A stretch of DNA of 60,654 bases, counting the filler, from Sphingomonadaceae bacterium (lineage in GTDB: Bacteria > Chloroflexota > UBA6077), in the NCBI GenBank assembly GCA_050261575.1. It is 4 parts of 4 records of this genome, joined end to end, with 100 filler letters (N's around TTAATTAATTAA, not from the genome) between each part and the next. Parts side by side here need not be neighbours in the genome. Positions count along the whole stretch, not along the records: positions 33,217 to 49,984 come from JBLNDL010000069.1; 3 more parts are not named here. One strand, written 5' to 3'. Below the pieces are notes generated by a model. That model was not told the DNA's origin and searched no databases. It saw only the letters and a list, made by a program, of their open reading frames with translations. Below, in pieces: positions 1 through 60,654 of the stretch; the stretch's first letter is position 1, and every line of letters begins with the position of its first letter. A program made the translations under genes and the position numbers.

Positions 1-149
1 GGGCCGCCTCTGTGGTCGAAGTAGTCCAGGAACTTGGGGTTGTCGACAGAGAAGCCGGTTTCGGGGAAGGGTCTGGCTGCGGCGGGAGTGGAGAGCAGAG
101 CGAGGGCCGCGACCAAGGTGACCAGGATTGGACTGATACGACGAAGCAT
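1..149 (-). CDS. Secreted FPETG-motif protein, N-terminal part (runs off the window); paralog of 34021..35415
   Basis: Manual translation MLRRISPILVTLVAALALLSTPAAARPFPETGFSVDNPKFLDYFDHRGG; signal peptide ending AAA; GGAGGAG RBS upstream; not in the ORF track. Confidence 0.85.
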   Translation of the reverse strand, partial: MLRRISPILVTLVAALALLSTPAAARPFPETGFSVDNPKFLDYFDHRGG

Positions 150-241
150 GGTTCGCTCCTCCCTTTGGTTCTGGTTCAATAGCGGCGATGGCAGACAGCC
201 GGAGGATGATGCACACGCGGGCCTATGTATCGGTCGGCCGC

Positions 242-250
242 ATTATAGCA
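242..250 (-). promoter_or_regulatory. Extended -10 promoter element (TGCTATAAT)
   Basis: TGnTATAAT about 90 nt upstream of the ATG at 149. Confidence 0.55.
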
Positions 251-293
251 TCTACGTAATGGTGTTGATGGAGGTTTCCGCAGCGAAAGGATC

Positions 294-1496
294 TCAGATC
301 GGCTGGAGTGCTTCCGCCGCGTAGGAGGGCATCGCCAACTGTATCTCCCTCTCGGCCGCGGTGTTCACCTCGAATGGGGTCACCCTCCGCCCGTACTGGT
401 CGAAGAGGATGCGAATGGTCGGCCGATTGATATCGTTGGATGGTGTGTCAACAACCACTCCCCGGTGACCCCGCAGCTCCCCCGAGATCAACACCACCTC
501 GGTCCCTATGGGGTACGTTGGGAGTATCGTAAGGAAACGCCGGACGAGTTCCTGGTTCAGGTGGGTGCCGGCAGTCTTTCGCAGTACGGCTACGATCTCC
601 GGAGGGTTAAGCGCTCGGCGGTAGGGCCGATCTGAGGCCAAGGCCGAGTAGACGTCCGCGACAGCGGCAATCTCGGCCGCAGGCAGGATCAGGCGCTTTC
701 CGCGGCGTGGCTCCGTGGGGCCGAAGCGGTTGTTCCCCTTCAGCCCGCAGGGGTAGCCGGTGCCGTCCTGCCTCTCGTGATGCTGCCAGACGATGTGCCG
801 AGCGATGATGTCGTCGGTACCCATGAATTGCCTCACTGCATCATACCCGGCCGAAGGGTGTTGCTTCACTATGGCGAACTCTTCCTCGGTCAACCTGCCA
901 AGCTTGCGCAGAATCTCCGAGGGCACCACCGTCTTGCCGATGTCGTGGCAGAGGCATCCCAAAGCGAGTTGATGGATCTCGCGTTGCGGAAGATAGAGAC
1001 GCTTTCCCAGCATTACGCCGGCGACCGTGACCTCCACTGAGTGTTCGAAGGTGTAGTTGTCGTGGGTCTTAAGTGGAGCTACACCCGACAACGTTTCGGC
1101 AGTCAGGATCTCGTCGACTATGCGTTCCACATCTCTGTACAGGTGGGCCATGAGTGGGGCGGCCTCGTCGCTCAGGCGTTCTGCGGCAAATGAGAGGCTC
1201 TCACCGCTGAACTGGGCCGCACAGCTTTGAACCACGGTGTATAGCTGTCGTACATGCTTGTACGTGGCGATCCTGACTTGCTCCGAGATCTCCTCGGGTG
1301 GCTCCACATCGTCGGCCAGTCCGTCGAGAATGTATACGGCGTAGTAGCCTAGCTTGCGCAGGGCTCCAATGTATTGACGGGTGAGTTCGACCCCTCGGGC
1401 CAGCAGGATGTCGCCGCGATCGTTGTGGATGGTTCGGGCGAGCCGCATCCCCTCCTTCAGTTGGTCCACATACACCTTCCTCATCCGTTCCGGCAT
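294..1496 (-). CDS. HD-GYP domain cyclic dinucleotide phosphodiesterase
   Basis: EHS..V, CHDIGK, QHHERQDGTGYP, ADVYSALASDRPYR motifs; N-terminal LKEGMRLAR. Confidence 0.92.
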   Translation of the reverse strand: MPERMRKVYVDQLKEGMRLARTIHNDRGDILLARGVELTRQYIGALRKLGYYAVYILDGLADDVEPPEEISEQVRIATYKHVRQLYTVVQSCAAQFSGESLSFAAERLSDEAAPLMAHLYRDVERIVDEILTAETLSGVAPLKTHDNYTFEHSVEVTVAGVMLGKRLYLPQREIHQLALGCLCHDIGKTVVPSEILRKLGRLTEEEFAIVKQHPSAGYDAVRQFMGTDDIIARHIVWQHHERQDGTGYPCGLKGNNRFGPTEPRRGKRLILPAAEIAAVADVYSALASDRPYRRALNPPEIVAVLRKTAGTHLNQELVRRFLTILPTYPIGTEVVLISGELRGHRGVVVDTPSNDINRPTIRILFDQYGRRVTPFEVNTAAEREIQLAMPSYAAEALQPI

Positions 1497-1506
1497 GCCT
1501 CCTAGG

Positions 1507-2712
1507 TCAGACCGAGGGGGTGAGGTCGAGGCCCATCAGTTGGGCGTAGGAGGAAGTGGCGATCTCCACGTCCTTTTCCTTGCTGGTGTCCACCTCGAAT
1601 GGTGCGATGGTGCGACCGTGAGGGTCGAAGAGGAGTCGGACGACGGGGCGGTGGAGGGCGGTAGGGTTGACGTCGGTCACTATGCCACGATAGCCCTGCA
1701 ACTTGTGCGAAACCACGATCACCTCGGTGCAGACGGGGTAGGTGGGGAGTATGGTGAGGAATCTTGTCACTATCTCTCGATTGAGATGTGATCCGGCCAT
1801 ACCCTGCAGTGTCCTGGCAATCTCGGCGGCGCTCAGCGCAGGTCGATAGGGGCGATCGGAGGCAAGGGCTGCGTAAACGTCGGCGACAGCCGCGATCTCC
1901 GCTGCCTGCAGGATGAGTCCCTGGCCGAAGGAGGGCCTTCCGGTGGAGAAACGATTGCTCCCCTTCAATCCGCGGGGATACCCACTGCCGTCTTGCCGTT
2001 CGTGATGCTGTCTCACCACGTGGCGGGCGATGACGTCCGACGCACCCATCAGATGCTGCACCGTCTCGTACCCTGCCTGCGGGTGTCGACGGATCAGGGT
2101 GAACTCCTCCTGGGAGAGCTGCGAGCGCTTGGACAGGATGGTCTGGGGGACGATGAGCTTCCCTATGTCGTGGCAGAGGCATCCAAGTGCCAACTGATAC
2201 AGATCCGACTCCTTGATAGACAGCCGCTGCCCGAGCATGACCCCTGTGACAGTGACCTCCAAGGAGTGCTCGTAAGTGTAGCTGTCGTGACTCTTTAGGT
2301 GGACCAATCCCGTGAGCATTCTGGCGTCGGCGAGGTCCTCGACTATCCTCTCCACGTCCCGATAGAGGGCGGCGAACTGGGGCCTCGCGGCCTCCGCATA
2401 TTGAACCAGCAACTCCTTCTGCTCGTTCTCGTCCTGGACACTCGCAATGCTCTCGATCATCCCAAAGAGGTCCTGCAAGTGTTTGATGGTGAGACTGCGC
2501 ACTCGCGCGGAGAGCACTTCGGGAGGTTCGACGTCGTCGGCCACACCGTCCTGGATGTAGACCGACTGGTAGCCAAGCTGCGACAACGCCTCGATATAGT
2601 GACAGGTCAACGCCACACCGCGACACAGCAGCAGATCGCCGCGCTCGTTGTATATGGCCCTGCCGAGCACCATTCCGGGCTTCAGCTTGTCTAGGCTCAT
2701 TGCCCGCATCAT
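1507..2712 (-). CDS. HD-GYP domain phosphodiesterase (tandem paralog)
   Basis: CHDIGK, QHHERQDGSGYP, ADVYAALASDRPYR; colinear with the neighbouring gene. Confidence 0.92.
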   Translation of the reverse strand: MMRAMSLDKLKPGMVLGRAIYNERGDLLLCRGVALTCHYIEALSQLGYQSVYIQDGVADDVEPPEVLSARVRSLTIKHLQDLFGMIESIASVQDENEQKELLVQYAEAARPQFAALYRDVERIVEDLADARMLTGLVHLKSHDSYTYEHSLEVTVTGVMLGQRLSIKESDLYQLALGCLCHDIGKLIVPQTILSKRSQLSQEEFTLIRRHPQAGYETVQHLMGASDVIARHVVRQHHERQDGSGYPRGLKGSNRFSTGRPSFGQGLILQAAEIAAVADVYAALASDRPYRPALSAAEIARTLQGMAGSHLNREIVTRFLTILPTYPVCTEVIVVSHKLQGYRGIVTDVNPTALHRPVVRLLFDPHGRTIAPFEVDTSKEKDVEIATSSYAQLMGLDLTPSV

Positions 2713-2866
2713 CGCCTCCGCAACTCGTTGGGGACGATTCGAGGGGTGATTGCGACAATTCTATTACTTCCCCGGCGCCCGTGTCCATCACAGCGCTTGC
2801 TCGGCGTGGGCCTCGGTAGCGTTGTCGGCAAGGCTGCCGGCTTACGTTGTGGCTCTCAATGCTTCG

Positions 2867-2896
2867 TTGCCCTGGTCTGGTGTGTGCCCGTATAAT
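2867..2896 (+). promoter_or_regulatory. Putative sigma70 promoter of selD
   Basis: TTGCCC-N18-TATAAT followed by GGAGGAG RBS and ATG at 2928. Confidence 0.5.
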
Positions 2897-2927
2897 CCCG
2901 TGGTATCACACCCACGAGGGAGGAGAG

Positions 2928-3983
2928 ATGGCTGGGGCACAGCCCTTCCGGCTGACATCGCTCGCCAGTTGTGCCGGTTGAGCGGGCAAAATGGGTCCGT
3001 TGGACCTCGAGAGGATCCTGAAGCCGCTGGCGCAGTATAACCACCCTGATCTGCTGGTGGGGCTGAAGACCGGTGACGACGCGGCGGTTTTCCGAGTTGG
3101 GGACCGCGCCGTGATCGAGACCGTGGATTTCTTCGCGCCGGTGGTGGACGACGCATACAGCTACGGTGCCATCGCGGCGGCCAACGCCATGAGCGACGTG
3201 TACGCCATGGGTGGGGAGGTGTTGTTTGCTCTCAACGTCGCGGCTTTCCCCGAAGACCTGCCGTCGGAGATCGTGTCGGCGATCCTCCAAGGTGGCGCCG
3301 AGAAGGTGACGGAGGCCGGTGGGATCGTCGTCGGAGGCCACACCGTGATCGACAAGGAGCCCAAGTACGGCCTCTGTGTCACGGGAATCGCAGATCCATC
3401 GGAGGTCACGACTAAGGGACAGGCTCGCCCCGGCGCGGTTGTCGTTCTCACCAAGCCCCTGGGCACCGGTGCCATCACGACTGCCCACAAGGCCGGAAGG
3501 GTCGAGGAGGGGCATCTGAGCGCCGCCGTGGAAAGCATGCTGAAGCTGAACCGGACGGCCGCGCGATTGCTCCGCCAGGCGGCCGTCCGAGCCTGCACCG
3601 ACGTGACCGGATTCGGCCTGCTGGGCCACGCCTCCGAGATGGCGGCGGCCAGCAACGTACTGCTGCGCATCGAAGCCGCGAGAGTGCCGCTCCTGCCGGG
3701 CGCCTTGGAGTACGCTCGAGCAGGGATCCTCCCGGGTGGGGTGGGGCGGAACCGGGCCTATCTTCTGGGAACCGGAGAGGGCAGTGGGGTGCGCGTCAGG
3801 CTGGCGGGCGATGTGAGTCGGGAGATGTCCGACCTGCTGATGGATCCCGAGACCTCGGGCGGGCTGCTGGCCACCGTGGCACCGGAGCGACTGGAGTCGC
3901 TGCTCTCCGCCTGCGCGGCTGCCGGTCAAGGCTGCTGGGTAATCGGGGAGACTGCCGAGGGCTCGGGCGTCGAGGTAGTGTAG
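2928..3983 (+). CDS. selD: Selenide, water dikinase (selenophosphate synthetase), selenoprotein form with in-frame UGA at 2979-2981
   Basis: MAGAQPFRLTSLASCAG-U-AGKMGP is in frame with ORF 2991..3983; GDDAAV, TVDFFAPVVDD, ANAMSDVYAMGG, TDVTGFGLLGH, DPETSGGLL motifs. Confidence 0.95.
2993..3007 (+). promoter_or_regulatory. Candidate bacterial SECIS hairpin
   Basis: GGGTCC-GTT-GGACCT stem-loop starting 11 nt after the UGA, with G in the loop. Confidence 0.55.
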
Positions 3984-3986
3984 AAG

Positions 3987-4187
3987 GTGGGCTGGCATTA
4001 CCCGAACTCTCCACGCGCGTCCAATTCCGAGGCCAGCAAGAGGTATTGCAGGGTCGTGCTGGCGGAGGATGCCATCTCGAATCTGGACGATCGCGGCCGG
4101 CAGGAGATGCGCGACATGGGCATCGCGCTGATGCCCGCCGACGAGGTGGGCGCGGCTCTGGAGTCCGCGGCCGACGAACCATCGTAG
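3987..4187 (+). pseudogene. Short ORF, possibly the C-terminal remnant of an isochorismatase-like hydrolase
   Basis: KRYCRVVLAEDAI...QEMRDMGIALM resembles cysteine-hydrolase C-termini; the N-terminal part is unrecognisable. Confidence 0.3.
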
Positions 4188-6638
4188 ATGAAGCCGCGAA
4201 ACCGCCTGGGCAGGGCGGCAGTGAGAGGATGGACGACCTGTGTCGTAGTTGCGGCCGCCGCGCTGCTGCTGCTCGCCTTCGGGAATCTGCTGCTCGAGCT
4301 GTTTCCCACCCGTCTGAGTGTCCGCAGCGACGGCGCCACGATGAGCGTCACCGTCGACGGGAGGACCCTGCTCATTCCTCTGACCAATCCCACCCGGGCC
4401 GTCCGCTTCCCGCCTGCCGAGCCCTTCAAGAGGGAGTATCAGATCGATGGCTCGGATAGCACCAACACCCTGAACCTGGATCCGGACTACCTCGCGAGCA
4501 TCGCCACTTCCCCCTACTATCGAATCCAGGCGCTGCTGCGGGACGAGGGCAGCTACAGCCGGTGGCGAAACCTGGAGATCCGGGACGGCGAGGGGCGGGT
4601 TGTGATTCGCCAGCCGCAACCCGACGACGGCGCTGACATTGGGTTGCCCGATTCCTTCTACCTTTCGGTTGACCTTCACCGGTTGGAGACCCCTCGAACC
4701 CTCCAGTTTCGCGACGCGGAGGGTGCCCTCCTGAGGGTGGAGGTAAACCGCAACGACCGCTACGTTCGGGCTTCCCGACTGGAGGCTGGATCGCTACCCA
4801 GGGTCTTGGCGGAGGGCTTCTTCCCAGAGGACTGGCTTCCTCCGGCCGCGGAGTTGGCCTGCCTGGCCGCGCGAACCGTGGCGGTGGCCCTCGTTCTGGT
4901 CTTGCTGATCGTGCTGGCGGCATCGGCCCTCCCAGTCCTGGTCTCCGGGGTCACCGACCTGCGTAGGTCGCTGCTGCCGGAGGCGAATGGGCAGCACCGG
5001 GGCGGGCGAGATGCCCGTGCTATCCAGACGAGCCCCGCGGCATCGAGTCTGCGAGGCAGCGCGGCTCCAGGGCTACTGCATGGTATCACCTCGGCGCTCC
5101 CCTTCATACCGGCCGCGGTCGCTTTGCTCGCTGGCTGCTACACCGCGGTCGTGCTCTTCGACCGAGCGCCGCACATCCTCGATGCCGTTTCCTACTACTT
5201 CCAAGGCAAGGTCCTGGCCTCGGGCGCGATGTCAGCTCCTGCACCACCGGTTCCGGAGGCTTTTCCGACCCCTTTCACCGTGGTGTACGGGGATCGATGG
5301 TTCTCCCAGTATCCGCCGGGGACATCAGTGGTGCTGGCGGCGGGCTTCCTCCTTGGGGTGCCCTGGCTGGTTGAGCCCTTGCTGGCGGCCTCGGCCACGC
5401 TGCTGCTCTATTGTGTCGGACGGCACCAGTACGGAGCGAGGACGGGCCTGCTGGCCGCCGCGCTGATGGCCAGTTCCCCTTTCCTGGCCTTGCAGGCGGG
5501 ATCCTTCATGAGCCACGTTCCCGCCATGTTCTTCATCGTACTCTTTCTCTATGCGACCACAAGGTGCCTGAAGAGCCCATCCAGGAAGTGGCTCGTGTTC
5601 GCCACCACCGCCCTGGGCGTGGCCTTTCTGACTCGGGAGAGCGCGGCGCTGCTGTACGGGCTGCCGGCCAGCCTGTACGGGCTCTTCGTCCTTCGCCGAG
5701 GACGCCAGAAGGGGCTAGTGGACCTGGTGCCAGCGGCCGGCGTGTTGGTGGCAGTGGCAGCCGTCTACCTGCTCTACAACTGGGGACTCACCGGGTCCCC
5801 GATCCGGCTGCCCCGTCTGTTGTTCTTCGGGGGGGACAGATTCGGCTTCGGCGACAGGGTGGGTTTCTACGGCCGCCACACCCTGGCGGCGGGCCTGGTG
5901 AACGCCGACCAGTTGCTGACCTCGCTCAACGTCAACCTCTTTGGCTGGCCGTTCCACGTTTCCCTAGCTGTCATCGTGCTGCCCTTCCTCCTGTCGCGGG
6001 CGACGGGGTGGGACCGGCTCCACGGGCTCGTCTTTGGCCTGTTCGTAGCTGTACACGTGGGCTACTTCTACCACGGCATAGCCCTCGGACCGCGCTACTA
6101 CTTCGAGGCGCTCCCCTCCCTGGCGTTGCTGGCGGCCCGAGGCTGCGCGACGCTGTCGGAGGCTGCCTCGTCGGTGGTAACCTCCATCACGCGGCAGGAC
6201 GGGCGACTCCATGCCCGCGCGGCCGCACTGGGATTGGTAGGGCTGCTGCTGGCCTGCAACGTCCTCTACTTCGCCCCTCGGCAGGCTGAGTTGTACAGGG
6301 ACTTCGCTGGCTGGCCGGGGCCCGGCGCCCCTCGACTCGGCGATTTCGTCCGGCGGGACCTAGCAGGGAGGGCCTCCGCGCTCCAGAACGCCCTGGTCAC
6401 CACGGACGATTGGTGGGTCTACTCCGTCTACCTGGCGCCGCTGAACTCGCCCCGGCTGGACGGCCCTTCCGTCTTCGCGCTGATGCCGAGGGGAGAGGCA
6501 GGGGAGCGGTTGAAAGCTGCCTTCGCGGGGCGAGGTTGGTACCGCCTGGTTGAGGGGAGGGACGGGGGGCTGTATCCGGAGTGGCAGGGAATTCTCGCAC
6601 CGGCAGAGCCGCCGTCCCCTTCGTCACTCGATCGCTGA
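4188..6638 (+). CDS. GT-C (ArnT/PMT, GT39/GT83-like) membrane glycosyltransferase with N-terminal extracytoplasmic domain
   Basis: Many TM segments; DAVSYYFQGKVLASG, SQYPPG, GPRYYFEALP motifs. Confidence 0.75.
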   Translation: MKPRNRLGRAAVRGWTTCVVVAAAALLLLAFGNLLLELFPTRLSVRSDGATMSVTVDGRTLLIPLTNPTRAVRFPPAEPFKREYQIDGSDSTNTLNLDPDYLASIATSPYYRIQALLRDEGSYSRWRNLEIRDGEGRVVIRQPQPDDGADIGLPDSFYLSVDLHRLETPRTLQFRDAEGALLRVEVNRNDRYVRASRLEAGSLPRVLAEGFFPEDWLPPAAELACLAARTVAVALVLVLLIVLAASALPVLVSGVTDLRRSLLPEANGQHRGGRDARAIQTSPAASSLRGSAAPGLLHGITSALPFIPAAVALLAGCYTAVVLFDRAPHILDAVSYYFQGKVLASGAMSAPAPPVPEAFPTPFTVVYGDRWFSQYPPGTSVVLAAGFLLGVPWLVEPLLAASATLLLYCVGRHQYGARTGLLAAALMASSPFLALQAGSFMSHVPAMFFIVLFLYATTRCLKSPSRKWLVFATTALGVAFLTRESAALLYGLPASLYGLFVLRRGRQKGLVDLVPAAGVLVAVAAVYLLYNWGLTGSPIRLPRLLFFGGDRFGFGDRVGFYGRHTLAAGLVNADQLLTSLNVNLFGWPFHVSLAVIVLPFLLSRATGWDRLHGLVFGLFVAVHVGYFYHGIALGPRYYFEALPSLALLAARGCATLSEAASSVVTSITRQDGRLHARAAALGLVGLLLACNVLYFAPRQAELYRDFAGWPGPGAPRLGDFVRRDLAGRASALQNALVTTDDWWVYSVYLAPLNSPRLDGPSVFALMPRGEAGERLKAAFAGRGWYRLVEGRDGGLYPEWQGILAPAEPPSPSSLDR

Positions 6639-6772
6639 AAGAAGCATTCGGTCGACGGGGTATCGGGTAGCGGCCGTTCTTTCGTCCCATGCGCGAGAGG
6701 ATGCCGGAGACGCCTGGAGGGGCAACAGTTGAGGGGTTCGGCACGGACCAAGAGGGGCGGTGCTGCCCCGGC

Positions 6773-8023
6773 TTACGCCGTCGCGGCCGCGTGACGCTTC
6801 TCCCGGGCGGAGAGGATCGCCATAAAGGATCCGGCGGCAGACAATCCGGCCAGGAAGTGCCAGGCTGTCTGGAACGAACCGGCCAGGTCGGTGACGAATC
6901 CGAAGAGGGGCGGCCCGAGTGTGGTGCCGGCCTCGATCAGAGTCAGGCTGAAGCCGACGCCGGTGGCGGCGTAGGTGCGGCCCACCGTCTCGGTGATGTG
7001 AGCGTGGTACACCCCGTTCCATCCGACAGAGGTGGCGCCCGCCGCGAAGGTGATGGCCGCAAGCAGCCAGAGAGGCCAAGCGGAGTCGAGGCGCGCAACA
7101 ACGAGCGCCACCAGCATCGACAGGAACCCGACCAGGGCCAGCACCCCCATCCTCCGGCCGTGTAGGAGGCGGTCGCTCACTATCCCCCAGAACACCCTTC
7201 CGAACATGCCTCCCACCTGGCACGTGGCGAGGTAACCCCCCGCCGCCACGATTCGGGTACCCTCGTCTGGGATGGTGGGGGCCAGCACGACCTCCTTCAA
7301 GTAGAGGGTCAGGTACATGATCAGGCCTTGCTGCGCCATGACGTAGAGCATGGCGACGGAGCTCAAGACCCACAATGCGCGGTTTCGGAGTACCCCTTTG
7401 AGCCCTGCCTTGACGCTGGGTCTGCCCTCGGCCCGTCTATCAACGACGGTGTGATCCCGATAGAGGGCGATGGTGAGGAGGCCGATGGCGATTATGACGG
7501 CACCCACGGTCGCTATCGCAAATCTCCATCCGAAGGCAAGCCCGAGGGCGGGGAGGGTGGCGGCAGCGACAACCCCTGCTAGCGGCGCCCCGGTTTGCTT
7601 CAACCCCATGGCCGTGGCCCTGGTGGCCGGCGGGAACCATTCCATCACCGCCTTCGTGGAACCCGGGAAGATGGTGCCGCGGGAAACCCCCGCCGCGAAC
7701 ATCACCGCGGCTGCCTGGGCGAGGGAGCTCACAGACGCCATGGTCAGCATGAAGCCGCCAGTCACTATCTGTCCTGCCGACATGATCCGCCGGATGCCGA
7801 AGCGATCGGTGAGTGTGCCGGCGATCAAGATCACGCACCAGGCGCCTGCATAGGTGGCAGACGAGAATATGCCGACTTCCGCGTTGGTGAGGTCCAACTC
7901 TGATTGGAAGAGTGGTGCGAGTGGGGCGAGCGCCTGTCCAGCCAGAGCACCACTCGACTGACACAGGAGGGCCAGCCCCAGGATCACCCACCGATATCTA
8001 GACGCGGTCTCCATGACAGCCAC
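6773..8023 (-). CDS. MFS transporter
   Basis: About 12 TM helices; GTLTDRFGIRR motif A; WFP...RATAMG; start set at the GTG after AAGGAG. Confidence 0.9.
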   Translation of the reverse strand: MAVMETASRYRWVILGLALLCQSSGALAGQALAPLAPLFQSELDLTNAEVGIFSSATYAGAWCVILIAGTLTDRFGIRRIMSAGQIVTGGFMLTMASVSSLAQAAAVMFAAGVSRGTIFPGSTKAVMEWFPPATRATAMGLKQTGAPLAGVVAAATLPALGLAFGWRFAIATVGAVIIAIGLLTIALYRDHTVVDRRAEGRPSVKAGLKGVLRNRALWVLSSVAMLYVMAQQGLIMYLTLYLKEVVLAPTIPDEGTRIVAAGGYLATCQVGGMFGRVFWGIVSDRLLHGRRMGVLALVGFLSMLVALVVARLDSAWPLWLLAAITFAAGATSVGWNGVYHAHITETVGRTYAATGVGFSLTLIEAGTTLGPPLFGFVTDLAGSFQTAWHFLAGLSAAGSFMAILSAREKRHAAATA

Positions 8024-8250
8024 GGATCGAGACTCCTTGGTGTAGTTCGGAGCAACAGGGTGAAACGTGACGATGGGAAGGTTATTGTACACCTTTCTCG
8101 TGAAAGCCGTGCCGGTGCAGCAAGCATGCGCGAGAGGTAGTCCGCTGTGGGACGATGCGGTGGAAGGGCTACCGATCGACTCCGCATCGACAGGAGGTCC
8201 GAAACGTGGTAGAAACAGCGGGATGCGTGAAGCTGAAGGAGTAGACGAGC

Positions 8251-8730
8251 TTGCTGATAGCGCTGATCTCCGACACCCACATCCCTGACAAGGCAGGAGC
8301 GCTGCCGGAGGCCCTGGTGGAGCGACTTCGGACGGTCGACCTGATCTTGCATGCCGGCGACTTCACTTCGTTGGAGGTATTGAACTACCTGAAGACCCTG
8401 GCTTCCACCGAAGCGGTGTACGGCAACGTGGATGAGCCGTCGCTGAAGTCAATCCTGCCCAGGAATCGGATAGTCGAGGCAGAGGGCTTTCGGATCGGAT
8501 TGACCCACGGCGATGGTGTGAGCGGAACGACGCAGGACAGGGCCCGACGGGCCTTCGATGGGGTGGATTGCATCGTGTTCGGGCACAGCCACTCGCCCCT
8601 GGTGGCGAGGCAGGGCCCGGTGCTGATGGTGAACCCGGGCTCGCCGACCGACCGGCGGCGCTCCCCCAGACCCTCCTTCGGTCTCTTGAGAGCCACGGAA
8701 CGGCTGGATGCGGAGATCGTTTACCTGTAG
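8251..8730 (+). CDS. YfcE/MJ0936-family metallophosphoesterase
   Basis: SDTH, HAGD, GNVD, THG, GHSH, NPGS motifs. Confidence 0.92.
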   Translation: MLIALISDTHIPDKAGALPEALVERLRTVDLILHAGDFTSLEVLNYLKTLASTEAVYGNVDEPSLKSILPRNRIVEAEGFRIGLTHGDGVSGTTQDRARRAFDGVDCIVFGHSHSPLVARQGPVLMVNPGSPTDRRRSPRPSFGLLRATERLDAEIVYL

Positions 8731-8731
8731 G

Positions 8732-10531
8732 TTATTCCGTCATGGCGAGGAACTCGTCCGCATCGGCCATCACCAGGTCGACTGCGCTCTTCCAGAAGTC
8801 GATCTTCGTCAGATCCACACCCAGGTGGAGGCTCGCCAGCTCCTCGGTGGTCATGCGTCCGGTGTCCCGGAGCAGGCCCACGTACTGGGCCTCGAACCCG
8901 GGGCCTTCCTCCAGCGCCCGGGCGTAGATCCCTGCACTGAGCAGGAAGCCCAGGGTGTAGGGGAAGTTGTAGAACGCGGTGCCCGAGCCGTAGAAGTGCC
9001 CCTTGGACGCCCAGAACTGGGGATGGTAGGTGGCCAGGCTGCCTCGGAATGCCTCTTTCTGGGCATCCACCATCATCGCGTTCAGTTCGTCGACGCCCAC
9101 GAGTCCATGCTTGCGTGCCTCGTAGAAGCGGAGCTCGAAGAGGAAGCGGGCGTGGATGTTCATGAACATGGCAGCCGCGTCCCGCAACGCCTCGTCCAGA
9201 AGCGCTAGCTTCTCCTCGCTGCTCTGGGCTTTGGCGATCGCCGCTTTGGACACGACCATCTCGGCGAAGGTGGAGGCCGTCTCAGCGGTGCAGAGCGTGA
9301 AGCCTCGGGCCATGGGCGGGAGATCCCACTGGACGTGGTTGTGGAAGGCGTGGCCGATCTCGTGGGCCAGGGTCGACACGCCGCTGGTGGTTCCGCCGAA
9401 GGTCATGAAGATGCGGCTCTGCCGGCTCAAGGGGAGGCTGGTGCAGTAGCCGCCAGGGCGCTTGCCCGGGCGGTCTTCCGCCTCGACCCAGCTCCGGTCC
9501 AGCGCCATCTGGGCGAACCCCGCCATCCTGGGGCTGAAGCGTTGGAGGTTCTCCACGACGAAGTCGCCCGCGTCGTCGTAGCTGATCCGGCGTGTCGAGG
9601 CGGTGATGGGAGCCTGTTCGTCGTACCAGTGCAGGGCTTCGGCCCCGAGCAGTCTGGCCTTTCGACGGAAGTAGGCGACGAGGCGATCCTTGGCGGCATC
9701 CACGGCGCCCCACATGGCGTCGAGGGTGGCCCGGCAGAGTCGGTTGTCCTTGAGTGCCCTGTCCAGCACCGAGTCCCAGCCGCGGCGGCGATATGTGGCC
9801 AGACGGAAGCCTGCCAGATGGTTGAGGGCGGAGGCGCACAGCTCCGAATCCGCCGCCCAAGCCTCGGTCCACCGTTGGAAGAGGGCTGCTCGGGCGGACG
9901 GGTCCGGGTGGGAGAACTTGTTGTATGCCTGGCCGACTGACAGCTTCTCCACGCGCCCATCGACCTCCCAGGGAATCGCGATGCGCCCGACCACCGTGTG
10001 GTAGAGCCGCTCCCAGGCGCGGTAGCCGTCGACGGAGAGGTCGACTATCAGGGCCTCCTGCTCCGGTGGCAGCAGCTCTCCGGCCTGGTCGCGTTGCTCC
10101 TGCAACTGGAAGGCGATTGGCAGGAAACGCTCGTCGGATAGCAGCTTGCGCCAGGCATCGTCCGAGAGAGACCGGATGCGATCCCTCAGCAGCAGATCCA
10201 CCGCCTCGTAGGATGCGATCAGCGCCTGCACGCGACCGGCCAGTAGCTTCGCTTTCGCATCGTTGACGTCCTGGGACGTGAGACAGCCGACGAAGGCCCG
10301 AGCCTCGCCCAACTCATCCTCGATTCGGTCCCTCATCACCAGGACAAGGTGCCACTTGTCCAGGGCATCCTGGGTTGCGCCGTTCCCGAGCAGTTCTACC
10401 TGCCGCCGGAGCTGTTCGGGGGCTTCCTCGAGTCCGTCCAGCAGTCTCAGCAATCCGAGGGCGTTGCTGCCACCCTCGAAGACGCTGTCAAGATCCCAGG
10501 TGAGCCGATACTTGCCTGCCAACTCCGTCAC
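8732..10531 (-). CDS. pepF: M3B oligoendopeptidase F
   Basis: WDLDSVF N-terminus; GKRPGGYC; HEIGH zinc motif; AETASTFAE; FYNFPY. Confidence 0.9.
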   Translation of the reverse strand: MTELAGKYRLTWDLDSVFEGGSNALGLLRLLDGLEEAPEQLRRQVELLGNGATQDALDKWHLVLVMRDRIEDELGEARAFVGCLTSQDVNDAKAKLLAGRVQALIASYEAVDLLLRDRIRSLSDDAWRKLLSDERFLPIAFQLQEQRDQAGELLPPEQEALIVDLSVDGYRAWERLYHTVVGRIAIPWEVDGRVEKLSVGQAYNKFSHPDPSARAALFQRWTEAWAADSELCASALNHLAGFRLATYRRRGWDSVLDRALKDNRLCRATLDAMWGAVDAAKDRLVAYFRRKARLLGAEALHWYDEQAPITASTRRISYDDAGDFVVENLQRFSPRMAGFAQMALDRSWVEAEDRPGKRPGGYCTSLPLSRQSRIFMTFGGTTSGVSTLAHEIGHAFHNHVQWDLPPMARGFTLCTAETASTFAEMVVSKAAIAKAQSSEEKLALLDEALRDAAAMFMNIHARFLFELRFYEARKHGLVGVDELNAMMVDAQKEAFRGSLATYHPQFWASKGHFYGSGTAFYNFPYTLGFLLSAGIYARALEEGPGFEAQYVGLLRDTGRMTTEELASLHLGVDLTKIDFWKSAVDLVMADADEFLAMTE

Positions 10532-10582
10532 TCCCCTGCTCCGGCTTTCCCGTATGGCTCGAGCTTTCTGCCCGCAGGCCGG

Positions 10583-11557
10583 CTACGGATTCTGTCCGAC
10601 GATCTCGACCTCTACCTCTGGGAGAAAGCCGAAGGTCTCGAAGAACCTCTCCTTCACCATCTCGATGAGACCGTACACGTCGGAGGCCCGAGCGTCGCCC
10701 AGGTTGACGATGAAGTTGTTGTGCTTGGGAGAGATCTGAGCACCTCCCAACTGGTGCCCGGACAGGCCGAATCGATCGATGATGTGGCCCATGGACACCT
10801 TTCCGTGCCAGCGGCCCTCCACCGATGGCCGGAGGTCCGGCCAAACTGCCAGGATCCTCTCCACCTCTTCCTTCCGTCCGATGTTCTTGAAGACCGACCC
10901 GCAGGTGGGGTACTCCATCGGGTGGTTACGGTGGCGGTACTCGATGTTCGAGTGGTATGTCTGGCGAGCCTGAGCCAGGTCCCGCTCGCCGGCCTTCTGG
11001 AGACGGAAGATGGCAGAGAGCACCACCAATCGCCGGTCCCGCTTGATCAGGCTATCCCGGTAAGAGAAGCGGAGATCTTGGTTGCCCAGTGTGTGGAGTT
11101 GCACGCCCGCGCCGTCGATGGTGAGGACTTCGGCCTGGTCGAGCACGTCCTTCAGTTCTCCTCCGAAGGCACCGACGTTGCCCCTGACGGCGGCGCCCAC
11201 CGTTCCAGGCAGCCCCCCCGCCCACTGGAGCCCTACGCATCCCTGCGCAAAGCCGAAGTTGATTACCGTATCCAACTCTTCCCCCGCGAACGCTTGCACC
11301 AATCCCTCGCCCATCTCCCGGATCTGTGGAGTGCCCTGCGTGGCGATACGCAGGACCGCCCCATCGAACGGACCGTCGGGAAAGAGAAGGTTGGAGCCGA
11401 GTCCGACGACCACCAGTCTGTCGATGGCGTTGGCCTGCACGAAGTGTAGAGCCTCCAGGACATCCTCCCGCTTCTGGGCCTCCAGGAGGAATCTGGCCAC
11501 CCCGCCTATCCGGTAGTACAGGATCTCCGATAGTGGGAACTGTTCGTGCTTGACCAT
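10583..11557 (-). CDS. murB: UDP-N-acetylenolpyruvoylglucosamine reductase
   Basis: GLGSNLL, GLPGTVGAAVRGNVGAFG, FSYRDS, GSVFKN, KHNNFIVN motifs. Confidence 0.93.
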   Translation of the reverse strand: MVKHEQFPLSEILYYRIGGVARFLLEAQKREDVLEALHFVQANAIDRLVVVGLGSNLLFPDGPFDGAVLRIATQGTPQIREMGEGLVQAFAGEELDTVINFGFAQGCVGLQWAGGLPGTVGAAVRGNVGAFGGELKDVLDQAEVLTIDGAGVQLHTLGNQDLRFSYRDSLIKRDRRLVVLSAIFRLQKAGERDLAQARQTYHSNIEYRHRNHPMEYPTCGSVFKNIGRKEEVERILAVWPDLRPSVEGRWHGKVSMGHIIDRFGLSGHQLGGAQISPKHNNFIVNLGDARASDVYGLIEMVKERFFETFGFLPEVEVEIVGQNP

Positions 11558-11832
11558 GCTGTATAGCCAACCCCAGGGGGAGCTGTGCCACGCCCAGGTT
11601 CGGTACTGGGCACCGGCTCGCTTCTCGTCAATGATCCATTATCGCCGCATTCTACCTCTGTCGTCCACCGTCGCGCTGGTGCGGCCGGGTTCGACCCGTT
11701 TGGCAGCGCGCGGATGCATCGGTCAGGCAGGGAGCGTGCCGAAGAAGTGCTGGTGGCCGCCGGCCAACTTGACCGGGGGTTGTCGCCGAGATACATAATG
11801 GCGATCGAGCGCGCGGCGCCGACAAGAACGGA

Positions 11833-12705
11833 TTGCGGGAGAAGATTGTGGCACATCTCACGGTCTACTTGCCCTTCAACGTGGATTGTATAGCGGGAAG
11901 CTTCGTTCCTGCAAAGCGGGGGGGGCCGGCGCCGGAGCGGTTCGGCCACTGGCTCATCGTGCAGGACCAGGGGCTGGTGGTGCCCGATGGTCCGGGCCTG
12001 GAGCTTCCCTTCGGTAATCGGCCTGAGGGCTTCGATGACAGCATCTCCGAGCCGCTTTGGCTGGGGAGTTGGCTCGGTATGCCCTGCTGGGCGGCAAGCC
12101 TCCCGCGGGATGCCAAGCTGCCCGAGGGCTTCCGGTGGGAAACGCTCGTCCCCATGCAGGGGACGCGGCTGCCCGATGAGTTGCTGTCCCTGGGGGGGAT
12201 GGCGATGCAGGCGCTCTGGTGGGAGTCCACCAGCGGCCACTGTCCGCGGTGCGGGTCCCGGACCGAGCGGATCGAGAAGGAGTGGGGGAAGCGGTGTCCG
12301 AGCTGCCACTACGAGCACTATCCACACCTCTACCCTGCGGTGATAGTGCTGGTGCACGACGGTGATCGGGTGCTGCTGGCTCGCAAGTCGGTCTGGGCTC
12401 CCGGACGCTACGCGCTGATCGCCGGGTTCGTGGATAACGGGGAGTCGCTGGAGGCGGCGGTGCGGCGCGAGGTGAAGGAGGAGGTGGGAGTGGACGTCGA
12501 CGAGATCGAGTACGTCGGCAGCCAGAACTGGCCCTTCCCGAGCCAGTTGATGGTCGGCTTCCTTGCCCGCTACAGAGGAGGAGAGATCACCATAGACCGC
12601 GAGGAATTGGAGGACGCCCGCTGGTTCCCGCGCGATGCGCTTCCGACCGGTCCCTCTCGCCACAGTATCGCGGGCTTCATCATCGAGCACTACGCCCGCC
12701 GGTAA
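11833..12705 (+). CDS. nudC: NADH pyrophosphatase / NAD-cap decapping Nudix hydrolase
   Basis: Zn ribbon CPRC..CPSC; Nudix box GFVDNGESLEAAVRREVKEEVG; SQNWPFPSQL. Confidence 0.92.
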   Translation: MREKIVAHLTVYLPFNVDCIAGSFVPAKRGGPAPERFGHWLIVQDQGLVVPDGPGLELPFGNRPEGFDDSISEPLWLGSWLGMPCWAASLPRDAKLPEGFRWETLVPMQGTRLPDELLSLGGMAMQALWWESTSGHCPRCGSRTERIEKEWGKRCPSCHYEHYPHLYPAVIVLVHDGDRVLLARKSVWAPGRYALIAGFVDNGESLEAAVRREVKEEVGVDVDEIEYVGSQNWPFPSQLMVGFLARYRGGEITIDREELEDARWFPRDALPTGPSRHSIAGFIIEHYARR

Positions 12706-12738
12706 GGGCATGTCCGACGGCTGAAATCCGGAGAAACC

Positions 12739-12778
12739 AAGGCCCTGGTCGCACCTGCGACCAGGGCCTTTCGCTTTC
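12739..12778 (+). terminator. Intrinsic terminator after nudC
   Basis: 14-bp perfect stem AAGGCCCTGGTCGC/GCGACCAGGGCCTT with a T-rich tail. Confidence 0.75.
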
Positions 12779-13206
12779 CCTCGTAAGCGGGTGGCCGTTT
12801 CCTTTGCCTTGGTGGGGGAGGCGGCAACTCCTGAGACTGCTTGTTGGGTGGGTGGTCGATGTGAGAAGATGGACAGGGCTAGGGGAGGTGGCTGGGTTCG
12901 AACCGCCGATCGAGACTGCTCAGCCAACCGGCTGGGACCCCGTGTCCGCGCCTGATCAGGCGGATGAGGCACAGCAGACCTAGCTCCAGCCCGCCAGTCT
13001 GCCATCGGCCGGGGATGCGGGCTCCGGCTTGGCGGGATGGCTGCTGGGTAGCGGTACGCTCTTGATGGCGTCAGGACTGCTCTTGCGCTGCCGGGAGACT
13101 CGATCCGTATGATCTGGCGCTTGGTCGATTCGACTGTGGTCAGGCGGGGCCTCGCGCCCCGCCATGGTGCCAGCAAGACGATGGCCCGCAATCGAGATGC
13201 AGCTCG

Positions 13207-14478
13207 ATGAACCGAGCAGCCGCGTCACCCTTCCGAAGAGATGCTGGCGGGAGAGGGTTTCGGCTGAGCGATGACCACCTTCTGACTGCGGTGGTGGGTT
13301 TGGCCCTGGTCCTGGCTGCCGGCTTCCCGCTTGTGGTCGTCGCAGCAACGTGGCCCGATACCCCCTTCCTGGTCGACTTCGTCGCCTTCTGGAGCGGTGG
13401 CATGCTACTGGGTGACGGCGCCGGAGCGTCGCTCCTGGACGCAGAGCAACAGAGAGCCGTCCAGGTGGCGCTGCGCGATCGGCTGTCGGCAACGGAGGCG
13501 ATACGGGGCGTTGACCTGCACTACCCGTTTCTCAATCCTCCACCACTCGCGCTTCTGTTCGTGCCACTGGCCGTGCTGCCGTTCCATTGGGCCTACATCG
13601 TCTGGGCGGGGATCAGCTTTGCGGGATTCGCCGTGTCCGTGGCCCTCCAACTGCGCGGAAGCTCGAGGGGGCGCGGCAAGGCCGTGGCGTTGCTGGCTTT
13701 CGGCGGAGTGTGGATCACGCTGCTGGAGGGTCAGATCAACGCGGTCTTCCTTCTCGCCTTCAGCCTCTCGCTTCTCGCCTTCCAACGGCAAAGATGTGTG
13801 ACCGGCGGTGCTCTGCTCGGAATCCTCTGGCTGAAACCTCAGTACGCCCTGCCCTTTGCCCTACTGCTGCTGCTGAAGCGTCGGTGGCGAGAGCTAACAG
13901 GAATGGCCGGCGTGGGCGCCGGCATCGGTGCGCTGTCGCTCGCGATGGTTGGTCCCGCCGGAATCGTGGAATACATCGCGCAGTTGCGGCGGATCAGCGC
14001 CTTCCGGCCACCGGTGGACGCGTTGGTGAGCCCGCACGCGATGGTCAACTGGCGTGCCATGTTGCTGAATCTCTGGCCAGACGTGCCGGACGGCGAGGGC
14101 CAAGTCCTGGTGATGCTGCTGGGCGGATCGACCATCCTCGTCGCGCTGCTCAGTTGGCGAGGTGCCTGGGAGCCGGCATCGGATAGGTTTCCTCGTCAGA
14201 TGCTGATCGTGACTCTTGCTGCCATTTTGGCTAGCCCCCACAGCCACTTCCACGGCGCGGTCCTGCTGCTGGCCCCGCTGGCTGCTCTTCTCGCACGTCC
14301 GACGGACCGAGCCATGCCCGCGAAAGGCTGGCGCACGTTGCTCGTGGGCGGCCTTATGCTCTCGGCTGCTGTCACGCCTTTCGCCTCGCTGCGATGGCTT
14401 CTAGCCCCGGTCCTGCTTGCCGGCCTCGGAATGCTGATCGCTGGACGCCCCACGACGACCCCCCATCGCATCTCCTGA
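13207..14478 (+). CDS. GT87 (DUF2029) family membrane glycosyltransferase
   Basis: DFVAFW, FLNPPPLALLFVPLA, GQ, LWLKPQ motifs; polytopic. Confidence 0.8.
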   Translation: MNRAAASPFRRDAGGRGFRLSDDHLLTAVVGLALVLAAGFPLVVVAATWPDTPFLVDFVAFWSGGMLLGDGAGASLLDAEQQRAVQVALRDRLSATEAIRGVDLHYPFLNPPPLALLFVPLAVLPFHWAYIVWAGISFAGFAVSVALQLRGSSRGRGKAVALLAFGGVWITLLEGQINAVFLLAFSLSLLAFQRQRCVTGGALLGILWLKPQYALPFALLLLLKRRWRELTGMAGVGAGIGALSLAMVGPAGIVEYIAQLRRISAFRPPVDALVSPHAMVNWRAMLLNLWPDVPDGEGQVLVMLLGGSTILVALLSWRGAWEPASDRFPRQMLIVTLAAILASPHSHFHGAVLLLAPLAALLARPTDRAMPAKGWRTLLVGGLMLSAAVTPFASLRWLLAPVLLAGLGMLIAGRPTTTPHRIS

Positions 14479-14627
14479 GCGTGGCCGCTTGGCCTCGCTC
14501 CATCTTTGTCATTCGCTGTCAGGACATCCAGAGCAGGACGTGGCAGCATTCCTGTGGCGCCCAGGCGGACAGGGCACGCGGCGAATCCGCGGCTTTTCTG
14601 CTTGGCAGTGGATCTGGAGTTCGTCAC

Positions 14628-14995
14628 ATGATCGCTGGCCGGTCGAGTGCCGCCGCCACATCCAACGGCGGCGTGCTGTCGCGGCTGCGGGATAGCCTCC
14701 GAAGGCATCGGCTCGTCTTTTTCCTCGCGCTGGTGCTCAACCTGGCAGACGCGCTATCCACTCACATCGGACTGGCCGCTGGCTTGCCGGAGGGTAATCC
14801 GGTGCCAGCGATGCTGCATGCCAACGGCAGCCAGCTCGCGATGTTTGGCGTGGGTTCGCCGTGATGGCAGCGGCAACCTTCATTGTATGCCTGCTGGATA
14901 GCCGTTATCCCAGGCTCTGGTACACCTTCTCCGTGACAAACGTCGTGCTGCTTGCCGCCGTCCTCTCCAACGCGGCACAGGTCCTCGACCGCTAG
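14628..14995 (+). pseudogene. DUF5658-like small membrane protein with a frameshift near 14853
   Basis: LNLADALST..EGNP in one frame; hydrophobic continuation FAVMAAATFIVCLL..RLWY..VLSNAAQVLDR* in another frame. Confidence 0.6.
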
Positions 14996-15107
14996 TGCAG
15001 GTCGGCCACTTGCCGGCATCGACCTCTCACAACACTACGCTTCCGAAGCAATCCACAGCCTCGCGTCTCGCCCGTCCTACAGACGTCGCAATTGCAGAAC
15101 GACGCAC

Positions 15108-16280
15108 TCAGTGCGTCCGCACCGACATCCTTTCGAGAGACATGCCTACCGTGTTCTGGCGCTGCGCCGGCCCAAAATGGCGGACAACGCCTACCAGGAG
15201 GAGAAGCAGGGCCAAGGTATAGACGAAGCCAAACCCTGGCCATGCCTGTGTTAATACGGCAACGGGGCGGCCGGGCAAGAGCAGCAGGGCGGCAGACAAC
15301 CAGAAGAGGGCGGGCCAGCGCCTGACGAAGAAAGCTGGCAAGGTCCAGACCAGAGTTCCGAGCCAGCCAGTCGGTCCAACGAGGATCACAGCGACGATGG
15401 CCGCACTGCTTATGGCCATCGGATCGGGGTGGTAACTCCACGCCCAGAGCGCAAGGGCGGCGAGTAGCAAGACGCTGATACCAATTCCCAGCCAGGGCAG
15501 GTCGAGACGGCTGGTTGCCGCGAAGAGCGAGGCATTCAGGGGATGATCCAGAGTTGTCTTGCGGGCGGCGGCCTCCAGCCATTGGGAATAGACATTCGGC
15601 CCATAGAGGACGAGCGGTAGGCTGCCGAGGAACAGAGCGCTCATCAGAGATGAGAGCGCGGCACGCTTGTGATCGGCCAGAAACAGCAGAGCCGGCCAAA
15701 TGGCGAACTGTGGTTTGAGGGCGATGAGAATGCCCATCGACAGACCGGCGAGCACGTCGTGATTCCGTGCAAGCAGCGAGCGGATGAGAACCACTACAGC
15801 CAGCATGGCAATGTATATCTGCCCCATCAACAAGCCAAACCAGAAACCTACGAGGCCGGCGGCAAGGGCCAGATGTCGCGGGGTAAGGTATTGCTGATGC
15901 ATGCGGATCAAGGCAGTGACGGAGCCCGCATACAACAATACCGATATCAGTAGCCAGGCATCGAAGGCAGCGAAAGGCTCGACTTGGGCGAGGGGTGCCA
16001 GGAGAACGAGGCTAAAGGGTGCATTGAGATTGACGGCGTCCGGGTCGAAGTAGCTCGCGATGTTGGATATGAGGCTGGAGTCGAAGGCGTAGGGATCTCT
16101 GCCTTGATCCAGAGCGCGAGCGGCAAGCACGAATGTCCCGAAGTCGGAAAGGTAGTTGTGACGAGCCTGATGGGACACCAGGCCAAAGACGATAGCGAAA
16201 GCACAGAGGGCATAGAGGAATCCGGAAGCCGCGATGGTGAGGGGAAAGGCGGCCACAGCGGGGCGCAGGCGCCTGTTCAT
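15108..16280 (-). CDS. GT87 (DUF2029) family membrane glycosyltransferase (start uncertain)
   Basis: DFGTF..A, GRDPY, NLNAPFSLVLLAPLA, GQ, ALKPQ motifs. Confidence 0.78.
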   Translation of the reverse strand: MNRRLRPAVAAFPLTIAASGFLYALCAFAIVFGLVSHQARHNYLSDFGTFVLAARALDQGRDPYAFDSSLISNIASYFDPDAVNLNAPFSLVLLAPLAQVEPFAAFDAWLLISVLLYAGSVTALIRMHQQYLTPRHLALAAGLVGFWFGLLMGQIYIAMLAVVVLIRSLLARNHDVLAGLSMGILIALKPQFAIWPALLFLADHKRAALSSLMSALFLGSLPLVLYGPNVYSQWLEAAARKTTLDHPLNASLFAATSRLDLPWLGIGISVLLLAALALWAWSYHPDPMAISSAAIVAVILVGPTGWLGTLVWTLPAFFVRRWPALFWLSAALLLLPGRPVAVLTQAWPGFGFVYTLALLLLLVGVVRHFGPAQRQNTVGMSLERMSVRTH

Positions 16281-16381
16281 CTCGCGCGTTGACCTTGCTT
16301 CTGATGGATCGGCTTTCAGGAGGGCAGAGTCGGGATCACGGTCGCTGGATCGCTGGCTTCCTGTGGATCGATGGCTTCCTA

Positions 16382-16591
16382 TCATAGCACGTCCCGCCGT
16401 AGAAAGATCTGCTCCACCTCGCCTTCGTAGACCTTCTCCCACTCGTCCTGGCTCGCCAGCAGGATGGCGATGGGCGAGTCCTTCTCGACTAGTGCGATGG
16501 TCACCTCGTGCTTGTCGAGCACCTCTCGCCACCTGGGGGTGATCCTGGACACTTGGGCGTATTCCTCTACCGCGACAGTGGGTGTACCCAT
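16382..16591 (-). pseudogene. Orphan C-terminal fragment of a membrane (GT-C-associated) protein
   Basis: W.EVLDK.EVTIALVEKDSPIAILL....WEKVYEG...IFLRR tail; no room for the N-terminal body before the tRNA terminator. Confidence 0.5.
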
Positions 16592-16620
16592 TCGTCGTGG
16601 GTACAATCGCCGGGGGAGGG

Positions 16621-16659
16621 GAAAAAGAAACGGTCCTGGTTGCAAATACAACCAGGACC
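16621..16659 (-). terminator. Intrinsic terminator after tRNA-Asp
   Basis: GGTCCTGGTTG/CAACCAGGACC stem followed by TTTCTTTTT on the minus strand. Confidence 0.8.
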
Positions 16660-16666
16660 AGCGCCT

Positions 16667-16743
16667 TGGCGGGCTCGAGGGGATTCGAACCCCCGGTCTC
16701 CAGCGTGACAGGCTGGCATGTTAGGCCGCTACACCACGAGCCC
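16667..16743 (-). tRNA. tRNA-Asp(GTC)
   Basis: GGGCTCG acceptor stem, CCAGC-CTGTCAC-GCTGG anticodon arm, GGTTCGAATC T-loop, encoded CCA. Confidence 0.97.
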
Positions 16744-16760
16744 CCGTCGGGAACAAGGAG

Positions 16761-16789
16761 ATTCTAACATAGCCCCACGGGCTGTGCAA
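16761..16789 (-). promoter_or_regulatory. sigma70 promoter of tRNA-Asp
   Basis: TTGCAC-N17-TAGAAT. Confidence 0.75.
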
Positions 16790-16807
16790 GGGCCGGCAGG
16801 CAGCCCT

Positions 16808-16947
16808 AATCCGTGGATTGACGCTTGGGGCATCACCTGATGGGTGAATGGGAAGGGATGGGCCTGGGTGGCGGGAGAGGACAAGTGGCCATCTTCCGGG
16901 TAGACTGTGGGCCTCGGGAGGTGGAGATGGCAAGGCGGAAGATACTA
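16808..16947 (+). mobile_element. Left end of a multicopy IS (possibly IS21 family) at the contig end
   Basis: 16808-16923 is identical to 49869-49984; GGAGG RBS then ATG at 16927 (MARRKIL...). Confidence 0.7.
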
Positions 16948-17047
16948 NNNNNNNNNNNNNNNNNNNNNNNNNNNNNNNNNNNNNNNNNNNNTTAATTAAT
17001 TAANNNNNNNNNNNNNNNNNNNNNNNNNNNNNNNNNNNNNNNNNNNN
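16948..17047. other. Artificial contig spacer
   Basis: N44-TTAATTAATTAA-N44 (six-frame stop linker). Confidence 0.99.
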
Positions 17048-17413
17048 GTGGGGTTGGGGGCCATTGTTCTTGCCCCGCTACCCCCTCCGCCACCCCGCGC
17101 GACCGCAACTCTGCCCCTCACCACGATGGATCCACATTGTAGCTTACCCGTGCTATCTTCTACTTACCAGTCTCTTTTCTTTATGCCTATTTCCCATTGA
17201 AGCTGTTTACTCTACCGTCCCTTCTGGTATAATGAGCGCCGCGTAGCCTGCTTCTTCAGCCAACACCCCGACGGCTACGCCGATCCTTACCCTAGATCCA
17301 GCTTCATCTTCACAAGCCAGCCGGACTTCAGGCCATGGCCTGCCACCTGGCCATACTGCGCCTATGCGCCGGTCGGCGCGGGATTCCAACAAACCGTCAG
17401 GAGGTATCCACCT

Positions 17414-18346
17414 GTGCGAAGGCACATCATTCGGGAGAAGACTCTGGCTCACGTGATGACGGCCCTTGGAGTCCTTTTCCTGGGCTTCGCCCTGGCCTCC
17501 AGCCCCCTCGGGCGTACCCCGCAGCAGATCTCATCGGACCACACCATCGCTGCCGCCGCCCCTGAGGTGGAGTCCACCGCCCTCGACAGCCCCAGTACCG
17601 GCCGGCCAAGCACCGTCGCCGACACCGTGCGGTCACGGGGCGCCCGCAGTGGCAAGATCCACTCCACGGAGGCCGGTCCCACGGCCGGGCCGACCGCCAC
17701 GGTACCGGCTACCGCCACCGCCACCGCCACGGCGACACCAGCACCCACCCCCGCTGCGGTTGCAGGCCCCAAGCTGCGAGTTGGGATCCAATCTGGCCAC
17801 TGGAAGGCCAACGAACTCCCAGCAGAGCTCGCCTCCCTCCGAACGGCCACCGGTGCTGCAGGCAACGGATGGAGTGAGGCCGAGATAAACCTGGACCTCT
17901 CCAGGCGGGTAGTCGCTCTACTCGAGAAGGAGAACCTGATAGTAGACCTAATCCCGGCCACCGTGCCCGTGCAGTACAAGGCCGACGCTTTCGTCTCCAT
18001 TCATGGGGACGCTAACTCGAGCCCCGTGCCGTCGGGGTACAAGCTGGCCCGCGCCACCAGAAGCAGCATCCCGGCCAAGGACGACGCCCTTCTCCACGCC
18101 ATCTCCACTGAGTACGGCCCCGCGACCAAGCTGCCCTACCACGCAAGCACTATCACGGTCAACATGACCGCTTACTACGCCTTCGCCAACAGCGGTATCC
18201 AGCACTCCGTGGCACCAACGACCCCTTCGGTCATCCTGGAGACGGGCTTCCTCACGAATCCCAACGATCGAAAGCTGCTGGTCGAACAGGCGGACCTGGT
18301 AGCTGGGGCCATCGCCAGGGGCATTCTGAGCTTCCTAAGCAGATAA
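17414..18346 (+). CDS. N-acetylmuramoyl-L-alanine amidase (Amidase_3) with TM anchor and Pro/Thr/Ala linker
   Basis: QSGH, E..IN, FVSIHGD, PSVILETGFLTN motifs. Confidence 0.85.
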   Translation: MRRHIIREKTLAHVMTALGVLFLGFALASSPLGRTPQQISSDHTIAAAAPEVESTALDSPSTGRPSTVADTVRSRGARSGKIHSTEAGPTAGPTATVPATATATATATPAPTPAAVAGPKLRVGIQSGHWKANELPAELASLRTATGAAGNGWSEAEINLDLSRRVVALLEKENLIVDLIPATVPVQYKADAFVSIHGDANSSPVPSGYKLARATRSSIPAKDDALLHAISTEYGPATKLPYHASTITVNMTAYYAFANSGIQHSVAPTTPSVILETGFLTNPNDRKLLVEQADLVAGAIARGILSFLSR

Positions 18347-18439
18347 GCCTCGGCTCGTGCACCGGACACTCGACACTGCCCACCCGAGGCAGGGGCAGGA
18401 ACGATTGAGGAGGCCTGCGGGGGCCGATTGGACACGAAA

Positions 18440-18504
18440 CACAAAGACACGAAGGACACGAAGATGTGATCTTATCGCCTCTTCGTGTCCTTCGTGTCTT
18501 TGTG
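18440..18504. repeat. 25-bp perfect inverted repeat built of GACACGAAG units; REP-like element or bidirectional terminator
   Basis: 18440-18464 is the exact reverse complement of 18480-18504; lies between convergent genes. Confidence 0.8.
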
Positions 18505-18526
18505 CCCTATTGGTCTAGCCCTGGCG

Positions 18527-19996
18527 TCACATCCCCAGCGCCATCACGGCGGGGAAGTGCGGGAGCCCTAGGAACAGGCTGGGGAAGACGCCCATCTGAA
18601 GCGTGAGGAGCACTGCCACCACCAGCACCCCCGCTACCGCGCCGGCCGGCGCCTGGAGCACCACCGTGTCGGCGGGCTCCGCCATGTACATCGCCACCAC
18701 GACCTTCAGGTAGTAGTAGAAGGCCACCACGCTGGTGGCAACCCCCACGAGGGCGAGCCAGAGGTAGCCACCCTGAACCGCCGCACCGAAGACGTACAGC
18801 TTCGCCAGGAAACCGGCCGTGAAGGGCGCCCCGCCCAGCGACAGCATGAATACCGCCATCGCGGCGGCGAGCCACGGGCTTCGCTTCGCCAGGCCGGCAT
18901 AGTCGGAGAGGTCAAGCCTCTGCTCACGGCCCTCGCCCACCGCCACCATCACCGCGAAGGCGCCAAAGTTCATCACAGTGTAGGCAACCAGGTAGAAGAC
19001 CGCAGCATCGTTCCCGATGCCTCCTCCGGCCACCACAGCCATCGAGACGTATCCAGCGTGCGAGATGGCAGAGTACCCCAGGAGCCGCTTCAGGTTAGTC
19101 TGTACCACCGCTGCTACGTTGGCCACGATCACGGTGACTGCTGCCAGAACCGCCAGGATAGGCGCCCACTCGCCCTGCGCCGCGGGAAACGCCGTCACCA
19201 GCATCCGAAGGAGGGCGGCGAATACAGTCGCCTTCGTCCCCACCGCCATGTAGGCAGTAACTGGTGTCGGAGCCCCCTCGTACACGTCCGGCACCCACAT
19301 GTGGAACGGCACCAGCGACAGCTTGAACGCGAAGCCGGCCAGCACGAGACCCGCGCCGAGCAAGAGCATGGGGCTGGCACCCTCGGCCCGCTGGAGAGCC
19401 TTCGCGATGCCGGCGTAGTCCAGGGAGCCGGTTGCCCCGTAGACAAGGGCAGATCCGTAGATCAGGAGCCCCAGCGCGAAGGAGCCGAGCAGGAAGTACT
19501 TGAGGGCCGCCTCCTCGGAGGTAAGTCGAGTTCTCGCAAAGCCCGCGAGAACGTAGAGGGAGAGCGAGAGCAGCTCGAGCCCAACCAGCAGAGTGATGAG
19601 ATTCGAGGCACCCACCATCACCACCATGCCTGTGGCCCCGAAGAGCATCAGAGCATAGTACTCCGCGCGAGCAAGGCCGGAGCGCTCGACGTAGCTCGCC
19701 GACAGCGCAATCGCGAGCGCAGTAACGCCCACTGCGAGGAGGCTGAAGAACACGTAGAAGTCGTCCACCACGAGCATCTGGCTGAAGGCCGTTCGACGGC
19801 TGCCCCAAAGTGCCAAGGACACCACCGCCGCCACTGCCAGCCCGGCGAGGCAGAAGGCGGTGAGAAGCCTTCCGCCCTTCTCCTTAGCGAACAGCCCAAG
19901 CACGAGCACCGCCATCGCCACCACGCTCAAGACCAGGACGGGGGCGATGGCCGCCACGTCGATGCCCAGGGCAGAAACGTCCAGTTGCAAAGTCAC
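18527..19996 (-). CDS. nuoN: NADH-quinone oxidoreductase subunit N
   Basis: EAALKYFLLG, FKLSLVPFHMWVPDVYEGAP. Confidence 0.95.
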   Translation of the reverse strand: MTLQLDVSALGIDVAAIAPVLVLSVVAMAVLVLGLFAKEKGGRLLTAFCLAGLAVAAVVSLALWGSRRTAFSQMLVVDDFYVFFSLLAVGVTALAIALSASYVERSGLARAEYYALMLFGATGMVVMVGASNLITLLVGLELLSLSLYVLAGFARTRLTSEEAALKYFLLGSFALGLLIYGSALVYGATGSLDYAGIAKALQRAEGASPMLLLGAGLVLAGFAFKLSLVPFHMWVPDVYEGAPTPVTAYMAVGTKATVFAALLRMLVTAFPAAQGEWAPILAVLAAVTVIVANVAAVVQTNLKRLLGYSAISHAGYVSMAVVAGGGIGNDAAVFYLVAYTVMNFGAFAVMVAVGEGREQRLDLSDYAGLAKRSPWLAAAMAVFMLSLGGAPFTAGFLAKLYVFGAAVQGGYLWLALVGVATSVVAFYYYLKVVVAMYMAEPADTVVLQAPAGAVAGVLVVAVLLTLQMGVFPSLFLGLPHFPAVMALGM

Positions 19997-20002
19997 CTCC
20001 CG

Positions 20003-21547
20003 CTACCGACCCGGCTGGATTACCTGAAAGCTCCCCGACGGCGAACCGGACGAGACGACAGTCGCTCGATCCACGTGGGAGACGAGCACGCCGACCGAAG
20101 AATCGATCTTGCTGAGGAAGGTGCTGGGGAAGACCCCGATCCACACTATCATCACCACCAGCGGCAGCAGAGTCGCAATCTCCCGCGCCGAGAGATCTCC
20201 TGCCCCGGAGCCTGCACCGCAATCCGCCCCGTGCATCGTCCGCTGGAACATCCACACGAGGTAGATTGCCGCAAGCAGGACCCCGCTTGCCGCGGTCACC
20301 GCGACCACCGGCCACGATTGGAAAGCGCCCAGCAGGATCAGGAACTCCCCAACGAAACCATTGAGGCCGGGAAGCCCCACCGACGAGAACATTACGAGCG
20401 TGAAGAGGGCAGCCAGAACCGGCCAGCGAGAGGCGAGACCTCCGAGGCCGGATATGGCGGTCGTGCGGGTTCGCTCCGCCACCATGGCGGTCAGAATGAA
20501 CAGCCCACCTGTACTGAGGCTGTGGTTGACCATCTGAAGCGTGGCCCCCGATATGCCCTGATGGTTGAGGGAGAAGATGCCGATCACGATAAACGCCATG
20601 TGGGCGACACTGGAGTAGGCCACCAGCCGCACCACGTCCTTCTGGACCACCGCCACCAGCCCACCGTACACGACGCCGATCACGCCGAGGGCGAGGAAGA
20701 CCGGCGCCGCGGCCACCATCTGCTCTGGGAAGAGGGAGAGGCCGAACCTGAGGAAACCGTATGCCCCCACCTTCACCAACGTGGTCGCCAGCACCAGCAC
20801 CGCCGTGGGCGACTGCGTGTAGGCGTCGGGCAGCCAGGCGTGGAGCGGGAACACTGGCACCTTTATCGAGAAGGCGAGTGCGAAGGCGAGGAAGAACCAC
20901 ATCGCCAGCTCTGCCGGCGGCTTCACGGTGGACAACTGGGCCAGGTCGAAGCTGTACTGGCCGGTCTGCCCCTGGTACAGCACCGCGAGCCACACGATGG
21001 CCACCAGCATCAGCAGGCTGCCCACAGCCGTGTACAGGAAGAACTTGAGCGCTGCGTACACCCTCCTCTCGCCGCCACACACCCCGATCATCAGGTACAT
21101 CGGGACGAGCATCGCCTCCCAGAAGAGGAAGAACAGCACCAGGTCCAGCGCAACGAAGGCGCCGACGACGCCTGCCTCCAGCAGCAGCAGGAAGACGGCG
21201 TACTCCTTGGCCCGAGACCCCATCTCCCGCCAGGCGGCGAGGATGGCGATCGGAGTCAGGAAGGCCGTAAGCACCACCAGCAGCACGCTGATGCCGTCCA
21301 CACCGAGGTGATAGCTGATCCCCAGCGCGGGGAACCACGGGGCCTGCTCGACGAACTGCATCTCGGCGTCCCCGGACTGGAAGCCAACTAGCAGCCCCAC
21401 CGCGACCACCAGGTTCGCCAGGGAAACCAAAAGAGCCCAACCCTTCACCTGGCTCGTCCGCTCGCGGCTCAAGAAAGGCACTACCATGGCGCCGAGAACC
21501 GGCAGGATGATCAGGGTAGTCAGGATCGGGAAGGCGGCCATGTTCAT
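20003..21547 (-). CDS. nuoM: NADH-quinone oxidoreductase subunit M
   Basis: LGVDGIS, FWEAMLVPMY, KVPVFPLHAWLPDA; start MNMAAF. Confidence 0.95.
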   Translation of the reverse strand: MNMAAFPILTTLIILPVLGAMVVPFLSRERTSQVKGWALLVSLANLVVAVGLLVGFQSGDAEMQFVEQAPWFPALGISYHLGVDGISVLLVVLTAFLTPIAILAAWREMGSRAKEYAVFLLLLEAGVVGAFVALDLVLFFLFWEAMLVPMYLMIGVCGGERRVYAALKFFLYTAVGSLLMLVAIVWLAVLYQGQTGQYSFDLAQLSTVKPPAELAMWFFLAFALAFSIKVPVFPLHAWLPDAYTQSPTAVLVLATTLVKVGAYGFLRFGLSLFPEQMVAAAPVFLALGVIGVVYGGLVAVVQKDVVRLVAYSSVAHMAFIVIGIFSLNHQGISGATLQMVNHSLSTGGLFILTAMVAERTRTTAISGLGGLASRWPVLAALFTLVMFSSVGLPGLNGFVGEFLILLGAFQSWPVVAVTAASGVLLAAIYLVWMFQRTMHGADCGAGSGAGDLSAREIATLLPLVVMIVWIGVFPSTFLSKIDSSVGVLVSHVDRATVVSSGSPSGSFQVIQPGR

Positions 21548-23469
21548 CTTACGCCCCCCACCTGAAGAAGATAGAACACCACTAGTGTCACCCCGCCCAG
21601 AATGGCCAGGGCGTAGTCTCTCACGAAGCCGGTCTGAAGCCGGCGCAGCCCGAGCGCGGTGATCTGGATGGGCCGGGCGACCCCCCGGACGATCCCCTCG
21701 GTGATGAGGCCGTCCACACCGCCCGCGAGCCATTCGCCGGCCCTCCGGCCAGTCCGGACGAACAGAACGGAGTACAGTTCGTCGACGTAGTACTTGTTCA
21801 GCAGCAGCCGGTACACGTTGGGATACCACTCTCCGAGCGTCTTCGCCGTTCTGGGATAGGCCACGTAAACCAGGTAGGCCGCCAGGATGCCGGCTAGACC
21901 AACGGCTATCGACGCGAGCATCAGCGGCTCCTTGATTGCCTCGGCCCCCTCGACCATTGACACCGGATGGGTGTAGCGGTCGAACACCGGCTCAAGGAAG
22001 CGATCGATCGCCCCGGGTCCGCCGACGAATTGAACGTAGCCTCCCAAGGCTGCCAGCACCGTCAGGATACCCACGGGGACCACCATAGTGACCCCGGGCC
22101 TGTGCACGTGGTGCGCTACCGCGGGATCCACGTGGCTCGGCCCGTGGAAAGCCATGAAGAAGGCTCGGAAGACGTAGAAGCCGGTGAGTGCCACCGTCAC
22201 GAGGGCCAACACCCCCAGGACCGCACTGCCTCGCTCACTCGCGAAGGCGGCGAAGAGGATCTCGTCCTTGCTGAAGAAGCCCGACAGGAGTGGGAAGCCG
22301 GTCAGAGCGAGTCCACCCATCAGGAAGCCCAGGTACATGCTCGGCACGACCTTCCAGAGGCCGCCCATGCGGCGCAGGTCCTCCTCGCCCGCCAGGGCGT
22401 GGATCACTCCACCAGCCGCCATGAACAGCACGGCCTTGAAGAAGGCGTGGGTCATCAGATGGAACATGCCGGCCGCGTATGCCCCCACCCCAACTGCCAG
22501 GAACATGTAACCCAACTGGCTGATGGTGGAGTAGGCCAGTACCCGCTTGATGTTCGGCTGCACGAGGCCGATGGTGGCGGCGAAGAGGGCGCTCACCGCG
22601 CCGATGGCAGCCACGATAGCCATGGCCGTCGGGCTCAACTGGTAGAGAGGGTGCGCCCGCGCGATCAGGTAGACACCCGCGGTCACCATGGTAGCCGCGT
22701 GGATCAGCGCGCTGACCGGGGTGGGGCCCGCCATGGCATCCGGCAACCAGACGTGCAGCGGCAGTTGGGCCGACTTGGCAGCCGCGCCGACCAGCAGCAG
22801 CACCACGATGGCCGTGGCCAACGGCCCGTCGAAGGCCAGCCTCTCGGAAGCCTGGGCGAAGACGCCTCCGTAGTCCAGCCGGCCGAAGGTGATGAAGATG
22901 AGGAACGTGGCAAGCAGGAGGCCCACATCCCCGATGGTGTTGGTCACGAATGCCTTGGTGCCGGCGGATGCGTTCTCCGGCTTCTGGAACCAGAAGGCGA
23001 TCAGGGCGTACGAACTGAAGCCCACTCCGCCCCAGCCCACTATCAGCAACAGGAAGTTGCCGGCCAGCACCAGCGTCAGCATCGCCAGCACGAAGAGGTT
23101 CATCAGGGCGAAGAAGCGACCGTACCCCGGATCCCCATGCATGTAGCCGATGGCGTACACGTGGATCAGGAACCCAACGCCCGTGATTATCAGGACCATC
23201 ATGACGGAGAGGGGGTCCAGCAGCAGGTTGAATGGCACCGACAGGCTGCCGGCCACGATCCAGCTCCACAGCGGCAAATCGACCGCCCTGGACTCCGCTG
23301 GCAGCGCCACCATCTCGAGGAACACCGCGAGGCCCACCACGAAAGAGAGTCCCACGGCTGCGCTTCCCACGACGCCACACGACCGGTGACTCAGCTTCCG
23401 CCCCACCAAGGAGCTGTAGAGGAACCCCAGCGCCGGAGAGAGTAGTATCAGCCAGGCATTGCTCAACAA
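21544..23469 (-). CDS. nuoL: NADH-quinone oxidoreductase subunit L
   Basis: KSAQLPLHVWLPDAMAGPTPVSALIHAATMV, THAFFKA. Confidence 0.96.
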   Translation of the reverse strand: MLSNAWLILLSPALGFLYSSLVGRKLSHRSCGVVGSAAVGLSFVVGLAVFLEMVALPAESRAVDLPLWSWIVAGSLSVPFNLLLDPLSVMMVLIITGVGFLIHVYAIGYMHGDPGYGRFFALMNLFVLAMLTLVLAGNFLLLIVGWGGVGFSSYALIAFWFQKPENASAGTKAFVTNTIGDVGLLLATFLIFITFGRLDYGGVFAQASERLAFDGPLATAIVVLLLVGAAAKSAQLPLHVWLPDAMAGPTPVSALIHAATMVTAGVYLIARAHPLYQLSPTAMAIVAAIGAVSALFAATIGLVQPNIKRVLAYSTISQLGYMFLAVGVGAYAAGMFHLMTHAFFKAVLFMAAGGVIHALAGEEDLRRMGGLWKVVPSMYLGFLMGGLALTGFPLLSGFFSKDEILFAAFASERGSAVLGVLALVTVALTGFYVFRAFFMAFHGPSHVDPAVAHHVHRPGVTMVVPVGILTVLAALGGYVQFVGGPGAIDRFLEPVFDRYTHPVSMVEGAEAIKEPLMLASIAVGLAGILAAYLVYVAYPRTAKTLGEWYPNVYRLLLNKYYVDELYSVLFVRTGRRAGEWLAGGVDGLITEGIVRGVARPIQITALGLRRLQTGFVRDYALAILGGVTLVVFYLLQVGGVR

Positions 23470-23476
23470 GAGGATC

Positions 23477-23782
23477 TCACCCCTTCAGAGTACTGACCTC
23501 GTCCACGTCGACGTTGGCCCTGATTCGAAAGATGGAGGAGATGATGGCCAGCCCCACCACTACCTCTGCGGCGGCCATCGTCATCACGAAGAAGGCCACC
23601 ACCTGTCCTCCGACCGAGCCGAAGCTGTAGGCAAAGGCCACGAAGGCCAGGTTCGCAGCGTTCAGCATCAACTCGATCGACATGAACATGACCAGGGGAT
23701 TCTTTCTAACCAGCACCCCCGCGATGCCGATGGTAAACAGGATCGCACTCAGTATCAGGTAGTAGTTGAGCGGAGCAATCAT
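23477..23782 (-). CDS. nuoK: NADH-quinone oxidoreductase subunit K
   Basis: [20 protein letters not shown]. Confidence 0.95.
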
Positions 23783-23796
23783 GCATTAGCCTCGTA

Positions 23797-23874
23797 TTCC
23801 CCCTCCCTCCGGGAGAGGGTGCCACTTCTCTCCTCTCCCTCTGGGAGAGGCCGCCCGAAGGGCGGGTGAGGGCC
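23797..23874. repeat. REP-like palindromic element in the nuoJ-nuoK spacer
   Basis: CCTCTCCCTCTGGGAGAGG..GGGTGAGGG-type hairpins, duplicated. Confidence 0.55.
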
Positions 23875-23875
23875 G

Positions 23876-24379
23876 CTACGCCCTCCGTTTGCCCAGAACC
23901 AGGGCAGCCACCATCGCCACCAACAGCAAGAGCGACGTCAGCTCGAACGGCAACAGGTATCGAGTGAACAACTCAGCTCCCAGGGCCACCAGGTTCCCCC
24001 CGTCGGCCATCCCTTGAGAGGCCGTGGGAGCCACGGCTGCGGGCGACCGCACGATCATCAGGGAAGCCCCCACCAGGAATACCAGCGCAAGCAGGACGGC
24101 GACGGGCAATCTATTGAGGATGCGATTCGGCCCTTCCTCGCGGGTCGGCGTGAGCATGGTAATCACGAAGAGGAACAGCACCATGATCGCACCCGCGTAG
24201 ACCGTGATCTGCACCACCGCCAGGAACTCGGCCGCCAGGCTCAGATAGAGCATCGCCACGCAGAATAGGTGAGCCACCATGAACAGGGCGCCGTGCACCG
24301 TGTTCCGGCTGACGATCACCGCGAGGGCGAAGAGAACCGCCAGGACGGCGAGAGACGCAAAGTAGACGATTTCCATCAC
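23876..24379 (-). CDS. nuoJ: NADH-quinone oxidoreductase subunit J
   Basis: [35 protein letters not shown]. Confidence 0.95.
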
Positions 24380-24897
24380 TTCAGCTCTTCCTGTTTCAGG
24401 GGCAGGCTTCTAACGCCCACGGGAGCCTCGCCATGCCCGGCCGTCGGAGGAACCAGCAGCCGCTCCTTGGTGTAGATGAAGTCCTCGCGGTCGTCGTCTA
24501 TCAACTCGTACTCCTGCCCCAGCACGATCGCCTGGGTGGGGCATGCCTCCTCGCAGTACCCGCAAAAGATGCAGCGCAGCAGGTTGATCTCGTACCTCTT
24601 GGCGTAGCGCTCGCCGGGGGAGTGGCGCTCCTGCTCGGTGTTCTCCGCGGCCTCCACGTAGATGGCGCCGGCCGGACAGGCCGCCGCGCAGAGGGAGCAG
24701 CCGATGCAGCGCTCCAGCCCGTTGGCGTATCGGTGGAGGTTGTGGCGCCACCGCAGCCGCCGAGTGTCCGGACGCTTCTCCTCCGGGTACTGGAAGGTGG
24801 TCTTCGGCCTGAACAGGTATCTGAAGGTAATGCTGAGACCCTTGCCGATGCTCAGCAAGTCCTTGACGTCCTGGATTACTCCGCCTCTGCTAGCCAT
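24376..24897 (-). CDS. nuoI: NADH-quinone oxidoreductase subunit I
   Basis: [12 protein letters not shown] and [12 protein letters not shown] 4Fe-4S motifs. Confidence 0.95.
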
Positions 24898-25014
24898 GCA
24901 AACCCCATCCAAACTAAGGGGTGTCCAGCGGGGCGACGCCCCTGCTGGCGGGCGTGACGCCGTGCTCGCCCGCGTCGCGGGGATGTACCACATCCCCCAG
25001 ATTCCGCGTTCCCT

Positions 25015-26001
25015 CTATGACGAGACCGAAGTAGTGATAACCACCACCGTGGCCACCAGGTTGAGCAGGCTGACTGGCAGAATCACCTGCCAACCCAGCC
25101 GCATGAGCCGGTCGTAGCGCAGCCTAGGCAGAGTGGCCCTCAGCCAGACGTAGCCGAAGAGCAACACCGCCATCTTGGCGAAGAACCACCACACCCCATC
25201 AGCGACCGGCCCGTGATAGCTGCCCAGGAACAGGGTCGTGGCCACGGCACTGATGGTGACCATGCTCACGTACTCCGCCAGGTAGAACATGGCGAACTTC
25301 AGGCCGGAGTACTCGGTCATGTACCCCTGCACCAACTCCTGCTCCGCCTCAGGCAGGTCGAACGGCGGCCGGTTGTTCTCTGCGATGGCGCAGATGGTGT
25401 AGAGCAGGAATGCCAGCGGCTGGACCAACGCGATCGGCACAGCGGACTGGAATGCCACGATATCCGAGATCCTCAGCGATCCCACCGTAGCTACCACGCT
25501 CAGGATCGAGAGCCCCATCCCCAGTTCGTAGCTCACCATCTGGGCCGAGGAGCGCACCGAGCCGAGCAACGAGTACTTGCTGTTGGAGGACCACCCCGCC
25601 AGCACCACACCGTACACCCCAATGGAGGAGACGGCCAGGATCACCAGGACCCCCACGCCGACGTCCGCAACCTGCAAGTCCACAGGGTAGCCGAAGATGT
25701 TCAGCCGCGGACCCACCGGGATCACCGCGAAGGTCATCATCGAAGTCATGACGGCGATCACGGGAGCCAGCCAAAAGACGAATCTGTCAGCCCCTTCGGG
25801 TATCGCGTCCTCCTTGAACATCGCTTTCACCGCGTCGGCGATCGGCTGAAGGAGCCCCCAGGGCCCCACCCTGTTCGGGCCCACACGCGCCTGCATCCAG
25901 CCGAGTATCTTCCGCTCCGTCAGCGTCATGTAGGCGGCTGCGAGGATCAGTCCAAGGAAGACGATTATCGATTTGACCAGCGCGACCAGGATCTGCTCCA
26001 T
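25015..26001 (-). CDS. nuoH: NADH-quinone oxidoreductase subunit H
   Basis: ERK..Q.RVGPNRVGP.GLLQP.AD, NRPPFDLPEAEQEL. Confidence 0.96.
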   Translation of the reverse strand: MEQILVALVKSIIVFLGLILAAAYMTLTERKILGWMQARVGPNRVGPWGLLQPIADAVKAMFKEDAIPEGADRFVFWLAPVIAVMTSMMTFAVIPVGPRLNIFGYPVDLQVADVGVGVLVILAVSSIGVYGVVLAGWSSNSKYSLLGSVRSSAQMVSYELGMGLSILSVVATVGSLRISDIVAFQSAVPIALVQPLAFLLYTICAIAENNRPPFDLPEAEQELVQGYMTEYSGLKFAMFYLAEYVSMVTISAVATTLFLGSYHGPVADGVWWFFAKMAVLLFGYVWLRATLPRLRYDRLMRLGWQVILPVSLLNLVATVVVITTSVSS

Positions 26002-26007
26002 CCGACG

Positions 26008-28230
26008 CTAGGCTCCTGTCTCTTCGGCTCTCAGAGGCCCATACCACAGCTTCCGCTCGCGGCCGTTCCGCGACGCATCGACCTCCTCGATCCCCGGATA
26101 GTCCCACCGCTTGCCGCGGCTCCCCAGCCTGCTCCAGCCGAGCTTGCCGTAGAGCGGCACCGATGCGGCGATCTCGTCGAACACCTCGCTCGGCCGAGTG
26201 CAACTCCAGCCCGCTCCCAGTCCGCGGGCGATGTCGGATAGCACCTGCCAGTCGGGCCTCGCCTCGCCCGGGGGCGATACGGCGGCCTCGAGCCGCTGCA
26301 CACGCCGCTCCAGGTTGGTGAAACTGCCCTCCTTCTCGGCGAATGCGGCGCCCGGCAGCACCACGTCGGCAATCTCTGCCGTGGGCGTCATGAGGATATC
26401 CTGCACCACCAGGAGATCCAGCCGCGAGAGGGCATCCCGAACACGGTCGCCCCCCTGTCCGGCGAGATCCAGCCCCACCAGGTAGAGCGCCTTCAACCGT
26501 CCGGCAGCGGCGGCTTCCACCATCTGCAGACCGCTGAGGCCGGCCGGAATGGCCTCCTGCTGGCCCGGCAACAGCTTGGGCAGGATCCCCATGTCGATCG
26601 CACCCTGGGAGTTGCACTCGCTACTCAGGGGGAGGAGAGCGCCTGACCCCTCCAGAACTCCCAACGCCACCGCCAGACGGCCGCACGCCTCCTGCAGACC
26701 CGCGGGAGCCCCGGGGAGCGGCCGCGGGAAGAGTATCGCCGCACCTTGCGCGCCCACCAGCGCCCGAGCGATCCCCGCCAGGCTTTCGGGCGGCACCCCG
26801 GCGATCTCCTGGACCCTCTCGGGGGTGTACTCGGCCACGTCGCGGGCCAGGTCGCCGTATCGCTCGCCCAGCCGCGCCTCCGCCGCGTCGCCCACCAGCC
26901 CCTCCGACAGGATCAGCCGAAGCAGCCCGTTCACCACGGCTGCCTCGCTCCCCTCCGGCAGGATCAGCCATGGGCTGCTCAGCTTCGACAGGTCAGTCTC
27001 CCGCGCCCCCATTCCGATCAGGCGGGCGCCCTTCCGGGCCGCCTTCTTCAGCCGAAGATCCAGCACCGGCTGGTCCGTCAGAGGGTCGACTCCGGCCAGC
27101 AGTATCACCCGGGCCGTCTCCAATCCGGCTATGGACCCTATGGCGGCGTCCAGGCCCACCTCTGGGCGGCTGTAGGAGCCGTGGAGCCCGTGGTCGACGT
27201 TGTTGCTTCCCAGGACGGTCCGAAGCAGCTTCTGGAAGAGATACATCTCCTCGTTGGTGGCTCGCGGGGAGACCATCCCCCCGATGGACTCGCCGCCGGT
27301 CGAGAGGCTGATCTGCCGCAGCCGCCGCACTACGGTGTCCAGGGCATCGTCCCACGTCGAAGCCACCAGCTTGCCTCCCCTTCGCACGAGGGGGGTGACC
27401 AGCCGGCCGGGATCGTTGAGGAACTGGTAGGTGAAGCGGCCGCGGTCGCACAGCCAGCCGTCGTCCACCTCGCCGTTCTCCCTGGAAGTGAGCCGGAGGA
27501 CCACGTCGTTCCGCGATTCCACCTTGACGTTGCAGCCCACGCTGCACTGGCTGCACACGCTGGGGGCCTTCTTCAGTTCCCACGATCGGGCCTTGAAGCG
27601 GAACAGCGCGCTGGTCAGGGCGCCCACGGGGCAAAGCTCGATGGTGTTGCCCGAGAATGGCGAGTCGAAGCTTCGGCCCGGCATGACGCCGACGTAGCTC
27701 CTGGACCCGCGGCTGATCAGGGTCAGACTCTCATCCCCGGCAATCTCCCGCTGGAACCGGACACATCGGGTGCACATGATGCATCGCTCCCGATCCAGCA
27801 CGATCAGTTCGCTCAGCCGGATCGGCTTCTCGAAGTGCCGCTTCTCCTCACCGAAGCGCGACCTGTCCGAGGCGTACGTAAAGGTAGTGTCCTGGAGGGG
27901 ACACTCGCCACCCTTGTCGCAGACGGGGCAGTCCAGCGGGTGGTTGGTGAGCAGGAACTCCAGAACCCCCTTGCGGGCCTTCTCCACCGCCGGGGTGTTG
28001 GTCTTCACCACCATCCCATCGGTCACGGGCGTCGTGCAGGCCGTTTGCAGCCGAGGGACCTTCTCTATCTCCACCAGGCACATACGGCAGGCGCCCACCG
28101 GATGCATCTTCCCGTGGTAGCAGAAGACCGGAATCTCTATGCCCACCTGCTTGGCCGCGTCGACGACCAGCGTGCCCTTCGGCACCAGCGCCTCTCGGCC
28201 GTCGATCGTCACTCTTATCAAATCAGCCAA
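26008..28230 (-). CDS. nuoG: NADH-quinone oxidoreductase subunit G
   Basis: GACRMCLVE, HPLDCPVCDKGGECPLQD, CIMCTRC, N7-type CSQCSVGC; start TTG after GGAG. Confidence 0.93.
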   Translation of the reverse strand: MADLIRVTIDGREALVPKGTLVVDAAKQVGIEIPVFCYHGKMHPVGACRMCLVEIEKVPRLQTACTTPVTDGMVVKTNTPAVEKARKGVLEFLLTNHPLDCPVCDKGGECPLQDTTFTYASDRSRFGEEKRHFEKPIRLSELIVLDRERCIMCTRCVRFQREIAGDESLTLISRGSRSYVGVMPGRSFDSPFSGNTIELCPVGALTSALFRFKARSWELKKAPSVCSQCSVGCNVKVESRNDVVLRLTSRENGEVDDGWLCDRGRFTYQFLNDPGRLVTPLVRRGGKLVASTWDDALDTVVRRLRQISLSTGGESIGGMVSPRATNEEMYLFQKLLRTVLGSNNVDHGLHGSYSRPEVGLDAAIGSIAGLETARVILLAGVDPLTDQPVLDLRLKKAARKGARLIGMGARETDLSKLSSPWLILPEGSEAAVVNGLLRLILSEGLVGDAAEARLGERYGDLARDVAEYTPERVQEIAGVPPESLAGIARALVGAQGAAILFPRPLPGAPAGLQEACGRLAVALGVLEGSGALLPLSSECNSQGAIDMGILPKLLPGQQEAIPAGLSGLQMVEAAAAGRLKALYLVGLDLAGQGGDRVRDALSRLDLLVVQDILMTPTAEIADVVLPGAAFAEKEGSFTNLERRVQRLEAAVSPPGEARPDWQVLSDIARGLGAGWSCTRPSEVFDEIAASVPLYGKLGWSRLGSRGKRWDYPGIEEVDASRNGRERKLWYGPLRAEETGA

Positions 28231-28359
28231 CCTGCGCTCCCGTACGGTAGGTCCCGAGTCCTGATTCCCCGGCAGTCCTGCGCCCTGAGTCTCGAGTGGT
28301 TCCGGGAATGCCAGAGCCAACCACTCGGGACGCAGGACTCAGCGCTCGTGGCAAGATAC

Positions 28360-29655
28360 TCAGGACTCAGCACTCAGGGCTTTGTCTTCAACCATACATC
28401 GCCCATGCCGGATGTGGTGCTCGAACTCTTCCCGGAACAACCCGATCCCGCTCCTCACCGGGTTGGTCGCGGCGTCACCCAGTCCGCAGAGGGTTTTGCC
28501 TCCCGCGATGTTGTCGCAGATGTCCAGCAGGAGGTCGAGGTCGCCCTCCCTGCCCTGCCCGTGGACGATCCTGTGGAGGATCCCGCTCATCCAGCGAACC
28601 CCCTCCCGGCATGGGGTGCACTTCCCACACGACTCGTGCTCGTAGAACTCCACCATCCTGGCGACGGCGTGGGGTATGCAGACGGTCTCGTCCATCACGA
28701 TGACTGCGCCCGAGCCCAGCATCGATCCAGCCTGCGCCACCGAGTCGAAGTCCAGCTTTACGTCGAGTTTGTCCACACCGAACATGGGGGCAGAGGTGCC
28801 GCCGGGGATGAACGCCTTGAGGGCCCGGTCACCGATCAGCCCGCCGCCGTGCTCGTATATCAACTCCCGCGCGGTGGTCCCGAGCGGCAGTTCGTAGTTG
28901 CCAGGCCGGTTCACCCGTCCACTGAGGCAGTAGATCTTGGTCCCCGTGTTGCGCGGAGGTATCCCGATCGAGGCGTACCACTCGGCGCCGTTGTTCAGGA
29001 TATGGGGCACGTTGGAGAGGGTCTCCACGTTGTTGATCACCGTCGGTTTGCCGTACAGCCCCACCACCGCTGGGAAAGGCGGCCTGGACCTCGGCATAGG
29101 CCGGTTGCCCTCCAGCGACTCCAGCAGCGCAGTCTCCTCCCCGCAGATGTAGGCGCCCGCGCCTCTCGAGAGCACCAAGTCCAGCGAGAAGCCACTCCCC
29201 AGAATGTCCCGGCCCAGGTAGCCCCGCTCGTACGCCTGCGCGATGGCCCGCTCCAGCCGTCGCGCTGCGAACGCCAGCTCCCCTCGAATGTAGACGAACG
29301 CCTTGGATGCATCGAAGGCGTAGCAGGCGATGACGATCCCCTCGATCAACTGGTGCGGATCGTTCTCGACCAACTGCCGGTCCTTGAAGGTGCCGGGCTC
29401 GCTCTCGTCGCAGTTGCAGGCCAGGTAGCGCTGCAGCCCCGGATCCTTCGGCACGAAGCTCCACTTCATCCCCGCGGGGAACCCGGCGCCGCCCCGTCCC
29501 CGAAGCCCCGAAGCCTTCACGATCTCGATCACCTCGGCAGGCGAGTGCTCCCGCAGGGTCTTCTTCAGCCCCTCGTAGCCACCCCGAGCCTCGTAGACGT
29601 CGATCTCCCAGGAGTTGGGGATCCCCATATTGCGGAAAAGGATCTTCTCGGTCAC
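28360..29655 (-). CDS. nuoF: NADH-quinone oxidoreductase subunit F
   Basis: GRGGAGFPAGMKW, DESEPGTFKDR, GAYICGEETAL, CGKCTPCREG. Confidence 0.96.
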   Translation of the reverse strand: MTEKILFRNMGIPNSWEIDVYEARGGYEGLKKTLREHSPAEVIEIVKASGLRGRGGAGFPAGMKWSFVPKDPGLQRYLACNCDESEPGTFKDRQLVENDPHQLIEGIVIACYAFDASKAFVYIRGELAFAARRLERAIAQAYERGYLGRDILGSGFSLDLVLSRGAGAYICGEETALLESLEGNRPMPRSRPPFPAVVGLYGKPTVINNVETLSNVPHILNNGAEWYASIGIPPRNTGTKIYCLSGRVNRPGNYELPLGTTARELIYEHGGGLIGDRALKAFIPGGTSAPMFGVDKLDVKLDFDSVAQAGSMLGSGAVIVMDETVCIPHAVARMVEFYEHESCGKCTPCREGVRWMSGILHRIVHGQGREGDLDLLLDICDNIAGGKTLCGLGDAATNPVRSGIGLFREEFEHHIRHGRCMVEDKALSAES

Positions 29656-29791
29656 CGCTTTACGTCCTATCAGTGCTGAGAGCCCAATGCCGGGTGCCAA
29701 GTCCGAGTCCCCAGTGCTGAGTGCTGAGTCCTGGGTGCCGAGCGATCAGCCGCCGCCTTTCCAGAACCCCGAACCACTCAGGACGCAGGAC

Positions 29792-30331
29792 TCAGGGCGC
29801 AGGACTTCTCTCCGCGTCTCCGTCTCTCGGCGTCCCCTCGTCTCGCCGGGCCTTGGCCCGAAGCTCCTCGAGGATCCGATCCACCTCTTCGCGGGTCAGG
29901 TTCTCGTAGTAGTCCTCGTTCACCATCATTACCGGTGCGTTGCCGCAGGCGGCCAGGCACTCCACCGTCCTCAGGGTGAAAAGCCCGTCTGGAGTGGTCT
30001 CGTCCGGGCCTATCCCCAGCTTCTCCTGCAGGTATTCGAGCAGCCGGTCGCTTCCCCGCAGATAGCAGGACAGGTTGTTGCACACGCCGATCACGTAGCT
30101 CCCGACTGGATGGTCGTAGAACATGTCGTAGAATGTGACCAGTTGGTACAGCCCGTTGGGATCTAGCTGCAGCTCCGCCCCCACCTCGGCCACCACCTCC
30201 GGCGAGAGCCAGCCCAACTGGTTCTGCGCCACCCGCAGCGCAGCTATCGCCGCCGAGCGAACCTCCGGGTACTTCTGCGCGGCCGCCCGGATCTCTGCCT
30301 TGGTCTGTTCGGAAAGGAGCCCTGCCATCAT
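29792..30331 (-). CDS. nuoE: NADH-quinone oxidoreductase subunit E
   Basis: CNNLSC..ECLAACGNAP 2Fe-2S motif. Confidence 0.94.
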   Translation of the reverse strand: MMAGLLSEQTKAEIRAAAQKYPEVRSAAIAALRVAQNQLGWLSPEVVAEVGAELQLDPNGLYQLVTFYDMFYDHPVGSYVIGVCNNLSCYLRGSDRLLEYLQEKLGIGPDETTPDGLFTLRTVECLAACGNAPVMMVNEDYYENLTREEVDRILEELRAKARRDEGTPRDGDAERSPAP

Positions 30332-31521
30332 CTATCCACATCCCCCATGATCGGGTCGATGGCGGCGATCACGTTCACCAGGTCGGCCACGTAGCCACCT
30401 TTGGCCATGGCAGGAAGCGCCTGCAGGTTCGTGAACGAAGGGGTCCTCACGTGCACCCGGTAGGGCTTGCCGCTTCCATCGGAGACGATATAGAAGCCCA
30501 GCTCTCCCCGCGGCGACTCCGTCGCCACGTACACCTCGCCCGGCGGCACCTTGTATCCCTCGGTCGCCAGCTTGAAGTGGTGGATCAACGCCTCCATATT
30601 CTCCGAGATCAACTGCTTGGGAGGAAAGGCGAGCTTGAAGTCCTCCACCACGTAGGGCCCCTCGGGAATGCGGTTCAGCGCCTGCTGGACGATCTTCAGA
30701 CTCTCTCGCATCTCGTCCATCCGCACCAAGTAGCGCGCGTAGCAGTCACCCTCCTCCCTGGTGACGACGTCGAACTCGTAGCTCTCGTATCCGCTGTAGG
30801 GCATGTCCTTGCGCAGATCGCGAGGCACGCCCGCGCCCCTCAACACCGGGCCTGTCACTCCCAGGGCGATGCACTCCTCGGCGCTCAGCTTCCCGACCCC
30901 GATCATCCGGTCCAGCCAGATGGGGTTGCGCGTCAGCAGCCCGTGATACTCGGCCAGCCGATCGGGGAAGCTGTCTATGAACTTCTGGACCGCTTCCTCG
31001 AACCCGGGCGGTATGTCCTTGGCCAGCCCGCCGGGGCGGATGTAGCTGGTCATCATCCGCTGGCCGGAGACCATCTCGAAGATGTCCAGCAGCGTCTCCC
31101 GTTCGCGGAAGCAGTACATGATGGGGCTCGATGCGCCGAGGTCCAGGCCGTTCGAGCCCAACCCCACGAGGTGGCTCTGAATGCGGGTCAGCTCGGCCAG
31201 CAGCACCCGTATCACCTGCGCCCTGGGAGGGGCCTCGATGCCGAGCAGCCTCTCTACGGCCAGGGCGAAGGTCAGGTTGTTCCCCAGAGGGTTCAGATAG
31301 TCCATCCGGTCGGTCAGGGTGACGCACTGCTGGTACTTCTTCGTTTCGTAGGTCTTCTCGAACCCGCTGTGCAGGTATCCGATGACCGGCGTGCAGTCTC
31401 GGACCACCTCACCATCCAGGGCCAGCACCAGCCGCAGCACCCCGTGGGTGGCCGGATGCTGAGGCCCCATGTTGAGGAGCATGATATCTTCGTCGGGCAG
31501 GAACTGAGGCTCGCTCGCCAT
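30328..31521 (-). CDS. nuoD: NADH-quinone oxidoreductase subunit D
   Basis: NMGPQHPATHGVLR, GYLHSGFEK, C-terminal GDVDR. Confidence 0.96.
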   Translation of the reverse strand: MASEPQFLPDEDIMLLNMGPQHPATHGVLRLVLALDGEVVRDCTPVIGYLHSGFEKTYETKKYQQCVTLTDRMDYLNPLGNNLTFALAVERLLGIEAPPRAQVIRVLLAELTRIQSHLVGLGSNGLDLGASSPIMYCFRERETLLDIFEMVSGQRMMTSYIRPGGLAKDIPPGFEEAVQKFIDSFPDRLAEYHGLLTRNPIWLDRMIGVGKLSAEECIALGVTGPVLRGAGVPRDLRKDMPYSGYESYEFDVVTREEGDCYARYLVRMDEMRESLKIVQQALNRIPEGPYVVEDFKLAFPPKQLISENMEALIHHFKLATEGYKVPPGEVYVATESPRGELGFYIVSDGSGKPYRVHVRTPSFTNLQALPAMAKGGYVADLVNVIAAIDPIMGDVDR

Positions 31522-31522
31522 C

Positions 31523-32065
31523 CTAGTTGAGACTCGCTTTCGGAGGCTCGCCAGCTCGTTGCCGGCGGAGCCGTGCGCTGTTGTGGGTGAACTCCACCGC
31601 CTCGCCGCCGATGGGAACGTCCTTCCGCAGCGGGTGGAAATCGGCGTCATCGGGCATCAGGATCCGTGTGAGATTGGGGTGTCCGTCGAACCTGATGCCA
31701 TACATGTCGAAGGTCTCCCGCTCGTGCCAGTTGGCGCCGGGGAACAGCTCCACCACCGACGGCACGACGGCATCGGACTCCTCCACCGGCACCTTGATCG
31801 CGATCCGCTGCCGCAGCGAGGGGGAGTACAGGTAGTAGACCACGGCGAATCGGGGCTCCAGCCCCATCGCAAGATAGTCGACGCCCCAGACGCCGGAGAG
31901 GTGGACGTACTTCCAGTCGCCATCCCGCAGCAGCCGGCACACCTCTCGGATGAAGTCCCTCTCCACGATCAGGACCGGCGTGCCGGCGCGATCCTCGTCC
32001 ACGCCCAGCAAGCCGTCGCCCACCGCCTCGCGCACCGTCTGCACCAACGCCTCAGATCCTGCCAT
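31523..32065 (-). CDS. nuoC: NADH-quinone oxidoreductase subunit C
   Basis: [26 protein letters not shown]. Confidence 0.95.
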
Positions 32066-32531
32066 TGATGTCCCCCTCGTTCAGGATCCGCATCTTCAGG
32101 CTCTGAAGCGCCTGCAACAGCATCTCTGGGCGTGGTGGGCAGCCGGGGATGTATATGTCCACAGGGAGAATCTTGTCGACACCCTGCACGATCGCGTAGT
32201 TGTTGAACACACCACCGCTGGATGAGCAGTCGCCCATGGCGATGACCCATTTTGGATCGGGCATCTGGTCGTACAGCCGCCGCAGCACCGGGGCCATCTT
32301 CTGTGAGACCCGGCCAGACACGATCAGCAGGTCGGCCTGCCGGGGGGTGGCCCGAAACGCCTCCGAGCCGAACCTCGCGATGTCGTATCGGCCCATGCTG
32401 GCGGCCATCATTTCGATAGCGCAGCAGGCCAGCCCGGAGGTGAGCGGGTAGATCGCGCCCTGCCGGCCCCAATTGGCCAGCTTGGTCACCACTACCTGGA
32501 GTCCGCCGGGCAGCCTCTCCTCTATTCCCAA
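32052..32531 (-). CDS. nuoB: NADH-quinone oxidoreductase subunit B
   Basis: [22 protein letters not shown]. Confidence 0.96.
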
Positions 32532-32878
32532 TCGAAGGCCCCTTTCTTCCAGACGTAGAAGTAACCCACCAACAGCACCAACACGAAGGTCAGCACCTCG
32601 ATGAGGCCGAAGAGCTCCAACTGACGCATCACCACCGCAAACGGGTAAAGAAACACGATCTCGATATCGAAGAGGATGAACAGCATCGCCACCAGGATGA
32701 AGCGAACGTGGAAGCGACGCCTCGCCGGCATGAGGGGCTGGATGCCGCTTTCGTAGGGCATGGCCTTGACGGGGTTGGGGCGGTAGGGCCCTAGCAAGCG
32801 GGTGAGGGCCAGGATGATCAGCGTGAAGAGCGCAAGAGTCCAGAAGAGAACCGCTATGGGAATGTACTGCGCGGGCAT
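32522..32878 (-). CDS. nuoA: NADH-quinone oxidoreductase subunit A
   Basis: [27 protein letters not shown]. Confidence 0.95.
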
Positions 32879-32955
32879 AACACCACCATCGTCAGTGATC
32901 CAAGATGACGCCCCCTTGCGCCTTTCCAGGAGCGCCCCAGGCCCAGAGCATACGG

Positions 32956-32973
32956 TCGTGAATTATATCACCA
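32956..32973. promoter_or_regulatory. Rex-like operator overlapping the extended -10 of the nuo promoter
   Basis: TCGTGAA-TTAT-ATCACCA versus Rex consensus TTGTGAA-N4-TTCACAA; minus strand reads TGATATAAT. Confidence 0.6.
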
Positions 32974-32999
32974 AGTCCGTGTGTGTGCACCCCTTCGCA

Positions 33000-33116
33000 T
33001 TGCCTCACAAATAATCTTACCCTGGGGGTGGTCGTTGCCTCACAATCCATCTTACTTTGAGAGGTTGGGGGATGGGAGTGAGGCGAGAGAGCAAGCACGA
33101 GGTGGCCGCGAGATGG
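33000..33116 (+). mobile_element. Left end of an IS (integrase-core, ISNCY/IS481-like) at the contig end
   Basis: Two TTGCCTCACAA-N3-ATCTTAC repeats (33000-33020, 33035-33055), then ATG at 33072 MGVRRESKHEVAARW. Confidence 0.6.
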
Positions 33117-33216
33117 NNNNNNNNNNNNNNNNNNNNNNNNNNNNNNNNNNNNNNNNNNNNTTAATTAATTAANNNNNNNNNNNNNNNNNNNNNNNNNNNN
33201 NNNNNNNNNNNNNNNN
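33117..33216. other. Artificial contig spacer
   Basis: N44-TTAATTAATTAA-N44. Confidence 0.99.
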
Positions 33217-33299
33217 CCCACCCCCCGGTCGTTGGCCCGCGGCCCACCCCCCCCCCACAACCTCCTGGTTCACGTAGGTCGACTATCCCTTGCTCGCGG

Positions 33300-33497
33300 C
33301 TACAAGGCCGCCTGCTTCCGAGCCAGATCCTCCTGCCCCTCGACGGGCTGGTTCCAGCCACACATCAGGCAGCTCCACCAGTAGCCTTCGCCGTAGACCA
33401 TCTCCAGGAACAGGTAGTTCTGGCATTGCGGGCAGCGCCGTCTCCTCGAAGACGGCGCCGCGCCCCTCTGCGGTCGGATCTCCTCTGCGAGCGACAC
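33300..33497 (-). CDS. Small zinc-ribbon protein (65 aa)
   Basis: CPQC...CLMCG; GAGGTGA RBS before GTG. Confidence 0.7.
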   Translation of the reverse strand: MSLAEEIRPQRGAAPSSRRRRCPQCQNYLFLEMVYGEGYWWSCLMCGWNQPVEGQEDLARKQAAL

Positions 33498-33767
33498 CTC
33501 TCACCTCACACAACCAAGGAGGCCGACCTTTCGCAGCGGGCGGCCCCCGTCGATTTCTGGCTCCTGGTCCGGGCAAGCGGAGGCGATAGGAAGCGCCGCG
33601 CCAGGCACAGACCCCCAGGCGGGAGCCATCCCAGGCGGTATCCTGTCCTCGCTACTCGCCGGCCGGTTGGAAGACTCCGTGGCGACAAAAGACCCGGGAT
33701 GCCCGATCGAGGACGAGAGGAGATCGGATCCCAGGCCCACGCAGGGTCGCCAGGCATGTAGGGACAT

Positions 33768-33796
33768 AGAATAACGCCCTCTAATCGTCAGTGCAA
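33768..33796 (-). promoter_or_regulatory. sigma70 promoter about 270 nt upstream of the Zn-ribbon gene
   Basis: TTGCAC-N17-TATTCT. Confidence 0.6.
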
Positions 33797-33872
33797 GGGC
33801 CTGATGGCACGAATCGCGGCTGCGGTTTCGGGCTCGCCGGGGGTGGCGCAGACTCGTCGAATAGGCCCCGAA

Positions 33873-33929
33873 GCGGGTACCTCTGGATGGATCGCGCGGG
33901 AAACGCGCGATCCATCCAGAGGTACCCGC
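33873..33929. repeat. 26-bp perfect inverted repeat with GGAAA loop
   Basis: GCGGGTACCTCTGGATGGATCGCGCG and its exact reverse complement. Confidence 0.9.
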
Positions 33930-34020
33930 CCGGGTCGAGGAAACCTTGGGATGCCAAGCATCTGCAGAGGCCCGGAGGAATGCGGTGGGACGGGCCTCGC
34001 GCCCGTCCCACCACGGAGTT

Positions 34021-35415
34021 CTACGGGTTCTCCGGCCCCCTGGGTGGTTGGTAGTCACCGAACCACCCGGTGTTGTTGTCCAGGGCGTTCTGGACGTACC
34101 TCCAGAACTGGCCGCCGGGATTCATCGTGGTCTCTACCGCCGCCAGGGCATCCTGCTGCCTCAGCAGCGCCTCCCGCTCGGCATCCGGCCCGGCCGTGGC
34201 CGCACCCCTCGCGTGCTGCGAGATGTGCACCGCGTTGTGGACGATCAGCCCCGCCAGCCACTCCCTCTGGTTGTCCTCGTGGCCGCTCCACTCCGAGGGG
34301 AAGGCTGTGGCCTCGTTGATCTTCAGCGTTCGGGTGGCGTAGTCGGTCGATGAGGTGCTGCTATCCGCGAACTCTATCCGGTAGACGAACTCCTTGACCA
34401 GGCTGTAGTTGTAGGGGCTCTTCTTGGACAGGGTTTCGAGGGCGTAGTTCACCTGGTTGACGAACTGGCTCCCCCCGACCACCTCGATGTTGGCGGGTGG
34501 TTGCGGCACGGGCGTGGCGGTCTGGGCGGCGGGAGTCGGCGTGGCCTCCGGTGTGGGAGCCGCCGGGGCCGGCGCTGGCACGAATACGCCGTCCCTCTCG
34601 AACGCGGCGAAGAGGTTGCTGGCCGGCAGGTCCGAGGGCCTTGCCACGCCTCCGGCGACCCCATTGTCGTACTGGCGGTACAGCTTGCTCCCCTGGGCCG
34701 CCTCCGCGAGGTCGGCCGGCAGGTTCTGGCCGGTGAGAACAGACTTCAGGTAGTCGCCCAGCAAGATCCCCTGGGTGAGGCCGCTGCTCTTGTCGAAGTG
34801 CATGATTCCCCGCTGGAAGCGGAGATAGACGAAGTTGCCGTTGTTGGGATCGTACGTGGGCTTGCTGGTGGGCAGCCCCCAGATCTCCAGGTTGATGAGG
34901 GGCATCAGAGACGGGTCCGCACCCCCGTTGGGGAACGCCTCCTCGTAGCTGACGGTGTTCACCATGGTTGAGTAGAAGTTCGTCTTCATCCCCCCCCAGC
35001 TATCGGGCGCGAAGAGCCGGGCGAAGTCCATCGCCTTAGTGGCGAAGTCGGGATCGGCCGGCGAGGGGGCGGCAGCCAGCAGGCTGGGGTCGGCCGCGGG
35101 GAAGGTCGAGCCGTTGATGCGGGTGTAGGGCAGCAGGTCGTCGCTCAGCAGGTTGATCAGGCCAACGCCGCCGTCGGGCTGAAGCTGGAGCACGGCTCGC
35201 TGGAAGAACTGCACCCGGGTCCCCATGAAGTCGAACTCTCGCGAGATGGGGTAGCCGAACACCCGCACCCCGCCTCGGTGCTCGAAGTAGTCCTGGATCT
35301 TGTCGTTGGTGATGGAGTAGCCGGTCTCAGGGAAGTATACGGCGGCAGCGGCCGGAGTGGCCGTCAGCACCAGGGACGCGACCAGTGCGACCAGAAGGAA
35401 TAGGGTTCTGCGCAA
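34021..35415 (-). CDS. Secreted FPETG-motif surface protein with Pro/Ala linker and C-terminal zincin-like domain
   Basis: Signal peptide; YFPETG..YF..RGG..FGYPIS..QFFQR motif; HNAVH. Confidence 0.8.
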   Translation of the reverse strand: MRRTLFLLVALVASLVLTATPAAAAVYFPETGYSITNDKIQDYFEHRGGVRVFGYPISREFDFMGTRVQFFQRAVLQLQPDGGVGLINLLSDDLLPYTRINGSTFPAADPSLLAAAPSPADPDFATKAMDFARLFAPDSWGGMKTNFYSTMVNTVSYEEAFPNGGADPSLMPLINLEIWGLPTSKPTYDPNNGNFVYLRFQRGIMHFDKSSGLTQGILLGDYLKSVLTGQNLPADLAEAAQGSKLYRQYDNGVAGGVARPSDLPASNLFAAFERDGVFVPAPAPAAPTPEATPTPAAQTATPVPQPPANIEVVGGSQFVNQVNYALETLSKKSPYNYSLVKEFVYRIEFADSSTSSTDYATRTLKINEATAFPSEWSGHEDNQREWLAGLIVHNAVHISQHARGAATAGPDAEREALLRQQDALAAVETTMNPGGQFWRYVQNALDNNTGWFGDYQPPRGPENP

Positions 35416-35543
35416 GGTGGAACGCTCCTTTCGTTGAACTTCGAGGCAGCAGGCGGGAGGATGCGAAGAATGGCGGGGAGGCTCCCGTCAGTCCACCTGG
35501 TGCCTCTGATGCCCGGCGCCGACACCCAGCATCTCCTTGTTAC

Positions 35544-35569
35544 AACGCGGCCAGGCAGACATCGTAACA
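35544..35569 (-). promoter_or_regulatory. Putative ECF-sigma promoter
   Basis: TGTTAC-N16-CGTT, same layout as the motif upstream of the ECF gene. Confidence 0.45.
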
Positions 35570-36079
35570 GAATCGCGCGCCCTGGCCTTCCACACAGTTG
35601 GCATGGCCGCAGGAACGGCGTGCCCGGGCAAGGCCGGATGGGCGGGGCAGAAGGCGTCCTCCGCGCACTCCAGCGCCAGTGCCGGGCCAAGTGCTGATCT
35701 CAATCCCAGACAGTTCTCGGACTAGCCGAAGTGCCGATCTAGCGCTTCCTCCGGAGAAGGCAGCGCTGGCTGAGCGCCAGCGAGCGGGCTCGTGCCTTTA
35801 GCGAGATAGTGCCGTCCCCTCACCGCCGCCCCACCCTCGCCCACAGCGTTCCGTACTGCCGGCGAGGCACCAGTCTCGGCTCTGGCCATGTAGTTTTCCT
35901 ACCCTGTCTTCCAAGAGACCCGAGACGTTGTATGCCAGCCTCACCTCGCTGTTCCCAGATGAGCCGCCGGATAGATCCTTGTCACTGTCACACCTCGATC
36001 CGCTCGGGGTCTCCTCTTTTCGCCCTGGGAGTCGCTTCGCTGCGCTCAGCACGAAAGTCGTGCCGGCGTCGCGAATGCC

Positions 36080-36153
36080 CTAAGTAGGTATCTCTAGTTC
36101 ATGTCAACTTCTCTGGCGGGAAACGTGTACTCCGCCTAAGGATACCTGCTTAG
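36080..36153. repeat. 74-bp MITE-like element, copy A
   Basis: CTAAGTAGGTATC...GATACCTGCTTAG terminal inverted repeat; aligns ungapped with 48627-48700 and 48722-48795. Confidence 0.8.
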
Positions 36154-36156
36154 CCG

Positions 36157-36453
36157 ATGCGAGAGCTTCACAAGGGGCAGCTCGATGCAGTAAGCTGTGC
36201 CGATGCTGGTGAAGTGCCATCTCCAGGAGACCATCGACTTCGCCCCCCGCTCTGCCCGGCCATGACCTGGCAGGAGATCCTGAACGCGGCCATGCACCTG
36301 GAGCCAGCCTCGATGAGGCTGTACACCGACCTTGCCAGGAGGGCGAACGACAGTGGCACCCAGAGGCTCTTCGAGAGCCTGCCCGCCGAGGAAGCGACCC
36401 ACAAGCTCTTCTTCGAGAGGGCCTGGGACGAGGAGATCACGATTGAGAACTAG
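36157..36453 (+). pseudogene. C-terminal half of a rubrerythrin/ferritin-like protein (probably truncated)
   Basis: MTWQEIL.AAM..E..S..LY.DLA...LF..L..EEATHK holds only one helix pair; it directly follows the 74-bp element. Confidence 0.6.
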
Positions 36454-36469
36454 GAGAGGAAAGGGATCA

Positions 36470-37129
36470 ATGTCGATCGAGGAAGTCATCAACGAGTTCA
36501 GGCAAGTCCCCAGCGGATTCGTGACCGACGCCATGACGCGTCTGGGCATCTCCGGCTGGTCGGAAGGAGTGGTCCCGGTGTCATCCAAGGCCCGGCGCTT
36601 CGCCGGCAGAGCCGTGACGATGAAATACGGTCCCAAACGAGGTACTCCTGCCAAGCTGCCTAACCAGTACGAGGTGATCCGGTCTGCCAATCCCGGGGAC
36701 GTCCTGGTCATCGCGGCCGAGGGCACCCCCTGCTGGCTGCTGGGTGAGAACGTCTGCCACACCGCGCTCTACCAGGGGCTGGCCGCCGTCGTGGTCGATG
36801 GCTGCATCCGCGACTTCGACGAGATCGCGGAGTTGGAGATGCCCGTCTTCGCGAGGGGCGCCGGAATCCGGCCGTTCTCGACCCATCTGGAGCTGATCGA
36901 CGTGAACGTGCCGGTGGAGTTCGCTGGCGCTCAGATCAGGCCCGGCGACATAGTCGTCGGTGACGGTGACGGCATCGTAGTGGTCCCGGCCGACCGAGCC
37001 GACGACGTGCTCTACCAGGTGAAGGACATCGCGGTGCTGGAGAAGGAGCAGGAGGAGGCCATCAAGCGGCAGGTTCCGCTCTCCGAGTTGAACCCCATCC
37101 TTGCCAGGAAGAAGATCCTCAAGAAGTAG
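36470..37129 (+). CDS. RraA family / HMG aldolase-like protein
   Basis: VTDAM, FAGRAVT, PGDVLVI, GE, DGCIRD, PGDIVVGDGDGIVVVP. Confidence 0.9.
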   Translation: MSIEEVINEFRQVPSGFVTDAMTRLGISGWSEGVVPVSSKARRFAGRAVTMKYGPKRGTPAKLPNQYEVIRSANPGDVLVIAAEGTPCWLLGENVCHTALYQGLAAVVVDGCIRDFDEIAELEMPVFARGAGIRPFSTHLELIDVNVPVEFAGAQIRPGDIVVGDGDGIVVVPADRADDVLYQVKDIAVLEKEQEEAIKRQVPLSELNPILARKKILKK

Positions 37130-37167
37130 AGAGCAGGGTCCCGTTGCGGCAGCCCGCTTCGAGCCGA

Positions 37168-37195
37168 AGAAGGGGGGGTCTCGGCCCCCCCTTCT
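37168..37195. terminator. Hairpin between convergent genes
   Basis: AGAAGGGGGGG...CCCCCCCTTCT. Confidence 0.65.
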
Positions 37196-40100
37196 CACTT
37201 GATAGTCAGCCTATCGCCCTCGCTCCGCCCCCAGACCTCTGGGAAGTACATCTCGTAGCCCCTGGCGGGCAGAGCCTGGAACTCGCCCGCGCTCGTCGCC
37301 CTGGCCAGGTAGCTGTACTCGTAGGTGCCCTTGGGGAGGTAGGTGGCGAAGAGGGCCACCCGATCGTCCCTCGGCTCGACGTGCTGGAAGTAGTCGTACT
37401 TCCACCAAGGGGGATCCTCCTTGCCCTGCCCCTTCTCGTCCACCCGGCGCCCACCCGTCTCCTCCTGGGCAACGCGGCTGGTGGTCTTCAACCGAGTATC
37501 CACAGCCTCCAGCCCGGACGGGAGCGGATCCTCCACCACGACGTAGTGGAGGTCTTGCAGCGCCACCGCAGTCAGCTTGACCTTCACCGTCTCCCCCGCT
37601 GTGACCTGGTGGACGGGGCCTGCAGCCTCGTCGCCCAACCGGTAGTACTCCCGCAGGAGGACCAGCCCCTCGGCCACGGCGGGCACCTGCTCGCCGGGCA
37701 AGAAGTAGCGTAGGTGCATCGTGTAGTACAGCTTCCCTTCACCGCTCTGGCCCGGGGAGGGTTTGGCGCGGTCCAGCTTCACCCGATTGTCCCCGCCCAG
37801 CAGATCCCTCACCGCTATCACCAGTTGTCGGGCCTCGTCCACGTTCTCCCAAGTGACCGACTCGGTCGCGAGCTCGCCGCCGTTCAGGCTCACCCTGTAG
37901 GCGAAGTCACCCTTCAACTCTCCGCTGGCCTTCAGGTACTCGGTCAGTGCAATGAGGCTTGCCGCTGTCTCCTGTGTCGTCTCCCAGTGGCCCTCCTTGC
38001 GGGCCACCATCAGCCACCGCACTGCCGAGGCGATCATGGGGTGGCCGGGATCCGTGCGCACCAGGGCATTCAGCACTATGGCGGTGCTTCGAGTGTCGGT
38101 GTTCATCGTCCGCGAATCCCGCTCGGCCTCCTCCCAGTGGGTGCCGGTAGCGCTGCTGATCGCCGAGCTAGTGAGGTCCGAGATCAGGTTCTGCACCTTG
38201 CCGTCCTGATCACCCGACTGAAGCTCCCGCAGCGCCAGCAATAGGTAGGCATTCCCGTAGTTCCCGAGGGTGGACCGGCGGTCGTACAGGGCGTTGGTCA
38301 GTCCCAGGTCTCCCTTACCCGCCAGGGCGAGGGTGTACAGCACGTAGGCCCGGGCGTTCGGGTTCTCCGGGTGCTCCGCGTCCCAAGCCCTGTCCAGGGA
38401 ACGGCGCAGGAACTGCGTGGCTCTGTCCATCACCCCCCGGTCGACGGTGTGGCCCGAACGGCTGGCCTCGGCCAGCCCATGGACGACGTAGGCGGTGATC
38501 CACTGATCGCTGCCGTCGCCCGGCCACCAGCCCCAGCCGCCATCGGGCCGCTGCGCGCTGTACAGTCGCTGCAGGCTCCGCCCGACGATCGATGGCAGGC
38601 GCGAGGAGATGCCCTCCTTGTCCGGCAGTCCGAGCTCGTCGAACGCTCGCTGCATCACCACCCTCGGAAGGAAGCGGCTCACCGTCTGCTCCGTGCACTC
38701 GTAAGGGAACTCCTCCAGATAGCGGGCCGAGTAGCGCATGCCGGCAGCCAGCGAAGGCGATGTCTCCACGGTCAACTCGCCCAGTTCCGGGTTGACCCCA
38801 TCCGGCAGTCTGACCAACTCGGTGGTGGAGTCTCGCACCTCTCCGGAGGTGGCCACCACCTCCGCCGTGGTCAGGGTATGCACCGGCAGCGTGATCTCGA
38901 CAGCATCCGACGGCACCCCCTCGGTAAGGGGCCTTGCCGCCAGGGAGAGCACGGCGGAGGCGCTGCCCCCGGCCACACTCTCCACCACTCCCGGCCACTC
39001 CACCCGCTGGAGGCCCCGGGCCGCCACCTTCAACCTCTGCGGCAGGAACTCCGTGCCCTCCGTCGGGCGCACTCCCTTGGCCGAAAGGGCGACCTCCACC
39101 TCCACCTCCCGGTCACCGTAGTTGTGCAGGAGGGCGGCCAGCCGTACGCGGTCACCCATCAGCAGGAAGCGAGGGAAGGCGGGACGCAACAGCAGGCTCT
39201 TGGTGGTCACCGTGTCCACGGTGGCGCTGCCCACCAGCGTCTCGGCGGTCACGCCTTTGGCCGTTGCCCGCCAGGTTGTCAGGTTGTCGGGTAAGGGCAG
39301 GGTGACCTTCGCCTCTCCCTTATCGTCCGTACGCAGGACGGGGTTCCAGTAGGCGGTGTCCGGGAACTGGCGACGGACCGACGGGTCCTCGCCACCACCG
39401 CCCGCCCCCTTGTTCTCCCTGGGCAGATTCTCGTTGTACCGATCGACCGATTGGGTCAAGGTCGAAGCGGTGCTGACCCCCAGATTGCGGCGCCCCCAGA
39501 AGCTGTCCATCAGCTTTGGGGAGTTGTCGTCGGCAAGCGCAAACACGGAGGCGTCCACCACCGCGAGCGACAGCTCCGCCGGTACGCCATTCCCCTTCGC
39601 GTCGGAGGTCTTCACGGTGAAGGTGGCCTCGTCCCCCGGCAGGTAGCTCGTCTTATCGGGCGTTATGTCGATCTTCAGGCTCTTGTCGGCCACTCCCACC
39701 TTCAGCTCCCCGTACCCCACCTTGAAGGCGGCTACCCCGCTCGGGCCTCCCTTGAACAGCACGGCCGAGACGTAGACGTTGGGAATGTGGGCGGCCTGGA
39801 TGGGGATCTCCAGCGTCTCGCTGTTCCCCTTCATCCGGACGAGTCGATGGCTGAGCAGCTTGCCCCGCTCGATCGTGACCAGCGCCAGCGCATCCTCCAT
39901 CGGCGCGGGGATCAGCACCCTGGCCGTATCACCCACCCCGTACTCCTTCCGATCCGGGACCAGTTCCAGCCGGTCGTTGCTCTCCATGCGCCAGCTTGCA
40001 TAGCCGCTGCCCGACACGTATACGTAGGCGGCGGAGCGCGTCCGGTTGCCCTTGGGGTCCGCCACCTCGGCCACAACCCGCACTGAACCAGGGTCCCGGG

Positions 40101-43100
40101 GCGTCACGGAGGCCCTCGCCTTGCCATCGGCATCGGTGGTGACGTTGGCTGTCGCGAGGAGCGTGTCCTCCGGCTTGCTGGTCCACAGGTAGCCGCCGTC
40201 GGGCTGCCTCTCCTTCACGCTCAGCCATTTCCGGCTGTAGAAGGAGACCGAGACGGGAACGCCCGGCATCGGCCTCTTCTCGGTGTCCACCACCAGCAGA
40301 TCCACACCTGCGCTCTCCCCCACCTTCGACACGTAGCTGTCGGGCCGCAGCCCCACGTAGCGTTCTCCCTTGTGCACCACGGTCTCGACGGTGGCGCTCA
40401 CCTCCTGGTTGGTGGCATCGGTGATCGTGGCCTCCAGGGTGAAGTACTGGCTCACGAGATCCTTGCTCAGGTCGGCCGGGAACTGGATCGCGAAGCCGCC
40501 CTGTGCGTCTGTGGTCCCCTCACCCTGGGTTCGCACCCGCCCGCCCTGCATCCGGGCCTCTCTCACTAGGTCGTAGTCGACCCACTGGTAGCCCTCGACG
40601 CCGGAGAAGAGGTAGTTGCTGGAGGTCACTCGCCACTGGATCGGGCTGTTGGCCAGCGGCTGGCCGAAGTAGTACGAGGCGCTGCCCGCGGCCGAGACCT
40701 GCTCGCCGGGCAAATACGACTCCTTGGACGGGGTAACCTTGACCTCGAACTCTGGCTTCCGGTACTCGGCCACGGTGAAACCGGTGCCGAAGCTCCATTC
40801 TCCAAGGCGGGCGTTTACGTAGTAGTGGCCCAGGGCGGCCTCTGGCGCCAGGGATAGCTCGCCATCGAAGGTTCCCATGTCGCTCAGCTTCACCCGATCG
40901 GAATGCACCTGCCGGCCCCGGCTGTCCCTGACATCCAGCGATAGCTCAGTGCCAACCGGAGGAATGGAGTAGCGGGCATCATCGTCGGAGCGGACTATCC
41001 CCTTGAAGTGCACCTTCTGCCCTGGCCGATAGATTGGCCTGTCGGTATAGAGGGCGCCACGGTAGGGCTGCGCGAACGGATCCCAGGGCACGCTGAACTC
41101 GTAGGGACGGATGCCGCTCGCCCACTCGCTGCCGACCGCCCCCAGGTCGCCTTCCCCTTCGGAGAAGGCGAAGAGTTGTGGTATCGGCGCCCGCCCTGGC
41201 GCCTCCACCGGCAGCCCCGTGGCGAGCAGCAAGCCGTCCTCGTCGGTCTGCCCGGTCACTAGCGTCTTGCCGTCCGACGACACGATCCGAATGGGCAGGT
41301 CGGGCACCACGTTCCCGCTGGTCAGGTCGGTGGCCCAAACGAGGGCCTGTCCCTGTGCCCTCTTCATCGTCAAGGCCAACCTACTCACCATCAGCAGCCT
41401 CTCGTCTCTGAGCCCCTCGGGAGTGTCCACCCTGAGGTAGTAGAAGCCGGATGGCAGCTTGGAGCCGGGTTGGCCAGCGAGGTGGGTGGAGGTGAGAACC
41501 ACTTGGTCGCGTCCAGCGCCGGATGCGTCTTCCGACCAGCGTCGCACCAGCTTATTCTCGTCTGCGGCGAACGCGACCTTGCCGCGCGTGTCGTCCGAGT
41601 AGCGCAGGAACTCCTCCTGGTCGAGTCGATACAGGGACAGTTCGAGCCGGGAGATGTTGACGTGCTCAAGGTAGATCACCGGCGAAGCGGTGGCATTGAA
41701 CGTCCCCACTCTGCCGGGGATCGCAGCGTTCAGCCTCGGCGGCAAGGACCCCGTGGTGAAGGTCATCCTGAAGGGCTGGAGCTTCTGGCCGGAGCGGTCC
41801 ACGGCACCCTCGGCCACGGTAAGGGTGTACCGTGTGGACGGCCTCAGCCCGCCTCCCCAGAGGTAGAGCCTGGTATCGGAGTCCTGCCATCCGAAGTGAA
41901 GTTGAGATGGCTTGGGATCCAGGGTGAGGTGTTTCTCCACCGACTCCGGGTCCATGGGAGTGGCGAACTGCAGTTGAATCGCATCGTAGGGTGGGTGCTT
42001 CGACGCGCCGGCGGCCGGTACGGTGGAGGCCACTCTCGGCAGCCCCATAGTGGTAAAGCTCCAGCCGAACTCCTTGGTCTCGCCGCCGCCACGAGCCGCC
42101 TTCACCCCGGCGCCCACCGTCGCGGCGTAGCTCGTCTCCCTGAGGAGAGGGTCCCGAGGCTGGAAGACCAGGACCTCCCCATCCCAGGTGAGGCTACCCG
42201 CTACGGCCACGCCGTCCGGCCCCTTCAGCGAGAAGCGCTGCTCGGCAGAGGCATGAACCACCGGCTGGTCGAAAGCCACCCGAATCTCGGGGCGAAGGCC
42301 AACGTAGCGAGTGCCGACGTCCGGGGTCACCTTGCTCACGGATGGCGCCTTCGTGGTGAAGCTCCACTGGAAGTCCTCCGCCAGGGCGCTTCCGGCGGTG
42401 TCGGTGAGACCCTTGGGCACGGTGACGGTGAACCGCACCCCGGCAGGAAGGCCTCCCTCAGGCTGGAACATGTATAGTGACGTGGTGACCCAACGCCCCT
42501 TGCCGTTCAGGGCAGGCTCGATCCTGAGCGGGTTCGGCTCGCCGCCTGTGGTGCCCAGCGGTACGATCGGATAGCTGAACTGGACGACGATGATGCTTGC
42601 GGCTGCCACATCGGTGGCGCCGTCGGCCGGCTGGACGGTGAGCACCGATAGCTCCTTCGCCGTCATGAACTCGTAGGTGACGGGCTCCCTCAGCGGGAGC
42701 AGGAAGAGGCTCCGCGCCGACTGGTCCAGGCTAACGGTGTAGCGCGTCCCGCGGTCCCAGCCCGAGCGTGGAGTGAAGAGGAGGGTGTTCCCCTTCCACG
42801 AGACCGATCCGTCCACGGCGGGGCTGATCCGCAGAGCGCGTTCGGCCAGGGGCGCCAGCATCGGCCGGTCGAAGGTGATGGCGACGGGAGCGTCGGCGGG
42901 GACGTCCTTCTCGGCAGTCGGCCCGAAGTGGGCTACGGCGGGAGGCTCCAGGCCACCGGTCGCGACCCCGATGGACAGGATCAGGCCAGCCACCACCAGC
43001 AGCAGGGCGGCCGCGAGCGATAGGATCCGGCGAACCGGACGGCCGAAGAGCGGAGCGATGGGGCGACGGTGGGTCCTGGCGGCTTCGGCGTCGGGCTCGT

Positions 43101-43317
43101 GGCGGGGCGTCTCCGCCGCAAGCCGCTCCAGGCGGCGGCACAGCTCGGCGGCAAAGGCCGGCTCCGGCTCGGGCGGCGCCAGTCGACTCTGGATCCGCTG
43201 AGCTGTCTCCGCTAGCTCCGGGTCCAGACCCTCGGGCGGAGCAGCCTCCGTATCTTCGGCCACCGCCAACCAATAGGCTTCCAACAGTTGAGCCTGCTGC
43301 TGCTCCCGCTCAGCCAT
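37195..43317 (-). CDS. Alpha-2-macroglobulin with N-terminal cytoplasmic anti-sigma-like segment, one TM helix and four Ig-like (Big_5-type) repeats
   Basis: YTDRPIYRPGQ, EYRKPEF, R..FPDTAYWNP, LPDNLTTWR, thioester motif PYECTEQ (CTEQ at 38686-38697), Q.PDGGWGWW, DPLPSGLE, EMYFPEVWGRS. Confidence 0.93.
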   Translation of the reverse strand: MAEREQQQAQLLEAYWLAVAEDTEAAPPEGLDPELAETAQRIQSRLAPPEPEPAFAAELCRRLERLAAETPRHEPDAEAARTHRRPIAPLFGRPVRRILSLAAALLLVVAGLILSIGVATGGLEPPAVAHFGPTAEKDVPADAPVAITFDRPMLAPLAERALRISPAVDGSVSWKGNTLLFTPRSGWDRGTRYTVSLDQSARSLFLLPLREPVTYEFMTAKELSVLTVQPADGATDVAAASIIVVQFSYPIVPLGTTGGEPNPLRIEPALNGKGRWVTTSLYMFQPEGGLPAGVRFTVTVPKGLTDTAGSALAEDFQWSFTTKAPSVSKVTPDVGTRYVGLRPEIRVAFDQPVVHASAEQRFSLKGPDGVAVAGSLTWDGEVLVFQPRDPLLRETSYAATVGAGVKAARGGGETKEFGWSFTTMGLPRVASTVPAAGASKHPPYDAIQLQFATPMDPESVEKHLTLDPKPSQLHFGWQDSDTRLYLWGGGLRPSTRYTLTVAEGAVDRSGQKLQPFRMTFTTGSLPPRLNAAIPGRVGTFNATASPVIYLEHVNISRLELSLYRLDQEEFLRYSDDTRGKVAFAADENKLVRRWSEDASGAGRDQVVLTSTHLAGQPGSKLPSGFYYLRVDTPEGLRDERLLMVSRLALTMKRAQGQALVWATDLTSGNVVPDLPIRIVSSDGKTLVTGQTDEDGLLLATGLPVEAPGRAPIPQLFAFSEGEGDLGAVGSEWASGIRPYEFSVPWDPFAQPYRGALYTDRPIYRPGQKVHFKGIVRSDDDARYSIPPVGTELSLDVRDSRGRQVHSDRVKLSDMGTFDGELSLAPEAALGHYYVNARLGEWSFGTGFTVAEYRKPEFEVKVTPSKESYLPGEQVSAAGSASYYFGQPLANSPIQWRVTSSNYLFSGVEGYQWVDYDLVREARMQGGRVRTQGEGTTDAQGGFAIQFPADLSKDLVSQYFTLEATITDATNQEVSATVETVVHKGERYVGLRPDSYVSKVGESAGVDLLVVDTEKRPMPGVPVSVSFYSRKWLSVKERQPDGGYLWTSKPEDTLLATANVTTDADGKARASVTPRDPGSVRVVAEVADPKGNRTRSAAYVYVSGSGYASWRMESNDRLELVPDRKEYGVGDTARVLIPAPMEDALALVTIERGKLLSHRLVRMKGNSETLEIPIQAAHIPNVYVSAVLFKGGPSGVAAFKVGYGELKVGVADKSLKIDITPDKTSYLPGDEATFTVKTSDAKGNGVPAELSLAVVDASVFALADDNSPKLMDSFWGRRNLGVSTASTLTQSVDRYNENLPRENKGAGGGGEDPSVRRQFPDTAYWNPVLRTDDKGEAKVTLPLPDNLTTWRATAKGVTAETLVGSATVDTVTTKSLLLRPAFPRFLLMGDRVRLAALLHNYGDREVEVEVALSAKGVRPTEGTEFLPQRLKVAARGLQRVEWPGVVESVAGGSASAVLSLAARPLTEGVPSDAVEITLPVHTLTTAEVVATSGEVRDSTTELVRLPDGVNPELGELTVETSPSLAAGMRYSARYLEEFPYECTEQTVSRFLPRVVMQRAFDELGLPDKEGISSRLPSIVGRSLQRLYSAQRPDGGWGWWPGDGSDQWITAYVVHGLAEASRSGHTVDRGVMDRATQFLRRSLDRAWDAEHPENPNARAYVLYTLALAGKGDLGLTNALYDRRSTLGNYGNAYLLLALRELQSGDQDGKVQNLISDLTSSAISSATGTHWEEAERDSRTMNTDTRSTAIVLNALVRTDPGHPMIASAVRWLMVARKEGHWETTQETAASLIALTEYLKASGELKGDFAYRVSLNGGELATESVTWENVDEARQLVIAVRDLLGGDNRVKLDRAKPSPGQSGEGKLYYTMHLRYFLPGEQVPAVAEGLVLLREYYRLGDEAAGPVHQVTAGETVKVKLTAVALQDLHYVVVEDPLPSGLEAVDTRLKTTSRVAQEETGGRRVDEKGQGKEDPPWWKYDYFQHVEPRDDRVALFATYLPKGTYEYSYLARATSAGEFQALPARGYEMYFPEVWGRSEGDRLTIK

Positions 43318-43927
43318 CGCGCCCCTCCCCGAGGCCCCGCCCTGGATCGTTGAGGAGCGTTCGCAGTCGAGATACCGCCCTATAGCGAAGCATCTTCACC
43401 GCATCCACGCTCTTTCCCATGGCCGCCGCGGCCCGTTCTCCGGACCAGCCAGCAAGCTGAAGCTCCACGGCCACCCGCTGCTCCTCCGGGAGTATGTTCA
43501 AGGCCGCCCGAAGCGCCTCGACCTCGTTTCGCGCCAGCACGACCTCCTCCGGTGTCGATGAGGGATCGGCGGGATCGCCTATGTCCTCGATGGGCTCCGT
43601 CGGACGGTGTCGGCGCCGGGCGTCGGCGATCGTGTTGTGGGCGATGCGGAAGAGCCATGCGGCAAAGATGCCGCCCTGGTAACCACGGAGCCCGGCCAGG
43701 GCCTTCAGGAACACCTCGCTGGTGGCGTCCTCGGCTGCGTCGCGGTTCCCCATCCGAAGGTAGCAGTAGCGGTAGACGGGTCCGAGATACCGCTCGTACA
43801 GGGCAGTGAACGCCTGCGGATCGGCTTGCGCCGCCACGACCAGGGCAGCATCCTCCGCGTGGGCCTTCACGAGCGGCTCGCAGGCCACCGACCCACTGCC
43901 GGTCTGGGAACAGGATCCAAACAACAC
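43310..43927 (-). CDS. ECF RNA polymerase sigma factor (start uncertain)
   Basis: AF..LYERY...VYRY, AEDATSEVF, F.AWLFRIAHN, region 4 L..LPEEQR..G.S..AVKML.YRA; overlaps the A2M start by 8 nt. Confidence 0.92.
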   Translation of the reverse strand: MLFGSCSQTGSGSVACEPLVKAHAEDAALVVAAQADPQAFTALYERYLGPVYRYCYLRMGNRDAAEDATSEVFLKALAGLRGYQGGIFAAWLFRIAHNTIADARRRHRPTEPIEDIGDPADPSSTPEEVVLARNEVEALRAALNILPEEQRVAVELQLAGWSGERAAAAMGKSVDAVKMLRYRAVSRLRTLLNDPGRGLGEGRDG

Positions 43928-43968
43928 CCTTCTCCCGTGGGCCTCACAGAGATCTCTTCATCAAGAAA

Positions 43969-43994
43969 GACGTGCCATCCGGGGAACGGTAACG
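43969..43994 (-). promoter_or_regulatory. Putative autoregulatory ECF promoter
   Basis: CGTTAC-N16-CGTC between pbpC and the sigma gene. Confidence 0.55.
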
Positions 43995-44033
43995 GTGGAT
44001 TCACACCCATCGAGGAGGCTCACCCAGTTCCGA

Positions 44034-46502
44034 TCAAGGCATTGGTAGTGGTTCCCCCTCCACCACGATGGACACCTCGTCCCAGGCGAGGGTCTCGCCG
44101 CCAGGGGACAGCACCTCCGCCCTGAAGAGGTGCCGGCCGGGGCTCAGCGGCCAGGTGGTCCGGAAGGGGGGTTCGTCGAACCTCGCGAGAGGCTGCCCGT
44201 CCACCAGCAGATCCACACGCACGCCGCTCCCCAACCCCGCGCCCGCCGCCGCCACCTCCACCCGCTGCAGCCCCAGGGGAAGGTCCGGGCTGATCTGCAA
44301 CACCGCCCCATGGGAAGGGCTGCTGAACTGCAGTCTGGGTCGACCTCCAGACTCCGGAGCGACCGGCCCGTGAACGGGACATCCATCAGCGGGCGGCTCG
44401 GGGATGCCCCGCTCCCGCGCCCACATCTGCAGTTCGGGCGGGACGAACTGGAATACCCGCTCCTCCACCAGCTCCGGGGGACAACCGGGGGCCGCGAGGA
44501 ACCCAGTGGAACGATCGATCCGCAGGGATCGGTGCCACGAGCAGGTGGCGGTCGGCTCGGTGCCCTCCACGAACAGCTCGATCCTGCGATTTGGGCACCA
44601 CCGGGAGGGAAGCTCTCCCGTCTCCGGACACACCTCCCGGCGCACCAGGCCGGGAGGCTCGGAAAACTCCGCCACGGGGCGGTCCTTGAGCGACTCCTCC
44701 ATGAAGTCGTGCCAGATCGGAGCGGCCCCGCTGATCCCCGACACCCCCCGCATGGGACTGTTGTCGGCGTTTCCCACCCACACGGCGGCCAGCAGATCCG
44801 GCGCGTAGCCCACCGTCCAGTTGTCTCGCCAGTCGGTGGTGGTGCCGGTCTTGGCCGCGGCAGGACGGCTCAGTCGCAGCGGACTGTCCGAGCCGAAGGC
44901 CATGGAACGCGCGGCGTCGTCGGACAGGATGCTCGTAACCAGATACGCCACCTCCGGGGAGACTACCCGCCGCCCCGGGGAAGGCTCCGCCTGCCACAGG
45001 ACTCGACCCTCTCCGTCCTCCACCCTCAGGATCGCCACCGGATCACGGGCCACCCCCCCTGCGGCCAGGGCGGCGTAGGCCGACGCCAGGTCCAGGAGTC
45101 GGACCTCCCCACTGCCGAGGGCGAGGCTCAGGTCTCCACTGCTCCTGGAGGCCAGGGTAACGAGGCCGGCCCGCTGGGCCACGTCCAGAAACGCCCCCAC
45201 GCCCACCCTCTGCATCAGCGACACCGTCGGCAGGTTCAAGGAGTTGGCCAGCGACTCCCGTACCGACACCGGGCCGCGCCAGGCGCGATCGTAGTTCTCC
45301 GGCGCGTAGCTCCTGCCGTCAGCGGTGAGGAACGACGTGGGGACGTCGTACAGGACGGTGGCCGCGGTGGCAGCACGGCTCTCCAGGGCGGCGGCGTAGA
45401 GGATCGGCTTGATGGAGGACCCCGGTTGCCGGGCGGCCAGGGTCACGTTCACCTCGCCGTCGATGGCGTGATCGAAGTAGTCGGCGCTCCCCACCATGGC
45501 CAGGATCTCGCCCGTGGCCGGATCGAGCGCAACGAGGGCGCCGTTGCGCACGTTCTGGTCCGCCAGCGCCGCGACGTGGCGAGCCACCGTGGCCTCGCCG
45601 ATCTCCTGGAGTCCAAGGTCCAGGGTGGTGTACACCCGCAGCCCGCCGGCCCTCGCGGGATCCAGACCGAGCCTCCCTTCCAGCAGCTCGCGCACGAAGG
45701 CGACGAAGTGGGGTGCACGCACGGGGAAGGCCGCCGTGGACAGGCGGAGAGGCTCCACGGCGGCAGCCTCCGCCTCGCGCTCCCCGATGTACCCCTGCTT
45801 GACCATGAGTGAGAGCACGACCCGCTGGCGGGCCTTCGCCCGGGAGAGATCGGCGAGTGGGTCGTAGGCGGAGGGAGCCTGAGGCAGACCGGCCAGCAGG
45901 GCGCTCTCGGCCAGATCCAGGTCTCGGGCGCCCTTCCCGAAGTAGATCCCGGCGGCTGCCTCGATGCCCACGGCCTGGTGACCGTAGGGTGCGCTGTTCA
46001 GGTACAGCTCAAGGATCTCGTCCTTGCTCAACCGTGCCGCCAGCCGGAGGGCCAGGGCCGCCTCCCGAAGCTTCCTCCACAGGGTCTGCTCCCCCCGCTC
46101 CGACGGGCTCATCCAGAGGTTGCGCGCGAGCTGCTGGGTGAGAGTGCTCCCCCCGCTCACGATCCCATTACCGCTCAGGTTCTGCCATAGGGCGCGAAGG
46201 ATGGCCAACGGATCGATGCCGGGGTTGACGTAGAAGGAGGCATCCTCGGTGGCAATGGTTGCCTTTGCCAGGTGAGGAGGCAGTTCTCGGAGGGGGACGA
46301 AGCTCCCTTTCCCCTGCTGGGGATCGACGGCTTCGTAGAGCAGGGTGCCGTGACGATCGTAGAAGGCGGCGGTGGGCGGTAGCGATGCCCGAGGAGGCTG
46401 CTCGCGGGGATCAGGAGCGATGAACCACGCCAGGACGAGGAAAACGACCCCCAGCAGGCAGCCCAGTATGCCCGCCCGCCAACCCAATCGGGGCAGTGAC
46501 AT
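44034..46502 (-). CDS. pbpC: Penicillin-binding protein 1C-like (transglycosylase + transpeptidase + C-terminal domain)
   Basis: EDASF, GGSTLTQQLARN, RKLREA, SSIK (SxxK), SLN, KTGT; located next to A2M. Confidence 0.88.
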   Translation of the reverse strand: MSLPRLGWRAGILGCLLGVVFLVLAWFIAPDPREQPPRASLPPTAAFYDRHGTLLYEAVDPQQGKGSFVPLRELPPHLAKATIATEDASFYVNPGIDPLAILRALWQNLSGNGIVSGGSTLTQQLARNLWMSPSERGEQTLWRKLREAALALRLAARLSKDEILELYLNSAPYGHQAVGIEAAAGIYFGKGARDLDLAESALLAGLPQAPSAYDPLADLSRAKARQRVVLSLMVKQGYIGEREAEAAAVEPLRLSTAAFPVRAPHFVAFVRELLEGRLGLDPARAGGLRVYTTLDLGLQEIGEATVARHVAALADQNVRNGALVALDPATGEILAMVGSADYFDHAIDGEVNVTLAARQPGSSIKPILYAAALESRAATAATVLYDVPTSFLTADGRSYAPENYDRAWRGPVSVRESLANSLNLPTVSLMQRVGVGAFLDVAQRAGLVTLASRSSGDLSLALGSGEVRLLDLASAYAALAAGGVARDPVAILRVEDGEGRVLWQAEPSPGRRVVSPEVAYLVTSILSDDAARSMAFGSDSPLRLSRPAAAKTGTTTDWRDNWTVGYAPDLLAAVWVGNADNSPMRGVSGISGAAPIWHDFMEESLKDRPVAEFSEPPGLVRREVCPETGELPSRWCPNRRIELFVEGTEPTATCSWHRSLRIDRSTGFLAAPGCPPELVEERVFQFVPPELQMWARERGIPEPPADGCPVHGPVAPESGGRPRLQFSSPSHGAVLQISPDLPLGLQRVEVAAAGAGLGSGVRVDLLVDGQPLARFDEPPFRTTWPLSPGRHLFRAEVLSPGGETLAWDEVSIVVEGEPLPMP

Positions 46503-46505
46503 CCT

Positions 46506-46928
46506 CTACCTCTGCCCGACGCCGGCTGCCGAACACACCTTCTCGCATAGCTCGTCCACGTCGAAGGGCTTAGAGACGACGGCCTTCACCTGGCGGCACT
46601 CCCGTACCTGACGGTCGGACACGTAGGCAGACACCAGCACGACCGGCAGGCCTGCCGTGGCCTCGTCGTCCCTTAGCCGGCTCAGCACCTCGAAGCCGTC
46701 CATGTCCGGCATGTGGAGATCGAGCGTCAACACGGAGGGGCGCAGCTCCCTGGCCGCCCTCAGCCCCTCGCTACCGTCCCTGCAGCTCGCCACCTCGAAA
46801 CCGATCGACCGTAGCAGTTCGCACAGCATCTCCCTGACGGAGTCATCGTCCTCGACCACCACAGCGAGACGCGCATCCCCTTTCGAAGGCACACTCACAT
46901 CTACTCTCCACGTACCGGCAAGAGCCAA
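46506..46928 (-). CDS. Single-domain response regulator (start uncertain)
   Basis: VEDDDSVR, LDLHMPDMDG, SA, KPF. Confidence 0.9.
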   Translation of the reverse strand: MALAGTWRVDVSVPSKGDARLAVVVEDDDSVREMLCELLRSIGFEVASCRDGSEGLRAARELRPSVLTLDLHMPDMDGFEVLSRLRDDEATAGLPVVLVSAYVSDRQVRECRQVKAVVSKPFDVDELCEKVCSAAGVGQR

Positions 46929-47030
46929 TGGATGGGCACAGGATTACAGGGATTCGCCACAGGACCAAAAGGTGGGGAAAAGCCGAGACTCGAGCGTGAA
47001 GCGGATCAAGCCTCTGAGCGCACGGCAACC

Positions 47031-47058
47031 ATTGTAAACTACCCGCGACTAGTGTCAA
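47031..47058 (-). promoter_or_regulatory. Near-consensus sigma70 promoter for response regulator-pbpC
   Basis: TTGACA-N16-TACAAT. Confidence 0.7.
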
Positions 47059-47107
47059 CTACCAAGAACACAGGAATGGGAAAAGATGAAGAAGCCGAGC
47101 TAGATGA

Positions 47108-48049
47108 TCAGGAGGTCGCCGACACCCCGACCTTGCGGCGGGTTCGGCGCCTGAGTGTGGTGGCGGGTTCGGGGGTTTCGACGGGCTGTGCTGGTTCGGG
47201 TAGCTCACCGTCGGAGGGCTCGGAATCGCCCTCGGCCAGCAATAGGGTGATCACGGTTCGGCCACGAATGACCCGACGTTCGGGATAGAGATGCCCGGCG
47301 TCGATCAACTCCTGGATGTGGTTGGCGAGAGTGGAGCGGACCCGGCCGGTTCCGCTGACGTCGTCGGGCAGAAGCGCCCTGACGATGCGTCGGAGGGTGA
47401 GGTAGTCGGTCGACGCAGCCAGAACACGCACGCGCTCAAGCAGGTCGTCCCCGCTTGGGAGATCGATCTCCGGCTCGGGCTCTGGCTCCGGATGCGCCAC
47501 CTGGCGCCCACGGTGCCTGGGAAGGGCCAGGTACTCGTCCGCGCAGTTCCTCAACTCGCGGTTGATGCTCTCCTGGTCCGCCGCAACCACAACCCTCTTT
47601 CCGTGCCGCTTCAGCGCGTTGGCGACGGCAATGAAGTTCCGATCACCGGACCCCAGGATGAACACCTCCACCTCGGGCGCGTACTCCAACTGGTCCCGAA
47701 GGTCCTGCGCCATGACGTCGTCCACCACCGACTTCAATCGGCCACGCTGGTTCGGCCACGCCGGACAGTGCACCAACTGGAACCCATACTGGTACAGTTG
47801 AATGGCCAGGTCGTCCATATCCTCCCGCCGGAAGTCGCCAAAGGCTCGCCGCATCAGTACCCGCCCCTGATCCGGAGCTATCTCGACCAGCCGCTCTATC
47901 GCCTCGCGAGGCAGATTGGCTACGTCGATATTCAGACTCACTATGGGCCGGCGTTCCGGCGAAGAATGCCCCTTCGACACGACTGGGAAGTGTCCTCCTA
48001 TCTCGATGGGCCTGGACGACCCTGCATCGTTAATTGCATTATAGCCCAT
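47108..48049 (-). CDS. NYN-domain (PIN-like) protein with C-terminal wHTH/LOTUS-like region; true start probably downstream of 48049
   Basis: IDVAN, KSVVD, ILGSGDRNF, L...GKRVVV, L...ADEY; a TATAAT lies inside the nominal ORF start. Confidence 0.75.
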   Translation of the reverse strand: MGYNAINDAGSSRPIEIGGHFPVVSKGHSSPERRPIVSLNIDVANLPREAIERLVEIAPDQGRVLMRRAFGDFRREDMDDLAIQLYQYGFQLVHCPAWPNQRGRLKSVVDDVMAQDLRDQLEYAPEVEVFILGSGDRNFIAVANALKRHGKRVVVAADQESINRELRNCADEYLALPRHRGRQVAHPEPEPEPEIDLPSGDDLLERVRVLAASTDYLTLRRIVRALLPDDVSGTGRVRSTLANHIQELIDAGHLYPERRVIRGRTVITLLLAEGDSEPSDGELPEPAQPVETPEPATTLRRRTRRKVGVSATS

Positions 48050-48097
48050 TTCGGCCTCCGGCCGCCAATCGGGACACCAAGCCCCCCGCAGTGCGGC

Positions 48098-48126
48098 TTG
48101 ACCGCCCCCCGTGGCTGCAATACATT
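48098..48126 (+). promoter_or_regulatory. sigma70 promoter
   Basis: TTGACC-N17-TACATT. Confidence 0.6.
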
Positions 48127-48155
48127 ACTATCGACAACGGCAAGAGGGGAAAGCC

Positions 48156-48455
48156 ATGCAGGTCAGAATCGAGGTCCTACCCTGGTTGAGCGAACTGCTG
48201 AGCGGCAGCATCTCACGACCGGTGGTGCTGGAGACAGCCGTCCCCGAAGGGGAGACGCTGCGCGCGTTGCTGGTGCGGCTGGTGGAGACCCACCGGCGTC
48301 TCGGCCAGATGGTTTACGATCCCGAGCGCGGCCTCCTCAGCGGCCACGCCGAGATCGCAGTCAACGGCACCATGTACGACCAGGCTGGAGGGCTGGATGC
48401 CCCTCTCCACGACGGCGATACCGTCACCCTACTCCCCGGGATCGCCGGAGGCTGA
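48156..48455 (+). CDS. MoaD/ThiS-family sulfur carrier (ubiquitin-like)
   Basis: IAVNG, L.DGD.V.LLP.IAGG C-terminus. Confidence 0.9.
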   Translation: MQVRIEVLPWLSELLSGSISRPVVLETAVPEGETLRALLVRLVETHRRLGQMVYDPERGLLSGHAEIAVNGTMYDQAGGLDAPLHDGDTVTLLPGIAGG

Positions 48456-48626
48456 GGAGTCGTACCGATCCTCACCTTGGAGACACGGCAAACAGGGGTT
48501 CCGCGTTATCTTTCTCCATATGTTCCGAGCCTCCGTGGTTCCGATAGCCGCTCCCCACTTGGGCCGGCCCGCCGGGAGGCTCGCCTTCCATGTCCGCTCG
48601 CCCTCCAGACCTGCTCGCCCCTCCTC

Positions 48627-48700
48627 CTAAGCAGCTATCTCTAGTTCATGTCGACTTCCCCAGGAGGAAACGCGTGCTCTACCCGAAGGCACCTGCCTAG
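48627..48700. repeat. 74-bp MITE-like element, copy B
   Basis: CTAAGCAGCTATC...GGCACCTGCCTAG. Confidence 0.8.
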
Positions 48701-48721
48701 GCACCACCTTTGCATGTGGAA

Positions 48722-48795
48722 CTAAGCAGGTGTCTCCAGTCCGAATCAACCCATCTGTCGGGTAACGTGTATTCTGCCCAGAGGCACCTGCTTGG
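48722..48795. repeat. 74-bp MITE-like element, copy C
   Basis: CTAAGCAGGTGTCTC...GAGGCACCTGCTTGG. Confidence 0.75.
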
Positions 48796-48826
48796 AACGC
48801 CGAGGATTCTGGCCAAGGAGCGGAAG

Positions 48827-49705
48827 ATGCAACAGGTAGAAGAGAAGATCGTCTACTCCGTCACTCGCCAGGACTGGTTGGACAGACTGGCTCAGCAGCT
48901 CCAGCAGGGTATCAACCGGCTCTTCTTCAGCAGCGACACCGCGCACAGGGTGAAGGACTTCCTCAACGGGGTGTGGTTGGCCCACCCCCTCCACCCTGCC
49001 GTGACCGACATCCCCATCGGAGCGTGGACCACGGCTCTGGTGCTGGACGGAGTCGAATCCGCCGCCGGCAAGGGCGTGCGAGGGGCCTCCTCCACGGCCA
49101 TCGGGATCGGCATCGGTGGAGCCATCATGGCGGCGATGAGCGGCATCGCCGACTGGTCCGACACCGGGGACGAGCAGCGCAGGATCGGCTTGATACACGC
49201 GGCGAGCAACAGCACGGCCCTCGGACTGTACACCGCCTCCCTCTGGAAGAGGCTGAGCGGCAGGCCGTCGGGCGCCAGGCTGCTCTCCACCGCGGGCTGG
49301 CTGGCGATGTTCGCTGGCGCATACCTGGGTGGACAGCTCGCCTATCGCCTTGGGACTCAGGTGGACCGCAACGCCTGGACATCGCAGAAGCGGGAGTTCT
49401 ACCCGACGATGCGAGAGGCCGACCTTCCGGCAGAGAGGCCCACCCGCGCGGAGGTTCAAGGCATTCCGGTGATGCTCGTCCGCCACGACAACCAGATCTA
49501 CGCCCTCGGGGATATCTGCTCACACAGGGGTTGCTCCCTCTCTCGGGGGCACCTGATGGGGGACACGATCATCTGCGCCTGCCACGGATCCACCTATCGG
49601 CTGGAGGACGGCACCTCGGTTCACGGCCCGTCCCCATACCCCCAGCCCAGCTATCCAACGAGAGTGCGCGACGGCCAGATCGAGGTGTGCCCCGCGATCG
49701 ACTGA
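48827..49705 (+). CDS. DUF2231-like membrane domain fused to a Rieske 2Fe-2S domain
   Basis: HPLHPAVTDIPIG, G.ADW, H; CSHRGC..CACHGS; AAGGAG RBS. Confidence 0.88.
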   Translation: MQQVEEKIVYSVTRQDWLDRLAQQLQQGINRLFFSSDTAHRVKDFLNGVWLAHPLHPAVTDIPIGAWTTALVLDGVESAAGKGVRGASSTAIGIGIGGAIMAAMSGIADWSDTGDEQRRIGLIHAASNSTALGLYTASLWKRLSGRPSGARLLSTAGWLAMFAGAYLGGQLAYRLGTQVDRNAWTSQKREFYPTMREADLPAERPTRAEVQGIPVMLVRHDNQIYALGDICSHRGCSLSRGHLMGDTIICACHGSTYRLEDGTSVHGPSPYPQPSYPTRVRDGQIEVCPAID

Positions 49706-49868
49706 TACGCGACGCCAGGCCACAACCGGGGGACATCGCCGGCGGGAGAGCCGCCCGTCGCTTGCAGCGGCGGCGAGGCTCCTGCTGTACTGCCGGCTGC
49801 CGAGAGACGAACGGCGCCGATGCGCCGGGGGTTTCCCAGTGGAAGACAGTGCGGGAGTTGGCCCCCCC

Positions 49869-49984
49869 AATCCGTGGATTGACGCTTGGGGCATCACCTG
49901 ATGGGTGAATGGGAAGGGATGGGCCTGGGTGGCGGGAGAGGACAAGTGGCCATCTTCCGGGTAGACTGTGGGCCTCGGGAGGTG
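49869..49984 (+). mobile_element. Second copy of the IS left end, at the contig end
   Basis: 116 bp identical to 16808-16923. Confidence 0.75.
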
Positions 49985-50084
49985 NNNNNNNNNNNNNNNN
50001 NNNNNNNNNNNNNNNNNNNNNNNNNNNNTTAATTAATTAANNNNNNNNNNNNNNNNNNNNNNNNNNNNNNNNNNNNNNNNNNNN
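49985..50084. other. Artificial contig spacer
   Basis: N44-TTAATTAATTAA-N44. Confidence 0.99.
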
Positions 50085-50207
50085 AAGATGAGATCCCCCA
50101 CTGGGCCAACCAGGTAAGGCCGCAGCTAGACCAGCTGCTCGATAGGCCGCATGTGCAAGGCGGGTAACCGCCTCAGCTTAGCGGTACTAATGGCCGAGGA
50201 CTCGACT
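50085..50207 (+). rRNA. rrl: 23S rRNA 3' end (partial)
   Basis: AAGATGAG..GTAAGG..GATAGGC..GGTACTAAT..CCGAGGACT terminal pattern. Confidence 0.9.
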
Positions 50208-50301
50208 GTCTGGTTCACAGGTCGGCAGGATCGAGCCCAATAGCGTTGGAAACCACAATCAGATCTTGAGATGCTTGTTGGCCCGTGACTGGCTCCTAGG
50301 G

Positions 50302-50330
50302 TTGCGCAGCGAACGCCGGTGTGATATACT
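50302..50330 (+). promoter_or_regulatory. Promoter in the 23S-5S spacer
   Basis: TTGCGC-N17-TATACT with TG extension. Confidence 0.6.
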
Positions 50331-50359
50331 CTAGTTGTCAGTCACGAGTCAGCGAGCGG

Positions 50360-50477
50360 TCCTGGTGTCGTGAGCGAGGTGGAACCACCCGTTCCCATCC
50401 CGAACACGGCAGTGAAACGCCTCAGCGCCGACGGTACTGTGAGGGCAACCTTACGGGAGAATAGGTCGATGCCAGGA
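50360..50477 (+). rRNA. rrf: 5S rRNA
   Basis: CACCCGTTCCCATCCCGAACAC..GTGAAAC..GCCGACGGTACT..GGGAGAATAGG; ends pair. Confidence 0.96.
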
Positions 50478-50543
50478 CCACTCAAGAATCGTCCTATGCG
50501 CTTGCGTAGGCAGCTACGCTGCTCCCGTGGGAGTGGCGCTTGA

Positions 50544-50618
50544 CGCGGGATGGAGCAGTGGCAGCTCGTCGGGCTCATAACCCGAAGGTCGTTGGTTCGA
50601 ATCCAACTCCCGCTACCA
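50544..50618 (+). tRNA. Initiator tRNA-fMet(CAT)
   Basis: C1 mismatch, GGG/CCC anticodon stem, CTCATAA loop, encoded CCA. Confidence 0.96.
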
Positions 50619-50622
50619 TAGT

Positions 50623-50652
50623 GGCCAGCGCCGAAAGACGCTGGCTTTTTTT
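50623..50652 (+). terminator. Intrinsic terminator between the two tRNAs
   Basis: GCCAGCG..CGCTGGC followed by a T7 run. Confidence 0.7.
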
Positions 50653-50654
50653 CT

Positions 50655-50728
50655 GCCCCCATCGTCTAGAGGCCTAGGACGCCACCCTTTCAAGGTGGAG
50701 ATCAGGGGTTCGAATCCCCTTGGGGGTA
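50655..50728 (+). tRNA. tRNA-Glu(TTC), no encoded CCA (followed by CCG)
   Basis: CCACC-CTTTCAA-GGTGG anticodon arm, GGTTCGAATC T-loop. Confidence 0.95.
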
Positions 50729-50925
50729 CCGTAGCATAGCCCGCCGATCGGGCGGGAAATCAGCGAAAAGCGCGGTTGGTAGACACAATTCCAGCCGCGC
50801 TTTGTCGTTGTAGAGGATCACACGCCTCACCACCCCCTGGAGCACTGGCCTCACCCTCTCGGAATCTCCAGAGGCGAGCGCCTCCTTCAGATGGCGCGCC
50901 GCCGCCCTGAGGCCGTCCCGGCTGA
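50702..50925 (-). pseudogene. C-terminal remnant of a large serine recombinase whose stop codon lies inside tRNA-Glu
   Basis: ..R..L..VVRRVIL....RLEL..YPQGDSNP*; the last codons are the antisense of the tRNA T-arm. Confidence 0.6.
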
Positions 50926-50952
50926 GCCGGACGGGTCGGCGGTGCGGCGGAC

Positions 50953-51291
50953 GTGGCCAAGCTGAACAGGGATGCGGAGCGGCGGTTCCGGGGGCAGGGG
51001 AACCAGGCCGGTAGACGGCGGATGACCGCCGACGCGAGCCTCCGGCAGGGGAAGCCCCCGCGGGGGTTGCTGCTGAGCACCGGGGAGGACTCTCCCAGGG
51101 GCCAATCCCTCCGGGCGCGACTCCTGATCCTGGAGCTAGATCCTGGGGACATCGACTGGGCCCGGGTCGGCATCTGCCAGAGCCACGCCGCCGATGGAGT
51201 CTACGCCAGGTCGCTGGCCGGTGACGACTGGGAACAGTTGTTGAACGCGATCGCCGCCGCGCCACAGCGAGAGTTGGCGGGGGTGAGGTAG
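50953..51291 (+). pseudogene. Internal fragment of a mobile-element helicase/primase (DUF927-like)
   Basis: GRRRM.AD.SLR...PPRGLLLSTGED.P.GQSLRAR. Confidence 0.55.
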
Positions 51292-51378
51292 ATGGCCGAC
51301 AGAACAGCTATCGAATGGACCGACGCCGCGCGGAACCCTGTGACGGGCTGCACGCCCTCTGCCAGGGGCGAAAGGTGA
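51292..51378 (+). pseudogene. N-terminal remnant of phage gp37/gp68 (DUF5131)
   Basis: MADRTAIEWTDAARNPVTGCT then a premature stop. Confidence 0.7.
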
Positions 51379-51460
51379 GCTGGTCCTTGATCCGCGGCCA
51401 CAACGGCCACCCGCAGAACCAGCGGTGCGACGCCATAGCCGTGGCAGCCGCGCGGGCGCC
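51357..51460 (+). pseudogene. C-terminal remnant of RNase HI
   Basis: VSWSLIRGHNGHPQNQRCDAIAVAAA. Confidence 0.6.
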
Positions 51461-51638
51461 GAGCAGCAGTGCAGGTTGCGAATGTTTACACTGCCCCTCG
51501 CTCCAGAGACGAGAGAGTAGGCGCGCCGGGCCCCTACTGAAGCTTGGGGAAACCGCCGATACCTCTCTGTGAGAGCGATCGGCGACAGCGGCACGCGGAT
51601 TGCCCGGAGATCGACGCGATGTTCTACACGTGTGCTAG

Positions 51639-51667
51639 TTGACAACGTATGAGGCAGATGCTAACTT
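51639..51667 (+). promoter_or_regulatory. Promoter of the hicBA-like pair
   Basis: TTGACA-N17-TAACTT with TG extension. Confidence 0.6.
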
Positions 51668-51715
51668 TTTGGCATCGCTGACGAGTGTCCCCCCGATTGC
51701 ATCAGGAGACGAGCG

Positions 51716-52066
51716 ATGAAACGCCCGCAGAACCAGCCCCGAGCTTTGCGCTGCTACGCTTACCCCAAGGGAAACCTCATCTATGCCGAGTGCATCGACC
51801 TGGCGATCATGGTAGCCAGACCGACGATGGCAGAGGCAAAGAGAGCCCTCAACGACGCAGTTCGGGGAAGCGTTGAGGCGGCCGCCGAGCATGGCTTCCT
51901 GGATGATCTCCTGAAGCGAAAGTCCCCCTGGCAGAGCCGGCTGCACTACCACTGGATCGGGCTCCTGATTCGGCTAGACCGTGTCTTGAGACGAACCGAG
52001 GTTCAAGGCGGGTTGCAGCCCATCAGGTTTAGAGCGACCTGTCCCGCTTGCGCAGCTTGTGCCTAG
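51716..52066 (+). CDS. HicB-like antitoxin
   Basis: YAECIDLAIMVARPTMAEAKRALNDAV; overlaps the hicA-like start. Confidence 0.65.
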   Translation: MKRPQNQPRALRCYAYPKGNLIYAECIDLAIMVARPTMAEAKRALNDAVRGSVEAAAEHGFLDDLLKRKSPWQSRLHYHWIGLLIRLDRVLRRTEVQGGLQPIRFRATCPACAACA

Positions 52067-52328
52067 AAGTCTGCCCCCTCTGACACCTGACGAAGTGGAG
52101 TCGATTCTCCTCTCGCAGGGGTTCTTCCTTGACCGGAGGCGTGGTTCCCACCACATCTACGTCGGCTCCTGGAACGGGATCAAGCGCTCCGTCCCGGTGG
52201 ACAAGGGCCTCCCGATCTACAACGACCCCAAGATGATCAAGTATCTCCTTATCGAGTCGGGGATGAGTCGAGAGGAGTTCCACGGGGCCACGGCCAAGAC
52301 GGCCAAGAAGATCGGCCTCCGGAAGTGA
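52059..52328 (+). CDS. hicA: HicA-family toxin
   Basis: LPPLT..EV..IL...GF...RRRGSH..Y; ..ESGMSREEF. Confidence 0.82.
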   Translation: MPRSLPPLTPDEVESILLSQGFFLDRRRGSHHIYVGSWNGIKRSVPVDKGLPIYNDPKMIKYLLIESGMSREEFHGATAKTAKKIGLRK

Positions 52329-52429
52329 GCAAAGAGTGGCTGCATCCTCTACCCTCTCCTTCCGGAAGTCCTCTCACGGTGACCGGGGCGCCCGTAGCAG
52401 TTGCGAGCTCCCTGGTCCGTCGACGGCGG

Positions 52430-52741
52430 TCATGGCTTACCCACCCCTAAACCGACGTGTGCCAGCAGGGTGCCGACGATGGCCACGATGGAGCCGCGGA
52501 AGCCGTTGGTGCGGGCGGACACCGCGTCCCGCAGGTCGCCCAGGTCGCCCTCCAGGTTCTGTACTCGCGGCTCCAGCCCCATCAGCAGGTCGTGATCCCG
52601 GTTGAAGGCCGCCCAGAGTCTATCCATCTTCTCCCGCTGCAGGACGTTGTTCTGTTCCACCGCCGCGGTGAGGCGCTCTAGGCGGTCCTTGACGATGGCC
52701 AGGGTTACCTCGGTTACCTCTTCGCTTCCAGGAGGAGCCAC
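52430..52741 (-). CDS. Phage-like coiled-coil protein with C-terminal TM (XhlA/holin-like)
   Basis: GGAGGAGG RBS; heptad region RVQNLE..L.DLR; hydrophobic C-terminus. Confidence 0.5.
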   Translation of the reverse strand: MAPPGSEEVTEVTLAIVKDRLERLTAAVEQNNVLQREKMDRLWAAFNRDHDLLMGLEPRVQNLEGDLGDLRDAVSARTNGFRGSIVAIVGTLLAHVGLGVGKP

Positions 52742-52817
52742 GGAGACACCTCCTCCGTGAGCGTCGCCGGCGGCCAGCCGGGGCAGGGGAGGGCATCGAC
52801 CTCCCCTGTTCCGTTGT

Positions 52818-55604
52818 CTAGCGGGTTTCGTCTGGGGCAACCACCCAGCGGTAGTAGCTGTCCACCACACCACGGCGCAACAACCGCTCGGCATCCGCCG
52901 CTCGCCGCGAGAGGTGTGGGGTGCGGGAGTGGACGGATGCCTGCGCAATCTGGCGGCAGAGGTCGATCGTCTTCTGCAGGGCGAACACGATGTCCCCCTC
53001 GGCGAGCCCCGAGCGAGCGGTCAGTTCGGCGAGGCCGGTGCCGGTTGCCCACGCGAGGGCCACTCCACGAAACTCCTGAGGGAGCGGGTGGGAGAGCGCC
53101 AGGCCGTAGCGACGCTCGGCCTCCAGCACCTGTGACGCTGCCGCCTCTGCGGCGGCTCGCACCCTGGCCAGGCGTTGAGTGATGGCTAGCGGGTGCCCAC
53201 TCCCATCCTTGTCGAAGGCGAACCAGGAGGCCACCTCTGCCAGCTCCGGTGCTGAGAGGTCGCCGAGCACGTCCCAATCCAGCATCTCCGCCAGGACGAG
53301 GGCGTTGGAGTCGAAGATCCGCATCAGCACGGCGGCTTTACGGGTGGGCCGGCCCTCGGCCAGGTAGCCGAAGCTCTCCAGCACCGCGCGCAGCGAGCGC
53401 GCGGTGCGGTGCGCCCTTCGGCCGACCTCCTTCCCGGCCTGTACTAGCTCCCGGTCGAGGGCGACCAGGAGACCGGAGTAATGGCGGCGTTCCCTCTCAG
53501 TGCGTCGGTGTTGAGGCCGGTAGGGGCAGGCTCTGTAGGGGTTCTGCGCCAGGGCGAGGTTGGCCTCCCGCCGCCGTGCCGCCGACGCCGCGATCCGTTC
53601 GTCCAGCCCCCGGAGGACCTCCGCAGCGTCGGCTCTCGCCGAGGCCCTCGCCTCACGCGCCCAGGCAGCCATGTCCGGAAGAGCCAGTTGCCGGAGCGCC
53701 TCCTCCAGGGCCGCGATCTCGCGCTCGTCGGCTCCCTCCGCCACCCCATCGATGAGGTGTGCCCGGCGAGCCACAGAGTCTGGCAGATCCAGGGTCACTG
53801 GGGGCTCTGGGAGGTAGTCCAGCTCGGCGTAGGTGGCGATGGGCGCTATCCTCCCTTGGACGAAGAAGGAGCCGATCCCCTCGCGGCTGGGTCCCAGGTA
53901 GGCCATCCAGCCGTGCAGACGGGAGTAGGCGACGGCGCCCGGCGCCGCGTCTCGCATCCACTGCTTCCGCTGGTTCCTGCTGTACTGGAATGGCCAGGCG
54001 TCGATCCGTTCCTCCAGGCTCGCCTTCTCGCGGAGGGCGGTTTCCAAGGACGCCGCCGCCCGCTCCTGCTCTCGCTTCAGCCTTTTCTCCTCCTCCTGCC
54101 TTTGGGCCGGATCCCCACACACGGGGCAACGGGACGGGAGTTCGGCGAGAGCGCGGGCGATCCGCTCTCGCTCCTCCGCCAGCTCTCGCAGCTTGCCCCC
54201 TTCCTGGAACTGCCGGAGGCTGCCCGCAATCAGTTTGGCAAGCCGGTCATCGTCACCCCCTTGCTGAAGCAGATTCAGCACGGTTCCATAGCCCGGGCGA
54301 AAGGCGCTCTCGAGCGGAGCTACCTCGCCGGTCGCCGTCTCCAGTGCCCGGTCGATCCCGACCCACGGCGAATCGAGGAGGATGGAGTAGCCCACGGGAT
54401 CCATGCCGCGCCGGCCGGCCCGCCCAGTGAGCTGCCGGTACTCGCCCGGTGAGAGGGGGCGGCGGACCTGCCCATCGAACTTCGTCATCTCACCTACCAC
54501 CACCGACCTGGCGGGGACGTTGATGCCCAGGGCCAGGGTGTCCGTGGCGAAGACTACCTTGAGCTTTCCCGCGGCCAGAAGCTCCTCCACGAGGGTCTTG
54601 AGGGGCGGCAGCATGCCGGCGTGGTGGAAGCCGATGCCTTTGGGGAGAAGGGCTGCGAGCCTCGCCACCTGCTCCAGAGTCTGATCCTCCGGCGGTAGGC
54701 CCGCCAGCCTTTCACTGACGGCGCCTCGCAGCTCGGCGGAGTCCCGATACGGGAGGAGGTTCAGCGGCAGGCAGCATTCGGCCGCCTCCTCCACCGCCTT
54801 TCGGCTGAAGAGAAAGTAGATCGCGGGGAGCAGGTCGGCATCGGCGAGCGTCCTTACCACCTCTGGTGGGTGGGGAGGCAGAAGCTCGTCGGGGTCGCCG
54901 TGACCGTCGCTGCGGTGGCCGGGGCCGTTCCTCTTGCCATTCGGCAGCTCGCGACGGGGCAGCGCCGGCCGCTGGTCGTCCTCCAGCACCGGGCAGAGGG
55001 ATCCCTCCAGGTAGTAGCGATGCTTCAATGGCACCGATCGATCTAAGGACTCGATGAGCGCTACATCCCTGCCCGTGGTCCGGATCCACTCCGCGATCTC
55101 GGCGGCATTGGCGACGGTGGCGGAGAGGCAGACCAGCGGCACGTAAGGGGGTGCGAGCAGGATGCTCTCCTCCCAAGCGGTTCCCCGCTCTGGATCCGCG
55201 AGGTAGTGGACCTCGTCGAAGACCAGGCAGCCCACATCCTGGAACGAGTTGGGGTCCTGGACGAGCATGTTCCTGGCGACCTCCGTGGTCATGACCAGCA
55301 GCCGGCCTCCGGGGTTCTCCACGAGGTCGCCGGTGAGAAGACCCACACGGTCCCCATACTGGACCCGAAAGTCGCGGAACTTCTGGTTGGAGAGCGCTTT
55401 GATTGGGGTGGTATAGAGGGCGCGGAGCCCACGGCTCAACGCCATGTGGACGGCGAACTCGGCCACGACGGTCTTGCCGGTGCCCGTGGGCGCGGCGACG
55501 AGCACGGACCGGCCGTCCGACAGGGCTCGGACGGCATCCATCTGGAAAGGATCCAGGCGGAAAGGCAGGCTGGAGAGGTACTGCTCGAGTCGATCGGTAG
55601 TCAT
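52818..55604 (-). CDS. Ski2/HelY-like DExH RNA helicase
   Basis: APTGTGKT, PIKALSNQK, DEVH, SAT, HHAG, GRAGRRGMD; DSHCT-like C-terminus (WA.G..L..EGD). Confidence 0.92.
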   Translation of the reverse strand: MTTDRLEQYLSSLPFRLDPFQMDAVRALSDGRSVLVAAPTGTGKTVVAEFAVHMALSRGLRALYTTPIKALSNQKFRDFRVQYGDRVGLLTGDLVENPGGRLLVMTTEVARNMLVQDPNSFQDVGCLVFDEVHYLADPERGTAWEESILLAPPYVPLVCLSATVANAAEIAEWIRTTGRDVALIESLDRSVPLKHRYYLEGSLCPVLEDDQRPALPRRELPNGKRNGPGHRSDGHGDPDELLPPHPPEVVRTLADADLLPAIYFLFSRKAVEEAAECCLPLNLLPYRDSAELRGAVSERLAGLPPEDQTLEQVARLAALLPKGIGFHHAGMLPPLKTLVEELLAAGKLKVVFATDTLALGINVPARSVVVGEMTKFDGQVRRPLSPGEYRQLTGRAGRRGMDPVGYSILLDSPWVGIDRALETATGEVAPLESAFRPGYGTVLNLLQQGGDDDRLAKLIAGSLRQFQEGGKLRELAEERERIARALAELPSRCPVCGDPAQRQEEEKRLKREQERAAASLETALREKASLEERIDAWPFQYSRNQRKQWMRDAAPGAVAYSRLHGWMAYLGPSREGIGSFFVQGRIAPIATYAELDYLPEPPVTLDLPDSVARRAHLIDGVAEGADEREIAALEEALRQLALPDMAAWAREARASARADAAEVLRGLDERIAASAARRREANLALAQNPYRACPYRPQHRRTERERRHYSGLLVALDRELVQAGKEVGRRAHRTARSLRAVLESFGYLAEGRPTRKAAVLMRIFDSNALVLAEMLDWDVLGDLSAPELAEVASWFAFDKDGSGHPLAITQRLARVRAAAEAAASQVLEAERRYGLALSHPLPQEFRGVALAWATGTGLAELTARSGLAEGDIVFALQKTIDLCRQIAQASVHSRTPHLSRRAADAERLLRRGVVDSYYRWVVAPDETR

Positions 55605-55740
55605 GCGGCAATTATAGCAGCGGCGCTGCGCCTTCCAGAAAGCGGGCATAGCTCTTGCCCCCTCGCTCGGCCACCGGGCCGCGGACTCTGCTGCCTCTGC
55701 GGCCCGGACTGGATTACTGTGGAAAGGGTGGAGGATTCCG

Positions 55741-56025
55741 ATGTCTCAGGCAGATTGGGAGTCCGTGTCCAGAGAGTTGCAGAAGGAGTGGGAGGAGACG
55801 CCGCTCAGCCACAGCCGCCCCTGGGAGGAGATCAGGGACGATGTGCGCTTCGGGTGGATCCAGGCGATGCGGCCCGAGTTCGAGGGCGCCGAGTGGGACG
55901 ACGTGCGGGACATCCTGCAGGATCGGTGGGAGGCGAGCTATCCCCACCCCGGCTACGAGGATTGGCGGGCGGTAGAAGACGCAGTCAAGCTGGGGTTCAC
56001 TCGCGCCAAGGAGCAGGTGAGTTAG
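55741..56025 (+). CDS. Hypothetical acidic Trp-rich two-repeat protein
   Basis: GGAGG RBS; W..V...L...WE / W..(I/V)...V..G repeated twice. Confidence 0.7.
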   Translation: MSQADWESVSRELQKEWEETPLSHSRPWEEIRDDVRFGWIQAMRPEFEGAEWDDVRDILQDRWEASYPHPGYEDWRAVEDAVKLGFTRAKEQVS

Positions 56026-56030
56026 CGCCA

Positions 56031-57227
56031 CTACACCAGTCTGAGGCCGAGGATCCTCCCGACCTCCCGCAGGAGGGTGCGGGCGGGTGCGGCGGAGGGA
56101 CCTCGGCCCTGTCTTCTCACGATCCTCTGGGCAAGCTCTTTCAGGACTCTGATGGCTCTCGGAGTGTCCATGTCGTCGTCCATGGCGTCCAGGAAGGCGG
56201 CTCCCTCCTCCAGTTGGTCGACGCGGAGCGGAAGCGCTGCCCTTTCCCCCCGGGCTGCCTCGACCAGCAGGGCGGCATCGCGCGCGGCCTGCTCCATCTC
56301 CGCCTGGTCGTACTCCCACGGTTCGGTGTGGTGGTGGCCGAGCAGGAGCAGCCGCACGGCATCCGAACTGTAGCTGTCCAGAAGCTCGCGGACCATCACC
56401 AGGTTGCCGAGCGACTTGCTCATCTTCTTGCCGTTCAGATAGACCATCGCCGTGTGAACCCAGTACCTGGCGAAAGGATGCTTGCCGCTGTAGTTCTCCG
56501 ATTGGACGATCTCACTCTCGTGATGGGGGAACACCAGGTCGTATCCCCCTCCGTGGATGTCGATGGTGTCACCCAGGTAGTGGGTCGCCATCGCGCTGCA
56601 CTCCAGGTGCCAGCCGGGCCTCCCCATCCCCCAGGGGCTATCCCACCGAGGCTCGTCGGGGGCAGAGTGCTGCCACAGGACGAAATCCAGCGGGTCTCGC
56701 TTCAGTGGGTCGTTCGGATCGTTTCCCCGCTCGTTGGCTATCGGCAGCATCTCGGCCCTGGACAGGTGGCTCAGTTGGCCGTATGAGGGGTCGCGCCGCA
56801 CGTGGAAGTAGACGCTTCCGCCGGACCGATAGGCGTAGCCCTTCTTCAAGAGGACTTTGGCCATCTCGATCATCTTCGAGATCTCCTCGCTGGCCTTGGG
56901 GAAGACATCCGGGGGGAGCACGTTGAGCGCTGCCATGTCCTCCTGGTAGTGTTGGATCCCTCGGACGGCGAGTCGATCCCACGGAATACTCAACTCTCGG
57001 GCCTTCCTCAGAATGTCGTCGTCCACGTCGGTGACGTTTTGCACGTAGCGGGTGCCGTGGCCAAGGTAGCGGAGGTAGCGCACCAGGACGTCGTAGAAGA
57101 CGTATGTGAAGGCGTGCCCTAAGTGGGTGGTATCGTAGGGCGTTATGCCGCAGACGTAGAGGGTTACTGGTTCGCTGCTCGGGACGAAGGGCTCCTTGCG
57201 CAGAGTCATCGTGTCGTACAGCAGCAC
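56031..57227 (-). CDS. Cysteinyl-tRNA synthetase paralog, MshC-like (no anticodon-binding domain)
   Basis: CGITPYDTTHLGH, QNVTDVDD, GRPGWHLEC, FPHHE, KMSKSLGN; 398 aa. Confidence 0.8.
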   Translation of the reverse strand: MLLYDTMTLRKEPFVPSSEPVTLYVCGITPYDTTHLGHAFTYVFYDVLVRYLRYLGHGTRYVQNVTDVDDDILRKARELSIPWDRLAVRGIQHYQEDMAALNVLPPDVFPKASEEISKMIEMAKVLLKKGYAYRSGGSVYFHVRRDPSYGQLSHLSRAEMLPIANERGNDPNDPLKRDPLDFVLWQHSAPDEPRWDSPWGMGRPGWHLECSAMATHYLGDTIDIHGGGYDLVFPHHESEIVQSENYSGKHPFARYWVHTAMVYLNGKKMSKSLGNLVMVRELLDSYSSDAVRLLLLGHHHTEPWEYDQAEMEQAARDAALLVEAARGERAALPLRVDQLEEGAAFLDAMDDDMDTPRAIRVLKELAQRIVRRQGRGPSAAPARTLLREVGRILGLRLV

Positions 57228-57330
57228 GGTTCTCTCGTTTCTCCCGTGGATCTGAGTAGGCCGACGGCAGCCACGGACGAACCTTGCATAGGCCATACCG
57301 AGGGGGGTGGTGCGCCTCGCCCGCGCCGGT

Positions 57331-58575
57331 TCAGTCAGCTCGCGGCAGGGTGAAGCTGAAGCTGGTTCCCTTGCCCACCTCGCTATCCGCCCAGATGCGC
57401 CCGCCCATCGCCTCCACCAGCAATCGGGTGACGTAGAGACCCGGCCCCTCTGCTTTGCGCGTCGCACCTGCCATTGGGTCCCGATGAAAGACGCGGTGAA
57501 GCTCCTCCGGCGGGATCTCCGGGCCGCGATCGATCACGGAGATCACCACCTCCCGATCGTGCGACTCCGCTGTCACGAGGATCTCGGTATCGGGGTGTGT
57601 GCGCCTGAGTGCGTTGGACAGCAGGCTGGAGATGGCCCTCTCCAGTCGATCGGGGTCGGCCCACACCTGGGGCAAGTCCTCGCGGACTTCCAGACGGACT
57701 CGGGACGTGTCCAGTCCACGCGTCCCCTTCTGCTTAAGGTCCGACAGGAAGGAGTCCAATCGAATCCGTGTGCGGCTCACCCTGAGCGGCCTGGACTCGG
57801 CGCGTACCATGTCCACCAGATCCTGGATCATGGCGTCCATTCGGCGGGCACAGGTGTAGATGGCATCCGCGCTCTGACTCAGGCGACCATCCTGGCCGGT
57901 CTGGCCCAGCATCCGGAGCAGGAACTGAGCCTGGCCTTGTACCGCAGTCAGGGGGCTGCGCAGATCGTGAGAGAACATCCGCACCAGTTCCTCGCGCTGC
58001 TGCTGCAGTTCGCGGAGGCTGTCGTGGAGCGCGGCGTCATCCAGCTTGAGGCTCAGGATCTCAGCGATGGCGAGGAGGGCATGCAGTTCGTTGCACTCGT
58101 AGTGCCGGGGTGAGCGGGTGGCGCAGACCATCACGCCCATTGGTCTACCTGCCACCCGCATGGGTGCCACCACCAGGCTGCGGAAGCCCAGGTCCCCCCA
58201 TCGACTGGTGGCGCGGCATTCTGGAGCCGCCTGTGCCAAGTCCTCGACCACCTGCGGTCGGTTCTCCCGAAGCGATCTGCCGACCGGACAGGGGGCATCG
58301 AAGGGAATGGTGCCCAGAGCGGAGATGGCCGACTCGGAAAGGCCCCTTTGGCAGGTGAGGTGAAGCATCTGCTCCTCGGCCTCGGCTCTCCATAGCGCCA
58401 CCGAGTCCGCCTCGAAGGCGGACTGAATGAGACGCAAAGCTGCCTCGGCGGCGTGATCCCACTCAGGTCTCCTGGTGGTCTCCCGGGCTATCCGGCCGAT
58501 CGCCGCTAGCAGCCGTTCTGCTCTGCCGGGCGGCTCGGGGCCGCGGCGTTCGTTGGAGCCGGTTGCTCTAGCCAT
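57331..58575 (-). CDS. Cytoplasmic GAF-domain sensor histidine kinase
   Basis: GAF; SHDLRSPL H-box; LLSNA; DRGP; MGGRIW.DS..GKGTSFSFTLP. Confidence 0.9.
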   Translation of the reverse strand: MARATGSNERRGPEPPGRAERLLAAIGRIARETTRRPEWDHAAEAALRLIQSAFEADSVALWRAEAEEQMLHLTCQRGLSESAISALGTIPFDAPCPVGRSLRENRPQVVEDLAQAAPECRATSRWGDLGFRSLVVAPMRVAGRPMGVMVCATRSPRHYECNELHALLAIAEILSLKLDDAALHDSLRELQQQREELVRMFSHDLRSPLTAVQGQAQFLLRMLGQTGQDGRLSQSADAIYTCARRMDAMIQDLVDMVRAESRPLRVSRTRIRLDSFLSDLKQKGTRGLDTSRVRLEVREDLPQVWADPDRLERAISSLLSNALRRTHPDTEILVTAESHDREVVISVIDRGPEIPPEELHRVFHRDPMAGATRKAEGPGLYVTRLLVEAMGGRIWADSEVGKGTSFSFTLPRAD

Positions 58576-58690
58576 GGTGGCTCCTCCATCTGGACCCGCT
58601 GCGGCCGCTGCCGCCCAGCACTTCGGACGGATGGGATCGGTGCTCGCGTAGGCACGGCCCGTGCCATCCCGACATCCTCATGGTGAGGGC

Positions 58691-60654
58691 CTACTCCTCG
58701 CGCGAGAGGACCGGCGGGATAGTTCCCGCGCCGCGGCGATCCTCTCGGTCGCCTTTGGGTGCGGAGAGGGGCGCCTCCTGGCGTGCCCTCTGCCGGAAGC
58801 GTGCTCCCAGCTTGCGCTGGAGATCGTCCATGACGGTGTAGCCTGCCGGCACAACCACCAGGGTGAGCAAGGTGGAGGTGAGCAGGCCGCCGATAACCAC
58901 CACTGCCATGGGGTTGCGGGTTTCCGCACCCTCCCCAATCTTGAGCGCGAGCGGGATCATGGCGAAGACCATCGCCGCTGTGGTCATGATGATGGGCCGA
59001 AGCCGAACCGGCCCAGCCTCCAGCAGGGCATCAGTTCTGGTGTAACCTCGCCGCCGAAGGGTGTTCGTGTAGTCCACCAGCAGAATCGCGTTCTTTGCCA
59101 CCAGGCCGGTCAGCATGATCAGCCCCACCAGCGAGAACATGTTCAAGGTGTTTCCTGTCACCCAGAGCGCACCGATGGCTCCAACGGAAGCCACCGGCAG
59201 GGATCCCATGATGACGAGCGGGTAGACCAGGGATTCGTAGAGGGCGACCATCAGCATGTAGATTAGCAGGATGGAGATGACCAATGCCTTGAGGATGGAG
59301 GAGAATGCCTCCTCTTGCAGTTCGGTATCCCCCGACATGACGATGCTGTAGCCCGCGGGCAGTGAGAGCGCGTTGGTGGCCTGGCGGAGCTCGGCTGTGA
59401 CCTCGCCCAAGGGTCGCCCCTCCAGGTTGGCTCCCAGCATGATCTGCCGCATCCTGTTCTCGCGTGCGATCTCGGACGGACCCTTCACTGGAACCAAGCG
59501 GGCGACCTGATTCAGCTTCACCTCGGTGCCCGAAGGGGTGGCGAGTGGGATGCTCGGGACCGCAGCGAGCTCGGTGCGGTCACCGGTGGAGGCGTACAGG
59601 ACGCGGACGTCCACCTTGTCCTCGTTCTCCCGCCGGAACTCGGTGGCCACCGTTCCCTCGAAGGCGGTGCGGAGCGCGGAGGCCACCTGGGCGGTGGTCA
59701 GCCCCAGATCGGATAGTCGCTGGTGGTCGATCTCCAGCCGCATCTCCGGCGCACCTTCAGCCGCACTGTTGGTGACGTCGATGAGGCCGGGGGTGCGGCG
59801 CATGATCTCCTCCACCTGTCCCGCCACCTGAGAGAGGACCTCCATGTCCGTGCCCCTGATTCGGATCAGGACGGGTTGGCCCATGTAGCCGACGACGCTG
59901 GGGTAGTTCAGGCGGACCCGCATGCCCGGGATGGCATTGCCCAGGGCTCGAACGTCCTCCGACAGCTCGAGGACGGTGCGGGAGCGTTGTTCAGCCGGTT
60001 TCAAGCGCACGTAGACCATGGCCGATCGGTGCTGGGGCAGGCCGTACTGGCCACCAACGCCGACGGTGGTCAGGAGCGACTCCACCTCGGGGATCTTCGC
60101 CAGCCCTTCCTCCAACTGGCGGAGCGCCTGATTGGTGCCTGCGAGGGATGTTCCGGGAGGCATCTCGGCCACCACGCTGAATTCCCCTTGATCCGACTGG
60201 GTCATGAACTCGGTGCCCACCAGGTTGAAGGCGACGAGGGCGATGCCGGCCAGAAAGGCGACGAGGCCGGTGAGCAGCACGAGCCAGCGGTGGCGCAGGG
60301 AATTGGCCAGCAGGCTCCTGTACCGGATGGTGAGGCGGTCATAACCCGCCTCCCATCGCCGCCACACTGGGGCGAGCGGCGAGCGCTCCTCGGCATTGGC
60401 CGTCAGCCAGCGAGAGGCCAGCATCGGCGTGAGGGTGAAGGAGACCAGCAGGGAGAAGAGGGTGGCCACCACGATGGTTCCCCCGAACTCCCGGAAGAAC
60501 TGCCCCACCATTCCAGTCAGGAAGGCTACCGGCGTGTACACGACCACGTCCACCAGGGTGATGGCCACCGCCGCCGCCCCGATCTCGGCACGCCCGTTCA
60601 GGGCCGCCGTCCAGGGGCTCTCCCCCTGCTTCATGTGACGGTAGATGTTCTCCA
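58691..60654 (-). CDS. RND (AcrB/SwrC-type) efflux transporter, 5'-truncated by the window edge
   Basis: TLTPMLAS, GLVAKNAILLVDY, RLRPIIMTT, VIGGLLTSTLLTL. Confidence 0.93.
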   Translation of the reverse strand, partial: ENIYRHMKQGESPWTAALNGRAEIGAAAVAITLVDVVVYTPVAFLTGMVGQFFREFGGTIVVATLFSLLVSFTLTPMLASRWLTANAEERSPLAPVWRRWEAGYDRLTIRYRSLLANSLRHRWLVLLTGLVAFLAGIALVAFNLVGTEFMTQSDQGEFSVVAEMPPGTSLAGTNQALRQLEEGLAKIPEVESLLTTVGVGGQYGLPQHRSAMVYVRLKPAEQRSRTVLELSEDVRALGNAIPGMRVRLNYPSVVGYMGQPVLIRIRGTDMEVLSQVAGQVEEIMRRTPGLIDVTNSAAEGAPEMRLEIDHQRLSDLGLTTAQVASALRTAFEGTVATEFRRENEDKVDVRVLYASTGDRTELAAVPSIPLATPSGTEVKLNQVARLVPVKGPSEIARENRMRQIMLGANLEGRPLGEVTAELRQATNALSLPAGYSIVMSGDTELQEEAFSSILKALVISILLIYMLMVALYESLVYPLVIMGSLPVASVGAIGALWVTGNTLNMFSLVGLIMLTGLVAKNAILLVDYTNTLRRRGYTRTDALLEAGPVRLRPIIMTTAAMVFAMIPLALKIGEGAETRNPMAVVVIGGLLTSTLLTLVVVPAGYTVMDDLQRKLGARFRQRARQEAPLSAPKGDREDRRGAGTIPPVLSREE

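What the first reader, a model, noticed from the sequence alone, without database searches (positions are those of the whole stretch)
37195..46928. ECF sigma coupled to an anti-sigma/alpha-2-macroglobulin fusion: candidate protease-attack sensor
Seen: response regulator, pbpC, ECF sigma and a 2040-aa A2M lie on one strand, and the sigma stop overlaps the A2M start (ATGGCTGA). The A2M has no signal peptide or lipobox. Instead it has ~95 soluble residues (LLEAYW...L...A.RI...APPEPEPAFAAELCRRL), one TM helix, four Ig-like repeats, then a full A2M with intact CTEQ thioester motif. Established: bacterial A2Ms are usually lipoproteins paired with PBP1C, and ECF sigmas are usually followed by a single-pass anti-sigma with a short cytoplasmic N-terminus. 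Inference: the protease trap itself is the anti-sigma, so bait cleavage or thioester-driven conformational change would release the sigma, linking innate-immunity-like protease capture to transcription and wall repair. I know of no description of this architecture but cannot search the literature.
Basis: partly seen in the sequence, partly recalled or inferred. Interest (0 to 1): 0.88.

Follow-up and report, generated by a model that had tools for sequence, protein, structure and literature searches.

The report
Protease trap fused to anti-sigma module
In a small group of soil Chloroflexota, a large protease-trapping protein (alpha-2-macroglobulin) has swapped its usual membrane anchor for a cytoplasmic module that elsewhere always follows an ECF sigma factor gene, so the trap probably also holds back its own transcription factor.

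Summary
On the minus strand of one contig lie a response regulator, pbpC, an ECF sigma and a 2040-aa thioester (CTEQ) alpha-2-macroglobulin (A2M). The sigma stop overlaps the A2M start (ATGGCTGA).

The A2M has no signal peptide or lipobox. It has a 3-helix N-terminal module (residues 1-68), a variable linker, one N-in TM helix, four Big_5 repeats and a full A2M body.

- **Module family:** the module has no Pfam match but at least 414 clusters. In 31 of 31 loci examined, an ECF sigma gene sits immediately upstream.
- **Real fusion:** four other sequence clusters carry it, each with signs of a neighbouring sigma. One named MAG contig shows the same pbpC-sigma-module-A2M order in DNA.
- **Rare and patchy:** 5 of 121 homologues have the module. 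The four other species in the same family have pbpC directly before an A2M with a lipobox or signal anchor.

Best reading: the A2M is the membrane anti-sigma of a self-contained, autoregulated circuit. Protease-triggered release remains inference, and the proposed link to wall repair is not supported.

This is a new variant of a known kind.

The parts
47031..47058 (-). sigma-70-like promoter (TTGACA-16-TACAAT, 11 of 12) upstream of the response regulator-pbpC genes
   Evidence: It is a consensus match only. 1 site was found in the region against 0.6 expected.
46506..46928 (-). stand-alone response-regulator receiver domain (140 aa)
   Evidence: PF00072, E 7e-23. The same NYN-RR-pbpC-A2M order is seen in relative G001.
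44034..46502 (-). pbpC (penicillin-binding protein 1C, 822 aa)
   Evidence: TIGR02073 scores 525.5 bits against a cut-off of 494.2. Pfam finds Transgly, Transpeptidase and BiPBP_C.
43969..43995 (-). ECF-type promoter-like motif CCGTTAC-N16-CGTC(TTTC) between pbpC and the sigma gene
   Evidence: Read. A similar motif lies upstream of the sigma in L058, CCGTTAC-N17-GGTCTTTC, and in L002 and L027. The strict form occurs only twice in the 3.72-Mb genome, both times before a module-linked sigma. The motif was derived post hoc and its function is inferred.
43310..43927 (-). ECF sigma factor (about 204 aa). Its stop overlaps the A2M start.
   Evidence: Sigma70_r2 and r4_2. TIGR02937 is above its cut-off. 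The BldN-family model TIGR02952 is the best hit but below its cut-off, 112.6 against 206.45.
43114..43317 (-). A2M residues 1-68: a three-helix cytoplasmic module, the putative anti-sigma domain
   Evidence: AF2 model with helices 2-21, 33-46 and 53-69, pLDDT above 90. The profile finds 414 clusters. 31 of 31 loci have an ECF sigma directly upstream. Identity among the five A2M fusions is 56-66%.
43039..43113 (-). A2M residues 69-93: variable, basic cytoplasmic linker
   Evidence: 15-40% identity among the fusions. pLDDT is 58-67. 6 K/R lie in residues 79-98.
42943..43038 (-). A2M residues 94-125: single transmembrane helix, homologous to the signal anchor of relatives that lack the module
   Evidence: Hydropathy scan. 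Homology to the relatives' A2M begins at residues 92-99.
41728..42942 (-). A2M residues 126-530: four Big_5 Ig-like repeats (stalk)
   Evidence: PF13205, E 5e-56, 4 stretches
37237..41388 (-). A2M body: bMG3, MG2, bMG6, bait-region domain (39535-39969), A2M, thioester domain with CTEQ (38686-38697), bMG10
   Evidence: Pfam. The closest solved structure by sequence is E. coli YfhM/ECAM, 5a42, E 6e-37. CTEQ position.

Best explanation
**What is shown.** The gene encodes a type-II (N-in) membrane protein. Its extracytoplasmic part is a complete thioester alpha-2-macroglobulin of the pbpC-linked bacterial kind. Its cytoplasmic N-terminus is a ~70-residue three-helix module that, wherever it was examined, is encoded right after an ECF sigma gene.

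**What is inferred.**
1. The module binds and sequesters the ECF sigma encoded immediately upstream, so the A2M is that sigma's membrane anti-sigma.
2. The sigma drives its own promoter, which lies between pbpC and the sigma gene. The sigma gene and the A2M gene therefore form a self-contained autoregulated circuit on top of read-through from the upstream sigma-70-type promoter.
3. The most likely trigger, with odds of about 1 in 3, is proteolytic damage or turnover of the exposed ectodomain. That would include reacted trap-protease complexes. Intramembrane cleavage by a site-2 protease would follow and release the sigma. Attack by external proteases, or consumption of the trap, would thus induce more trap.
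For: **The fusion is real and its start is fixed**
- There is no alternative start codon.
- A 13-kb contig in another sample spans 42400-44400 with 2 differences. Short contigs from two other studies bridge the sigma-stop/A2M-start junction.

**Other fusions and their neighbouring sigmas**
- Full-length or partial fusions occur in other assemblies: P0006 (3 MAG members), P0007, P0290 and P0147.
- Protein accessions of sigma and A2M are consecutive on contigs of the same length in 4 NCBI records.
- DNA of L058 shows pbpC, sigma and module-A2M in that order with an ATGA overlap.

**The module is a sigma-coupled family**
- 31 of 31 loci have an ECF sigma directly upstream on the same strand, with a gap of -13 to +142 nt. 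Without the unpublished genome G199 the count is 30 of 30.
- 104 of 114 members of 180 aa or more have exactly one TM segment, starting at about residue 97.
- The ectodomains vary and include anti-sigma-associated DUF4367 and DUF4179.

**Conservation and context**
- The helices are conserved (56-66%) while the linker is not (15-40%).
- No other candidate anti-sigma gene lies next to this sigma.
- Promoter-like motif.
- Site-2 protease genes are present in the genome.
Against: - No test of binding could be run.
- The module shows no detectable similarity to known anti-sigma domains. Pfam gives nothing at E up to 10. hhalign against 4 zinc-type domains gives probability 0.2%. The PDB profile search gives nothing relevant at E up to 10. 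Fold searches give only generic helical hits, best Z 5.0.
- The four other species in the family do without the sigma and module. The circuit is therefore dispensable for A2M function.
- Bait cleavage at about residue 1200 would not by itself shorten the ectodomain near the membrane. By established knowledge of RseP/RasP-type site-2 proteases, such shortening is usually needed. An extra cleavage or degradation step must be assumed.
- The promoter motif was derived from the loci it is then found in.
Confidence: 0.6

Rival explanations
1. The module is an anti-sigma domain, but the signal has nothing to do with protease capture. In this reading the A2M is only the product under feedback control: the sigma makes A2M until enough N-termini accumulate to titrate it. 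Alternatively the stalk or ectodomain senses some other envelope cue.
For: The same module is fused to many unrelated ectodomains, including LolA-like, MucB_RseB, beta-propellers and PDZ. It is therefore a generic output device. Every co-transcribed sigma/anti-sigma pair has such negative feedback (established knowledge). The strict promoter motif has no genome-wide hits other than the two sigma operons.
Against: The fusion has been kept in lineages whose A2M bodies are only 42% identical. The thioester motif is intact in all 4 full-length fusions and in all 8 close homologues without the module (the partial P0147 ends before that region). A functional trap is thus retained as the ectodomain, which fits sensing through it but does not prove it.
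Confidence: 0.25
2. The N-terminal module is only a cytoplasmic tail or anchor with no sigma binding. The sigma would then be regulated in another way.
For: There is no similarity to any solved or curated anti-sigma domain. Relatives anchor the same A2M with a plain TM helix or a lipobox.
Against: 31 of 31 sigma adjacency. Start/stop overlaps in the window and in L058. Helices conserved against a variable linker. The module was seen only with its sigma, and no A2M locus had one without the other.
Confidence: 0.1
3. Artefact: a chimeric metagenome assembly or a mis-called start has joined an anti-sigma gene fragment to an A2M gene.
For: The genome is a 103-contig bin with 4.76% estimated contamination. 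The module/TM junction itself was covered only by a contig from the same study as the probable source.
Against: Four other sequence clusters from other assemblies encode the same uninterrupted fusion. One was verified in the DNA of a named public contig. No alternative start exists.
Confidence: 0.02

Closest known systems
Bacterial thioester alpha-2-macroglobulin of the ECAM/YfhM (SaA2M) type, encoded with pbpC
   Same: The domain set is the same: MG domains, bait region, TED with CxEQ, and MG10. It is the best solved relative by sequence, 5a42/4ziq/4rtd, E 6e-37. pbpC lies next to it. It is anchored to the cytoplasmic membrane and faces outward. Passages of PMC4498604 describe the yfhM-pbp1C operon, the inner-membrane anchoring and the proposed protease defence plus repair.
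   Different: The anchor is not a lipid or signal peptide. It is a TM helix preceded by a ~93-residue cytoplasmic part. Four Big_5 repeats lie between the membrane and the MG ring. An ECF sigma gene is inserted between pbpC and the A2M gene. No regulatory role is described for ECAM in the passages I read.
Single-pass membrane anti-sigma factors of ECF sigmas released by regulated proteolysis (RseA, RsiW, RsiV; class I anti-sigma domain)
   Same: The gene directly follows and overlaps the sigma gene. The N-in topology has a short helical cytoplasmic domain, one TM helix and a variable sensor ectodomain. The abstract of PMC6066255, seen in search listings, describes RsiV destroyed by regulated intramembrane proteolysis on binding lysozyme. 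That is an outside enzyme sensed directly by an anti-sigma ectodomain.
   Different: No HxxxCxxC motif is present and no Pfam or profile similarity to class I domains was found. The model has three helices rather than three plus one. The ectodomain is about 1900 residues and is itself a protease substrate and inhibitor.
RsbN-BldN of Streptomyces (class III anti-sigma domain)
   Same: RsbN is a single-pass protein. Its 117-residue cytoplasmic N-terminus binds the sigma through three helices; the helices are conserved and the linkers vary. It has no similarity to other anti-sigmas and is always encoded next to bldN (passages of PMC6101532). Here there are three helices within residues 2-69, a variable linker and a TM helix at 94-125. 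The sigma's best curated family hit is the BldN family.
   Different: The BldN model scores below its cut-off, 112.6 against 206.45. The module profile found no RsbN chain in the PDB at E up to 10. The paper says RsbN homologues appear limited to Streptomyces. The resemblance is one of layout only.

Membership tests
Bacterial thioester alpha-2-macroglobulin (ECAM/YfhM type) | MG domains, bait-region domain, A2M domain, thioester domain and C-terminal MG10 | tested here: met
   bMG3, MG2, A2M_BRD, A2M, TED_complement and bMG10 are all above Pfam cut-offs. YfhM is the best PDB relative.
Bacterial thioester alpha-2-macroglobulin (ECAM/YfhM type) | CxEQ thioester motif in the TED | tested here: met
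   CTEQ at residues 1541-1544. It is conserved in all 12 full-length close homologues checked.
Bacterial thioester alpha-2-macroglobulin (ECAM/YfhM type) | Genomic pairing with pbpC | tested here: met
   pbpC lies upstream on the same strand, with the sigma gene between them. In relatives G001, G002 and G003, pbpC lies directly upstream of the A2M.
Bacterial thioester alpha-2-macroglobulin (ECAM/YfhM type) | Lipoprotein or signal-peptide N-terminus | tested here: not met
   93 hydrophilic residues precede the only TM helix, there is no lipobox Cys, and there is no alternative start.
Bacterial thioester alpha-2-macroglobulin (ECAM/YfhM type) | Covalent trapping of proteases | not testable with these tools
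   Needs biochemistry.
ECF (group 4) sigma-70 family | Only sigma-2 and sigma-4 regions, about 200 aa | tested here: met
   Sigma70_r2 and Sigma70_r4_2. TIGR02937 scores 79.4 against 42.9. There are 953 homologues at E<=1e-10.
BldN-family ECF sigma (TIGR02952 equivalog) | Score above the curated cut-off | tested here: not met
   112.6 bits against a cut-off of 206.45. It is the best hit but sub-threshold.
Membrane anti-sigma factor of an ECF sigma (functional class) | Encoded immediately after the sigma gene, and conserved so | tested here: met
   ATGGCTGA overlap. 31 of 31 module loci follow a sigma gene. A2M fusions have a neighbouring sigma in other assemblies.
Membrane anti-sigma factor of an ECF sigma (functional class) | N-in single-pass topology with a short cytoplasmic domain | tested here: met
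   Hydropathy scan and charge bias. This is a prediction only.
Membrane anti-sigma factor of an ECF sigma (functional class) | Direct binding and inhibition of the cognate sigma | not testable with these tools
   Complex prediction was full and then unavailable.
Class I anti-sigma domain (zf-HC2 / RseA / RsiW type) | Sequence or profile similarity; HxxxCxxC where zinc-binding | tested here: not met
   No Pfam hit at E up to 10. hhalign against 4 zinc-type domains gives probability 0.2% (weak test, small template). There is no HxxxCxxC.
Class I anti-sigma domain (zf-HC2 / RseA / RsiW type) | Three-helix bundle plus a fourth helix | tested here: inconclusive
   The model has three confident helices and a weak fourth at 77-82. 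Foldseek and VIA-align gave no anti-sigma match, best Z 5.0.
Class III anti-sigma domain (RsbN) | Homology to RsbN; three helices embracing a BldN-type sigma | tested here: inconclusive
   The layout resembles RsbN (against passages). The module profile found no RsbN chain at E up to 10.
PBP1C | Score above the TIGR02073 cut-off; transglycosylase, transpeptidase and BiPBP_C domains | tested here: met
   525.5 against 494.2. Pfam.

The most novel reading that the evidence does not exclude
The alpha-2-macroglobulin is itself a sensor. Capture of, or cleavage by, an attacking protease changes or destroys the ectodomain. The anchor is then cut within the membrane and the ECF sigma is freed, so the cell re-arms its protease trap in proportion to attack. 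This would be the first bacterial pathway in which a thioester protein of the complement/A2M superfamily signals to transcription. A second novel point: the module may be a widespread, so far uncurated anti-sigma domain class (at least 414 clusters), possibly related in layout to RsbN, which was thought to be confined to Streptomyces.
Probability: 0.3. Interest if true: 0.85.

Novelty: new variant of a known kind. Interest (0 to 1): 0.62.

Why it matters
Bacterial A2Ms are thought to be passive guards of the cell envelope, and nothing is known about how their supply is controlled. A natural fusion of the trap to a sigma-sequestering module gives a concrete hypothesis that can be tested with reporters. 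The hypothesis is that bacteria can sense hostile proteases through the trap itself. This would parallel the way animal cells recognise reacted A2M.

The work also defines an uncurated N-terminal module that marks ECF partner proteins in Chloroflexota and other phyla. That would improve annotation of many 'hypothetical' membrane proteins. Such sigma/anti-sigma pairs could also be candidate parts for orthogonal switches.

Tried and rejected
- Complex prediction (sigma 22-205 with module 1-80, both as alignments): the queue was full, and the tool was declared unavailable. No result exists.
- The search of earlier findings was not open.

**Searches on the module that gave nothing useful**
- Foldseek against the PDB: one irrelevant hit, E 8.
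- VIA-align over 48,161 chains: only generic helical hairpins such as HAMP, best Z 5.0.
- Protein Atlas: best score 0.82. A cluster with zf-HC2 in 39% of its members scored 0.77. All are below the 0.9 level.
- NCBIfam on the module: only SCO2400_fam at E 0.0097, far below its cut-off. Three family members gave sub-threshold hits (E 0.002-0.03) to NF052375 'antisigma'. This is a lead only.

**Hits and shortcuts dropped**
- The G023 match (L023) turned out to be an ordinary zinc-type RskA-like anti-sigma and was dropped from the family.
- Matching contig lengths did not by itself pair sigmas with A2Ms. Cluster members were needed.

**Regulon and expression**
- The loose motif has 45 genome hits, about what chance gives. 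The strict motif has only the 2 it was built from. No regulon can be claimed.
- An RNA-library contig (X11) covers 43685-43917 inside the sigma gene. This does not show transcription.

**Origin of the fusion**
- A single origin of all A2M-linked sigmas is neither shown nor rejected (AU p 0.138).

**Call errors**
- A DNA search failed on pattern syntax.
- A paper reading term was malformed and corrected.
Full report
**What is there**

Four co-directional genes lie on the minus strand of one contig (G000:C69, window 33217-49984):
- A stand-alone receiver domain, 46928..46506.
- pbpC, 46502..44034. TIGR02073 scores 525.5 bits against a cut-off of 494.2.
- An ECF sigma, 43927..43310.
- A 2040-aa protein, 43317..37195.

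The sigma stop and the start of the large gene overlap as ATGGCTGA. The large protein carries four Big_5 stretches, then bMG3, MG2, the bait-region domain, A2M, TED and bMG10, all above Pfam cut-offs. CTEQ lies at residues 1541-1544. Its closest solved relative by sequence is E. coli YfhM/ECAM (5a42, E 6e-37).

Passages of PMC4498604 describe the yfhM-pbp1C operon, the inner-membrane anchoring and the CxEQ thioester of such proteins.

**The N-terminus is translated and is not a signal peptide**

- Residues 1-93 are hydrophilic.
- The only true hydrophobic segment is 94-125.
- Six K/R precede it and one follows it, which predicts an N-in topology.
- The single early Cys (C60) is not in a lipobox.
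- No ATG, GTG or TTG lies in frame between codon 19 and codons 108/109, which are inside the TM helix.

**Not an assembly artefact**

- A 13-kb contig from another sample, though of the same study as the probable source, spans 42400-44400 with two differences.
- Contigs from two other studies (468 nt and 356 nt) bridge the sigma-stop/A2M-start junction.
- Independent assemblies encode the same uninterrupted fusion:
  - P0006 (2036 aa, three NCBI MAG members).
  - P0007 (2046 aa).
  - P0290 (2049 aa).
  - P0147 (1382 aa, cut by a contig end).

**The module is a sigma-coupled family**

A profile of the first ~100 residues found 414 cluster representatives at E<=1e-3, and 42 at E<=1e-10, among 1.84 billion proteins. 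The match is almost always at residues 1-80 of proteins of 78-1726 aa.

Of the 114 listed members of 180 aa or more, 104 have exactly one hydrophobic segment, with a median start near residue 97.

A separate set of 114 members, chosen to fit the tool's size limit, was scanned with Pfam. Their ectodomains are diverse:
- LolA_like, 16 members.
- MucB_RseB, 10 members.
- DUF4367, 7 members.
- DUF4179, 4 members.
- Propellers, PDZ and others.

In 401 genomes sampled from the phylum, 36 have the module (this tally includes the unpublished genomes G199 and G294). In all 31 loci I examined, an ECF sigma lies immediately upstream on the same strand, with a gap of -13 to +142 nt. Without L055 of unpublished G199 the count is 30 of 30.

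The window's own genome has a second such pair on contig C72. Its sigma is 53% identical and its partner has 876 aa.

AlphaFold2 with 36 aligned sequences gives three confident helices (2-21, 33-46, 53-69; pLDDT above 90) followed by a low-confidence linker. Among the five A2M fusions the helical part is 56-66% identical to the window's and the linker only 15-40%.

**Distribution among A2Ms**

The four other species genomes of the same family have orthologous A2Ms, 57-71% identical over residues 92-640. These begin with a short N-terminus plus a TM helix or a lipobox-like LLGC/LMGC. In the three with upstream DNA, the A2M directly follows pbpC with no sigma between them. G001 keeps the order NYN-domain gene, receiver, pbpC, A2M.

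The module was not found on an A2M in any of the other 38 genomes of the order.

Of 121 Big_5-bearing homologues whose N-termini I read, 5 carry the module. Nine of the 121 lack A2M domains according to the precomputed Pfam, and about ten start inside the first Ig domain.

Of 79 A2M loci from species-representative genomes, only L058 has a sigma and a module. By my count from the table, about 53 of these loci have at least 1.4 kb upstream of the match. 34 of the 79 have pbpC upstream on the same strand.

L058 is a named public MAG contig and encodes P0147. Its A2M body is only 42% identical to the window's. It still shows pbpC (380-2929), the sigma, and the module-A2M with an ATGA overlap at position 4001.

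**Sigma neighbours of the other fusions**

| Fusion A2M | Neighbouring sigma | Evidence |
|---|---|---|
| MHB8991278 | MHB8991277 | consecutive accessions; contig lengths not directly comparable in the listing |

The last two rows are circumstantial.

**History of the fusion**

In a tree of A2M bodies (module columns left out), P0147 is sister to a fully supported clade. Within that clade, module-bearing and module-free proteins are interleaved. Starred branches force at least 3 changes of state (quick search).

In a careful sigma tree, the sigmas linked to P0001, P0006, P0007 and P0290 fall in one clade (95/88) whose branching parallels the A2M tree. The sigma of P0147 sits elsewhere. Holding them all together is not rejected (AU p 0.138).

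Three things favour one old fusion with several later losses: the same insertion point, the same overlap and a similar promoter-like motif. Two independent fusions are not excluded. Either way, the arrangement has been kept over long divergence.

**Promoters**

- A near-consensus sigma-70-type promoter lies before the receiver gene (47058-47031). No terminator-like site lies between 47300 and 36700.
- CCGTTAC-N16-CGTCTTTC lies between pbpC and the sigma gene (43995-43969).
- L058 has CCGTTAC-N17-GGTCTTTC at the matching place.
- L002 and L027 have GTGAC-N16/17-CGTC.
- The regular expression hits 4 of 30 sigma upstream regions against 28 of 5000 random windows.
- The strict form occurs twice in the genome, both times before a module-linked sigma.

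The motif was derived from these loci, so it is a lead and not a test. It suggests autoregulation of the sigma-A2M pair only. pbpC lies upstream of the motif.

**Mechanism**

Shown: a complete trap facing outward is tied through one TM helix to a module that is always encoded with an ECF sigma.

Inferred:
- The module sequesters that sigma. I put this at about 0.75.
- Release works like that of other single-pass anti-sigmas, by loss of the ectodomain and intramembrane cleavage. Peptidase_M50 genes are present in the genome.
- The trigger is protease damage or turnover of reacted trap. I put this at about 0.3-0.35.

One weak point is that bait cleavage alone leaves a large ectodomain, so a further cut near the membrane must be assumed.

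**Comparison with what is known**

The A2M part passes the family's sequence tests except for the lipoprotein or signal N-terminus.

The sigma is an ordinary ECF. The BldN family is its best curated hit but scores below the cut-off.

The module is not a detectable class I domain. Its layout resembles RsbN, the class III anti-sigma of BldN. RsbN has three conserved helices within the first ~90 residues, variable linkers and a single TM helix (passages of PMC6101532). No homology to RsbN was found.

**Literature searches**

| Terms | Papers holding all terms | Outcome |
|---|---|---|
| anti-sigma + alpha-2-macroglobulin + ECF | 0 | nothing found |
| macroglobulin + sigma factor + extracytoplasmic function | 4 | unrelated by title and abstract |
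| anti-sigma + macroglobulin | 6 | unrelated by title and abstract; one checked by passages |

PMC7406223 (passages) states that 132 anti-sigma subgroups with unexpected Pfam domains were discarded, 'data not shown'. I did not see its supplements. I also did not read the ECF re-classification resource (recalled only). Either may list this sigma group.

**Verdict**

This is a real, conserved but rare fusion. It is a new variant of the ECF sigma/anti-sigma theme with a protease trap as ectodomain. The sensor idea is plausible and testable but unproven.

Noticed in passing
window 16948-17047, 33117-33216, 49985-50084: The window is not one piece of DNA. N runs separate at least four contigs. Three were mapped: C65 at 1-16947, C66 at 17048-33116 and C69 at 33217-49984. 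Gene neighbourhoods must not be read across these joins.
   Followed up: yes
G000:C72:23121-26450 (L002), outside the window: A second ECF sigma/module pair lies in the same genome. Its sigma is 53% identical. Its partner has 876 aa, with one TM helix and an ectodomain like the LolA/MucB_RseB-type family members. The ortholog-like pair in G001 (L019/L027) has a sigma 66% identical to the window's.
   Followed up: partly
module family (A3, A4; proteins P0137-P0286): An N-terminal ~70-residue three-helix module has no Pfam family but at least 414 clusters at 50% identity. Its consensus is Q-A-x-L-L-x-x-Y-W...L-D-P-x-L-A...P-x-P-D-P-A-F-A-x-x-L. It was always next to an ECF sigma where checked, so it is a candidate new anti-sigma domain family.
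   Followed up: partly
window 47108-48049 (-): The gene upstream of the receiver is 80% identical to its counterpart in G001 and is syntenic with it. By eye it looks like an NYN/LabA-type domain protein. No family scan was run on it.
   Followed up: no
window 36332-37129 (+): A gene convergent with the A2M gene ends the operon. By eye it resembles RraA/aldolase-type proteins. This was not tested.
   Followed up: no
window 48710-49705 (+): A 331-aa ORF has hydrophobic segments and a C-terminal CSHRGC...CACHGS pattern that recalls a Rieske 2Fe-2S domain. This was not tested.
   Followed up: no
window 43685-43917: A 234-nt contig from a soil metatranscriptome library (run X11) matches the sigma gene without a difference. 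It is a hint of expression only, because DNA carry-over is not excluded.
   Followed up: no
P0165, P0163, P0207, P0262, P0278 (module family members): Other large partners of the same module carry NHL/SBBP, PD40 or Kelch beta-propellers of 1000-1400 aa. The module has therefore been joined to big extracytoplasmic binding domains repeatedly.
   Followed up: partly
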